Assembly (NCBI RefSeq): GCF_964194155.1
Contig: NC_135881.1
Location: 17,236,001-17,300,000 of the forward strand
Length of the DNA: 64,000 nt
Source of the DNA: Cetorhinus maximus
Taxonomy: Eukaryota
Reading direction: 5' to 3'
The translations under genes were made by a program, and so were the position numbers. This document shows, in pieces, positions 1-64,000 of this stretch. Within the stretch, counting starts at the first letter, position 1, and each line of letters starts with the position of its first letter. A model generated the notes under the pieces. The model saw only the letters and a list, made by a program, of their open reading frames with translations, was not told the DNA's origin and ran no database searches.

Positions 1-249
1 TGCTGTTGGGGAGGGGAGGCTCATGGGAGTGGGGTTCAGGGGGAGGGGCTGTCAGGGGGAAGGGGGAGGGCTCCGGGGAGGGGGAGCTCGGGTCGGGGGT
101 GGGGGGGGTCAGGGGAGGTGGGGGGGAGGGCAGGGGAGGAGGAGTTGGGGGAGGGGGTGTCGGTGGAGGGGGCGTCGGGGGAAGATGGGGGCGGGGGTCG
201 GGGTAGTGGGGTCGGGGGGAGGGTGGGGGAGGGGGGTCGGGGGGAGGGG

Positions 250-1745
250 GGATGATTTCGAGTCCATCGCCGGCGGGGCAGCGAATGCCCTCCTGCGCCC
301 CACCCCGCCACCCCCCCCGCCACCCCACTGGGGGAATTCTGGGGGAGCCCCTCACCGAGGACGCGGGTCACCCTGTCAGAAGGGGGGGGTCCGTGAGCCG
401 CTCCTGTGCTGCCGGCCGACGACGGACCCCTTGTCTCGGACACAGAAGAAGCTCGTCGACTTCTTCTGGGACAAGTGGATGCGCCGGATCGCTGCCACGG
501 AGCTGCACCCCCACCCCCCGCATGAGGTGGGCGGTCAGGTGCTGTCCCACTGAAACCTGACCGAAAATCCATCTCCGGACCCTGCAGAGACCACCTTGAC
601 ATCGAGCCCCCTGCCCGACGGTGTGGCCCTGGCAACATGTTCCCCCTGCCGGGCCCACAGCCTCAGTTATGGCCTGCAGCTCGCGTTTGTAGGCCGGAGG
701 TTTTCTCAGTGCCTCTCTCTCTCTGAGGGAGTTGCCGGCCCTTTTACCGGGGCCTGATCGAGGCCTGGAACCTGGCTGCCTCGTGCCGGAGCTCCCTCCC
801 GCGTCTGGGAGCCGCCGCCACTCGGGGGGGTAACCACAGCTCCAGCCAGGAGGGTCCGGGACGCTGGCGTGAGCGGAGACGGGGACGTGGCAGGGGGAGC
901 AGGCCGGACGGCGCCCTTCGAACTGGCATGTCGGAAGCCCCCTCTGTGCCTTTTCGCTCGGCCTAGACCGGGAGGGGGTGGGGTTTCGGGCAGGGGCTGC
1001 TACTCCTGCTGCACACCCTCCCATCGTCCAGACATCCCCTACTGTCATCCGACAGTGGCAGGAGGGCTCTCTACATGGGAGTACCCCCCACCCTCCCCCC
1101 GGCCTTTCTATTGGGGGCTTGGCGAGGAGGTTGCTCCTGTAGTCCCGTACAAAGGCAGGTTGCAATGGTTCGCGGACTCCCAGGCTGCCTGTGTTTCCTG
1201 CGGCCCCAAGGAGTCCGCCTGCACCTAGGTTGTGGTAGCTCGCATCCCCCCCGTTTAGTTTCTCGAAGGAGTTACCCCTCAAGTTCTTGCTGCACTTCAG
1301 CCCCACGTGCCTAATCCTTGGTCACCCGGTGGGGAGGGGAGGGGAGGGGAGTGGGGGGGAGAAATGCAGTGACGGGGGTGGGGGGAGAACCTCCTCCTCA
1401 ACCTCCTCCCGGGCCTGGCCAAGTTGGCCATTAACCGGTCCAGGCAGCAGGTGGTTGAGGGCATTGTCCGGCCTGAGCGCCTGCCCCTCTCTCACGGCTA
1501 CGTTGGCGGCCGGGTGCCCTTAGAGAGGGGGCATGCGGTGTCCACTGGCACGCTTGAGGCCTCCGGTGGCTGGTGGGCACCACAGGGGCTGTGTGCATCA
1601 TAGGCCCCCAGAGTCACGTGGTAACTCGATTTAAGTTTCATTTAAGGTTCTGGTCACAGGGTCCCTTTAAGAGACCGCTCCCATAAATTGTTTAGTTTGG
1701 TTTCTTAATTTGTTATTTGTCCCTTTTTAATTCAAAAAATAAAAA
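250..1745 (+). mobile_element. Decayed Tx1-clade (L1 group) non-LTR retrotransposon, copy 1, internally deleted ORF2 3' half
   Basis: Fragments QKKLVDFFWDK (443-478), EVGGQVL, zinc-knuckle remnant DSQAACVSCGPKES (1175-1217), C-terminal WAPQGL (1574-1591), then an AT-rich 3'UTR ending in AAAAATAAAAAGAAG; many frameshifts. Confidence 0.8.
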
Positions 1746-3214
1746 GAAGCTCATCGACTTCTGCTGGGACCAAAAGGCTGAGGTACTGTATGTCCCGCCT
1801 GAGGAGGGCTGCTGTGCCCTCGCACCCAAGTGCTGGCTTTCCAGCTTCAGACCCCGTGGCCATACCTCCGCACCGAGCCCCCTCTCCGATGGTGAGGCCC
1901 CGGTGACGTATTTCACCCGCCGGGCCGCGCACGGTCTCAGTTATGACCTCGCAGCTCCTGTTTATAGAGCTGAGGGGGTCTCGGTGCCTCTCGAAGGAGT
2001 TGCCCGTCTGTCTTTTACTAGGAGCTGATCAAACGTGCGGAACGGTTACTCCGCCCCGGATCTCCCTTCCATCGGGAGCGGCGGCTGCTGTCGGAGAGCC
2101 GCCAGTCAGGAACCCGCGCCTCCACCAGCACAGGTTCGGGTGTCTGGGTTGGGGGGGTGGGGGGGGTGGTGGTGGGGGGAGCGGAGGACTCGGGCTGCTG
2201 GGTGGAAGAGGAGGGGGCCCGGAGGACACCGCGTGAACCGGCCTGTCGTGCATCGTTTGATGTCCAGCTCGTGGCCAAAGCCATCCACAGGCCTTAAAAC
2301 GGTGATGCCCGCCCGGCCCCGGGCTGGACCCGAGGTGTCCAGGTTCCCGAGCGTGCGGGTGGACTCCCGTCCGAACTGAAGCCCGTCCAGGCGGGATCGC
2401 GCAACGGCCCCGGGTCCCGAAACCTCCCTCGGGCCCCGCAATTTCAGCCCACCGTGCGGAGGTTCCCTCCGCGCCTTTTCCCTCTCTGCATGGGAGGGGT
2501 TCCCTGTCCCGGCTGCTGCCTCACACCCCTCGGCTCCTCACCCTCGCCAGCCGTCCGGACAGGGTACGGTGGTTCCGTCCTGCCCGCCGGCAGTGGCAGG
2601 GGTCCCCAGCAGAGAGCTCTGTACGTGGGGAGCCCTCTCCCTTCCCGTGGCCGTGCACCGGTAGCTTACGATGGGTTACGGACTCTCAGGCCACCTGTAT
2701 TTTCTGCAGCCTCCAGGAGTCCGTGTTCCATGTTTATGTCGATTGTACAAGGCTGCAGCCCCTTTCGGACGATTTGACGATTGAGGCTGCTCCTCAATTT
2801 CTGGTTGCACCTCAGCCCCCCCAACCCCCGGGCTCCTCTGTTTCTCGGCCGCCTGGGGCAGGGCGGAGGGCATCCTGGTCACTCTGCTCCTGGGCCTGGC
2901 CAAGTCCGGGTCCGGGCAGTGGGCAGTTGAGGGGGTCGTCCAGCCCAACTGTCTGCCTCTCTTCTGCGGCCACGTTCACGCCCGTGTGTCCCTGGAGAGG
3001 GACCACGCAACGTCTGCTGGTACACTTGACCCATGACATGTGGGCACCGCAGGGGCTGGAGACAATAATCAGCCCCGGAAATAACACTTTCATTTAGTTT
3101 CCGTAAGTTTCCTTTAAGATTTTTTCACTTTGTTACAGTGCCCCTTTAAGGGGCTATTTCCTTGTTAATTAGCCTGTTAGTTTATTTGATTGGCCTATTG
3201 TTCTATTAAAAGAG
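1744..3214 (+). mobile_element. Decayed Tx1-clade retrotransposon, copy 2 (ORF2 3' half plus 3'UTR)
   Basis: KKLIDFCWDQKAEVLYVPPEEG at 1744; CCHC knuckle DSQATCIFCSLQESVFHVYVDCTRLQPL (~2680-2765); terminus WAPQGLETIISPGNNTFI* (3041-3097); 3'UTR similar to copy 1, ending TTAAAAGAG. Confidence 0.82.
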
Positions 3215-3284
3215 TGTCACGGGGTTACATGGGAGGCTGACCTCTGGAAGGCTACATCCTGTGAATCGAGGAGTGAGGAGGTTT

Positions 3285-4955
3285 TGTTTTTAATTCATTC
3301 GCGGTGTGTGGATGTCGCTGGCTGGGTCAGCATTTATTGCCCATCCCTAGTTGCCCTTGAGAAGGTGGTGGTGAGCTGCCTTCTTGAACCGCTGCAGTCC
3401 ATGTAGTGTAGGTACTCCCACAGTGCTGTTACGAAGCGAGTTCCAGGATTTTGATCCAGCGACAGTGAAGGAATGGCGATATATTTCCAAGTCAGGATGG
3501 TGATACTTGGAGGGGAACTTCCAGGTGGTGGTGTTCCCATCTATCTGCTGCCCTTGTCCTTCTAGATGGTAGTGGTCATGGATTGGAAGGTGCTGTCGAA
3601 GGAGCCATGGTGAATTCCTGCAGTGCATCTTGTAAATGGTACACACTGCTGCTACTGTGCGTCCGTGGTGGAGGGAGTGAATGTTTGTGGGTGTGTCAAT
3701 CAAGCGGGCTGCTTTGTCCTCAACGATGTCCAGCTTCTTGAGTGTTGTGGGAGCTGCACTCATCCAGGCAAGTGGGGAGTATTCCATCACACTCCGGACT
3801 TGTGCCTTGTAGATGGTGGTCAGGCTATGGGGAGTCAGAAGGTGAGTTACTTGTCGCATGATTTCTAGCCTCTGACCTGCTCTTGTAGCCACAGTATTTA
3901 TATGGCTAGTCCAGTTCAGTTTCTGGTCAATGGTAACCCCCAGGTTGTTGATAGTGGGGGATTCAGTGATGGTAATGCCATTGAATGTCAAGGGATGATG
4001 GTTGGATTCTCTTGTTGGAGATGGTCATTGCCTGACACTTGTGTGGCGCGAATGTTACTTGTCACTTGTCATCCCAAGCCTGGATATTGTTCAGGTCTTG
4101 ATGCATTTGGACATGGACTGCTTCAGTATCTGAGGAGTCTCGAATTGTGCTGAACATTGTGCAATCATCAGCGAACATCCCCACTTCTGACCTTATGATG
4201 GAAGGAAGGTCATTGATGAAGCAGCTGAAGATGGTTGGGCTGAATACACAACCCTGAGGACCTCCTGCAGTGATGTCCTGGAGCTGAGATGAGTGACCTC
4301 CAACGACCACAACCATCTTCCTTTGTGCTCGGTATGACTCCAGCAGAGAGTTTTACCCCTGATTCCCATTGACTCCAGTTTTGCTAGGGCTCCTTGATGC
4401 CACACTCGGTCAAATGCAGCCTTGGTGTCAAGGGCAGTCACTCTCACCTCACCTCGGGAGTTCAGCTCTTTTGTCCATGTTTGAACCAAGGCTGTAATGA
4501 GATCAGGAGCTGAGTGGCCCTGGGCGGAACACAAACTGGGCGTCAGTGAGCAGGTTATTGCAAATCAAGTGCTGCTTGATAGCACTGTTAATGACCCCTT
4601 CCATTACTTTACTGATGATCGAGAGTAGACTGATGGGGCAGTAACTGGCCGGGTTGGATTTGTCCTGCTTTTTATGATCAGGACATACCTGGTCAATTTC
4701 CCACAAACCCAGGTTGATGCCAGTGTTGTAACTGTTCTGGAACAGGTTGGCTAGGGGCATGGCAGGCTCTGGAGCACAAGTCTTCAGTACTGTTGCTGGA
4801 ATATTGTCAGGGCCCATAGCCTTTGAAGTATCCAGTGCCTTCAGCCGTTTCTTGATATCACGTGGAGTAAATCGAATTGACTGAAGACTGGCATCTGTGA
4901 TAGGGATATTTGTGGAGCCTCCTCCTCCAGTGAGTTGTTTGTCCACCACCGTTCA
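3285..4955 (-). mobile_element. 5'-truncated CR1/L2-group LINE, RT domain to 3' tail (frameshifted)
   Basis: ORF pieces KAMGPDNIP, KQDKSNPASYCPISLLSIISKVME, ALDTKAAFDRVWH, PQGCVFSPTIFSCFIND, MFADDCT, YKAQVRSVMEY, QRFKKAAHHHLLKGN*, followed by the family tail GGATGGGCAATAAATGCT. Confidence 0.93.
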
Positions 4956-5029
4956 TGGCTGGAAGGTTTGGGAGGATTGGCTCTGCAACTCCATCAACTA
5001 AGTTAGGAATTCAAGCAACCAACATCCTG

Positions 5030-5395
5030 CGAATTGGAGGCCCCGCCCTCCCGAACTGGAGCCCCTGCCCTCCGGAACTGGAGCCCCTGTCCTCCCGAAC
5101 TGGAGCCCCCGCCCTCCCGAACTGGAGCCCCCGCCCTCCCGAACTGGAGCCCCCGCCCTCCCGAACCGGAGCCCCCGCCCTCCGAACCGGAGCCCCCACC
5201 CTCCCGAACCGGAGCCCCCGCCCTCCCGAACCGGAGCCCCCGCCCTCCCGAACCGGAGCCCCCGCCCTCCCGAATTGGAGCCCCCGCCCTCCGAATTGGA
5301 GCCCCCGCCCCCTGAATTGGAGACCCCGCCCCCTGAATTGGAGACCCCGCCTTCCCGAATTGGAGCCCCCGCCCCCCGAATTGGAGCCCCTGCCT
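5030..5395. repeat. GC-rich minisatellite, 21-22-bp unit GAA(C/T)(T/C)GGAGCCCCCGCCCTCCC
   Basis: About 16-17 directly visible tandem units. Confidence 0.97.
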
Positions 5396-5869
5396 ACACT
5401 AAATGAAAAGATATACTGATTCTGAGCTAGAGCAAACTCACTGTCTGGAATCCTCCATTCTGGGGTCTAAGTTCAGTGGGGGGGTGGCGGGTAAACGGGA
5501 GTGATTCCTGCTGGAGGCTGGGATGGTCTTTCACCACTCAGCCCATCTGCATCGGCGAGGAACTTGCCGAATCTCACGGTGGGGACGGACAGGAAGTCAC
5601 CGTCCCTGCTGTAACCTCACGGGGATCGAAGGTTACGGGGAGAAGGCGGGAGAATGGGGTTGAGAAACTTATCAGCCATGATTGAATGGCGGAGCAGACT
5701 CGATGGGCCGATTGGCCTAATTTCTGCTCCTATGTCTTCTGGTCTTATGGTGCAGACGCCATAGTTAAAGGTCGCCTGGGCAGCCATTCACCCGCTGCAA
5801 TCCAGGAGCATCAGCCAGGAGCTGTCTTGCAAGGCTGCACCAAAGAGACTTTCCCCAGGGTGGACAACG

Positions 5870-7735
5870 TGCAAACACACGGTTCACTGAAGCCTCCCTG
5901 GAGATTCTGCTCCAGGTCGTCCAGCAGCGGCGGCAGGGGCTGTTTCTCCAGGATGGCGGCAGGAGGCTCTTCCACCTGGACCATGGCGGCCTGGACGGAG
6001 GTTGCCGTGGCGATCGCGCCAGTGGGGGCCAGCATAGGAATGCCCAGCAGTGTCGCAAGAGGATGAACAATCTGCTGTGCCCTGCCAGAGTAAAGGGCAC
6101 CATCTACTCATTGCAGACCGGCACTCGTAAGGGCGTTGGGCAGTGGAAGTGTGAGAGTGCACAGGGATAGCAGACTGCAGTCACCAGCAGATGGGACACA
6201 TGCACTGACTGTACCAGCCACATCGCGCTCCCAATCTTCGATCAGAGCCAGGACGTCCTGTTTGTTAATCACTTACTGGGGAGGACTCAGCAGCTGCCAA
6301 ATGTATGCACGCTCCTAAACTGCTCATGCATCCATAGGGATGACACTCAATCCTTCGCTGTCTGTCTGCAGGACAGAAACACCCACGATAAGTGGAGCAG
6401 GCCAAAACCAAAGGCGGCATTCCAGGCATTCGAATCCTGAGATAACCGGGAAGGAGCAAGACCTGTGCATTGTGCTGAAGGCGAGATAGGGCTCTCCTGA
6501 GAAGCCAATGAGGATGCTTCCAGTCTGCAGCTGTCAGATGCTCCTACAATAACATATTTCTTTATTTAAGGAGCCTGCTCAGGCATCCACTAAATCTTTC
6601 ATTTTCCCCACTCCAGGTACCAGCAAGAAAAGGGGGAGGCCCACAATGGAGACCAGCCACAGCTCCATCTCCATCTCCACCTTTGAGGAGGATGCTTCAG
6701 AAGCCTCAGAGGGTGGACCGTCACGGAGTTCACCTGCACCCTCCACCAGCACAGATACATTCACCTTAGTGAGTGCACGGTCTAGAGTAAGCTCAGGATT
6801 ACAGTCTGGTGAGCACATGACAGACACGGGTCTACAGCTGGTGAAGGAAGTCACTTCGAGGTCTCTGACACGCGGAGGACTGCTGGAGACCAGACCCCTG
6901 CTCAGCCCCATGCAGATGACGAGCCTCTGGACTGTTGGAGATGCAGAGACAGGCAAGGAAACATAAGGCAGAGATAGAACCATAGAACACTACAGCACAG
7001 AAAACAGGCCATTCGGCTCTTCTAGTCTGTGCCGAAATATTATTCCACTAGTTCCAATGACCTGCACCTAGTCCAGATGCTCGAGGCCATGCACAGACTG
7101 GATCAAAGGCTGGAGGAGCCCATCCACGTTCTGTCTGTTGTCGTGCTTCCAGCATGTGAGTGCTTGGCTGCCTCCATGGGAAGGGTGGCGGCCATCTTGT
7201 GGAGACCCAGCTCCAGCAGAAGACGCTGTGGCTGCCGGGCCTGCACTCCGTCGTTCTAGCCATCGGTGCAGTGCAGCCGTGGCTAGGTGAGAAGGGGACG
7301 AGGCACCTCGAACTCCCTCCGGGTGCCCCTTCTCCCTCCGGATGTCAACATGGTGCCATGGGGCACCCACAGGGAGGAGGACTGCCAGCCAGTCACCTGG
7401 GGGGGGGGGGGCTTCATTCCCAGACACTCCAACGGTGCCTGACACTCCACCCACCCTCCCTCCGCCCGCGACCTCATCGCCTTCAGCAGGTCAGGCACCT
7501 GTACCTGAACAGGAAACCCCGAGCAGGCCGGGTGCTCGAGATCTCAGGGCCACCAGAGGATGCACGCCAAAGTCATCACTACCAAACAGAGTATAACTGT
7601 CAACAAGCTGCCTCTACCTGTGGATGTCGAGGCTGCACTTAGACCTAATGGTAGGCAAAGATTAAGAAGTTTGAAGCCACACAGGTGGCACTGGTGTACA
7701 AACATCGCATATAATTTTGGCACTTGTAAATAAAT
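5870..7735 (+). pseudogene. Harbinger Myb/SANT-like DNA-binding protein gene (3 exons), left arm, decayed
   Basis: Exon 1 RFTEASLEILLQVVQQRRQGLF..AWTEVAVAI..NAQQCRKRMNNLL with donor after 6089; exon 2 acceptor CTGCAG at 6371; exon 3 acceptor CTCCAG at 6616 (acidic Ser/Pro-rich region); AATAAA near 7729; frameshifts and a CR1 tail inserted at ~6970-7070. Confidence 0.85.
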
Positions 7736-8365
7736 GTTCACTTGCGTTGTTTGGAAGGTTCCTGGATTCCATCTCCCTGCTAGTTCCCATTTGTGCATGA
7801 TTAAGCGCTGGCTATCATTTGAGAGTATGTGACCTGGGCATGCATCATGTAAGGTAGTACTTGCAGCTCACCACATCCTGACCTCTGAAAATGTAGCAGT
7901 AAGGTCACTGCATCTCCTGCTGTTGCCCTGATGCAGGATTTGAGCGGAATCAAGGAGTACTCAAGGAGGGGGGGTTAAAACTGCTCTGTGAGTGGCGAGG
8001 AACACTGTAGATGCAATGTTCAGGATTGAAAGAGTGAAGCTCCACACGGCCTGATGAACAGCAGAAAACCAGAGACTTCCCTACATGTTTTGAGAAAGCC
8101 GTGGTTAGCATAAACATACGCATTTGGAGCAGGAGTAGGCCACTCGGCCCCTCGTCCCTGCTCCACCGTTCAATAAGATCATGTCTGATCTGATTGTAAC
8201 CTCCCACCTACCCCCGATAACCTTTCAATAACTGAGCCTCACAGGCCACAGCCTCCACCATGGGTAGAGCAAGGAGGCAGGTCCTGACTCCAACCCGGCC
8301 GCAATAGGAACTGAATTAGCACCAATCTGAACCACACCAGTACATCCAGCCAACTCAGCCAACTG

Positions 8366-9615
8366 ACATGTCCAATCTTTAATGGCCTTCCTTGCTGATT
8401 TGTCACTTTGAGCTAACATGCAGGTGAAGGCTGCAAATAAGGAGGCAAAGAGCAAGTTAGCTTTGACTGTTAGAGAGATTTTGTGCAGGATTTAAGAGGT
8501 GTGTGTGCAGTTGACTGAAGCCTTTATCAGACCTCACATGGAGATTTGTTTGGCCTGCTCATCTCCTTATCAAGGGTTGCAGTAGACCTCGCATAAAGGG
8601 TTTGCAACCAAAGTGCATTGGGCCTCATTGAAGGACCAGCGTCTTAGTCCACGAGGTGAGAGAGAGTAGAATAGGCCTGTGTGCTGGACTGTGCTGGGAA
8701 CTATGAGGTTATCCATGTGAAGTAACAGCAGCTCTAACAGGGCTGTGCAGGGTCCATGTAGAAAAGATGTTTACCTCGGCTAGGGTGTCGAGAATGACTG
8801 ATCACGGTCTCACACTAACACTAAGGCCATCTCAGAGTGCTTGCTACTCAGCAACCCATAGTGCAGGTGAGGCACTCTCAGGGAATGGATTCAAAAGTAA
8901 CCCTGAAACTCTTCAGCATGATAAAGATGTCATGGGATATGGGTTTACTGTGGGCGAATGGCAATTGGGGGGCAGGAACACGATCCTCCCTTATCAATCT
9001 GCATGGAGGAGCGATCTCGAGGGGCCAAATGGTGTTCTCATGCTGCTCCTGACTCTGCGCCCATCTATCTGGTTCTGCCTGTAAGAGCTCTCTGCCAGGT
9101 CTGCCCCCCCATTGGGAGCAGAGGGTGACATGAGCACATCCCTGCTGAGGTAAGATTTGACATTACTTCCAAGTTGCCATGCACATGGACTTTGTGAGGA
9201 GACAGGAAAAATCTCAATACTGCATACAGGTGCCCGAGGTCATGGGAGAATGGAGTGCTTTGCAGGTTCTAAAGCACACATTTAGCGCTAGGGCTCTGTA
9301 TTTGAGCACAGTTTGGCGCATGCAAAGGATCAACCCACCAGCAGGGCAAATATTAAGTAGTGCAATTTAATTCAGCTATCATAAATCAAGGCACATCAGA
9401 GAAAAATAATGCCTGGAACCAAAAAAGGTGCTGGGGCCTTCCGGCCAGCTGAGGTTAGAAAACCAAAATGTTCAACAAATGTGGCAGCAGCTCACTCTGC
9501 CTGGAATCTGGTAGCTATCAGATTGGAACAGGCCCGTCTACCACATCATTCCCCTGCTAAGGCCTCTTCATGTGGCTTGGTGACATCCTGGCCCTCGTCA
9601 GCTCCATTCCCTTCA
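8366..9615. repeat. Left copy of ~1.25-kb near-identical inverted repeat (partner 12318-13562)
   Basis: Base-by-base reverse complement; 8 differences counted in a 255-bp sample (9361-9615); the same spurious ORFs appear on opposite strands (8767+/13165-, 9179+/12754-). Confidence 0.97.
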
Positions 9616-10260
9616 CTGTCCTCATCGTTGGGAAAGACATCTCAGCCCTTCATGGATCCTCAGCCAAGACATCCTTTGTAGTGCAAGGCTGGGCAGGGTA
9701 CAGCAGGGAACGCTGATCTGAGAGACTCTCTGTGGTGAGTATTAGAGTGCCCTCCTGAACCGTTGAAACGTCATAACCTCATCTTCGGGGGGCCTGTCGT
9801 CTGCTCAGTGATGGAGCTAGTGGAGGCATGTGTGGCACCATACCTCTCCTCAGCAGCACCCCGCAGAGAGCAAATTGGCATCATCAGCCAGGATTTCTGG
9901 GGGTATCCCTTATCCCCAAGGAGCCAGCCCTGCTACCCCTGAGGTACTTCAAAATGCTGTAGCACCTGGGAGTGGGTCAGGATGTAGATCTCATAAGAGC
10001 TCCCTAGAAACTGAGCACAAACATTCAAAATTTGTCTTCTGTGATCACATATCAGCTACATGTTCCAAGAGTGGGAACCTTTCCTATTGATGAATATGAC
10101 TGGCTGTTGCCAGAGAACTCTCAAGGCCACGTGTGCAGTCAGTATCATCTTGCGCTTGTGTGGCACCTGAGACTGCTGCAAATCCCAACGCTTTTGCAGT
10201 CTGACTTTTGAGATCCAGTAGGAGTTGGACAAACTGGTGCGCTCTCCCGAACGGCGTAGG
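9515..10260 (-). pseudogene. HARBI1-type Harbinger DDE transposase remnant, left arm
   Basis: ALGFAAVSG..DTDCT, HVALRV..FINRKGSHSWNM*LICDHRRQILNVCAQFLGSSYEIYIL, WLLGDKGYPQKSWLMMP, GSGGAL*YSPQRVS; N-terminal HTH region missing where a LINE fragment lies. Confidence 0.9.
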
Positions 10261-10261
10261 G

Positions 10262-10700
10262 GGAGGGGGGGGGTGGGTACATGGTAATCTGCAGGAGGTT
10301 TCCTTGCCCATGTTTGACCTGATGCCATGAGACTTCATTGGATCCAGAATCGATGTTGAGGACTCCCAGGGCAACTCCCTCTTGACAGTATACCACTATG
10401 CTGCCACCTCTGCTGGGCCTGTCCTGCCGGTGGGACAGGACATACCCTGGTGGTGTTGGTGGTGTCTGGGACATTATCTGTAAGGTATGATTCCGTGAGA
10501 ATGACCATGTCAGGCTGTTGCTTGACTAGTCTGTGAGACGGCTCTCCCAATTTTGGCACTAGCCCCCTGATGTTAGTAAGGAGGACTTTTCAGGGTCGAC
10601 AGGGCTGAGTTTGCCGTTGTCATTTCTGCTGCCTATGTTGATGCCGGGTGGTCCATCCGGTTTCACTCCTTTCTAGCAGTTTGATACAACTGAGATGGGC
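10262..10700 (-). mobile_element. LINE fragment (APE endonuclease N-terminus), probably the same family as 3285-4955
   Basis: PKLGEPSHRLVKQQPDMVILTESYLTDNVPD, PGYVLSHRQDRPSRGGSIVVY, VSWHQVKHGQGNLLQITMYPP. Confidence 0.85.
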
Positions 10701-11297
10701 ACTCCTCAGTTGCGTTCTCCTCTCTATGGTGAAGCCCACATTGCAGCAAGTTTGTTCCCAACTCGTGGGTCTCACAGCATTGAGATCCCAGCAAAGTGTG
10801 GAGCTGCTGTTCATTCTGTACGATTTGCCATCTGCTACAGTCAGATGAAGGGAGAGAGGGAGGTGGAACACCTGCAAGGGCATGAAACTCGCGACTTCAA
10901 ACCTCCATCCTCTCGTGTGAATGGTCATGGCTGACGAGAGATTGTGCAGTTAGTCTTTCTATGCTGCCAAGACAATGGTCTCTCTATAGAGTCTCAAGGG
11001 TGTTGGAGGCAAGCAGAATAGTGTCAGAGGATGGATTCTTGCGCATGGCTTTCATCACGCTGTCCAAAGAGCAAAGTATCCATACACATTCATGTATGAT
11101 TGGGAGGAACATCCATCTCTGGTCCTTCAGGATGTCCTTTACCTGGAAGTGATGGGGAGGGGCTGCCATGTCTAAACAGAGGCCAGGTGAAGGACTTGGC
11201 ACTTGCCTGTTGGCTTTGAGATGGAGGAAAACCTGTAAAGGACATGCTCCCTTAATGTATCATTTCAATTTGTTCACAGATTCACTGAGACATTGAT

Positions 11298-12430
11298 GAT
11301 GCAGGCTGCAGGCAACCCTGCCTTCCTATTGGCTCTCATCCAGATGTGGAGAAGGAGGGCCCATCGCTGGTTGGCACAGGGCCAGGAGAGCAACAGCCTG
11401 AGCAGCAGGACCTCTATAAGGTCAAGGTGCTGGTGAACAGGGTCCAATGCAATGGGGAGCATTGACCTGACCACAGGTGTATTGCAGGTGGTGCTCTTAT
11501 ATACAACTGAGTGAAAAGCAATGACAGAGTCACCTTCAGATGTCCCAGAACGTGGTTACTTACATCTTCCAGCTTCTCCGTGATGACTTGTGGCCACAAA
11601 GACTTGGATGGAATCACATGCCAGTGGCATTAAAGGTCATCACCACCTTGAACTTCTTTGCCAGTGGCTCCTTCCAGGGCTCCACTGCAGACATGTGCAG
11701 CATCTCCCAGTCAGCAACTGAGAGGTGACAGCTGCCCTATTCAGGAGAGCACACCAATTTGTCTAATTCTGACTGGATCCCGAAAGCCAGGCCACAAGAG
11801 CATTGGGATTTGTAGCAAATTCAGGTTTCCTGTAAGTGCAAGGGGCCACTGACTATAGGCATGTGGCCTTGAGAGTACCCTGGCAACAGCCAGTCACAAT
11901 TCCTCAATAGAAATTGAACATGTAGCTGATATGTGATCACAGAAAGCAAATCTTGCATGTTTGTGCTCAGTTCCCAGGAAGCTCTCACGACACCTACATT
12001 CTGACCCACTCCCAGGTGCCACAGGTTTTTTAAGAGCTTTGGTGATTATAGGGCTAGCTCCTTGGGGACTGGGCTAATGACACCAGTTCGCCATCTGCAG
12101 AGTGCTACTGAGCAGAGGTACAATGACGCTCATGCCTCCACAAGGTCCAGGATTGAGCAGATGATGGGCCTCCTAGCAGACCACTCAGGTGGGGCTCTCC
12201 AATACTCACCACAGGGTATGTCCTGGATGATCGGTGTCTGCTACGCCCTGCCACAGTGGGATATCTTGGCTGAGGGAGACATGGGGGACCGAGATGTCTC
12301 CTCCATCACGGGGGACGTTGAAGGGAATGGAGCTGACGACGGCCAGGATGTCACCAAGCCACATGCAGAGGCCTTAGCAGGGGAATGATGTGGTAGACGG
12401 GCCTGTTCCAATCTGATAGCTACCAGATTC
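11298..12430 (+). pseudogene. HARBI1-type Harbinger DDE transposase, right arm, near full-length but disrupted
   Basis: MPVALKVITTLNFFASGSFQGSTADMCSISQSA, GFL*VQGATDYRHVALRVP, LICDHRKQILHVCAQFPGSSHDTYIL, LMTPVRH..EQRYNDAHASTRSRIEQMMGLL, DHSGGALQYSP; stops, deletions and frameshifts. Confidence 0.93.
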
Positions 12431-13562
12431 CAGGCAGAGTGAGCTGCTGCCACATTTGTTGAACATTTTGGTTTTCTATCCTTAGCTGGCCGGAAGGCCC
12501 CAGCATCTTTTTGGTTCCAGGCATTATTTTTCTTTGATGTGCCTTGATTCATGATAGCTGAATTAAATTGCACTACTTAACATCTGCCCTGCTGGTGGGT
12601 TGATGTTTTGCATGCGCCAAACTGTGCTCAAATACAGAGTCCTAGCGCTAAATGTGCGCATTAGAACCTGCAAAGCACTCCATTCTCCCATGACCTCGGG
12701 CACCTGTACGTAGTATTGAGATTTTTCCCGTCTCCTCACAAAGTCCATGTGCATGGCAACTTGGAAGTAATGTCAAATCTTACCTCAGCAGGGATGTGCT
12801 CATGTCACCCTCTGCTCCCAATGGGGGGGCAGACCTGGCAGAGAGCTCTTACAGGCAGAACCACATAGATGGGCGCAGAGTCAGGAGCAGCATGAGAACA
12901 CCATTTGGCCCCTCGAGATCGCTCCTCCATGCAGACTGATAAGGGAGGATCGTGTTCCTGCCCCCCAATTGCCATTTGCCCACAGTAAACCCATATCCCA
13001 TGACATCTTTATCATGCTGAAGAGTTCAGGGTTACTTTTAAATCCACTCCCTGAGAGTGCCTCACCTGCACTATGGGTTGCTGAGTAGCAAGCACTCTGA
13101 GATGGCCTTAGTGTTAGTGTGAGACCGTGATCAGTCATTCTTGACACCCTAGCCGAGGTAAACATCTTTTCTACATGGACCCTGCACAGCCCTGTTAGAG
13201 CTGCTGATACTTCACATGGATAACCTCATAGTTCCCAGCACGGTCCAGCACACAGGCCTATTCTACTCTCTCTCACCTCATGGACTAAGACGGTGGTAAG
13301 ACCCTTCAATGAGGCCCAATGCACTTTGGTTGCAAACCCTTTATGCGAGGTCTACTGCAACCCTTGATAAGGAGATGAGCAGGCCAAACAAATCTCCGTG
13401 TGAGGTCTGATAAAGGCTTCAGTCAACTGCACACACACCTCTTAAATCCTGCACAAAATCCCTCTAGCAGTCAAAGCTCTTTGCCTCCTTATTTGTAGCC
13501 TTCACCTGCATGTTAGCTCAAAGTGACAAATCAACAAGGAAGGCCATTAACGATTGGACATG
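12318..13562. repeat. Right copy of near-identical inverted repeat (partner 8366-9615)
   Basis: Direct reverse-complement match to 8366-9615. Confidence 0.97.
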
Positions 13563-14136
13563 CCCACCACATCTTTCTCCAAAAGTATAGGGAAACCTCT
13601 GGTTTTCTACTGTTAATAAGTGTAGAGCTTCACTCTTTCAACCCTGAAACTGTATCTAGTGTTCCTTGTCACTCACAATGCATTTTTAGCTCCTACAGCA
13701 CCCTTTGCATCCACCCACATCTCACATCAGGGAAAAAGCAGCAGGAGATGCAATGACCTCACTGACACATTTTCAGAGCTTAGAACATGGTGAGCTGCAA
13801 GTAATAGCTTGCATGCCCAGGCCGCATACTCACAAATGATAGTCAGTGCTTAATCATGCACATGTACGATTATTGTTGATAATGTGAGGGAAGTGAATCT
13901 ATAAGAGTTCATTATCGGTCACTAATGGGGGTCCAAATTCCACATCCCTCATTGAAGCAACGAGCAGCAAGATGAAATCCAGGACACTTCCAAGTAGTGC
14001 AAGTGAACATAAATTTACAAATGTCAGAAGTATATACAATGGTTGTACACATCCAAGCCATCTGTGTGGCTTCAAAACTTCTGAATCTTTTGTTACCTAC
14101 CTCCACGTCTAGGTGCAGCCCCGACATCCACAGCGG

Positions 14137-14512
14137 ATGGGGAGATGGTGGCATTGTGGCGATGTCACTGGGCTAGTACTCCAGTAGGCCCAGGCTAATG
14201 CTCTGAGGACATGGGTACAAATCCCACCAGGGCAGCTGGTGGAATTTTAATTCAGTTCATAAATCTGGAATATAAAGATAGTCGTAGTAATGAAACTATC
14301 ATCGATTGTCATAAAAACCCGTCTGGTTCACTAATTTGCTGAGGGAACAAAACCTCCCATCCTTTCCCAGTCCGGCCTATATGTGATTGCGGACCCCACA
14401 GCATTGTGGCTGACTCTTAACTGCCTCTGTTCAAGGGCAATTAGGGATGGGCAACAAATGCTGGATTTGCCAGTGGCACCCTCATCCCATGAAAGGGTAA
14501 ATTTTTTAAAAG
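14137..14512 (+). mobile_element. tRNA-derived SINE whose 3' tail matches the CR1/L2-group LINE
   Basis: A/B-box-like head (TGGCATTGTGG ... GGTACAAATCC) and tail AAGGGCAATTAGGGATGGGCAACAAATGCTGG; related copies at 40790-41150(-), 55205-55512(+), 58190-58900(-), 63455-63640(+). Confidence 0.85.
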
Positions 14513-16047
14513 GTGGGGGTGGCCTGCTAACGCTATGACCTGTTGACTGTGATGGCTTTGGCAGGCGTCCTCTGGTAGGCCGAGGCTGAGGGGGACACTG
14601 GCATGCTGAGGGTCCTTTGCTTACGCACAGGCGCACCTTCCTTAGCCTGACCTGCTGGAAGCGATGGGATCGCTGGCGGGGGGTTGGGGGAGGAGGGTGT
14701 TAGGCTTCCTGGGTTGAAGGCCCCTGCCCCACCCAGGTGACTGGCTGGCACTCCTTCTTGTGGGTGCCTGATGGCATCTCCCTGACTCCCTGAGGAGGAA
14801 AGGCACCTGGAGGGGGGTCAAGGTGCCTCATTCCCCCCTCTCGCCTAAACGCTGCTGCACTGCACCCACGGCGAGAGCGACGAATTGCAGGCCCGAAAGC
14901 ATATCCAAGGCAGCTGCCGCTCTTTCCATGGAGGCAGCCAAGTGCCCACGTGCCGGAGCCACGATAGCAGGCAGGTGCCTGACTCTCCATCTCCAACAGG
15001 TCTCTCAGGGCCGAATCCAGGTCCTCCTCATCTGCGTGGAGCTGAGCAGGGGCCTGGTCTCCAGCAGTCCTCTGTGTGTCCGAGACCTCGGCTGTCACTG
15101 CCTCCGCCAGCTGTGGGCCTATGTCAGCGATGTGCCCATCAGACTGAAACCCCCAGCTTACTCTGGACCATTGAGGTGAATGTACCGGTGCTGGTGGAGG
15201 GTGCAGGTGAACTCCGTGATGATGCACCCTCTGAGGCTTTTGAGGCATCCTCCTCAAAAGGTGGGATTGGGGGTGGGGCTGGGGGTGTGGCTGGTCAGGG
15301 TCGCTGGCCTCTCTTGTTCCTTGCTGGTACCTGGAACGGAGAAGAGAAAGGTTTAGTGAATGAGTAAGCTGGCTCCTTCATCAAATACACCTCTCAGTGG
15401 GCGGGGCTGACAGCTGCAGACCGGAGGCATCCTCACTGGCTTCCTGGGGGAATCCTATCTCGCCCTCAGCCCAGGCACGATCCTGCTCCTCCCAGGCTCT
15501 CTCCGCAGCCTGCTCCTCACGCAGGGCGAGGACTCAATGACCCGGCATTCCACCTCCTGTCTGGAAGTGCTCCCACTTGTTATGGGCGTTCTCCTCCTTC
15601 AGGAAGACAGAAGAATCAATGGTCACGCCATGAGCAGCTCAGGAGCATGCGCGCCTATGTCAGCTGCTGAGTCCTCTCCTGTAAGAGATTAAGAAACCAG
15701 TCATCCTGCAACTGATAGGAGATTAAGAGCGTGAAGTGGCTGGTACACATTCAGTGCACGTGTCTCATCTGCTGGTGAGTATGCAACCCAAACTCCTGCC
15801 TGACATCCCTGTGCACTCACACACTTAGACTGCCTGATGCCCTTATGAGAGTGTCAGTTTCCAGTGAACAGACGGTGCACTTACCCTGACGGAGTGCAGC
15901 AGAAACGCATCCTCTTCTGACACCGCTGCGCACCTCTGTGCTGGACCCCACGGGCACTAACCTCTGCTGCGACCTCTGTCCAGACCGTGGTCAGCTGGGA
16001 GAGAGTCCTGCAGCCATCCCTGGGAAACTGCACCTCTCGCCTTTCAT

Positions 16048-17575
16048 AATTAGGAGGAGTAGGCCACTCGGCCCCTCAAACTTGCTCCACCATTCAGTAA
16101 GGTCATGGCTGATCTGATTGTAATCTCGACTCCACATACCCACCTCCATCCCAGATTCCTGGCCCCTTTGTTGGTCAAGAATCTATCTAACTCAGCCTTA
16201 CAAATACGAATTGACCCTTCTTTCGCCATTCTCTGGGTAAGAGAGTTCCAAAGACTCAACTCTCAGAAAAAAAATTTCCCCTCATCTCGGTCTTATTTCT
16301 AAACTGTGTCCCTTAGTTCTAGTCTTCTCCCACAAGGGGAAACATCCTTTCAGCACCCAGCCTGTCAAGTCCCCTCTGGATCTTATATGTTTCAATGAGT
16401 TCACATCTCATTCTTCTAAGCTCCAATGGGTACAGACCCAACCTGCCCAACTTTTCCTCGTAAGATAACTCCCCCATCCCAGGTATCGGTCACATGAACC
16501 TTCTCTTAACTGCTTCCTAACGCATTTATATCCCTTCTTAAATAAGGAGACCAAAACAGTGCACGTGGTCTCACCAAGGCCCTGTACAACTGTAGTAAAA
16601 CATCTCTGCTTTTATATTCCATTCCTGTTGCAATAAACAACATTCCATTTGCCTTCCCTAATCATTTGCTGTTCCTGCATACTAACTTTTCCTGATTCAT
16701 GTACCAGGACACCCAGATCCCTCTGTACCTCAGAGTTCCCGCAGTCTCTCTCCATTTAAATAATGTGCTGTTTTTTCTATTCTTCCTGCCAAAGTGGACA
16801 AGTTCACTTTTTCCCGTACTATACTCCATCTGCCAAATTTTTTTGTCCACTCACTTAACCTATCTATGTCCCTGTGCAGGCTCCTTATGTCCTCCTCACA
16901 ATTTACTTTCCCACCTATCCTGGTGTCATCGGCAAATTTAGCAACCATACCTACTGTCCCTTAATCCAAGTCATTGATAAAAAATTGTAATTGGTGGAGA
17001 CCTCAGCACTGATCCCTGTGGCGCTCCACTTGTCACATCTTGTCATCACCGAAAGAGAAACATTTATCCCTCCTCGGTGCTTTCTGTTAGCTAACTAATC
17101 CACTATCCATGCTAATATGTTACCCACTTAACCGTGAGCTCTTATCTTGTGTAGTAACCTTTGATGCGGCACCTTGTCAAATGCCTTCTGGAATCTAAGT
17201 GCACCACATCTGCAGGTTCCCCTTTATACACATTGTTTGTTATTTCCTCAAAGAACTCTACTAAATTAGCCAAACCTGATTTCCTTTTCACAAAGGCACG
17301 TTGGCTCTGCCTGATTATATTGAGATTTTCTAAGGGCCCCGCTATAACCTCCTTAATAACAGATTCCAGCATTTTCCCTATGACAGAGGTTAAACTGACT
17401 GGCCTCCAGTTTCCTGTTTTCTGTCTCCCTCCTTTCATGAATAGAGGAGTCACATTCACTATCTTCCAATCTAATAGGACCTTTCTGAATCTAGGAAATG
17501 TTGGAAAATTAAAATCAGTGTGTATACCAGTTCAGCAGTCAGTTCTTTAAAGACCCTAGGATGGATTTTTTTGGA
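16048..17575 (-). mobile_element. 5'-truncated CR1 LINE inserted in right-arm Myb exon 1
   Basis: HPRVFKE, NVTPLFMKGGRQKTGNWRPVSLTSVIGKMLES, KFADDTRIGG, SLWNSLTQR and a typical CR1 3' tail. Confidence 0.93.
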
Positions 17576-17984
17576 CAGCCCGGGGGATAGTTGGCAGGGA
17601 GGCTCCACTGGACTGTGGGGCCACACGTTGCTGTTTTCTCTGCAGCTTACTGGTTGATGCAGCAAACGGTTCTCCTGGCCTGCAGTGAGTGAACGGCTAT
17701 CCGGGTACAGTTTAAATGTGGCGCACAGGCTTTCGAGCCCATGAGCTAATGGCAGGGGCGGCAACTTCCCGCCCGCCACGAGATTTGCTGTCGGCTGTCC
17801 TGCCTGAGGGGAACTCACTTGCAGTTCCATACCTGCCACCAAACCCAGACTTCACAGCGGATGATGATTCCACCTGTTGTCTGTGAGCACACGGAGGCAT
17901 GCATTCGGAACTGGAGCCCACTCTCTCACCTGGAGCACACACACCAAATTAGCACGTGCACACTGAAGTAGAGCGCAAAAGGCG

Positions 17985-20900
17985 CACACTCGGGGTTAGA
18001 GCGCACGCTCGGGGTTAAAACGCACACTCGGGGTTAGAGCGCACACTCGGGGTTAGAGCGCACACTCGGGGTTAGAGCGCACACTCGGGGTTAGAGTGCA
18101 CACTGAGCTCGAGCGCACACTCTGAAATCAAGTGCACACACTGAGATAGAGTGCACAAAACAAAATAATGTACACACTTTGAACTGCAGCACAAGCTAAA
18201 TTGAAGCCCACACACAAGTACAGCACGCACACACTGAAATAGAGCGCACACACTGAATAGAGCACACACACTGAAGTAGAGCACACACACTGAAGTAGAA
18301 TGCACACACTGAATAGAGCGCACACACTGAAGTAGAGCACACACACTGAAGTAGAGCACACACACTGAAGTAGAGCGCACACACTGAAGTAGAGCGCACA
18401 CACTGAAGTAGAGCGCACACACTGAAGTAGAGCGCACACACTGAAGTAGAGCGCACACACTGAAGTAGAGCGCACACACTGAAGTAGAGCACACACACTG
18501 AAGTAGAGCGCACACACTGAATAGAGCGCACACATTGAAGTAGAGCGCACACACTGAAGTAGAGCGCACACACTGAAGTAGAGCACACACACTGAAGTAG
18601 AGTGCACACACTGAATAGAGCGCACACACTGAAGTAGAGCGCACACACTGAAATATAGCGCACACACTGAATAGAGCGCACACATTGAAGTAGAGCGCAC
18701 ACACTGAAATAGAGCGCACACACTGAGTAGAGCGCACACACTGAAATAGAGCGCACACACTGAAATAGAGTGCACACATTGAAGTAGAGCGCACACACTG
18801 AAATAGAGCGCACACACTGAATAGAGCGCACACACTGAAGTAGAGCGCACACACTGAAGTAGAGCGCACACACTGAAATAGAGCACACACACTGAGTAGA
18901 GCGCGCACACTGAAATAGAGTGCACACACTGAGTAGAGCACACACACTGAAGTAGAGCGCACACACTGAAGTAGAATGCACACACTGAAGTAGAGCGCAC
19001 ACACTGAAGTAGAGCGCACACACTGAATAGAGCACACACACTGAATAGAGCGCACACACTGAAGTAGAGCGCACACACTGAAGTAGAGCGCACACACTGA
19101 ATAGAGCGCACACACTGAAGTAATGCGCTCACACTGAAGTAGAGCACACACACTGAAGTAGAGCACACACACTGAAGTGGAGCGGACACACTGAAGTAGA
19201 ATGCACACACTGAAGTAGAGCGCACACACTGAATAGAGCACACACACTGAAGTAGAGCGCACACACTGAAGTCGAGCGCACACACTGAAGTAGGGCGCAC
19301 ACACTGAATAGAGTGCACACACTGAAGTAGAGCGCACACACTGAAGTAGAGCGCACACATTGAAGTAGAGCGCACACACTGAATAGAGCACACACACTGA
19401 ATAGAGCGCACACACTGAAATAGAGCGCACACACTAAAGTAGAGCGCACACACTGAAGTAGGGCGCACACACTGAATAGAGCGCACACACTGAAGTAGAG
19501 CGCACACACTGAAGTAGAGCGCACACACTGAATAGAGCGCACACACTGAAGTAATGCGCACACACTGAAGTAGAGCGCACACACTGAAGTAGAGCACACA
19601 CACTGAAGTGGAGCGGACACACTGAAGTAGAATGCACACACTGAAGTAGAGCGCACACACTGAATAGAGCACACACACTGAATAGAGCGCACACACTGAA
19701 GTAGAGCGCACACACTGAAGTAGAGCGCACACACTGAATAGAGCGCACACACTAAAGTAGAGCGCACACACTGAAGTAGGGCGCACACACTGAATAGAGC
19801 GCACACACTGAAGTAGAGCGCACACACTGAAGTAGAGCGCACACACTGAATAGAGCGCACACACTGAAGTAATGCGCACACACTGAAGTAGAGCGCACAC
19901 ACTGAAGTAGAGCACACACACTGAAGTGGAGCGGACACACTGAAGTAGAATGCACACACTGAAGTAGAGCGCACACACTGAATAGAGCACACACACTGAA
20001 TAGAGCGCACACACTGAAGTAGAGCGCACACACTGAAGTAGAGCGCACACACTGAATAGAGCGCACACACTGAAGTAATGCGCACACACTGAAGTAGAGC
20101 ACACACACTGAAGTAGAGCACACACACTGAAGTGGAGCGGACACACTGAAGTAGAATGCACACACTGAAGTAGAGCGCACACACTGAATAGAGCACACAC
20201 ACTGAAGTAGAGCGCACACACTGAAGTCGAGCGCACACACTGAAGTCGAGCGCACACACTGAAGTAGGGCGCACACACTGAATAGAGTGCACACACTGAA
20301 GTAGAGCGCACACACTGAAGTAATGCGCACACACTGAAGTAGAGCGCACACACTGAATAGAGCGCACACACTGAAGTAGGGCGCACACACTGCAGTAGGG
20401 CGCACACACTGAATAGAGCGCACACAGTGAAGTAATGCGCACACACTAAAGTAGAGCGCACACACTGAAGTAGGGCGCACACACTGAATAGAGCGCACAC
20501 ACTGAATAGAGCACACACACTGAAGTAGAGCGCACACACTGAAGTAGAGCGCACACACTGAAGTAGAGCGCACACACTGAAGTAGAGCGCGCACACTGAA
20601 TAGAGCGCACACACTGAATAGAGCGCACACACTGAAGTAGGGCGCACACACTGCAGTAGAGCGCACACACTGAATAGAGCACACACACTGAATAGAGCGC
20701 AAACACTGAAGTAGAGCGCACACACTGAATAGAGCACACACACTGAAATAGAGCGCACACACTGAATAGAGCGCACACACTGAAGTACAGCCCATCACAC
20801 TGAAGTAGGGCGCACACACTGAATAGAGCGCACACACTGAATAGAGCGCCCACACTGAATAGAGCGCACACACTGAAATAGAGCACACACACTGAATAGA

Positions 20901-21895
20901 GCACACACACTGAATAGAGCGCACACACTGAAGTAGAGCGCACGTACTGAATAGAGCGCACACACTGAATAGAGCGCACACACTGAAGTGGAGTGCACAC
21001 ACTGAATAGAGCGCACACACTGAATAGAGCACACACACTGAAGTAGAGCGCACACACTGAAGTCGAGCGCACACACTGAATAGAGCGCACACACTGAATA
21101 GAGCGCACACACTGAAGTAGAGCGCACACACTGAAGTGGAGCGCACACACTGAATAGAGCGCACACACTGAATAGAGCGCCCACACTGAATAGAGCGCAC
21201 ACACTGAATAGAGCGCACACACTGAAGTGGAGCGCACACACTGAATAGAGCGCACACACTGAATAGAGCGCACACACTGAATAGAGTGCACACACTGAAT
21301 AGAGCGCACACACTGAATAGAGCGCACACACTGAATAGAGCGCACACACTGAATAGAGCACACACACTGAAGTAGAGCGCACACACTGAAGTGGAGCGCA
21401 CACACTGAATAGAGCGCACACACTGAAATAGAGCACACACACTGAATAGAGCGCACACACTGAAGTGGAGTGCACACATTGAATAGAGCGCACACACTGA
21501 ATAGAGCGCACACACTAAAGTAGGGCGCACACACTGAAGTGGAGCGCACACACTGAAGTAGAGCGCACACACTGAATAGAGCACACACACTGAATAGAGC
21601 GCACACACTGAATAGAGCACGCACACTGAATAGAGCGCACACACTGAATAGAGCGCACACACTGAATAGAGCGCACACACTGAATAGAGCGCACACACTG
21701 AATAGAGCGCGCACACTGAATAGAACGCGCACACTGAATAGAGTGCACACACTGAATTGAGCGCACACACTGAATAGAGCGCACACACTGAATAGAGCAT
21801 GCACACTGAATAGAGCGCACACACTGAATAGAGCGCACACACTCAAGGAGAATGCACACTGTGAGCTAGAGTGCACACACTGAAATCAAGTGCAC
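17985..21895. repeat. 3.9-kb minisatellite, 19-bp CACACACTGAAGTAGAGCG and 18-bp CACACACTGAATAGAGCG units
   Basis: About 200 directly visible units; starts with a 19-bp CACACTCGGGGTTAGAGCG sub-array (17985-18100); degenerate continuation at 24390-24515. Confidence 0.99.
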
Positions 21896-21959
21896 AGAAT
21901 AAAATGGTGAACTAGATCACACACTGAATTACAACACGCATGATGGGGAGTGCACTCAG

Positions 21960-23480
21960 AATCATTGTAGCACAGAAAGTGGCCATTCAGCCCATTGTTT
22001 CTGTGCTGGCTCTCCTAAGGACCAGTTCATGTGCTGCTACTTCCCCACCCCCTCCTCACATTCCTCCTTCTCAGATATTTAGAAAATTTAGAAACATTTC
22101 CAGCACAAAAGGAGGCCACTCTGCCCTGCTTGCTGCTGCCCACCGTAACATGAGCCACCCAGCCTAATCTCACTTTCCAGCACTTGGTCTGTAGCCCTGC
22201 AGACATTTCAGGTGCACACCCAGCCACCTTATAAATGGGTTGAGTGTTTCTGCCTCTTTCAGGTAGAGTTCCAGACCCCCACAACCCTCTGGGTGAAAAT
22301 GTTTTCCTCATCTCCTCTCTAATCTTTCTACCAATCACTTTGAATCTATGCCCCTGGTCACTGACCTCCCTGCTAAAGTAAATAGGACCTCCCCATCCAC
22401 TCTATCCAGGCCCCTCACAACTCTGTACATCTCAGTCAAATCTCCCCTCAGCCTCCTCTGTTCCAAGGAGGGGAACAAGGATTCGAGGAGAAATCTTTTC
22501 ACCCAGAGGGTGGTGGGAGTCTGGAACTCACTGCCTGAAAGGGTGCTTGAGTCAGAAATCCTCATAACATTTAAGAAGTGTTTAGATTTTCACTTGCGTT
22601 GCCGCAGCCCCCAGGGCTATGGGCCAAGTGCTGGAAAATGGGATTAGTGTAGTTGGATGTTTGTCAACCGGCGCGGACACGATGGGCCGAATGGCCTCCT
22701 GTGCTGTAGACGTCTATGAGTCTAACCCCAGCCTATCCAATCTTTCCTCATAGCTGCAATTTTCCAGTCCTGGCAACATCCTCATAAACCTCCTCTGCAC
22801 CCTCTCTAATGCATCCTTCCTGTAAGGTGACCAGAACTGCACAGTAGTGGCCTAACTAGTGTTTTATATAGTTCCACCATAACCCCCCTGCTGTTATATT
22901 CTATGCCTTGGCTCATAAATGAAAGGATTCTTAACCACCTTCTTCGCCACTTTATCGACCTCTCCTACTACCTTCAGGGATCTATGGACGTTCACTCCAA
23001 GGTCTCTCACTTACTCTACACCACTCCGTATCCTCCCACTTATTGAATAATCCTTTACCTTGTTTGACTTCCCCAAATGCCCTCTCTTTGCATTCTTAAT
23101 TTCCTTTGTGATTTCACCACTCCGCTCCCTATACTCCTCCCGACTTTCTGTGCTATTGAGTTCTCGGTGTTTGACACAAGCTTTCCTTCACTGCCTTATC
23201 TTACCCTGTAAGCTCCTTGACACCCAGGGGGCTCTAGATTTGGCTGGCCACTCTTTCTTTGTGAGAACATGTTTACTCTGAACCCCCTGAATCTCCCCTT
23301 TAAATACCTCCCGCTACTCGGACACTGATTTATCTTCAAGTAGCTGTTTCTAGTCCACTTTTGCTAAGTCACTCCTCAGCTCAGTAAAAGTGGCCTTAAG
23401 CCAATTTAGAACTTTAACTTATCTTTGTCCTTTTCCATGATGATGTTAAAACTAACTGAATGATGATCACGACTACCAAA
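21960..23480 (-). mobile_element. Cluster of CR1 fragments, mostly minus strand, with a plus-strand CR1 3' end nested at 22471-22723
   Basis: LFPSLEQRRLRGDLTEMYRVVRGLDRVD on minus; RRNLFTQRVVGVWNSLPERV on plus; the host resumes at AACCCCAGCC (22724). Confidence 0.85.
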
Positions 23481-23489
23481 ATGCTTTTC

Positions 23490-24388
23490 CACTGCACCAC
23501 TCACAACTCCTCAGATACTGAAGCAGTCCATGTCCATATGCAACAAGACCTGGACAATATTCAGGCTTGGGCTGATAAGTGGCAGGTAACATTCACACCA
23601 CACAAGTACCAGGCAACGACCATCTCCAACAAGGGAGAATCTAACCATCGCCCCTTGACAGTCAATGGCACTACCATCACTGAATTCCCCACTATCAACA
23701 TCCTGGGGGTTACCATTGGCGAGCCATATAAATGCATTGGTTACAAGAGGTCAGTGGCCTATAAACTACCCCCACTCACCACACAAGTGAATTCTTGCCT
23801 TTACTGTTTCTTATCTCTACCCAAACTGATTCTAAATCTTGATCTCCAGAATTAAGAGTCCACCATCTACAAGGCACAAGTCAGGAGTGTGATGGAGTAC
23901 TCTCCACTTGCCTGGATGATTGCACCTCCAACAACACTCAAGAAGCTTGACACCGTCCAGGACAAAGCTTGATTGGCACCACATCCACCACCTTAAGCAT
24001 TCACTCCTTCCACCAGCGATGCAAACTGGCAGCAGTGTGTATGAGGTGCACTGCAGCAACTCATGATGCTCCTTCGACAGCACCTTCCACATCTGCAATC
24101 TCTACCGCCTCAAAGGAGGAGGACAGCAGATGCCTGGGAACCCAACACCTGCAAGTTCCCATCCAAGCCACAAACCATCCTGGCTTGGAAATATATCGTC
24201 GAACTTTCACTGTTGCTGGGTCAAAATCCTGGAACTCCCCTCCTAACAGCACTGTAGGTGCTCCTGCAACACTTGAGCTGCAGCGGTTCAAGAAAGTAGC
24301 TCACCACCATCTTCTCAAGGGTAATTAGGGATGGGCAAGAAATGCTGGCCTAGTAAGCAACACCCAAACCCCATGAACAAATAAATAA
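23490..24388 (+). mobile_element. CR1/L2-group LINE 3' fragment
   Basis: SSDTEAVHVHMQQDLDNIQAWADKWQVTF ... QRFKKVAHHHLLKGN* plus family tail. Confidence 0.9.
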
Positions 24389-25089
24389 ACACACCAAATT
24401 AGAGCGAGCGCGCACTCCGAGTTGGAGCGCGCACTCTGAGCTGGAGCGCGCACTCCGTGTTGGAGAGCCCAAACTGAAATGGAATGCACACATTGAACTG
24501 GACTGTACACTGGTGTAAAACATAAACTGAAAAATAAATTGGTTATATGTATTTTTGAAAATTTTAATTTTCCTAATACTTCACATCTATTAAATCCTCC
24601 ACTTGTCTCAAACCTGGAGTGACATTCTGAAATGAATTGGCAGCAATGAAGATGGTGATGTGATTCAATCACTAAACAAGCTTGGTAAACGCCAGAAATA
24701 CAACTGTCAGGTCAACATCAGACATGTCCCTTTTGCTGCTGAGTGCGCTCCAGGCCAGTGTAACAATCTTTTAAATGCCACAGCCTTGGCAATTAAATCT
24801 GTCCATACATAGTAAGGCCATTTAATTTCCAAAGGCTCCTGTTATTTACAGAAACTTACTCTCCCTGCTCTACAAATGTCTCTAAGGTGACCAAAGAGCA
24901 CTATTAAACTGTAAAAACCTATCGCAGCACTTGCACAAGACTGATTTCTGAAACAAAATTCCTTCTAGCTACAATACGATATATTGATGAACACTGGTCA
25001 GATTCTGGAGCAGGTGAGGGAACAGTATTTGAGAGTCATGCTACGATATTGATAGTGCTTAGTGATGTTTTACCTTCTGAATCAATGTA

Positions 25090-25415
25090 GCTTTAGGCTG
25101 AGGCCTTAAACCAAGGGCCCAACCGCCCCTGTCAGATGGACATAAAAGGTCTCTCTGCGCGATTCGGAGTAAGGCGGGTACATTCTCCCCCTGCACTCTA
25201 GCCGATATCTATTTATCAACTGACATCACTAACAAAGCAACTTAGACGGCCATTGCTGCTTGTGGGGCCTTGCTGTGGGCACTTGGGTGTCACGTTCCCT
25301 ACACTGCCACACTGACGCATACTAAACAAAAAAAGAAGCAAATTGGCTGTAAAGTGGTTTGTGATGTCTTGAGATCACGAAAGAGGCTATTTAAATGGAA
25401 GACGTTCCTTCCATC
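25090..25415 (+). mobile_element. Deu-domain SINE (SacSINE1/AmnSINE-like), representative decayed copy
   Basis: Motifs ATTGCTGCTTGTGGGGCCTTGCTGTG and ATTGGCTGTAAAG..TTTG; clearer copies at 32715-33185(-), 34030-34280(-), 48110-48400(-), 54255-55590(+), 56350-56760(+), 57500-58180(+). Confidence 0.7.
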
Positions 25416-25428
25416 TCTTTTGTATTAG

Positions 25429-25616
25429 GACTGCCATCTGAAGCAAGATACCACCTGGCTACAGTTCGATGTATTGACACACACTCACTAGACTCCGGAA
25501 GAGATGAGGGGGCAGCATTCAGGTATCGCACTTATGCTTACGACGAAGCAGTGCATAATATCCTTACAATCACTGGGGAAACACTTGGCGTGCAAAGTTT
25601 TATTTTGGAAGCTTGG
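25429..25616 (+). CDS. Possible isolated coding exon, unidentified
   Basis: TCTTTTGTATTAG acceptor, TGG|GTAATG donor, one open frame GLPSEARYHLATVRCIDTHSLDSGRDEGAAFRYRTYAYDEAVHNILTITGETLGVQSFILEAW; no partner exons confirmed. Confidence 0.25.
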
Positions 25617-25759
25617 GTAATGTCCCAATGGCTCCACTGTTTGGCATGTTTTCAGGTTTAAACAAAAAAGGCAGGAAGATGTAGCGTAATGCCTGGGAAA
25701 AACCCTGCCCCTAAGTGGCAGGAGTGAAGGAAGCTGAAACAAGGCATTTTCAAATTGAA

Positions 25760-25897
25760 TAAAAGCAAAACGCTGTGGATGCTCAAAATCTGAAACAAAA
25801 ACAGAAAATGCTGGAAAAACTCAGCGGGTCTGGCAGCGTCTGTGGAGAGAGAAAAACAGAGTTAATGTTTTGAGTCGGTATGACCCTTCTTCAGAGC
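25760..25897 (-). mobile_element. Penelope-type terminal-repeat fragment with degenerate minimal hammerhead
   Basis: Minus strand CTGAAGA-AGGGTCATACCGACTC-AAAAC (GAAA mutated) followed by the family body seen at 28012 and 54312. Confidence 0.75.
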
Positions 25898-25899
25898 TG

Positions 25900-26340
25900 G
25901 AGAAGTCTTGGTGCAATAACACGGACCATATTACAAAGGGATATCCAGGTACCGGAGAAAGGCGAGGAGTGACCTAACAGGGTTTTTAGATTCGGAGTAG
26001 ATTCGGAGAGAGTGTTCCCTCTTGTGGGGAAGAGCAAAGCGGGAGGCTATCAATATAAGATAGTCACCAAGAAATACAATAGGGAATTCAGAAATAATCT
26101 TCTTAACCCTCAGGGTGGTGAGAATGTGGAGCTCGCTACCACAGGGAGTGGTTGAAGTGAATCATTCGGATACACTTAAGGGGAAGCTAGAGACTTGCAT
26201 GTGGGAGAAGCGAATAGACGATTGCAATGATAGATTTAAATGAGGAAAGATGGGAGGAGGCACAAGTAGAACATAAACACCAGCATGGGCTGGTTGGGCT
26301 GAGTGGCCTGTTTCTGTGCTGTATCTCTTATCTAATCCTA
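25900..26340 (+). mobile_element. CR1 3' fragment
   Basis: TTCTTAACCCTCAGGGTGGTGAGAATGTGGAGCTCGCTACC and tail GGGCTGAGTGGCCTGTTTCTGTGCTGTA. Confidence 0.8.
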
Positions 26341-26377
26341 CGTACGTGCGAAGGAAGGGATGTCAGACAGTGGTTTG

Positions 26378-26627
26378 TGCTGCAAGGTTGTTTGGTGTCT
26401 CACTAAGAAGTCTGGAGGCTTGTGTGATTGAACGTAAACCATTTATTGTTAACACACAACTGTAGACCTATCTCCAAGTTGTAGCCCTAACTAGGTGCCA
26501 TCTTCATGCTGTCAGACACACTCTCGACACACAGTCTATCATCATGTGACTCTCTACGCCATCGCCATAACGTAGGTGTTACCCCAAACCCACATTAGCC
26601 CTTACTAACCCGAAAACTCTTAGGACA
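26378..26627 (-). mobile_element. Solo LTR of an LTR retrotransposon
   Basis: TG...CA termini, perfect 5-bp flanking duplication GTTTG (26373-26377 and 26628-26632), AATAAA on minus near 26442. Confidence 0.7.
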
Positions 26628-28011
26628 GTTTGCGTGCTGTCCTTTCACTCATAGACCCCAGACTAAGGTAATGGGTTGAAACTCATTTACCTTTAAGACT
26701 CCTAGCTGAAGTGAGATTGGGCCAGTCTCGACCTGGTGCTATTAGGCACAGGAATAATTCACCACTATTTAGTACCAAACTGTATTCCCAGCCCCTGAGA
26801 AAGGTTGGGGGAGAGAAGCAGCAATGTTTGTCCCATTTCTTGTCACAGCCCATTATATTTAGTCCTCATAATCATGAAAGGTAACTCTGTGTTCATAATA
26901 ATTGAAGAGGTGTTACTCATCTCACAACGTGTGCCTGGAAGGTATGCTGTAGAATACTAAAAAAGAAAAAGAACTTGCATTTTTATAGCGCCTTTTATGA
27001 TCTCAGGCCGTCCCAAAATGCTACAGGGCCAATGAAGTACCTTTCAAGGGCTGTGAGGTAGGAAATGTGACAGTCAGTTTGCAAGCAGCAAGGTTCCACA
27101 GACGTCAATGGAATAACCACCAGAGAGCTTGCATTTTTGTGGTGTTGCTTGAGGGGTAAATTATTGGCCAGGACATGGGGGATAACAGCCTTTTGACAGG
27201 TAGTTCCAGGTTTGAACAATGCCTCGTTGGAAAAGCACTTTCTGATTTCACTCCTAAATGGCTAGACCCTAACGTTAAGTCTTTTCCCCTTTCTTTATGG
27301 TTTGCCCGAACCAGGAAGAATAACCTGTCCGCACTGATTCCCTTGATCGTTTCAAAGCCCTTGATTAGATCACCCCTCAACCATCTGGACTCGAAAAGCA
27401 GTTTGACGCCTCATAACTTAGCCTTTTAAGCGCTGCTCAGTTAGTCTCTGTGGATCTGAATGAACATTATCCCCTGCAGCCGAGTGTTCTGGTTTCACAA
27501 TAACACGATGTCATTCCTGGAGACAGCATTCTTCTGACTCCAGCGGTTAGTGTTTGAAAATGGAATGCTGCAGGTTAGTCGGAGTCAGGCTAAGAACATC
27601 TCCGAGGGATGCTGTAAGACGTGACTGACAAGGTGTTAACTGATCAACTCTCTCAGTGTGTCATCAGCGGAGTGCTCCACTCTGTGGCTGAACTGGGCAA
27701 TCTTTCAGCTGAGTTTTTGGAGAGTGGGAACAGAGTGGGGGGGAAAAAAGTAACTCTTTCGAGTTATCAACAGATCGCATGTAACTCTTTCGAGTACATT
27801 CACAGTTCTTGGTTTTCCAGGAGTGGGACATGAACCCACAACCTTCTGACTCAAAGGCGAGGGTGCTATGAACTGAGCCACAGCTGACACCTCCGGGGGA
27901 AAAAAAAAGTACTTGAACAGTAACTTTGGAGATTCTAATCAGGTCAGCTGCAAAGATTTGCTGCACTCCCCCAGCCCTACAACCCACCGAGACCTCCCCT
28001 GTTTTTGCAAG

Positions 28012-28205
28012 ATAAAAGCAAAATACTGCGGATGCCGGAAATCTGAAACAAAAACAAAAACAAAATTAAAAATAGCTGGAAAAACTCAGCAGGTCTGACA
28101 GCATCTGATGAAGAGTCATAGGGACTCGAAACATTAACTGTATTCCTCTCCGCAGATACTGTCAGACCTGCAGAGTTTTTCCAGCTATTTCTATTTTTGC
28201 TTTTG
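28012..28205. mobile_element. Inverted pair of Penelope-type terminal repeats enclosing a hammerhead core
   Basis: AATAGCTGGAAAAACTCAGCAGGTCTGACAGCATCTG is inverted relative to CAGATACTGTCAGACCTGCAGAGTTTTTCCAGCTATT. Confidence 0.8.
28105..28138 (+). ncRNA. Minimal Penelope-type hammerhead ribozyme motif
   Basis: CTGATGA-A-GAGTC(ATAGG)GACTC-GAAAC-ATTAAC: both core boxes and stem II intact; stem III has CGTT>CATT. Confidence 0.65.
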
Positions 28206-29984
28206 CCCCTGTTTCTCCAACTCTGGCCTCTTGCAAATCCACAATTTTCATCGTTCCACAATTCACACCCATGCCTTCAACTTCCTAGTCCCTAAACACT
28301 GGAATTCACACCCTTAACCTCTCTGCCTCTCTCTCCCTTTAAGACACTCTTTAAAACCTACCTCTTCTACCAGGCTTTGGTGTCACCTGTCCTAATATCA
28401 CGTTATGTGGCTCGGGTAGAGATAATTTTGAAGTAAATAAGCTATTTAACCTAATGAGCATAGTACAGTAGGACACAGGTACAAAAATACGTCTTTCCCC
28501 CACAAGATAGTGAGTATTTGGATAGACTCCCAGTGAAGGCAGCTCAGCATCAATTGGCATTTTCAAAAGGTGCCAAACTGATATCTGTTGACTGGGATAT
28601 TGAGGATGATGGAGCTACTAACAGCACTTCTTTATTTTATTTCAGAGGAGTTAGGGGAAAAAACTTGCCATGCTTGGAATAGTGGGTGATAGTGTGATAG
28701 GCAGTCCATGACACACAGACTCTGGAAAATGTACAATGGGCTGAATGGCCTTTTCTAACTAGGGCTGTATTGGACCTTTCTTGATGCCAGTCTGTCCAAA
28801 GCATTCTGTAACTTGGTTTTACCCATTCCAGTCATGACATTCCCACAACGGGCACTGAGTTGCATGTCAACAAGTCATGGATCGAATCAAGCATTATCTG
28901 TTAACACAGTGTCCAATTTCCAGGAACTGCTGCCCATCATCTCAACATACTTTGCATGTTTTTAATACCAAGACCTTTGAGCCGCATCGATTTATTTTAT
29001 TTAGCAGAGCTGCCGAATTGTCCCAGTTGAGTTTTTGCAGGTCAGGGTTGGGTTTTAAGCTCACTGTGTACTCTGATTCATTCTGCTGTTGTTTCCAAGC
29101 TGTTGTTGCTTAATGCAATGGTCCTGCAGCAATCCAGCCTCAGCTTTCAATGAGACAGCCTGGAGTCTCATGGGGGCTCAAGTGGTCATTATCCTCCCTC
29201 ATGTTGTTCCTCCTCTTTCACAACACTTGTAGTCAGCATCCAGCTCTGTAACAATCTATCAACGTTTCCACTCTGACTCCACCAGGTCTCTGGATGGCAA
29301 ACTAATAGTTTCCTATCGTTCTAATCCAATAGGTTTGAATCCCTCCTGCATATTTAAAATTTCTTGCACGGAAATGCATGATACCTTCTCCCCAGGGTTC
29401 CTAGAATCTGACAGTGCAGAAGGAGACCAATCTGCCCATCAAGCCTGTGCCACCTCTTCGAAAGTTTTGCATCTGTATAGCATATGCAATTTAGTATTGA
29501 ATCTGCGTCTAACATCCTTTCAGGCGGCGCATTCCGGATCATAGCAACGCAATGTATAAAACAATCCTCCTCATCTACCCACCGCCTTCCCCCTTCATTT
29601 TTTGCCATTTATCTTAAGGGTGTCCCCTCTGGTAACCAACCCTTCTGCTGGTAAAAACAGTTCCTTATCATTTACTCAATCAACACCCTTCGTAATTTTT
29701 GACAATTCTATTGAATCTCCTCTTAGCCTTCTACGACCAAATAATTAGGGGTACCCTATTACAAGATCAAACAACTAATTCATTCTTAGCCAGTACAACT
29801 GCCATATTTGTCCCAACAACACACAACCCATTCCTGTATGCTTTCATCTGGTAGCGTTTAAAGACAAAGGTCCAAAATATATCTAGAGCATCAGATATTG
29901 CTAGTGGGAAGAACCAGTGGCAAATGGTCAGTGCTGGTGTCTGTTATTGTGTTTTTCATTTTACTGCCATGCGACACCAAAGCA

Positions 29985-30445
29985 AAGGTTTGGTTCCTGG
30001 GATGAGAGGATTGTCCTATGCTGAGAGGCTGAGTAAGTTGGGCTTATATTCTCGGGAGTTTAGAAGTTTGAGTGGCGATCTCATTGAAACCTACAAGATT
30101 CCGAAGGGATTTGACAGGGGAAGACGCGGAGCGGTTGTTTCCCTTGGCTGAGGAATCTCAAACACCAGGGCACAACCTCAGGAGGAGAGGTTGATCATTT
30201 AGGGCTGAGGTGAGGATTTCTTCACTCAGATGGTTGGGAAACTTTGAAATTGTCTATCCCGGAGGATGTTCCACTGTCGAGAGTATACTCAAGGCTGAGA
30301 TTGCCAGATTTTGTTTTAACCTCTCAGGGAACCAAGGCATATGGAGCAGGAAAGTGGTGTTAAGATAGATGATCAGCCATGAACTTATTGAATGATGGAG
30401 CAGGTTCAATGGGCTGGATGGCCTACTCTTATTCCTGACATTCTT
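29985..30445 (+). mobile_element. CR1 3' fragment
   Basis: LVPGMRGLSYAERLSKLGLYSREFRSLSGDLIETYKI plus tail. Confidence 0.88.
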
Positions 30446-33400
30446 AAATCAGCAATCAGTTGTCTCTGTATAAATGTTTTCTTCTTTGATTAAGTTGATT
30501 ACAACTTTGGCTGAATGACTGAAGAATACCCCCAGATCTTGTAACTTCAAACCTGCTACCCAATACTATGCTCAATAGAAGGACCCCAGTATTGCTTCTT
30601 TTGTTTTAATGATGGGTTTGTGCACCAGGGGGTGTCTAATGGGAATAGTAGCTTGATATTTCAGCACCTGCAGGATGCAAAGTTTCTCTGCAAGGTAAAC
30701 GGTCATCTTTAAAATGAAAGCAGATTTGGCCGTATTAGTTTCTTTTCACAGATATAGAAAAAGATTAGCCTTTATTTCAATGACCATTGGAATATTGTAT
30801 AACAGTACTGAAAAAGACTTGAGAATAAATCACTCTGGGAGTGCAATTGAGCACAACGTTGGGTAGCAGGATTGAAGATACAAGATCTGAGGTGTTTTTC
30901 AGTCATTCAGCGAAAGTTCCAATCAACTTACTCAAAGGAGGAAAGGTTTATACATTGGCAACCGATTGCCGACTGAAGAATAAATCTACCTCATTTTTTT
31001 TTAAGAAAAGACAGGTTTTCATTGTTCAATTGTGTCTTAGAAATTTCTGGAATCCCCCAGTCCAAAATCGAACAGTGTCACCACAAAATGAGTGGGCTTA
31101 TCGAGGTTTGGGGTCTAAAGGGGAAATAGTTATTATGTTCAGCTAGGAGAAGCTGGGATCGGTTGCTTTTGAAATGAGAAAGTTGAGTGGAGGTTTAATA
31201 GAGGTGCTGAAAATTAGGAGGGGTTTTGATGAAGTAAAGAACTATTTTCACAAGCTGGTAACCAGAGGATACACATTAAAGATAATTTGGCTAAAGAACT
31301 TGAGGAAAAATTGTTTTTGCCGATGTGATCTGGAATGCATTGCTTGAAGGGGTGATGGAAGCAGATTCAATCGGCACTTTTTAAGGAGGGTCGGATGAAT
31401 ACTGGAAATGGAAAGATTTGCAGGGCTACGGGAGACGGGACGATGGATAGCCCTTTCAAAGAGCTGGCACAAACACAGTGGGCTGAATGGCCTCCTCGGT
31501 TCTATAAATATATTCTGCAGTAAATTATTTATAGCTGAGAATTCAGAAGCCATCTTGGCCTGAGTTCTGCTGTTTTGCAAAAATGGAAGTAACTCGGGCT
31601 CTAAGTGCAATGCGGTGAAAGGACACAGAGAGACATCAGCTATTTCGTGTAAACAGGTTGAAAGTGTCAGATATTATGGAACTTGGAGTTCAGCCCACTG
31701 TAGAAAGCACTGATCCAAACAGCAATACCAAGTTGGCAGTGTCACCCCTAGACTGCGGTGAATTTACAAATGATCTTGTAACTCGCTCAAGGGACTAGTT
31801 AGTCCACCAATAAAGTAACATACAAATGCTACTTCCCTTCAAAAGATAAATCATTCCAGTACATTGTTTCACTTGCTCGGAATCCTTTCTTATCCTATTG
31901 TAAAACAAAATGTGTGTTGCACAATCCAGAACTATAGAATAAAATTATTACAATTCAATTTGATTTAAACTTTTTACCTAACTCTCAAAGTAACAGTTTC
32001 TTCAAACCCTGGCTATATTCCCTGTTACCTCAATTCTTTAGGACAAAACGACAGGTTAAAATTAGGTCTTGATTTTCTTTTTAAGCCTGAGCTGCTATTT
32101 TGGCAAACAAAAAATCCTCCTGTTTACAGATTCCCTGCGCTTGTTAACACCGATCACACATTAATTTCAAATAATTTCAAGACTTTAGCTTTATTTATAT
32201 CCTTTTGATTCCCAGTGCTGTGGAATAAAACATTGTGTCGCCCAGAATAAACTCACTCCTGGGCCAAGCTATTGGAGTGATGCTGAGTATGAGTCACTTT
32301 ACTCTGCTCCAATGCTGTACTTTAACTCCTGATACACGAGTCTGCCACGCTCCATTTCCAGACAGCCTCTGTTCATTCAGGCTGAGATTGCCAATGCGTG
32401 ACAATAAAGTTTGTACTTATATGGTACCTTCTCAGCCTCTAAGAGGCATCCCAAATCACTCATGCTCGCTTTTTGTTACATAAACAAATGTGCCAGCCAG
32501 TTTACACCAACGAAATGAATGCTCAGCCAATGTCTTTCAGTGGTGTTTTCCAATGGATAATTATTGGTTACGATCCCAGGGAATCCCCTAATCTTCTGCT
32601 GTGTACTAGAACAAGCAGAAAGGGCTTAGGTTTGATGTCTCACTTGAAGGATACAATCCAGTGTTACTTTCCACTGAGCTGGTTTTGTGTTGTGGGGGTG
32701 AGGCTATTGGAAAGAAATACTTGCATTTATATAAGCACCTTTCATGACATCTTAAAGTACATCAAAGCCAATGCAGTACTTCCAAAGTGTAGGCGGTGCA
32801 GACTCGATGGGCCGAAGGGCCTCTTCTGCACTCTGTGATTCTGTGATTGTTGTAATATGGAAAATGTTGTAGCCAATCCGTGTCCAACAAGCTCCCACAA
32901 ATAAGAACATGATAATGACCAGATAAAGTATTTTGGTGATGTTGGTTGAGGGATAAATATTGACCAAAGAGAACACTCCCACTCTTTCTTGAAATAGCAT
33001 CATGGGATTCTTCACAGCCACCTGTCGGGGCTTCAGTTTAAACATCTCACGAAATAGGGCTGCTTCAACAGTGCAACACTCCCTCAGTGCTGCACAGTCA
33101 AGATTTGTCTCTGGTGTGGGAGTCAAACCCACAACCTTCTAATTCAGAGCGGAGAGAGATACCAACTGAGCTACAGCTGGCACATATAGATTTAGACTGC
33201 TCTCCAACAGAGAGAGGATGGAAGGAAACTTTCATTCCGTCAATGTTAGCTGTATTCAGACTCAGGAGTCGGAATTGGCACAGGATGCTAAGCGACTGAA
33301 TCTAGCAACCCCCTGGCACTATCCCCTTCCAAAAGCACGCTAGGGTAGAGTCCCTTCCACATATCAATAGAAGTCTTTGTTTGTCGATGGCACTAAACAC

Positions 33401-34954
33401 TTAAATATAACATATCATTCAGTCTACCTCAATCAAACTCTGAGTGAATTAAATCCAATCAGAACTCCTTTCAAATCCCGCACTAGTTTGACAATCAGAG
33501 AGCTGTGGAAATTGAAAGATGCCTTCTATCAGAGCCGCTCTTAAAATGGAAGGTACAAATAATTATGATTACCTACGACATCCTTGTTTTGTTCTGTTTC
33601 TCCTCCTTGTCACTTATTCTTTCCAGTGAGTGTGGTCAGCAGAGATTGAGTCATTGGGGGCCAGGGAGGATTCAGCATCAGCTGCATGTGTACACGCTGC
33701 TCTCTGGGTTTATTAATACTTCCAGACAGGTTTCAAGGTGATACTATCAACGCTCACTTTTTACACAAAAAGTTCTTCAAAAAGTTGGTCAAAATGCAGC
33801 AGCCTTTAATATCAAACACGTGCCTTTACAGCAGCTTTTATTAAATACGGATTCCTGATGCTGAAACGCGCAGTTGCACATTTTATGGTGCAAATGCATT
33901 TTTTTAAAAATAGGCTGAAGTGGGTTTCATGGAGGCACATTGCTGGGTTTGACCCTTATATCCATGACCCAGCCTCAATATCAGAGTGATAGCCGGTCTA
34001 CAATCTGCAGAACAAATGAGAGAACAAAAGAATGCAGCATTTTTCACAACTTCCGCACATCACAGCCCAGTTTAAGGCTAATGAAGAACTTTTTTTGACG
34101 TGTAGTCACTGTTGTAATGTAAGAAACGCCGACGCCAATTTGCGCACAGCAAGCTCCCACAAACAGCAATATGCTAATGATCAGCTAATCTGTTTTTTTT
34201 AGGTTGAGGGATAAATATTGGCCAGGATGCTAAGGAGAACTCCCCTGCTCTTCTTTGAAATAATGCCAAAGGACCTTATAAGTCCTTTCCTTTCCCCAGT
34301 AACCCTGTTGTCAATTGTGCAGCTGTAAACAATGAACTCAACAGAGACCAGGGTTCAAACCAGGTACCTTCCACTTCTGTATGACACGGTGCCATATAAC
34401 ATATTAACCCCCTGTTATTAGCACAGTCCTAAAAAGAACATTTTCATCCTGAATAACAAAATTATTCTCTTTCTCTCTTGTAGCTGGCAGTGAGCAGAAA
34501 CAAGTGATTCAATCTTCAGGTCCTTTTGACATTCATAAATCACTCAGGCACTTGACGTCACCAGGCACACTGAATTGAATTACAGGCCTGTAATTCACTT
34601 TTACATATCCATTATTCCCAGTGTAATTTTGTACCAAACACGGCAAACATGTCATTCAACACACAGCAGCCTTTAACAATTGCAGCTCTTTAAGAACAAG
34701 AAGAAAACTTTACAAGCCCTGGCTCACTCCTTCCTTCCTCAATTACGAAACCAAACTGATGTCCAAGGTGCCTAATGTAAGGTCAAAAAGAAGAGATGGG
34801 AAGGCGATGAGGGAAAAATCGAGAAGCAGTCAATTGATGATAGGTTTTAACAGACTGCAGTACGCAGCTGAGGGAGCTGAGCTGTAAAAGAATGAGTTTA
34901 GAAGGGGAGACAGGGAAGTGCTGAGTTCGAATTTGAATTTCAATTGGAACAACA

Positions 34955-35295
34955 ATAACTTGCATTTATATAGCCCTTTTAACGTAGTAAAATGTCCCAA
35001 GGCACTTCACAGGAGTGGAATCAGACAAAAATTGACACCGAGCCACATAAGGAGGCATTAGGGCAGATGACCAAACGCTTGGTCAAAAGAGGTAGCGCTC
35101 GGGCAATGTTCTAAAGGGGGGAGAGACAGGGGTAAAGAGGTGGAGTTTAGGAAGGGAATTCCAGAGTTTAGGGCCAAGGCAGCTCACAGCCACCACAGCT
35201 GGAATAAAGGCCAGAATTGGAGGGGCACAGACCTCAGAGGGCTTTTGAGCTGAAGGAGGCCACAGAGATAGGAGGACGGAAGGATTTGAGCATAA
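34955..35295 (-). mobile_element. L2 LINE 3' end
   Basis: SCLGPKLWNSLPK; tail GCTATATAAATGCAAGTTATTGTTG on minus; similar to 59570-60030. Confidence 0.8.
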
Positions 35296-35359
35296 GAATA
35301 AGGGCTGGGGGGGGGGGGGGGCAAATTCATCCATTGCCCCCTATCAGCATAGAGACATT

Positions 35360-35490
35360 GGCTGGGATTTTGCGGCCCCGCTGTAGCAGTACCCGCCCAA
35401 TGGCGGGATGCGGCCGTCCAGCCAAAAGCCCACCGACCTTCGGCAGGACCGGACAATCCCGGTGGTGGGCGGGGCCAGAAAATCCCACCC
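35360..35490. mobile_element. Short Harbinger-type MITE
   Basis: TIRs GGCTGGGATTTT / AAAATCCCACCC; flanks ATT/ATC. Confidence 0.7.
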
Positions 35491-37639
35491 ATCGCCTGAG
35501 GGAGAGTGGGATGGAGTCGGTGTCGCAAGTTGCTTTCTCACTGAGCGTGGCTGAATGATTCCCCCTGACGGGTATTTATTCTGACAGCGGATGATTTCCA
35601 CTTGCAGCACATTTCCGCTTTTCAGTTGTACTCAACATATACACTGTAACAAGAGACCACAGCGGTATATTTAAAAAAAGTGAGAGAGAAAGGCACAATA
35701 TCAAGTTTCAGCAACACGTCGGTGCCGCTTATATTCAGATATCGTCCCTTTGCAACATCTTGTGTTCCTTAATATGACTTCAATGAGGGAGCTGCAGCCG
35801 GGCCTGACTTAACTAACGCTACAGGTTTATAATTATTGTGTCTGTATTTTGAGTGATACACAAGGATGAGGGGACAATGCCATGAGGAGAGACAGAGTAC
35901 AATGGGCTTCTATTCCCTGAAGGTTAGAAGAATGAGAGGTGATCTCATAGGGTATAACATTTTTTTTTAAAAGAGGGCTTGACAGGGAATTTGCTGTGAG
36001 GATGCTCCCTCCTGGCTGGATTGTGCAGAATTAGGGGGGGGGTCATAGTCTCGGGACAAGGCTGCAGCCATTTAGGACTAAGATGTGGAGAAATTTATTC
36101 ACATGGAAGGTTCTGTACCCCAGTCATTGAGTAACTTCAAGAATTGAGGTCAATTAAGTTTTGGACACTAAGTGAATCAAGAGTAAGGGGATCGGGTGGA
36201 AAAAAGGAGCAGAGGTAGGAGATCAGCCATGATCCTGTTGAACAAAGGGGTGGGCCTGAGGGGCCATATGAACTGCTCCAGCTCCTATATCTTAATATTC
36301 TTAATCTTATCAGACTGCAGCAAGGTATGACAAAATTCTCCATCCCTGCTCAAATCACCAAAATAACAAGGCTACAAAACAACAGGGCTGCAAAACTCCC
36401 TCACACACACACACATGTGCCACACCCACTCAGCAGGCTATTGACAAAATGTGACCAAACCAGAGGGAAAGAATTTCCTGAGTGTGATCACTCACACACA
36501 ACCTGCCACCTGCCCCAAAATTGGCAGCTGACAATACTCAGAAACACTCGGCAGGACACCTGACTATGTAAATCAGGAGCCTGACACCTGTTTGAGGGCA
36601 TCACTGCCAAATTCATGCTCCAAGCATGCATTGCTCAATTTTTTAACCGGTTTGCAGTGACAATCAACAGCTTACAGTCATAGAATTGAACCATAAAATG
36701 GTTCCACCACAACAGGAGGCTATTTGGCCCATCAAGTCCATGCTGGCTCTCAACAGGAGATATTTAGCTAGTCCCACTCCCTCAACCTTCCCCATAGCCC
36801 TGATTGTTTTTTCCCCTTCAGATACTTATCCAATTCTCTTTTGAAAACCACAATTAACTCTGCCTGCGCCACACCCTCAGGCAGTGCATTCCAGACCCTA
36901 ATCAGTCACTATGTCAAAAAGTTTCTCCATGTCACCTTTGATTCTTTTGCCAATCACTTTAAATCCTCCACCAATGGGAACAATTTCTCTCCATCTACTC
37001 TTTCTAGGCTTTGTAAAACAATCCGACAGTTGATGACTTGTATCCGCCTATTTAATTTTAGAAATTTCCTTTCTATCCAGCATCTGTTTAAAGCCAACAA
37101 GGTCAATCCTTAATCTGCTTTCATTCATGCTTTTCATAAAGCAGTCATTATCCCACAATGAACAATTGTCCATATAACGTTCAAAGGCTACATTACCTTC
37201 AGTATACCGTTCAGTTTACATCGCTTTTGGAAAGCAATAGTTCGGTCAACACTAACAGCCACTTGGGCAAGGGTGGATTAATTAAAGACATTACTTTAAT
37301 TAAAGAAAATGAAAGAGTTAAATTAAAGAAAGCCAGCATGGATTATTAAAGGCAAATGGTGTTTAACTAACTTGATAGAGTTTTTTGGAGAGGTGACAGA
37401 GGGGGTTGATGACACTAATGAGGTTGATGCACCTCTGTAATTTCCCTGAAAATTTGCTCCTCCACATCATTCCCCCTGGTGGCCTGATTCCAGTAGTGCA
37501 GTCTCGTGCAGCACGCGAGAGGAAAGAAGATGCCTTTGAACCTATGCTTCCCAAAGGTCTGCACCACTGCAGGCGTTTTCCTCATGTTAATCCTGAGTCT
37601 GTTGTAGACTATTTACTATATTTAAGAGACATATTTATG

Positions 37640-38180
37640 ATTAGTCCTATGTGCAGTTCTGGTCACCACATTACAGGAAGGATGTAATTTCGTTCATGAG
37701 GGTACAGAGGAGATTTACGAGGATGTTACCAGGACTGGAAAATTGCAGCTATGAGGAAAGATTGGATAAGCTGGGGTTGTTCTCCTTGGAACAGCGGAGG
37801 CTGAGGTGAGATTTGATTGAGATGTACAGAGTTGGGAGGGGCCTGGATAGAGCAGATGGGAAGGGCCTATTTACTTCAGCAGAGAGGCAGGTGACAAGGG
37901 GGCATAGGTTTAAAGTGATTGGTAGAAAGATGAGAGAGAGGAGATGGGGAAAACTGTTTTCACCCGGAGGGTTGTGGGGGTCTGGAACTCACTGCCTGAA
38001 AGGGTAGTAGAGGTAGAAGCCCTCAACTCATTTAAAAGGTGTCTGGATATGCACCTCACTGTAAACTGCAGGGCTACGGACAAAACGCTGGAAAGTGGGA
38101 TTAGGCTGGGTGACTTGTTTATCAGCAGACAGAATATCCAAGTGACCTCTCTGTGCCATAAACTTTTAATGATTCTATGA
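37640..38180 (+). mobile_element. CR1 3' fragment
   Basis: LIEMYRVGRGLDRADGKGLF, VFTRRVVGVWNSLPERVVE. Confidence 0.88.
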
Positions 38181-38549
38181 TTAGTCAACAACTCCATTGT
38201 CATTATATCACAGCACAGGCAAACTGGACCTTAGTCTGTTCTTATGCTTCTAAAATTGATCGTTAGAATGGCACGTTTCTGTGCTGTAACATTCTGTCAT
38301 TCCAAAACAACAAATACGTCGCGTGAACAAAATATTCCCTAGGGATGCTGCCTGTGTGTTGTGAGCCTCTCCCTGCTCAGCATCAGTCCCTGCCCTGAAC
38401 ATTGATTTCCATCCAGTGTCCTCTGTTTACCGTATCACCCAATGCGTTTGATGAGCAATCATTTATAGATGACACAGTTTAGTGTTCCCAACTAATCGAA
38501 ACTCAAATGGCTTTTAAAATTCCCTGCTCCACAGCTAGGTTTTAAGATA

Positions 38550-38890
38550 GGGAAGGATATGTGCAATGGGGAGGGAGGATATGTGAGACGGGGGGGAGGA
38601 TATGTGCGACGGGGGGGAGGGAGGATATGTGCGACGGGGGGGGGAGGATATGTGCGACGGAGGGGAGGATATGTGCGACGGGGGGGGAGGGAGGATATGT
38701 GCGACGGTGGGGGAGGATATGTGCGACGGAGGGGAGGATATGTGCGACCGGGGTGGGGGGGAGACTATGTGCGACGAGGGGGAGGATATGTGCGATGGGG
38801 ATGGAGGATATGTGCGACGGGGGGAGGATATGTGCAGCAGGGGGGAGGATATGTGCAACGGTGGAGGGGGAGGATATGTGCGCCGGGGAA
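38550..38890. repeat. G-rich minisatellite, ~21-24-bp unit (G)nAGGATATGTGCGACGG
   Basis: About 15 visible units with variable G-run length. Confidence 0.95.
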
Positions 38891-41819
38891 GGCTAAGTGA
38901 TCAGTACAGAAACAGTAAGTGCTTAAAAGAAAAAAAATGTGCAGAAAGAATATGGTCATAGGATTTAACAATATTGCAGAAGAACGAATGGGAACTGTTG
39001 GGAAGAACCAAAGTAGGGTGCAGATGCTGTTTTCATTTCATTCCAGGTGGTGCAGCAGCCAGAGGCAACTGCAATGAGGACAGATGCCAGGTTTAACATT
39101 GCCGGTTGACTAGAGCGGAGAGAGACTGGGGGAAATTGCATTGGGGAATGAGCGAGCCAGAGGTTCTCAACAGGGTAACACACATGCTCCAGCATACTGT
39201 GGTTTCAAAAAGGTTTCACATGTGACCCTCAGCCATACAACGGGCAGGCCACCAGGTGAAGTCAGTCTCTGGAAGCAGTTACACAGTCTGGACAAGCATT
39301 TACAGATCTGTCCTCTACACATTTTTAAAGGTAAATGCAGGATAGTAAAATACTTGTGTACTTGGTGCAAACAAATGGACTGTCAATTTCCTACGTTGCA
39401 TCAGTCACTAACACTAAGTCTAACACCGTACAGCAAGTACCTAACTGGTTGTGAAGTCAGTTGGTATGTCCTGAGGTTGTGAAAGGCGCGATAGAAATTC
39501 TTTAGAAAATTCTTTTCTCTAGAAGTTCTTCCTCTCCTCTTTCCACTGTGATCACATCTCCAGAGAATTACACCAATGTCATGTTACTACTCACAATATT
39601 CATACCACAATATTGGCATTAACACCTATCCCAGGAGAGACTACCCATTTCATCCTTCCTTATAAAGCTAAGCTGCCCTATGGCAGCACCTGACAACCTC
39701 TTAGATAATTCCATCTAACCATCATGAGTCTATGCTATATATTCTCTATAGCTTGAATGTCTTTGCTGCAATGAAGCAATCAGGACATCACACCGCCTAG
39801 TCAATGTTTCATTCAATATCTCATTACTTCTTTACTCTTGTACTCTGTGTCCTTATTTATTCAGCTAAGTGCCTTTTTGATGCCTTTATCTAACTGCACT
39901 TGCACTTTGAAATCCATGCATTTGAATCCCTAGGACTCTTAGTTCATTCACACCCTCCAGTGAATTCTGATTGTGTTCCCCCACAACATGAATTATCTCA
40001 CATTTATGACCATTAAATTGTAACTTCCACCCATCTGCACATTCTGAAAACACGTCCACCTTTTCCCGAAGTCTTTCACGGCTCTGGAGGTTATAATAGG
40101 AGATTGCGTCCCCTATAATTTACATGCACTGAGAACAAAAGATGAAGCCAGCATCAACCCCAGGGGTAGAACACATGCCGCCCTTCTTTCCTTTCCCGTC
40201 TGTCGACTAACTTTCTCTCCGTCCTGTTACATTTCCTCTTATATACTTTTCTTAATTTTCCTAACAAGCTGTTTGTGAGACAACTTATCGAATGCCCTTC
40301 ACTAGTACAATGCTGTATACGGAGCAATGTAATAGAAGTGTTTCTGAAAGGTTAGACGAGAGCAGACAGTTTTCAGCAGCTGAGGAGTTTAGAATGAGGG
40401 ACCACAGAGGCAAATTTAAATATAATAAATTTACAACACAGAATAAGAGAACCTTTGTTTGGTGAGCCAATTAGATTCACTTCTGGGGTTAGCGTTGAGG
40501 CAGAAACGATGATAGTATTCGAGAGTGGATTGAACAGGTGGACGAAGGTAAAGTGGATGTAGGAACGTGGGAAGAGAATGGGTAAGTGCGGCTCGGATCA
40601 TTTGCTCTCATGGAGGGTCAATTGGTTGGAGCAAATTACCTGTTTCTGTGTTGTAATTCTATTTACTTCTGAGTTTTCTCAAAATCCATGCGCACAACAG
40701 CTTCACCCATCCAATCAGACACCTCTTCAAAAAAGTCCATGAAGTTTGTCAAAAGCGATTTGCCTTTACCTTCCCATGCTCCAATTCTTTTCATTCATTC
40801 ACAGGATTCGGGCAACACCGGCAAGACCAGCATTTATTACCCATCCCTAATTGCCCTCAAGAAGGTGGTGGAGAGCTGCCTTCTTGAATACAAAATTGAA
40901 TGGCTAACTGGGCTATTTGAGAATTGCTGTGGGTCTGGAGTCATATATAGGCCGGACCAGGTAAGGACACGAGATTTGCTTACCTAAAGATGGTTAGTGA
41001 ACCAGATGGGGTTTTACAACAATCCAATAGTTCCATGGTTACCAAGGCTGGTGCTTCCTAGTATTCCATATTTATTTGATTAACTGAATTTAAATTCCCC
41101 AGCTACCATGGTGAAGCTTAAACATACAACTCTAAAACCTTAGCCAAGGCCTCATGTTACCTATCAATCTCAATTCTGAAATTTTCAACTGACCTCCAAC
41201 CTCAACAACTTTCTTAGGAAAGATTATTCTAGATTTCCACTACTTTTTGTGTGAAGAAGTGCTTCCTGACATCACCGCTGCACGGCATAGCTTTCATTTT
41301 AAGGTTACAGCCCATTCCTCAAACTGATAAAATGGGATTTTGTAGCACTGTTGAGAAAAAGTATAATGTGGGGAGGATGAGAAGCAGAATAACCTGAAAT
41401 CTTTTGAAACTGTGGATGTCATGATATAGAGGTGCACTCAGATAGGCCAAATGACATTCCTTATCTGTATTTACTTTGCGATGAAGGGTTGTTTATTTCT
41501 CTGACTGACCTGCAAACAGCATTTCTCATTTTTAGTTCTGATTCTGTGCATTAGTGGATTCCTTTGTGTCTCCTGCACACAGCCATCGATTGACCAAATA
41601 CAGAAGTGTATTTATAGAATCATGTGGAAAAAAAAAGTCACCCCAGCAAAATGGTAGAGGTTGACTGGCTTACTTGGCTGGCATTTTTGTTTTTGGCTTT
41701 TTGCTAAAGTAATCAGGCACAGAAGCCTGAAAGTGGGGTCAGTAAAAGGGGCATCTCATTCTGCTGCTAGTGCTTTCTGATGGGAAGGTAGTACAGGGCA
41801 GAGGCAGGGGCCTCCTATA

Positions 41820-42275
41820 CTAGACCAGAGACCCTCCAAAACATAGGAACATAGGAAATATGAGGAGTAGGCTATTCGACCTGTTGAGCCTGCTCCGCCA
41901 TTGAAACAGATCATGGCTGATCATCTACCTCTCACTCCATTTTTCCTATTATCCCCATATCCTTGATGTCATTAGTATCTAGAAATCTATCGATTTCTGT
42001 CTTGAACATACTCAATGACTGAGCTTCCACAGCCCTCTGGGGTAGAGAATTCCAAAGATATACCACCCTCTGAGTGAAGAAATTCCTCCTCATCTCAGTC
42101 TCAAATGGCCTGCCCCTTATCCTGAGACTGTGTCCCCTAGTTCTAGACTCCCCAGCCAGGGGAAACATCCTGCCCACATCTACCCTGTCACGCCCTGTAA
42201 GACTTCTGTAAGTTTCAATGAGATCGCCTCTCATTCTTCGTAACTCGAGAGAATACAGGCCCCGTTTCCTCAGTC
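41820..42275 (-). mobile_element. CR1 3' fragment, relatively well preserved
   Basis: GLYSLELRRMRGDLIETYRSLTGRDRVDVGRMFPLAGESRTRGHSLRIRGRPFETEMRRNFFTQRVVYLWNSLPQ. Confidence 0.92.
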
Positions 42276-43709
42276 TGGGTTCAAACATCTCTCTGTGCTC
42301 TGTGAGAATTTAGAACATTAAATAGATCTAACTCTATAATAAACAATGTTATGGTCTGTATCATAAGCATCAAAAATAACTAGGACCTGATTTTAAACCT
42401 AAATATATCTTTCATTGTTTCCACATCAAATTTTGACCACTTTAGCATCCCCAATTTCAATTGTGCCTTCAAGTGCTTGGGCCTCTGGAATCCCCTCCCT
42501 AAACTTCTCCACCTCTCTACATCTCTCTTCTCATTTAAAGTACTCCTCAAAGTTTACCTCTTTGACCAAGCTTTTGGTTACCCATCCTAATATCTCTTTA
42601 TGTGACTCAGTATCAAATTCGGTTTGATACCACTCCTATGGTATCCTATTTTGAATGTTTTGACTAAGTTACAGGTGATTTGCCAATACAAGTTAATGTA
42701 GAAGCATAACTTCCTCCAGCTGTTTTTATTACCATTCAACACTTCAAACTTTAATTTTTTAAAAAAGTGATATTTAAACTTGGTTGCGAGCTTTTGTCAC
42801 AAACCCATGAAGACGTGACATGTAGTTGGCAAACAAGTAGTGATGCAAAGCCAATGGTCGTTGAAGCCATGTTGTTAAGGTTATTCAGGGATACAAATAG
42901 TTGTTCGGTAGAACAGAACTTGAGTATTGCTGAAACAATCTATCGAATTTCTCCTGAGTGAGCACTAGACCCAAGGTTGTGCCAATTTTGATAATGCCAA
43001 AGTGAGACACAGTCCAATGATTGATGAGCGTTCATGCAGGATGAGATTGAACAGATTGGTAAAAGGGTCACCAATTTACTGACACCAATTTACGCCCTAT
43101 ACTGTGCTTGGTCTGAGGTGTGCAAATTTCTTTCATTTTTTGATTTGATCATTTGTGCCGCTATTTTTCCTCAATAGATGACTGCACCAAAAACAATACC
43201 CGCTTGAAACATGCCCACATGGTAAACTCACTTAAGCAGAAGTGATTTGGAAGCACAATTAACGATGCCACCAAACATGTGGTAAATCTCTCTGACCACA
43301 TACTCTCTGAAAGCGAGGGGTTTGTTCTCACGCGTAGCTTCAATTTTGGGGTGCGTTCATCCCACATCAAATGGTAAGAAGTATTTGCTGAGTTCGAACT
43401 CCTCTAGACCAGCGCCCAATGAGGATGCTGAACCCTAGCTGGTCTAGCGCATGCACATTGCAAGACACCCATTGAATTGGCCGATTTTCACATGCAGCGC
43501 ACATGTTTGGTAAGGTTGCAAGACATACATATGTGTAAACCCAATAAAGGGACACAAGCGTGACTGTATCAACAAAATGCATGCCATTCTTAATGACGAG
43601 TCAAAATTTGTATTCATTAGATCTGCCGCTAAGCATGACCACACAGCCCGTCTCAAAAGCAAGTTTCAAAAACGTTTGTCGGACTTGAGTATGTGCAACA
43701 AGATACCCA

Positions 43710-44530
43710 TTTTTTAAATTCTTTCACGGGATGTGGGCGTCGCTAGCTTGGCCAACGTTTTTGTTGCCCATCCCTAATTGCCCTTGAGAAGGTGGTGGTG
43801 AGCTGCCTTCTTGAACCGCTGCAATCCATGTAGTGTAGGAGGGAGTTCCAGGATTTTGACCCAGCGACAGTAAAGCAACAGCGATATATTTCCAAGCCAG
43901 GATGGTGAGTGACTCAGAGGGAAACTTGCAGGTGGTAATGTTCCCCTCCATCTGCTGCCCTTATCCTTTTAGATGATAGAAGTCGTACGTTTAATAGATG
44001 CTGTGGAAGGAGCCTTGGTGAGTTGTTGCAGTGCATCTTGTAGATGGTCCACACTGATGCTAGTGTGCATTGGTGATGGAGGGATTGGATATTGAAGGTG
44101 GTGGATGGGGTGTCAATCAAGCGGGCTGCTTTGCCCTGAATGGTGTAAAACTTCTTGAGTGTTGTTGGAGCTGCACTCATCCAGGTAAGTGGAGGGTATT
44201 CCATCACACACCTGACTTGTGCCTTGTGGACAGACTTTGGGGAGGCAGGTGGTGAGTTATGCTCCTCAGAATTCCTAGCCTCTGACCTGCTCTTGTAGCC
44301 ACAGTATTTATATGGCTAGTCCAGTTCAGTTTCTGGTCAATGGTAAGCCTCAGGTGTTGACAGTGGGGGATTCAGCCATGGTAATGTGCCAATGTCAAGA
44401 GGCGATGGTTAGATTCTCTCTTGTTGGAGATGGTCATTGCCTGGCATTTGTGTGGCGCAAATGTTGCTTGCCACTTGTCAGCCCAAGCCGGGATATTGTC
44501 CAGGTCTTGCTGCATATGGGCACAGACTAT
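43710..44530 (-). mobile_element. CR1/L2-group LINE 3' fragment nested in the Penelope element
   Basis: MEYPPLTWMSAAPTTLKK..IYKMHC; family tail. Confidence 0.9.
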
Positions 44531-44775
44531 GATAGATACTGTCCTCACAGTTCACTGCATCCACCTATGTATGGGCTGTCCAAGACAGACAAAAGTGATA
44601 TCCCTTTACACCTTATCTTATCTATGACTGGTTTTACACAACATGAATTAGCCAAATGGTTGAGTGAATTGTTACAACCGATTCTGAGCAAGTTTTCCAC
44701 ATTCAAGGTGAAGGATTCCTTCACCTTTGCGTTGGCCATTCAGGGCTTGCATATCAATAGCAATGCCGTGTCCAT

Positions 44776-45383
44776 GGGCAGGATTTTCAGGTCGGCGTGC
44801 GGGCGCTCGCCCGACACACACGAGCGTGAAATTGTGCGCGCTATTTTGGTCAGCAGGCGCGCGCAAGAGTTGGGAGCGCAACCTCCGACAATTAAGAGGA
44901 CTATCAAGCTCATTAATCAATTAATTAAAGTGTATTTTTCCCTGCCCATCCAGCCTTACAGTTGGCAGGCGGGCAAATAGGCCAGGCACCCTTTACATTT
45001 TTGCGAAACCTCATCCACGGGAGGGTTGAGGCTTCCAAAATTTTTTGAACTCATTTTTCACACATCCCGGTTCAAGTGACAGAGTCGCACGTGGGGTTAT
45101 ACTTATTTCTAATATCTTTATTTATCATGGTAAAAATCTTCAGCTCCCTGAGGCAGCTCTGTACCTTCAGGGAACTTCCACTGAGCGCACCCCCGTGCAC
45201 GTACACACTTCAGCGCTCACACTCCTCCCGCCCCCACCGGGGCAGCGCTGAGGTTATCAGCGCCCGTTTCACGCTGGCTTGGCCGGTAATTGGCCAGCCA
45301 GCGCGAAATTGCAGTCAGGGCCCGATCGCGGGGGAGGGCCCATTGCCCACCATGCCCGACCGACAAAGGGAAAAGTCCTCCCC
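44776..45383. mobile_element. Non-autonomous Harbinger-type element (MITE) inserted in the Penelope RT
   Basis: TIRs GGGCAGGATTTTC / GAAAAGTCCTCCCC; 3-bp flanks CAT/CGT; RT reading frame resumes on the far side (NAVSM|CLFNIASLF). Confidence 0.85.
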
Positions 45384-48300
45384 CGTGTGTTTGTTCAACA
45401 TTGCTAGCCTATTCATTAATGTACCACTCAAGAAAGCCATAGACCTTTGCACTGTAGCACTATATCATGGCGATCCAGATGCGCTGCCATTGTCTGAATC
45501 AGTACTCATTGAATTTATGAGCTCAGCAACTTGCGCAGTTGAGTTCAGTTTTAAAGACACATGTATGTCAAAATAGATGGTGTTGCCATGGGATCCTCCC
45601 TAGGCCCAGCTCTCACACACATCCTTTGTCAGCTTCCACGAGGTATAATGCCTAACCTCCTACTCCTTGCATATTTCTGATAAGTAGATGATACATTTGC
45701 TATATTTGAATCTGCAGCTGCATGTAAAAATGTCTTTACACACCTCAGTGGGTCCATCCCGCGCTCAAATACAACTTTAAAATGGAGCAGTCAAATGAGC
45801 TCCCTTTCTTCAGCTTGCTAGTTGAGATATCCACTAATGGATTCTCTGCTACGGTTCACTGCAAGCCAACTTTCACTGGTCAATATACACATTAGGATTC
45901 CCACAGAATAAGATTGCAATAAGATTGTCCTTATCTGCAATCTCGTAAGTAAGCCATTTTCTCACCGAGCAAGCTTTGTGCTGAAATTGGGAGCATCAAA
46001 GCTATCCTACAGGATGATGGCTATCCTGATCAAATCATTGCTCACTGTATATCGCGCAAACTCATGAATGGGCATGCCCCTTCAGCTGTTCACAGCCGGC
46101 AAAGTACTGACCATACTCAACTAGCCCATGCTTGCAAAACTCAGAACATAGTGCCCGACATTAGATCAGATTCTGCGATTGGATAATACATGCTAAATGA
46201 CCCTGATTGTGCTCAGATTTACAGTGACAAACAATTTAAGATTATCAGTCACACTTGCAGTGTGGCTCATTTTTGCTCACTAGAAGCTACATGTATTCAC
46301 ACACAGGGTCCTGTCCTTTGCAGACAGAAGGAGCATGTCAACGCATAGCGCCTTTTTCAACTAAACAAAAATTTGAGGAATAGCCATTCCCTGGTTCATT
46401 CCCCATGGCAATGCCTTGACCAATCAATCAGAGTCAACCAGACCAATGCCTTGACCAGTCAATCAGAGTTGAATTTAAACAGAAGCTTGGCAGTTAACTG
46501 TTCTTTGGTTTATTCTCCATGGCAACGCCCCTACCAATCAGAATCCTGTTGCCAGCCATTTTCTCATGTGATATAAATTATTGTTCCCTTTAAGATTTGG
46601 TATTCTTGCAAATCTGTCCTGATGTGTGCAAGACACAAAGCTTTGACAGCATGTCTCTTTCTCAGTATCATTCATTATAATACAACAACATGCATTTAGA
46701 TAGTCACATTCTCTTATCAAACATCCCAAGGCATACACTCTTCCAAGTATGATATGAGCGCACAGTTATTTATTTTTCTTTTCAAGTTAAGAACAGTACA
46801 ATGGACCATCAATAAAGCAGAGTGCAGCAATACAGTGGATATGTCTGTTCTCCTTGCCCATTCACAATGGAATTCAATTGTAGACCATCACTGCCAGAAT
46901 GAATAAGAGGATTGCAACCCCCACTGAAACTGCAGTGGAGAATCAGCCACTTCTTTGCTTTAGGGCTCGGGCAGCCTTTTCATGAGTTGGATTGGCCATT
47001 CTACCTGGCTCACAAATTCGTTATTTTTCACAACGGGCCAATTCTTAAGACAGGAGCAAAGGGATATTCCAGCAAGTTTTGAGTATGATGCACTTAAAGC
47101 ATTGTTTTCAAAATCTGTTCATCGTTCCTGGAAAGGTCAGTTTTGTGAAATTAAGGAAAAAAGACAGGTTCACCCGTTGTTATTTAAGGATATGCTTTCA
47201 CTGGTAACCGTTGTGACCGTGCCTTAGGCTGCCAGGGTCCTCAGCTCTGGAATCCCCTCCGAGGCCACTCGGAGATTGCCACTGAGGCATTTTTCATTTT
47301 AGAGACTCGAATTTCCAATGACACAAACTTGCTGTAATAAGTGGCTATATAACAAGTGCTATTGACATGGCCAGGAAAGGATCAATCTGCATTTATATAG
47401 AATTATAGAATTGTACAACTCACAAAGAGCCAATTCAGCCCATCGAGTAAATGCTAGCTCTTTCAAAGAGTTATCCAGTTCATCCCACTTCCCCACACTT
47501 CCACCATCTCCTGGCAATTTTGTTTCTCCTCCAAGTATTTATCCATCCTCTTTTGAAGGCTACTGTTGAACCTGTCAGGCAGGGAATTCCTAATCCAAGG
47601 ACTAGTTACATTAAAACAAATGTGTGTCGGCTCTGGTTCTTTTGCCAATTATCTTAAATCCTCATAACTCCCTCATGATTGTCCGTTCAGTCATTGGAAA
47701 CGGCTTCTCCTGCCTTGATATATCTAAACCCTTCGTGGTTTTAAACATGTCGACCTAATCTCCTCTTAACCTTCTCCAAGGAGAACAACCCACAGCTCCC
47801 TCTACCTATCAAAGCAACTGTAATCCTTCATGCCCGGTACCATTCTCGTAAATCCCTTCCGTAACTTCTTCAAAACCGTCAAGGTTTCTTCCTCGAGTCT
47901 GGTGCCCAGAATTGGACGCAATCCTCCAGCTGGGGCCAAACCAATGTTTTATACAGATTTAGCGTAGCTGCCTGGCTTTTGTATCTCATGAAGACCAATT
48001 TCGTACCTGCTTTACTAGCTGCTTGGTTAGCCTGTCCTGCCACCTGCGAAGATGTGTGCACAGGCACCCCCAGGTCCCCTCTCTCCTTGCACCCCTTTTA
48101 GAATGGCTTCCACACCCAAAGCGTTTCACAGCCAACGGAGTGCTTATGAAGCAACCGTGCATACTGTTGTAAATGTGTAAGAAAGGCAGCCGCCAGATCT
48201 TGTGCACACCAAGGGGGCTGCCCGAACAAAAATGTGATGATCTCCAGATAATCTGGTGTATGGTGTTAATTGAGGGGCAACTATTGGCCAGGCCACCGGC

Positions 48301-48399
48301 GGGGAGCCCTCGTTTTGTTCTTTTAAAGATAATGGGATCGGATCTCTCGCATCCACCCGAGAGAAACGAGGTTTTCACGTCTCATCCCGAAATCTCTGT

Positions 48400-51300
48400 C
48401 ACACTGTGAGGTGCAAAGAAGCACAGATTTCAAACAGAATTCAACCCCCTATGGGGGGAATCTCCCGCTGGGAAACAGACACTCGCCATTACGGTGGGCG
48501 ACTGTGCCTTTTTCTGTATTCCTCACCCCAACCCTCACCTTTCTCTCTCTCCCTCTCTTTCTCTTTATGTGTTTTTTTTTTGCCCATTTCAGTACCTTGG
48601 ACAGGTAAAGTGTGTTGGTGTTTGTGTGTGTGTGTGTGTGTGTGTTTGTCTATATGTGTGTGTCTGCCTGTATCTCTCTCCCACAGAAAAATAAAGAGCA
48701 GCTCGGAATGAACAGAGAAAGTTACTGATCCGACCCCTAAAGCCCGCAAAGCAATTGCTGGGCCCTTTAAGCGGCGAACAGCTCTGTAACCCTGGCCCTG
48801 TTCTAGGGGTTATGTCAGGGCGGCGGAATGATGCGGACTTACTGGGTCAGCTTGGTTTTCGTCCACTTGTCCCTCACCCTGCAACAGGAACTCAATCCAA
48901 AATCTCGCATAATATGAGAAACAGGTCTTTGGGGTTTGGGTGGGGAGTTGTTGCACTGATCCCCATGGAAAGGGGAGTTTCGGTGCCTGTGCCTCGCGTT
49001 TTAATGTGTTGAGGGCAATTGCCGCATTTCAGGCTCAGTGTCTGACATGGTCCCTGAGGCAACACTTCTCCCCACCTTTCTCATCACAGCCACATCCTGT
49101 TAGTGTGTGTGTGTGTTTTTCTATCTTTATTAATTGGCTGTCAGTCGCCATCCCTGTTTTTAAACTGGATGTACTCCAATTAAAAAAGGGTATTTTTTTT
49201 AAATTCTGATCATGACAAGGACAGTTTTAGGACTTTTTTTTTGATAATCGAACGGGATTAAATTGGAGGGTTTTTTTTTAAATATATATATTGAAGGTGA
49301 AGCAGCGGCAGATTTAGCCGAGAGTTGAAAGCACCTATTCTCACTCACCTGGTATGAGAAGCATAAAGAAGTTTTAACAGGCTCCTTCTCCCCAGGGCTA
49401 ATCCCACATGCCCCTTTTTATTTATTTTTATCCCCTCCGTGGGTGGTTAAGCCTCTGAGGTGCTGCAAATACTCGCCAGCTGGAGTATAACTCCATCCCA
49501 CAGTGCCAAGCCGCGATTTAAACGGCGGAGAGGCAGTCCCATCTTGGGTTTCCTCGACACTTGATGAACTTAATGTTAAGGGAAAGTAGGTGCTTACATA
49601 AGGAAGATGCCACCTGGGGTTCTGCTATCGTACAGGATTCAAAAACAACACAAGCTGCAAAACACCTGCTGTTACGTCCCTGTAAAATTTACTCAACCCC
49701 AAACAAGCGGGTAGCAGGAACCCACATCCCAAGAGAGGAAAACCAAAATCAGGGACAAATGTACTTCATATATCGTATTTCACATATCTCAGATGTGTGC
49801 GGAGACTCTCTCAGCACACTGGGATTTGGGGTGATTAAAAGTCTTTGCCTTAAACCTCCCGGGCCGTGTAATAAGTCTCAGGGTTGCCAGTCCATTGCTA
49901 TTTACACTGTGAGAGAGGCAGCAGCATGAAACACGGGCACTTTTGACAGGATAGACATGGAGAAATTACTTCTGCTGGTTGCAGGGTCGGTAACGAGAGG
50001 CTCACGTTTAAAGTTAATTGGCAAAGGAACATGAAGAGATGTTGTTTTTTTACTGTGTGTTGTTAGGCGTACTAACTGCCTAACTCTGGTGGGAGCAGAT
50101 TCATCAGTAACTTTCAAAAGAGGAATCGGATACATACTTAAAAATTGAAATTTTTAAAAATTGCAGGTCTACGGGGAATGAGCTGGTGGGGGGGGTGGAA
50201 ATAGGGATAACCCTTTCAAAAAGAGCCAGAGCAGTGAGCAGAATGGTCTTTCTCTGCTGCAGATTCAGTGGGCAGCAGACTGGCCGGATGGTCTGAAGCA
50301 GGAGATGTCAAAGCTCTGCCACGCCATGGTGGTTGATAGACCTCCCAGAGGCCAGGGCAATTACACCGAGCAACAAAGGGCAGCAGGGGCCTGTTAAAAG
50401 TAAACAAACAGTCCCAGCCCAGCCCAGCCCTGAGATTAAAGAGCCACAGGTTACTTTCACAGCTGCTCGGTCTGTTCAAACAAAAAAAAAACCCCTCCCT
50501 TCGCATCGTCCTGTTTGTCTCGTTTCGGTGACAAGCACTTATTACTCTATCAACAAAACAACCGCAGCAACAAGAGAGATTCGCCAACTCTTTCTGGGTC
50601 TGAAAACCTTTCAGACTGGGACCGGAGGAAGGGGGAGGTGGAGGGGGTGGGGGGTGGTAGGGGGTTGGAGGGGGAGGGTGGTGGGGTTGGGGAGGGTGGA
50701 GGAAAGGGGGGGGTGAGGGGGTGGAAAGGAGGGGTGAGGGGGAGGGAGGGGAGGAAGGGGGTGAGGGGGATGAAAGGGGGGTGAGGGGGAGGGAGGGGAG
50801 GAAGGGGGTGAGGGGGAGGAAGGGGGGGTGGAGGGAGGGGAGGAAGGGGGTGAGGGGGATAAAAGGGGGGTGAGGGGGAGGGAGGGGAGGTGAGGGGGAG
50901 GGAGGGGAGGAAGGGGGGTGAGGGGGATGGAGGGGAGGTGAGGGGGAGGGAGGGGAGGAAGGGGGGTGAGGGGGAGGAAGGGGGGGTGGAGGGAGGGGAG
51001 GAAGGGGGTGAGGGGGATAAAAGGGGGGTGAGGGGGAGGGAGGGGAGGAAGGGGGTGAGGGGGAGGAAGGGGGGGTGGAGGGAGGGGAGGAAGGGGGTGA
51101 GGGGGATAAAAGGGGGGTGAGGGGGAGGGAGGGGAGGTGAGGGGGAGGGAGGGGAGGAAGGGGGGTGAGGGGGATGGAGGGGAGGTGAGGGGGAGGGAGG
51201 TGAGGGGGAGGGAGGGGAGGAAGGGGGGTGAGGGGGATGGAGGGGAGGTGAGGGGGAGGGAGGTGAGGGGGAGGGAGGGGAGGAAGGGGGGTGAGGGGGA

Positions 51301-52280
51301 TGAAAGGGGGGGTGAGGGGGAGGGAGGAGAGGAAGGGGGAGTGAGGGGGAGGGAGGGGAGGAAGGGGGTGAGGGGGAGGAAACGGGGGTGGTGAGGGGGA
51401 GGGAGGTGAGGGGGATGGAGGGGAGGGAGGGAGGGGAGGAAGGGGGGTCCTCAGCATTGAAAACAATTCTCAACAACCAGCAATAATGACAAGATAAACC
51501 GGTCACTTACCACTTCAAGTTTCTTTCCCCGATTCAAAGTGCTGTGGATTCCAAACAAACACTGGTGTGCAGGGAGACTCCTCAGATGTGTCAGTAAATC
51601 CACCGTCTCACCATGTCCAACCTTTAGGGTCACCCTTTGGAGAGCTCAACTCCTTCCATCTTCGCCTATTTTTCTCTTCAAATGCACAAGTTTCTTTCCT
51701 CACTTTTCCCACCCCACCCCCCCGCCACCCCACCCCCCCACACAGAAAGCCCACAGCTCTCGGCCAACCGGGAGGCGGAAATGTTCCTTTTTCCAGTCGT
51801 GTCCTTTACCTCTGGGTCTCTCTTGCTCTCTGCGGTTGGAAAATACAGATAAAAGTTGAGCCTCCGAGGAGCAGGCTGCTTGCTGTTGGTCGGAATATGC
51901 GCTGGGATGTGAATCGGTGCCGTTTGATGGACTGGGACACATGCAGCCCTGGGCTGAGGGAGGCGTTGCCCTTCACTGGGTCCTCCCCCTGCCAGTGTTC
52001 AGCGGCATTGCCATCCTCTGCTCGAAAACTGACAAGCCAACAGTCAAGACAAGGACAGAGGGAGGGAGAGAGGGAGAGAGGGAGGAGGGAGAGAGGGAGG
52101 GAGAGAGGGGGCGTGGAGTGGGAATTGATTTATTGTTCGCCCTCTCCCCGCATAACCTCCAAACAGCAAGTCCGAAGTATCGATTTGTCTTTTTGCTGGG
52201 GGAAAAAAACTCCTAGGGGCTGTTTGTGAAAGCTTTCCGCTCAGCCGAGGCTCGTCCGGGGCCAGAACACACGCAGAGAG
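48400..52280 (-). promoter_or_regulatory. Probable multi-promoter / alternative first-exon region of a minus-strand host gene
   Basis: Largely TE-poor, CpG-containing; minus-strand donors AAG|GTACTG (48596), CAG|GTGAGT (49349), GTG|GTAAGT (51511), GAG|GTAAAG (51810); GC box GGGGCGTGG at ~52108; FOX/SOX-like motifs at 50370-50410. Confidence 0.5.
50627..51448. repeat. ~820-bp G/A-rich, almost C-free compound repeat (GGTGAGGGGGAGGGAGGGGAGGAAGGG variants)
   Basis: Directly visible. Confidence 0.97.
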
Positions 52281-52699
52281 AGAGAGAGAGAGAAAGGAGG
52301 AAGGAATATAGAAGAAAGACAGATAGACAAGAGAAATACAGGAGAAAGCAAGAGAGAAAGAAAGCAATAGAAACAGAAGATAGGAAGGAAGAAGAGGGGA
52401 AAAGATAGATACAGATAGACAAGAGAACATAGATAGATAGATGTGCTCATGATTAATTAATATATACATTATTGCATAGCATAATTTCCTATTAATTTTA
52501 ATTACTATTTTTCAAAGTGATTGCAATAAAAGGGTTTAAACATTTTGCTAGGTTACCTGGATTGGGATCAGTTCTCTCACTAAATATCACTGTCCTTCTA
52601 ATCCTCTAGTCACCTACTCCTGTGGTTGCTTTTTTTTAAAATTTTGTTTCGCTATCCGGAATAAGCAGATGGTTATAGGATTTATTTGACTAAGGGAGA

Positions 52700-53180
52700 G
52701 TGACAAAGGTTCACTAGGCTGGTTCCTGGGTTGGGGGGAATACTGTAACTGCGAGGAGAGATTGTGTGCACTCTGCCTACATTCCCCAGAGTTTAGGAGA
52801 ATGAGCGGTGATCTCGTTGAAATATCTAACCTTCTTCAGAGCGCTGTCAGGTTAGATGCTGAGAGGATTTACCCCGTCCGTGGAATCTAGAACTGGGGGG
52901 GCAATCATGTGGGAATAAGAGGCCGGCCAGTTAGGACTGGGATGAGGAGAAATTTCTTCCTCCAAGGGGTTGTGAATCTTTAACATTCTCTAACCCAGAG
53001 AGCCGTGGGTGCTCAGTCTTTGAGAATATTCAAGACAGAGGTGGATGGGTGTTTGGAGATTAAGAGATATGGTGGTGGGGGGTGGGAAGCAGGAAGGTAG
53101 AGTTGAGGTAAAAGTTCAGCCCCGATCTTACTAAGGACAGAGAAGGCTCGAAGGGCTGAATGGCCAATTCCAGCCTACCT
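52700..53180 (+). mobile_element. CR1 3' fragment
   Basis: GAGTTTAGGAGAATGAGCGGTGATCTC, ATGAGGAGAAATTTCTTC and tail. Confidence 0.85.
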
Positions 53181-54311
53181 GTGACAACTAATCCCTCTTC
53201 ATCCCCACCTGTTTCCAACATCCAAAAAGCAAAAAGCCTAAACCTTTCATCACCAGATGTCGACTGATTGACCTGATGTGGATTCCCAGTCGTTTGGGGT
53301 TAAGCAAACATTTATTTTCCGGGACTCCAATGTCCCATAAAAAAATACAATCAGCATATCCCCACCCTCACCCCGGCCCATCCTCTTCCAAACAAGACCA
53401 TGATGAGTGTAGTCTCGACCTTATCTTCTGCTACAATATAACCTGTCTTTTTTAATAATAAATCAGTGACGTGGGCTTGAAATGGTGGAAGGGGGTTCAA
53501 CAGAGAATGGAAAGAGAGCGAGAGAGAGAGAGAGAGAGCAAGAAGAGGATGAGGGGAGGTTGGAATTCCAATTGTCCCAGCACTCCAGGAAAGCACAATC
53601 CATTCCAGTATTTGTGTTTTATTTATTTTAAAAGTGTATCTTTTTCTGACGTTAATAGATGTCCCCAAGTCAGCCCTGACATGGCTGAGTTTTACTCGTG
53701 GCTTATATGTAATAAAGAGCCGTCCCTCGGAACATTGACGCTGACAAAAGTGTACTTAATGCTCTTTCCCTCCCCTGTTTAAGTTAAACAGCATTCAGTT
53801 ATTTAATAAGGTGCCATTTGGTGGTGAAATGGCTTGGTGCCTCTTCAAGCTGTATTAAAACAGGGGAGAAAATAAACAGCACAGTACATGATGGGGGTTG
53901 TGATTAAATTCCAGTTGAAGATTAACTGCCTCGTGTACAGTTCTGTTTCTTTTTTTTTAAATATCACCTTGAAACTAATCTGCACGGGTACCAATTTGGA
54001 TTTGTAGCCCCACCCCCACCCTTGGTGTGTGCCATGCAAATGTCTTAGTCAACAGCTCCCCCTATCTGTCATCTGGGACATTTTCCCAGTCGTGATGCGA
54101 TTAACCAGATGATTCAGTCCCTATGATAGGAATGTTATGTGATCCTTTTCCTGTAAAGCACGCACTTAGGCTGAAACTTCACCACACGCTGCCGCAGATC
54201 TACAGTCACCACAAGGCCAGCTTTGTTATCAAAAGTCGAGACGTGTGGTCATTTATGTAGTGAGATTTAATCCTTGGCTCTATGCCACGCTCCAGAGGCT
54301 TGAGCACATAG

Positions 54312-54449
54312 ATAAAAGCGAAATACTGCGGATGCTGGAAATCTGAGACAAAAACAAAAACTGCTGGAAAAACTCAGCAGGTCTGAGACAGCATCTGTGG
54401 AGCCAAAGACAGAGTTAACGCATCGAGTCCCTCCGACTCTTCTTCAGAA
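54312..54449 (-). mobile_element. Short Penelope-type hammerhead-bearing insertion with target-site duplication
   Basis: 13-bp TSD CTTGAGCACATAG (54299-54311, 54450-54462); minus strand begins TTCTGAAGA-AGAGTCGGAGGGACTC-GATGCGTTAAC. Confidence 0.85.
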
Positions 54450-54464
54450 CTTGAGCACATAGCC

Positions 54465-54970
54465 TGGACTGAGAGAGTGCAGAGGAGGTTTACAAGAATG
54501 TTGCCAGGGTTAGAAAAGTGTAGCTACTAGGAGAGATTGAATAGGTTGGGGTTATTTTCCCTGGAACAAAGAAGGCTGAGAGGGGACTTGATTGAGGTGT
54601 ACAAAATTATGAGGGGAATAGATAGAGTGGACAGGATAAAATTGTTTCCCTTGGTGGAGAATTCTAGAACCAGGGGACATAGATTCAAGATAAGTGGCAG
54701 AGGGTGTAGGGGGGTTACATGAGGAAGAACTTTTTTATGCAAAGGGTAGTGGGTGTCTGGAATTCACTGCCCAAGTTGGTGGTCGAGGCAGAAACTTTAA
54801 ACTCTTTTAAAAAATACCTGGATCTGCACCTTAAGTGCTGTAAGCTACAGGGCTATGGGCCGGGTGCAGGAAGGTGGGATTAGAAAGGGCACCTGGGTGT
54901 CCTCGGGCTGGCATAGACAAGATGGGCCGAATGGCCTCCTTCTGTGCTGTAACTTTTCCATGGTTCTATG
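54465..54970 (+). mobile_element. CR1 3' fragment nested in a Deu-SINE
   Basis: NRLGLFSLEQRRLRGDLIEVYKIMRGIDRVDRIKLFPLVENSRTRGHRFKI. Confidence 0.92.
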
Positions 54971-57270
54971 TGCAGTGTTGAAGGCGGGCTGCAGTGTCGG
55001 ATCAGACATTAAATGGAGCTCCCGTCGGCTCCCTCAGGGCAGATGGGGAAGATCCCGTGGCACTTTTTTGGAGAAGAACAGGGAGTTTCTTCCTGATGTC
55101 CTGGCCAATATTTATCCCTCAAGTTATCTGACCAATAGTGCAAGGCTCTTTGTGGGAGCTTGCTGTGCATAAAGTGGTTGCTATGATTCCCACATTATGG
55201 GTAGGCGGGAGGCAGTAGCATAGTGGTATTGTCACTAGACTAGTATTCCAGAGACCCAGGGTAATGACAGATAGTGGAATTCAAATGAATAAAAACCTGG
55301 AATTAAAAGCCTGATGAAAACCATTGCTGATTGTCATAAAAGCCCATCTGGTTCACTGATAGAAATCTACTGTCCTCACCTGGTCTGCCCTACATGTAAT
55401 TTCAGACCCACAGCAATGTGGTTGACTTTTAAATGCCCTCTGAACAAGGGTTGGGCAATAAATGCTGGCCTAGCCAGTGATGCCCACATCCCATGGACAA
55501 ATATAAAAAAAAATTACAGTGCCTACACTGTGAAAGGTGATGCCTTGAGGTTGTGAAAGGCTCTGTCCATTGCAAGTCTTTCTTTTCTTGAGTTGTATGT
55601 GTGGTTTGTTACATGTAAGGCTCTAGTAATGGATTCTAACTTTTCCCTCTTCACAGCTCTGCAATATAATAACTCCGCTGTGAAAGCAAACAGGCTTGGG
55701 AAATTGGGTAGCACAGTGTGTTAGGTACTTTAGTTTCTGGCACATGTATTCAATCCAGCTCACACTAATGGGTTGAAATTCCTCACTGAGAATCCCATAT
55801 GAATTACGTTTCACCAGTGCTATTCCAGTTTGTCATCCTGTATTTAAGGGAAGTGATAACATTTCCCCGTGCCCCCACCCCCACCCCCACACCCAAGTTC
55901 AACACTAATTTTCCCTAACGAGGCCATAGGCTTGACGTGGGAAATGGAAAATGCCACGGTAGCACAGAAGAGGCACTCTCCTGTAATAAGATCTGTCAAC
56001 CCTCCTTCGATATGGGTGTGGTGCCAGAGGAGTGGAGCGTTGCAAACATCATGTCCCTGTTCAAAACGCAGGAAGAGGGATAAATGCAGCACCTGCAGGC
56101 AAATCAGCCTAATGGCAGAGGTGGGAGATGTCCTAGGGGTGGGTAACCCAGAACTAAACTGGGGATGGGTAACCCAGAACTAAATTAACTGTCACTGAAA
56201 AAAACTGCGTGCCAGATTGGATTTTTTCTGAAGGCAAGTCACGCCTGACAAAGTGAATTAAATTCTTTGAAGAAGCAATGGAGAGCGTTAATGGGGTTAA
56301 TGTGCTGATATTGAGCATATGAACTACCCAAAGGTGTTCATTGTGATTTAGTGGGTGCTTCGCTTGCTTCTAAATCAAAAGGTTGTTAGCTTAAGTTTCA
56401 TTTCGAGGCTGATACTCCAGTGAAGAGCTGAGAGGGTGCCGCACTATCAAAGGTGCTTGTCTTTTAGATGAGAAACGGAGAATCTGCCCTCTCAGGTGGA
56501 TGCTGAAGATCCCATGGCACCATTCCAAACAAGAGCAAGGGGAGCTATCCCCAGTGGCCTGGCCGATATTTATCCCTGAAACAAGGTGATAAAAACATTA
56601 TCTGGTTATCATTACATTGGTGAGCTTGCTGTGTGCAAATTGGCTGCTGTGTTTTCCAGATTACAACAGCGACTACACTTCAAAAAATATTTCATTGGCC
56701 GTAAAGCGCTTTGGGACATCCAGTGGTCACAAAAGATGCTATATAAATGCAAATCATTTTTTTATACAATGAAGTGCTACATAATGGATTTGCCGGCAAA
56801 ATTGAAACCCATGGAATGAGAACAGCAGTGGAAGCATTGAGAGAAAATTAAATAAGAGGTGGAAAACACAGAGCTGTTGTTTTCAGACTGAAAGGAAGTA
56901 TACAGTGCTGTTGTCCCGGGTCCATTATTATGACCACTGTTCTTTGTCAGATACATTAATGACCCGGACTTGGGTATACAGGGTGTCATTTTAAAGTTTG
57001 CAGATGATACAAAAGTTGCGAATGGACATAGGCAGAGAGGTGAAAAAGTTAAGGCACGTGACAGATGAAATTTAGCACAGAGAAGTGTGGAATGACGAAT
57101 GGTGACAGGAAGATTGAGGAGAGGCAATACAACCAGTTACATATAGAAATACATTCAATATTCAGTCAAGTAGCTGATTTTTGTGAGCATTAATAAAAGT
57201 ATGGCGGCCAGTGCGCAGGAGCTAGCAAAACATGGCCGACTTGGCTGTGTCCCTGTCACCTCAAGACTGT

Positions 57271-57471
57271 TGTCGCCATTGGAGAAATGGGAATACAGCA
57301 AATTGAATTCTGTGGACTGTGACTGTGGAGAGGAACCCCAAACGATGAAACACCTCCTAGAATGGCCTCTATTACCAGAGCCATGCAGCCTTGAAGATCT
57401 GAAGGTCTTCAATTCTCGAGCCAGAGCCTGCATGGAAAAGTGGCGAAGGAAGGGTATAGCGACATAACAAG
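57271..57471 (+). mobile_element. 5'-truncated Vingi/Ingi-like LINE 3' end
   Basis: KWEYSKLNSVDCDCGEEPQTMKHLLEWPLLPEPCSLEDL (C-x-C..H..C-type finger), very short 3'UTR ending AAGAAG, 8-bp flanking duplication AAGACTGT (57263-57270, 57472-57479). Confidence 0.72.
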
Positions 57472-57724
57472 AAGACTGTACCCTTATACTCATATATCAA
57501 TCGTGGCTCAGAGGGTAGCATTCTCATTTCTGCATCAGCAAGTTGTGAGTTGACATTCCACTCCATCAGCATAAAGTCCAGCGTAACACTCCAGTGCAAT
57601 ACTGAGGGAGTGCCTCACCTTTCAGATGAGATATTAATTGCCCCATCTGCTCTCTCTGGTGGATGTAATATATGCCTTTTGAAAAAGGGCATGGGAGTTC
57701 TATACTGACACTTATCCCTCAACC

Positions 57725-58066
57725 AGGAGATGCAGGAAGGATGTTTCCCCTTACTGAGGGATCTAGAACCAGGGGACACAGTCTCAGAATAAGGGGCAGG
57801 TCATTTAGGACTGAGATGAGGCAGTATTTCGGCACTCAGAGGGTGGTGAATCTTTGGAATTCTCTACCCCAGAGGGCTTTGGAGGCTCAGACATTGAGTA
57901 AGTTCAAGACTGAGATCAATAAATTTCTACTTATTAAAAACATCAAGGGATACAGGATAGTGCAGGAAAATGGTGTTGAAGTAAGCGATCAGCCATGATC
58001 TAACTGAATGATGGAGCGGACTCAAAGGACTGAATGGCCTACTCCTGCTCCTATTCCCGATGCTCT
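57725..58066 (+). mobile_element. CR1 3' fragment nested in a Deu-SINE
   Basis: DAGRMFPLTEGSRTRGHSLRIRGRSFRTEMRQYFGTQRVVNLWNSLPQ; AACCA on both sides. Confidence 0.9.
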
Positions 58067-58502
58067 TAACCAACATCGCTGGAAAAATATTATCTGATCA
58101 TCATCACCTTGCTGTTTATGGGAGTTTACTGTGCACAAATTGGCTGCTACATTTCCTACGTGTGCAACAGCAACTATAATTTTTAAGAATTCATCCTTGG
58201 AATGTGAACGTCATTGGCAAGGCCAGCATTTATTGCCTTTGAGCTGAGTGGCCTGCTATGTCATTTCAGAGGGTAATTAATATTGCTACAACTCTGGAGT
58301 CACATGTAGGCCGGGTTGGGTAAGGACAGCAGGTTTTCTCCTCTGAAGGGCATCGTGAATGCGATGGGTTTTTGTGACAATCAATGGTTATTATTAATGA
58401 GACTATCATTTTCAGATTCATTAATTGAATTTAAATCCCCTCCGGCTGCAATGGTTGGATTTAAACTCATGTCCCTCACCATTAGTCCAGGCCTCTGGGT
58501 TA

Positions 58503-58862
58503 CTACAAGATGCACTGCAGGAAATCACCAAGGCTCCTTCGACAGCACCTTCCAAACCCACGATCACTACCACCTAGAAGGACAAGGGCAGCAGACGCAT
58601 GGGAACACCACCACCTGGAAGTTCCCTTCCAAGCCACACACCATCCTGACTTGGAAATATATCGCCCTTCCTTCACTGTCGCTGGATCAAAATCCTGGAA
58701 TCCTTCCCTAACAGCACTGTGGGTGTACCTGCACCGCATGGACTGCAGCGGTTCAAGAAGGCAGTTCACCACCCCCTTCTCAAGGGCAATTAGGGATGGG
58801 CAAAAAAATGCTGGCCTAGTCAGTGAAGCCCACATCCCATGAATGAATGAATAAGAAAAAAT
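58503..58862 (+). mobile_element. CR1/L2-group LINE 3' end nested in a tRNA SINE
   Basis: YKMHCRKSPRLLRQHLPNPRSLPPRRTRAADAWEHHH plus tail. Confidence 0.9.
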
Positions 58863-59569
58863 TCGTCTCCAGTAACATCACCACAATGCTACCGTCCCCA
58901 AATCGAAAAGTGCTTTGTAAAATCCTGGAAGATTGTAAAAGGCACAATATAATTGAAAGTTTTTATTTCACAACATTTTTATTGTTTTCCTGTAGCTGAC
59001 TAGCCACTTAATGGGTATAATTGTAGAATAAAGCATTAAGCTAGCTCCGCGCAATATTGGATGACAGCTCAGCGGGTTGCGGAAATACATTTTATCAACA
59101 ACTGCAAATGCTAAAACAACAGCAAAGTATAAACGCAGGAGCATAACAACGGGAGGAGGCCATTCATCCCCTCAAGCCTATTCCTCCGTCTCCTAGGACC
59201 ATGGTTCATCTGCATCTTACCTTGTTTTCATCACTCTGAATACCCTTGGCTAACAAAAATCCATCAGCCTCTGTCTTGAAGCTTTCGACTGGCTGCCAGC
59301 CTCATCTGCCGTTTTGCTGACTGTTGTGTGCGCTCTGGACACCAACCCTGGAGCGAACTCTAGTTTTAAGGTTATGCCACCTGGTTCTGGGCTTCCCGGC
59401 CAGAAGAATCAGTTTCTCTCCACCTCCCCCACCAAATCGTTTAATTATCCTAAACACCTCCATTAGATTACCCCTTAATCTTCTATACTCGTCTATAACC
59501 CATTCTCACCATTTACCACTTTAGCCCTTTGTCTGTTGTAAAAGAAAGCAGTTGTCAATGATGTAACAA

Positions 59570-60030
59570 CAACTTATATTCATTAAGTGCATTTAATATA
59601 ATGAAACGTCCCTAGGCACTTCACGGGAGCATTATAAAATAATGTATGAAACTGAGGCCACCTAAGGAAATATTAGGTCGCGTGACCGAAAGCTTGGTCA
59701 ACGAGGTAGGTTTTAAGGAGTGTCTTAAAGGAGGAAAGGAAGGCAGAGGATCCGAGAGGTGAAGGGAGAGAATTCCCGAACTTGGGGCCAAGGCAACTGA
59801 AGGCACAGCAACCAATGGAGGAGCGATTAAAATCAGTGATGCGCAAAAGGCCAGAATTTAGAGGAGGAGCACAGATATCTCAGAGGATTGCGGGGCTGGA
59901 GGAGGTGACAGAGATAGGGACAGGCGAGGCCATGGAGGGATTTGAAAACAAGGAGGAGAATTTTAAAATCAAGACATTGCTTGACCAGGAGCCAATGTAG
60001 GTCGGCGAGCACAGGGGTGATAACTAGGTG
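59570..60030 (-). mobile_element. L2 LINE 3' end
   Basis: ITPVLADLHWLLVKQCLDFKILLLVFKSLHGLACPYL, a classic L2 ORF2 C-terminal motif. Confidence 0.9.
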
Positions 60031-60760
60031 CAACTTGATACATCAAAGATAACTTTATTTATATAGAGAGTTGTTAGCAGGACACATTTTTGCCCATGGG
60101 AAGAAACCCCAACACTGTTTTATCTCTCATAGTGATACATCTGGGATCTTCTCTTCTTTAAACTCTCCAAATTCAACTCTGACCAGCACTGTCAAGCTCA
60201 TGATGACTAGGCAGCCATGGATTGTTGCAGGAGTTTACCAATAACAGCCTGGTAGCAGGACTTAAAACAAGCTTATTACTCACTTTTAGCTAATGTTTGC
60301 TAATCCATTTCTACAGACGTACGAATCCTCAGATCAGCAATTAACACAGACCAATAAGTCCATTAGTGGTTTCAGCTGAAAAGGCATGGCTAACTTAAGT
60401 TTACTTTACGATTTAAAAAGCAACAGGAAAAGTCATGGCTTTTTACATTTTTAAGTTGTAATGTGACAAAAAAGTGTATTTTTCAACTTTATTCTTCAAA
60501 ATCCTGTAACATAACAATCGCCTTCTGCTAGTGTAATAAAACGCTATTTCCCCCTTGAAACACAAGTATCCCCTCTGCTTCACATCTACCCAACTGTAAT
60601 GTTTGAGACATGAGTATTTTAATTGTTTCACAATCTCTTTACAATGATGACGTCCTGACAATAAGCTTTCAAGTCATTTACCAGAGCTTAATTGTTGAAT
60701 TGCAGTAAATGGTATATTAGAAATGGTGTCCATTAAGAGTACTGGCACCATTGACCTTAC

Positions 60761-60833
60761 CAACCTCTTCCAACTCCTTCAGTCCAGCATTATCCCTATC
60801 TATGTCGATATCCCGCTCCGCAGACATGTCCAT
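60761..60833 (-). CDS. Putative first coding segment of an unidentified host gene (exon 60761-60897)
   Basis: Acceptor TACTTTACAG| at 60897, in-frame upstream TAG, Kozak-like GTAATGG, MDMSAERDIDIDRDNAGLKELEEV then phase-1 donor TTG|GTAAGG; lies in non-repetitive sequence. Confidence 0.55.
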
Positions 60834-61599
60834 TACGCTCAAGCCATGAATGATAACATGTCCAATGTTGCAATCAAACTATGTTAGACAATGATTCCTG
60901 TAAAGTATATACTACTTATGATGGTAAATGCTATCAATCAGCAGTAAATTAGATATAGAATAATGGATACTTGGGAGTGATTGCAAAGCTATAATGCAAT
61001 CAAAGTATTAAGATGATCTCATAAACCAATAAAGCAACACTCAAGTAATTAATAATTGTTCAAATATTTGGGTGATTTTACAACCTTCAACTAAGTCTCC
61101 TGTCATCAGTTATTCCAATTTCCCTTAGCATTGCAAATGGCAGGTCAAGATTTACAGTGAAGTGGGTTGGATGACATGGAGTAATTGGACCTGGGCACAG
61201 CGATGTAACCCAATCCCCATTTTAAAGTCATTTGTTCTGTCTGTATTTTTACCTGATACTTTTACTCTATGTTATCATTTATAGGTAAATAACAGCCTGT
61301 GCAGAAATTTGGGAAACAGCGTAGTAGTGTATATGAGCGCAGATTAAAGAACTAGGAGACACACAACTGCAGTATTAGGGTTCACCACTGATGCAAGATC
61401 GTCCGAACTGGGTGACAATTTATAGAGGAAGCCTCCAACATAAAGGTGGATATAAGGCTTTATAATGGCAAAAGCTGGCATTACCGGAGGTAATGTATTG
61501 TAGTCAGCAAGTGTTTACAGGCATAAGATTTGTAAACTAATTTAGATATTGTCTTCTCAAGGGCAGTTAGGGATGAGCAATAAATGCTGGCTGTGCCAA

Positions 61600-62485
61600 T
61601 GTGATGGAATCTGTGGTTTGAGAGGTTGTTTTTTTAGATTGATCCCAACCAAGAAGGGAAACCGAAAAGGGAAACCGAAAAAGGAAACCAAGTCTTCCAG
61701 TTTCCAAGGAAACTAGTGCTCAAACTGAGATTGGAAACCAAGGGCAGAATTTTATGCCAGCGGGATTTTACTGTCCCACTAAAGTCAATGGAGTTTTGAA
61801 CGGCTCACTGCATTTTACGGCCCCTCCCTCACCATGGCGAGGCCGTAAAATGCCGCCCCAAAACTTCTAGGGAGACTGAACCTGGTTGAAACATATCAAA
61901 GGGCTCAGAGCCATCCAAGCGCAGCAGCAGATGTTCATTCCAGTGGTACAGGACAGGCAAGCTGAAGAAGACAGAGGCTGGATGCAGAAGTTGAGAATAA
62001 ACAATGATACAGTTGCTGCAGATGATGATAACATTAGTGGATCTACACCACCCAGACTGTTGCAAGCAGAGCTGAGGAGGTTCTGCAGACGTGTGCCATT
62101 TTTGGTGAAGGCCGTGCCCTTGGAACTCAGGTTAAATCCTGGAAGAAGTAGCTGAGGAAGACAGAGTTTTGAAGGACTTTGTGACTGAGATTGATGACAT
62201 ATATGCTGCCAATTCACAAGATCTGTCTTAGCTGTATCTGCCGTTTAATGTATAATTTATAGTTTATAATTAACAGCAATCTGCTGTTATTTCAAGTTTA
62301 ACTTATATTGATTTTGGGCTTTGGAGATGGTTACACAAGATAGTATTTTGTGTTTGCTTTGTTTGACTCTTGTACAGTAAAAATTCTTTTGGTTTAAACT
62401 TTGGAATCTTGTGGTTTCATTCAGTGAGTAAATAACTGGGATTTCGGGTTTTTTCCCTTTTTCAAAAAAAGTTACTGGTCTGGGG
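61600..62485 (+). mobile_element. Probable solo LTR containing a MITE
   Basis: Starts TGTGATGG, T-rich 3' part with AGTAAA; 3' CA terminus and TSD not found. Confidence 0.45.
61742..61858. mobile_element. Short Harbinger-type MITE
   Basis: TIRs GGGCAGAATTTTA / TAAAATGCCGCCC with perfect 3-bp TSD CAA. Confidence 0.85.
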
Positions 62486-62739
62486 ACGGGCTGGGGACTT
62501 TACATTTCTCAGCAGGTTGCAGGAGGCAGAGCAGAAATGGAGGGGCCCAGTCCCTCCTGTCCACGTCAACTCTGCACAACCAATCCTGTGTCAGATGGCC
62601 AATTAGTGGCCATCAGCAGGAAGGAGGCCAATTATAGATGCAAACCTTTTCCCTTGCTCCCGTCCAACCTTGCAGTTATTATCAGGGCCTGTTTTTAGAT
62701 GCCACAATATAGTCAGCTCTTGCGATGTAGTGTTGGATG

Positions 62740-63092
62740 ATCACAAGTTTATGTAGGGTGGGAAACAGAAACGGAAAGCACTGGAATAGCCTCGAGTAAC
62801 AAGAGCAGGGATGAAGGTTTCAGCAGCAGACAGACTGAGTCCAGGATGAAGTAGACAATCTTGGTATTGGAGCAGATGTATGATCGGAGGTTCATCACAG
62901 AGTCGAACGCAGCATCAGCATTACAAACAGTCTAGTTCGACTTCAGACTGCTGTCAGGGAGAGGAATGGGAATAATGGTCAAGGAGCTGAGTTTGAGGCA
63001 GGGATCAAAGGCAATGGCTTCGGTCTTCCCAATATTTAGTTCAAGGAAATTTCTGCTCATCCAATACTGGATGACAGACAAGCAGTCCAATC
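62740..63092 (-). mobile_element. L2 LINE RT C-terminal fragment
   Basis: Minus strand CLSVIQYWMSRNFLELNIGKTEAIAF. Confidence 0.8.
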
Positions 63093-64000
63093 ACCACAAT
63101 GGCAGTTAAACTTTAAATGAACTTCATTGGCAGTAAAGCATTTGAGGAGGTCCTGGGGTCATAGCGGGTGCTATATAAATGCACATCTATCTTTTCAATC
63201 CAGAAGGTCTGAACTAATAAACCAGAACATGAGAACAGGTTAAGAATTAAATATAACTTATTTTTTAAGGTTGAAATTAAAAAGCTGGCATTAGTAAAAG
63301 TAAGTGTGAAGTTGTTGAATTATCATAACTAACTTACTAATGTCCTTTTGAGGAAGGAAATCTGCTGTCCTTACCAAGCCTGGCAGACATATGACTCTAG
63401 TCCCTCACCATGTGGTTGATTGCCCTCTACAGTAGCCTAGCAAGCACATGAAGTGGGGTGGAATGGTGATGCAGTGGTTATATCACTGGGCTTGTAATTC
63501 AGAGACCCAGGCTAATGGTCTGGGGACATAAGTTCAAATCTCAGTACAGCTGGTGAAATTGAAGTTCAGTTGCAAAGTCTAGAAACTCAGCAATGGTGAC
63601 CATGAAACTATCATTAATTGCTGTTAAAAACCCGTCTACATCAATTTGAGACAGACTTGAAAGCATGCATTTAAACTGTGTAGAAATACAATACACTATG
63701 GGCATGTTTTCTTTGCCCAGACAGTACAAGACCCTTAGAATAAGTTGCCAGCTCATGTGGTGTGTGCTGAAGAGAATTAGATTGATATTTTTCTCAGGCA
63801 GTGATCACATCTTATGTGAGGTAACGATCCACCAGTTAACTTAATCAAAAATCAGTGTTCAATCAAAAAAAACCTACTCTTTAGTATCTTAAATGCATGA
63901 TCTCTAGTCCACCTCAATCTGTCAGAGTGAAATAGCTTATCAGGAATTATGCTATTCATTATTTTATACACCTCAATAAGGCACCTTTTCCCTGCTCTCA

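Follow-up and report, generated by a model that had tools for sequence, protein, structure and literature searches.

PIF/Harbinger elements, of the PHIS superfamily, are described as carrying a DDE_Tnp_4 transposase and a Myb/SANT gene between short terminal inverted repeats (TIRs) that start with G; they generate a 3-bp target duplication, with TWA as the target, and average about 4.1 kb in length (PMC4482050; PMC9179366). Inverted dimers of transposable elements, such as those of P elements and Rover, have been attributed to double insertion or local hopping, with junctions often eroded by deletion (PMC5932611). Separately inserted repeats may also come to resemble one another through non-allelic gene conversion, which among Alu elements and LTRs is reported to leave mosaic tracts of high identity and to be favoured by proximity, the range given for Alu being about 10 kb (PMC6598467; PMC8230782). 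For human duplicates, a mean conversion tract of 250 bp is reported, with escape from conversion as divergence grows (10.1101/135152).

The window analysed here, a stretch of 64,000 nucleotides from Cetorhinus maximus (NC_135881.1, positions 17,236,001 to 17,300,000), contains two elements with Myb and DDE transposase genes in a mirror arrangement: a left copy on the reverse strand (5443-10252) and a right copy on the forward strand (10705-17875). An initial annotation had proposed the order of end, Myb gene and transposase followed by its mirror image, and this was recovered when stop-free pieces from other family copies were mapped onto both arms using tblastn, with Myb on the forward strand at around 5865-6110, transposase on the reverse strand to 10251, transposase on the forward strand at around 11460-12440 and Myb on the reverse strand at 15884-16051. 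The collinear reverse complement similarity described between the arms was seen to match 5929-10251 with 16041-11740, and the same Myb-side terminus is indeed present at both outer ends (5443-5456 on the forward strand and 17862-17875 on the reverse), each retaining 11 of the 14 family TIR positions. The conserved splice sites also exist, GT and AG dinucleotides being present in both arms at all three positions compared, but they are simply ordinary features of the family.

Judged from sequence, each arm is a decayed copy, truncated on its inner side, of an ordinary, high-copy Harbinger-type family of around 7.2 kb, which is dispersed and old. Its copies are 72-80% alike, as are the best distant matches, and lie about 10% from the family majority sequence with no subfamily signal; genome queries returned between 1151 and 11,730 first-look candidates each. 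The transposase pieces of other copies match PF13359 (DDE_Tnp_4; E values of 1e-20 and 2e-13) and a Myb piece matches PF13873 (1.5e-6), and these matches map onto both arms with tblastn, whilst the window's own pieces give weak Pfam matches (0.001-0.18). A 14-bp TIR starting with G marks 31 of the 5' ends and 39 of the 3' ends in the fetched copies, only the Myb-side ends remaining in the window. Amongst 16 two-ended copies, one row with reversed ends having been excluded, all three bases of the target duplication match in five and two of the three in another five. The target flanks (n = 70) have mostly A (33) or T (23) at position 1 and T (35) or A (16) at position 3, nearer to ANT than to TWA, but in copies that are about 10% decayed. 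The combination of DDE transposase, Myb/SANT gene, short TIRs and 3-bp duplication would place the family in PIF/Harbinger.

Relative to a full-length family copy of 7.16 kb, the arms are unequal. The left spans positions ~2690-7160, lacking the transposase-side end along with the initial portion of the transposase, and contains a young short repeat (5621-5750, 95% identical to copies elsewhere), a Myb/SANT exon remnant detected by Pfam and tblastn (5865-6110, forward strand), a 255-bp insertion of repeat fragments found in this copy only (8112-8366, reverse strand) and a broken DDE transposase remnant (9492-10252, reverse strand), the 3' end of which was placed from the stop of the right copy. 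The right spans ~1330-7160, without the first ~1.3 kb and its transposase-side TIR, and contains a broken DDE transposase (11460-12442, forward strand, start approximate), a short high-copy repeat (14140-14510), a Myb/SANT exon remnant likewise detected by Pfam and tblastn (15884-16051, reverse strand) and an inserted LINE with a reverse transcriptase (16046-17570, reverse strand), presumably a CR1 element. Stops and frameshifts interrupt the transposases of both arms.

What had been annotated as a spacer consists of a fragment of a high-copy LINE-like repeat (10263-10698, reverse strand, 88% identical to other copies) and the right arm's own 5' region (10705-11740). We take the fragment to be endonuclease sequence; a Pfam search of it found no domain. 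It meets the right copy across a CAACTG microhomology (10687-10692), and the centre appears to be a piece of a repeat younger than the Harbinger family, joined by deletion. No transposase-side end is left there (scores of 20-29 against a cut-off of 90), in agreement with the initial annotation. Outside the pair, a 22-bp minisatellite on the left (5030-5394) and a 19-bp satellite array on the right (17908-21930), both on the forward strand, have similar units that share a GAAYTGGAGC core on the same strand; this family likeness was recognised by inspection of the units, direct alignment of the flanks scoring 49 against a shuffled maximum of 53. Searches with either flank for a paralogous empty site returned only dispersed satellite matches of 65-81%, besides the window's own array.

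The locus had been described as a 12.4-kb palindrome. Its mirror layout stands, but its uniformity does not: aside from a single 1.24-kb tract, the unequal arms disagree at 23.2% of 2248 aligned sites, and this tract escaped the initial annotation. It pairs 8367-9617 on the reverse strand with 12319-13562 on the forward strand, at 97.3% identity (1206 matches, 33 mismatches and 17 gap columns), ending in the left arm exactly at the 255-bp insertion and falling abruptly to background at both edges. Within it, 79 of 1180 sites are shared-derived and 36 differ, compared with 12 and 174 of 909 outside. From the in-register edges and shared decay mutations, we infer that the tract is the mark of non-allelic gene conversion. 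Purifying selection was rejected as the cause of the 97% identity because the arms share decay mutations and, as other copies do, lie about 9% from the family's majority sequence; an RNA gene as the reason for conservation is unsupported, with no match in an Rfam search of 5000-18000. Judging by divergence, the right arm is weakly favoured as donor, with no subfamily signal; in tests of subfamily profiles, aimed at a donor or at any crossover that inverted the centre, all correlations were non-significant.

Patches of 94-100% identity are also common to the right arm and copies 0.13, 0.65 and 1.3 Mb away. Two of these, within 10707-11290 (forward strand), link it to a copy at G000:C3:17.89 Mb, 0.65 Mb off; a stretch of ~96% (12919-13900, forward strand) recurs in a deletion derivative 1.3 Mb off, at G000:C3:18.55 Mb, the terminus of which is only ~75% alike; and a 94-99% patch in the Myb gene (15180-15480, reverse strand, edges approximate) is shared with a copy at G000:C3:17.38 Mb, 0.13 Mb off. 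The order of divergence between the right arm, the left arm and the 18.55-Mb copy is near star-like once a cluster of eight sites is set aside. The 18.55-Mb locus likewise has a LINE adjoining Harbinger sequence. Its candidacy as a segmental copy of the window's centre was rejected, the LINE parts being 86-88% alike versus 96% for the Harbinger part.

Amongst the fetched copies, such patches were found in 24 of the 33 pairs up to 3.5 Mb apart, a rate inflated by selection in that these pairs represent only nine clusters retrieved together; the other nine near pairs have no tract. They were found in none of 113 more distant pairs on the same chromosome, and in one of 2629 on different chromosomes. 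When three copies were taken as new queries, no near-identical neighbour appeared among 40 scored candidates. The same pattern, in register and with shared derived bases, is repeated in 17 selected neighbour pairs, and windows of 88-96% identity account for 111 of 526 in neighbour pairs versus 367 of 10,320 in distant pairs. The tracts lie on six chromosomes, are 0.2-4 kb long, avoid the element ends and, against a background of 75-80%, link copies separated by up to 3.3 Mb. Pairwise alignments of the clusters' flanks show nothing shared beyond common repeats, a trio at C22:31.0-31.2 Mb with shared flanks having been set aside. In-register tracts, shared derived bases and unrelated flanks together point to non-allelic conversion. 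A GC-ward shift, as repeated conversion would produce, is seen in the tracts (ratio of 0.71 versus 0.57) and to an equal extent outside them (0.78 versus 0.64), and therefore does not separate repeated from single conversion.

In the account we regard as probable, the two elements inserted as neighbours or sisters, lost central sequence to later deletions and underwent local conversion repeatedly. While the family was undergoing its old burst, two copies of this now dead transposon would have come to lie head to head, either within or between arrays belonging to one minisatellite; they were probably the source and product of a local hop, or else close neighbours. A younger LINE-like element would later have come to lie between them, and deletions would have removed both transposase-side ends, one of them via the 6-bp microhomology. 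Since then, host recombinational repair would have transferred sequence between the two arms, as well as between the right one and other family copies within ~1.3 Mb, resulting in sharply bounded 94-100% tracts in a 75-80% background. Repeated conversion, by which interior sequence stayed similar and the ends escaped, is the most likely source of these tracts, ahead of a single jump across 23% divergence. The sharp fall to background at both edges fits a single late event equally well.

The fallback in the initial annotation, of local duplication or aberrant or local transposition, gains modest support because the arms share an excess of rare derived bases and the flanks resemble one minisatellite family. 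Outside the tract, 1.0% of sites (23 of 2248, evenly spread) carry rare derived bases common to the arms, versus 0.46 ± 0.15% for distant copies, exceeding all 40 distant comparisons. This excess along the whole arm, together with the graded identities in neighbour pairs, makes it unlikely that the pair represents two wholly independent insertions brought closer by deletion and altered by one late conversion across ~23% divergence. Between 0.8 and 83 head-to-head pairs within 10 kb would be expected by chance genome-wide from 1151-11,496 candidate loci (a rough figure that includes fragments), the divergence outside the tract equals that between arms and distant copies (23.2% versus 20-24%), and sharp tract edges would suit a late event; but conversion is reported to be rare near 80% identity (PMC3924818).

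It is quite unlikely that the host itself made an inverted duplication of one element soon after insertion, through fold-back or template switching, which was stabilised by asymmetric central deletion and subsequently converted. The mirror similarity goes no further than the TIRs and is absent from the flanks, as expected of transposase-defined ends, although such an event would account for one and the same terminus at both outer ends, for flanks that both resemble one minisatellite on one strand and for the slight sister signal. Shared-derived rates of 2-4% outside tracts are, moreover, also seen in neighbour pairs megabases apart.

Bacterial composite transposons have two units bounding a centre, with outward ends, and the initial annotation raised the possibility that the pair is a composite or fold-back element that moved as a unit. 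Such a dimer would have inserted once, or moved, by means of two outward Myb-side TIRs. Such TIRs do exist, and abutting TIR-TIR junctions occur in the genome (three exact matches, one of them with a 3-bp spacer, versus none for a control pattern), but none of the three joins two transposase-side ends of the family. The outer flanks, ACT (5440-5442) and GTT (17876-17878), differ by two transitions; as six of 16 ordinary copies also match at no more than one of the three flank bases, this test is uninformative here. No second locus with either inner junction was found among the 40 candidates scored per search, and of the 84 fetched loci with family sequence the window alone has two long inverted copies. 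The central sequence comes from a repeat younger than the family and was joined by deletion, and the arms are 23% different outside one tract. The head-to-head unit shows, on its sequence, no sign of having moved and none of coding anything now; movement as a composite is very improbable, and the claim should be dropped.

No listed contig or long read covers the whole pair, and the central junctions are unbridged among the 32 contig pieces listed; evidence was drawn from those stretches of 5400-12300 with a listed contig. Contigs of two other organisms contain both arms at ~3-8% difference, and their pieces inside the tract, with three differences, lie at about twice single-copy depth. An artefact of assembly or polishing is scarcely credible as the origin of the 97% tract, even if the assembly's own sample may have supplied the best-matching run, given the 33 substitutions and 17 gap columns between its copies, a contig with no differences that crosses the left arm's inner edge (9574-9924), another organism's contig that passes the outer edge by 45 bases, and similar tracts on six chromosomes.

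More tentatively, and with some doubt, the tracts might reflect megabase-range concerted evolution of this Harbinger family, unlike the surrounding LINEs, with copies in a ~3-Mb neighbourhood overwriting one another's interiors in kilobase tracts despite ~20% divergence, since some property of the element would target breaks or pairing to it. Candidate causes are excision by transposase acting in trans, with gap repair by template switching, pairing of copies mediated by Myb and a recombination-hotspot motif; the window's palindrome would then be the shortest-range case and the right arm a hub with four partners. If old copies megabases apart do exchange kilobase tracts, homology search here would reach far beyond the ~10 kb reported for Alu and would tolerate or outlast far greater divergence. 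In such clusters, repeat ages estimated from divergence would be biased, and the copies could readily serve as substrates for megabase-scale inversions and deletions. With thousands of star-like copies, this large and repeat-rich genome also provides a natural ruler for how conversion depends on distance, orientation and divergence.

Compared with PIF/Harbinger elements as described (PMC4482050; PMC9179366), each arm is a decayed copy of such a family, but the flanks are loosely AT-rich (commonest bases A, T, T) and not clearly TWA, the element is 7.2 kb rather than the ~4.1-kb average, and the pair consists of two truncated copies instead of a single element. The likeness to the composite-like KolobokP DNA transposons (PMC9587614), in which two units bound a centre with outward ends, is superficial: here there is one locus, with no conserved centre, no coding capacity and arms 23% diverged outside the tract. 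As in the dimers of P elements and Rover (PMC5932611), two copies of one family lie inverted at one locus, although double insertion cannot be demonstrated when the target duplication at the junction has gone with both inner ends. Mosaic tracts of high identity between separate insertions are found here as amongst Alu elements and LTRs; in this DNA transposon, they extend for 0.2-4 kb over distances of up to 3.3 Mb in a 75-80% background, such that kilobase tracts between 20%-diverged copies megabases apart exceed the ~10-kb range reported for Alu (PMC6598467; PMC8230782).

The mirror structure of the pair is real. Self-comparison of the window (G000:C3:17,236,001-17,300,000, in a genome of 3.99 Gb whose repeats may be of a shark-like kind) confirmed the collinear reverse-complement similarity proposed in the initial annotation, 5929-10251 matching 16041-11740, and stop-free transposase and Myb pieces from other copies of the family map onto both arms (left, 5443-10252; right, 10705-17875) in the gene order it had given. 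All seven stop-free pieces scanned matched the expected Pfam family, with DDE_Tnp_4 at E values of 1e-20 and 2e-13 and Myb_DNA-bind_5 at 1.5e-6. The outer termini, described as alike, each match the family TIR at 11 of 14 positions, and no transposase-side end is left between the arms in 10201-11400, as had been noted. Both transposases are broken: the right one has 3 stops in 110 codons at 11459-11788, and mapping of the other copies' pieces reveals additional stops and frameshifts in the arms.

Dispersed copies of the family are found at 72-80% in the same genome (best 40 of 1151 to 11,730 first-look candidates per search). A full-length copy is around 7.2 kb long, 11608 is fused to 17672 (window coordinates) in a frequent deletion derivative, and copies lie on average 10-11% from the majority sequence, with no subfamily structure shown among them. 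The arms are two truncated, dead copies, which begin at family positions 2690 (left) and 1330 (right); upstream of the deletion junction at 10705 other copies carry on, and the window does not.

The suggestion that the two units form one mobile composite transposon is not supported. Neither inner junction has a second locus among the best 40 candidates per search. Two long inverted copies are present in the window alone among the 84 fetched loci that contain family sequence, one other having a 204-bp inverted piece. Recurrence and 3-bp target site duplications had been named as marks of such an element; the outer 3-bp flanks of the pair, ACT and GTT, agree at one base of three. The flanks of 16 two-ended copies (one further row, with reversed ends, being left out) agree at all three bases in five, at two in five and at one or none in six, so that ordinary single copies can agree as poorly as ACT and GTT do. 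Exact TIR-TIR junctions elsewhere in the genome gave three matches against none for a reversed control, and none of the three unites two transposase-side ends of the family. At one locus (L153, G000:C3:111,779,189-111,779,219), two different elements of the same TIR type adjoin with 3 bp between them, the hallmark of two insertions into a single target site. Chance alone would give roughly 0.8-83 head-to-head pairs within 10 kb in the whole genome, according to which copy number is used. Taken alone, the pair is an ordinary, decayed dimer. Outside the near-identical tract its arms have 23 rare derived bases in common in 2248 sites (1.0%), evenly spread (clustering p 0.7), where 40 comparisons with distant copies give 0.46 +/- 0.15% (at most 0.81%); this is a weak sister signal.

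Between the arms, 10263-10698 is a piece of a high-copy repeat, 88% to its other copies, which we take to be a LINE endonuclease region, a Pfam search of the piece giving no match. It has CAACTG in common with the right arm at their junction. Because copies of this LINE-like repeat are closer to one another than Harbinger copies are, it is probably younger than the Harbinger family, so that the centre would have acquired its current arrangement later than the Harbinger burst. A copy at 18.54 Mb shows the repeat to be collinear with that at 3284-4901 of the window; these two collinear, same-strand parts of one LINE-like family flank a minisatellite and the left arm on opposite sides, and could either derive from a single element that a rearrangement split or be separate copies. 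Each flank of the pair is a minisatellite, the two having similar cores on one strand, though aligning them directly gave no significant match. Related minisatellite arrays of 19-22-bp units are abundant in the region (5030-5394, 17908-21930 and 24406-24520, and the fetched loci L047-L054, at C3:16.78-16.88 Mb, and L044), and another, ~8.7-kb, tandem array lies directly upstream of the window.

Within the pair, 8367-9617 and 12319-13562 are identical at 1206 of 1239 aligned bases, against 76.8% identity between the arms elsewhere. The outer edge of this tract falls at a left-arm insertion of 255 bp, and the inner edge adjoins 16 mismatches in 41 bases. Inside, the arms share departures from the family majority at 79 of 1180 sites and differ at 36; outside, they share 12 of 909 and differ at 174. 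Since the arms share decay, conservation by selection is excluded, and the alignments point to copying between the arms after decay. The tract lies 9.0% from the family majority, the right-arm flanks 12.7 and 10.9%, and the left-arm flanks 14.1 and 14.7%.

Nineteen sequencing runs contain part of 8100-13800, and contigs of four runs were placed on 5400-12300 (about 190,000 pieces, 32 of them listed). Among the matches listed, pieces from organism C, which may be the sample behind the assembly, show no differences at 7170-7738, 7717-8149, 9574-9924 and 11359-11943, the third crossing the inner tract edge. In organisms A and B, pieces from both arms differ by about 3-8%, one of them running 45 bases across 8367, and the listed in-tract pieces have 3 differences and depths of 50, 109 and 78, against 19-25, 43-55 and 31-41 in neighbouring pieces; hence both arms and a near-identical tract appear to be present in relatives. 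None of the listed pieces spans the whole structure or bridges the central junctions.

Similar tracts link some copies that lie megabases apart. The right arm has 94-100% patches in common with C3 copies at 17.38, 17.89 and 18.55 Mb. In a survey of 95 sequences, 150-base windows of at least 95% identity were found in 24 of 33 Harbinger pairs up to 3.5 Mb apart, 0 of 113 same-chromosome pairs beyond this and 1 of 2629 different-chromosome pairs (uninspected); tract occurrence depends on distance in this sample, the pairs of which were co-retrieved by similarity searches, a bias toward near-identical neighbours. A pair of C22 loci whose satellite flanks recur at a third locus was omitted as segmental duplication; L131-L133 (G000:C22:31.0-31.2 Mb), three 91-92% copies at ~100-kb spacing with satellite flanks in common, represent a local segmental repeat. 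The 24 near pairs fall into nine clusters, four on C3 and the others on C9, C12, C13, C22 and C23. The tracts of 17 selected pairs add up to 0.2-4.0 kb in each pair; they are in register, differ at 1.5-5%, have some 6-13% of sites with shared derived bases, and never take in the initial 1000 or final ~160 positions of the family, ends that few of the pairs cover. Of the windows in neighbour pairs, 111 of 526 lie at 88-96%, against 367 of 10,320 windows in distant pairs, an excess that would fit recurrent events of differing age. Against the pattern being general, three copies taken as new queries had no near-identical neighbour among the best 40 each.

Among other repeats, a 95% window turns up in 3 of 62 local alignments (at least 300 bases), of which one is Harbinger sequence that had escaped masking and the other two belong to a LINE family that is young throughout, and the LINE inside the right arm has no local partner among the best 40 of 29,056 candidates. 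Because these controls were retrieved differently from the Harbinger pairs, they can only suggest that the pattern is specific to this family.

The clearest cluster is L101-L105 (G000:C12:121.0-124.3 Mb). Its five copies, each a separate insertion, are spread over 3.3 Mb in both orientations and share tracts of 95-100% identity, each reaching up to 1.5 kb, with ends at 70-85%. Three copies on C9 (L071, L126 and L127, 54.1-56.6 Mb) are 93-96% over 3-4 kb; two have an identical internal ~60-bp tandem expansion, hence a structural change seems to have moved along with a tract. The inverted pair L081 and L097 (G000:C22:42.2 and 40.7 Mb), 1.56 Mb apart, is 93-96% over ~4.6 kb, each copy having private insertions and the Myb-side end being only 71%. 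L135 and L136 (G000:C19:53.7 and 52.9 Mb) are 84-91% alike over about 1 kb, which may be a conversion tract of greater age. A deletion derivative at G000:C3:18.548 Mb (L026/L041-L042) is 96% to the right arm over its whole ~980 bp interior and 75% at its terminus, and adjoins the 5' part of the window's LINE-like family, oriented as in the window.

Most probably, two Harbinger copies inserted as neighbours or sisters, a LINE insertion and deletions following between them, and repeated non-allelic gene conversion via homologous repair would have made the tracts. Breaks or pairing could be steered to the copies by trans-acting transposase excision with template switching, by a hotspot motif or by plain proximity.

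Searches of the open-access literature listed no report of a double Harbinger element or of megabase-range conversion among DNA-transposon copies. Harbinger anatomy is described in PMC9179366 and PMC4482050; the former reports none found in elephant shark and recommends checking other cartilaginous fish. The target sites of this family lean A-N-T, not TWA, despite its Myb gene, a mix unlike the PHIS groups described in PMC4482050. Inverted transposable element dimers can arise by double insertion (PMC5932611), homologous repair favours near, same-chromosome templates (PMC3924818), conversion between element copies is reported to range over about 10 kb for Alu (PMC8230782, PMC6598467), and human conversion tracts average 250 bp, with escape as divergence grows (10.1101/135152). 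The tract, together with the wider cluster pattern to which it belongs, is a new form of a known process.
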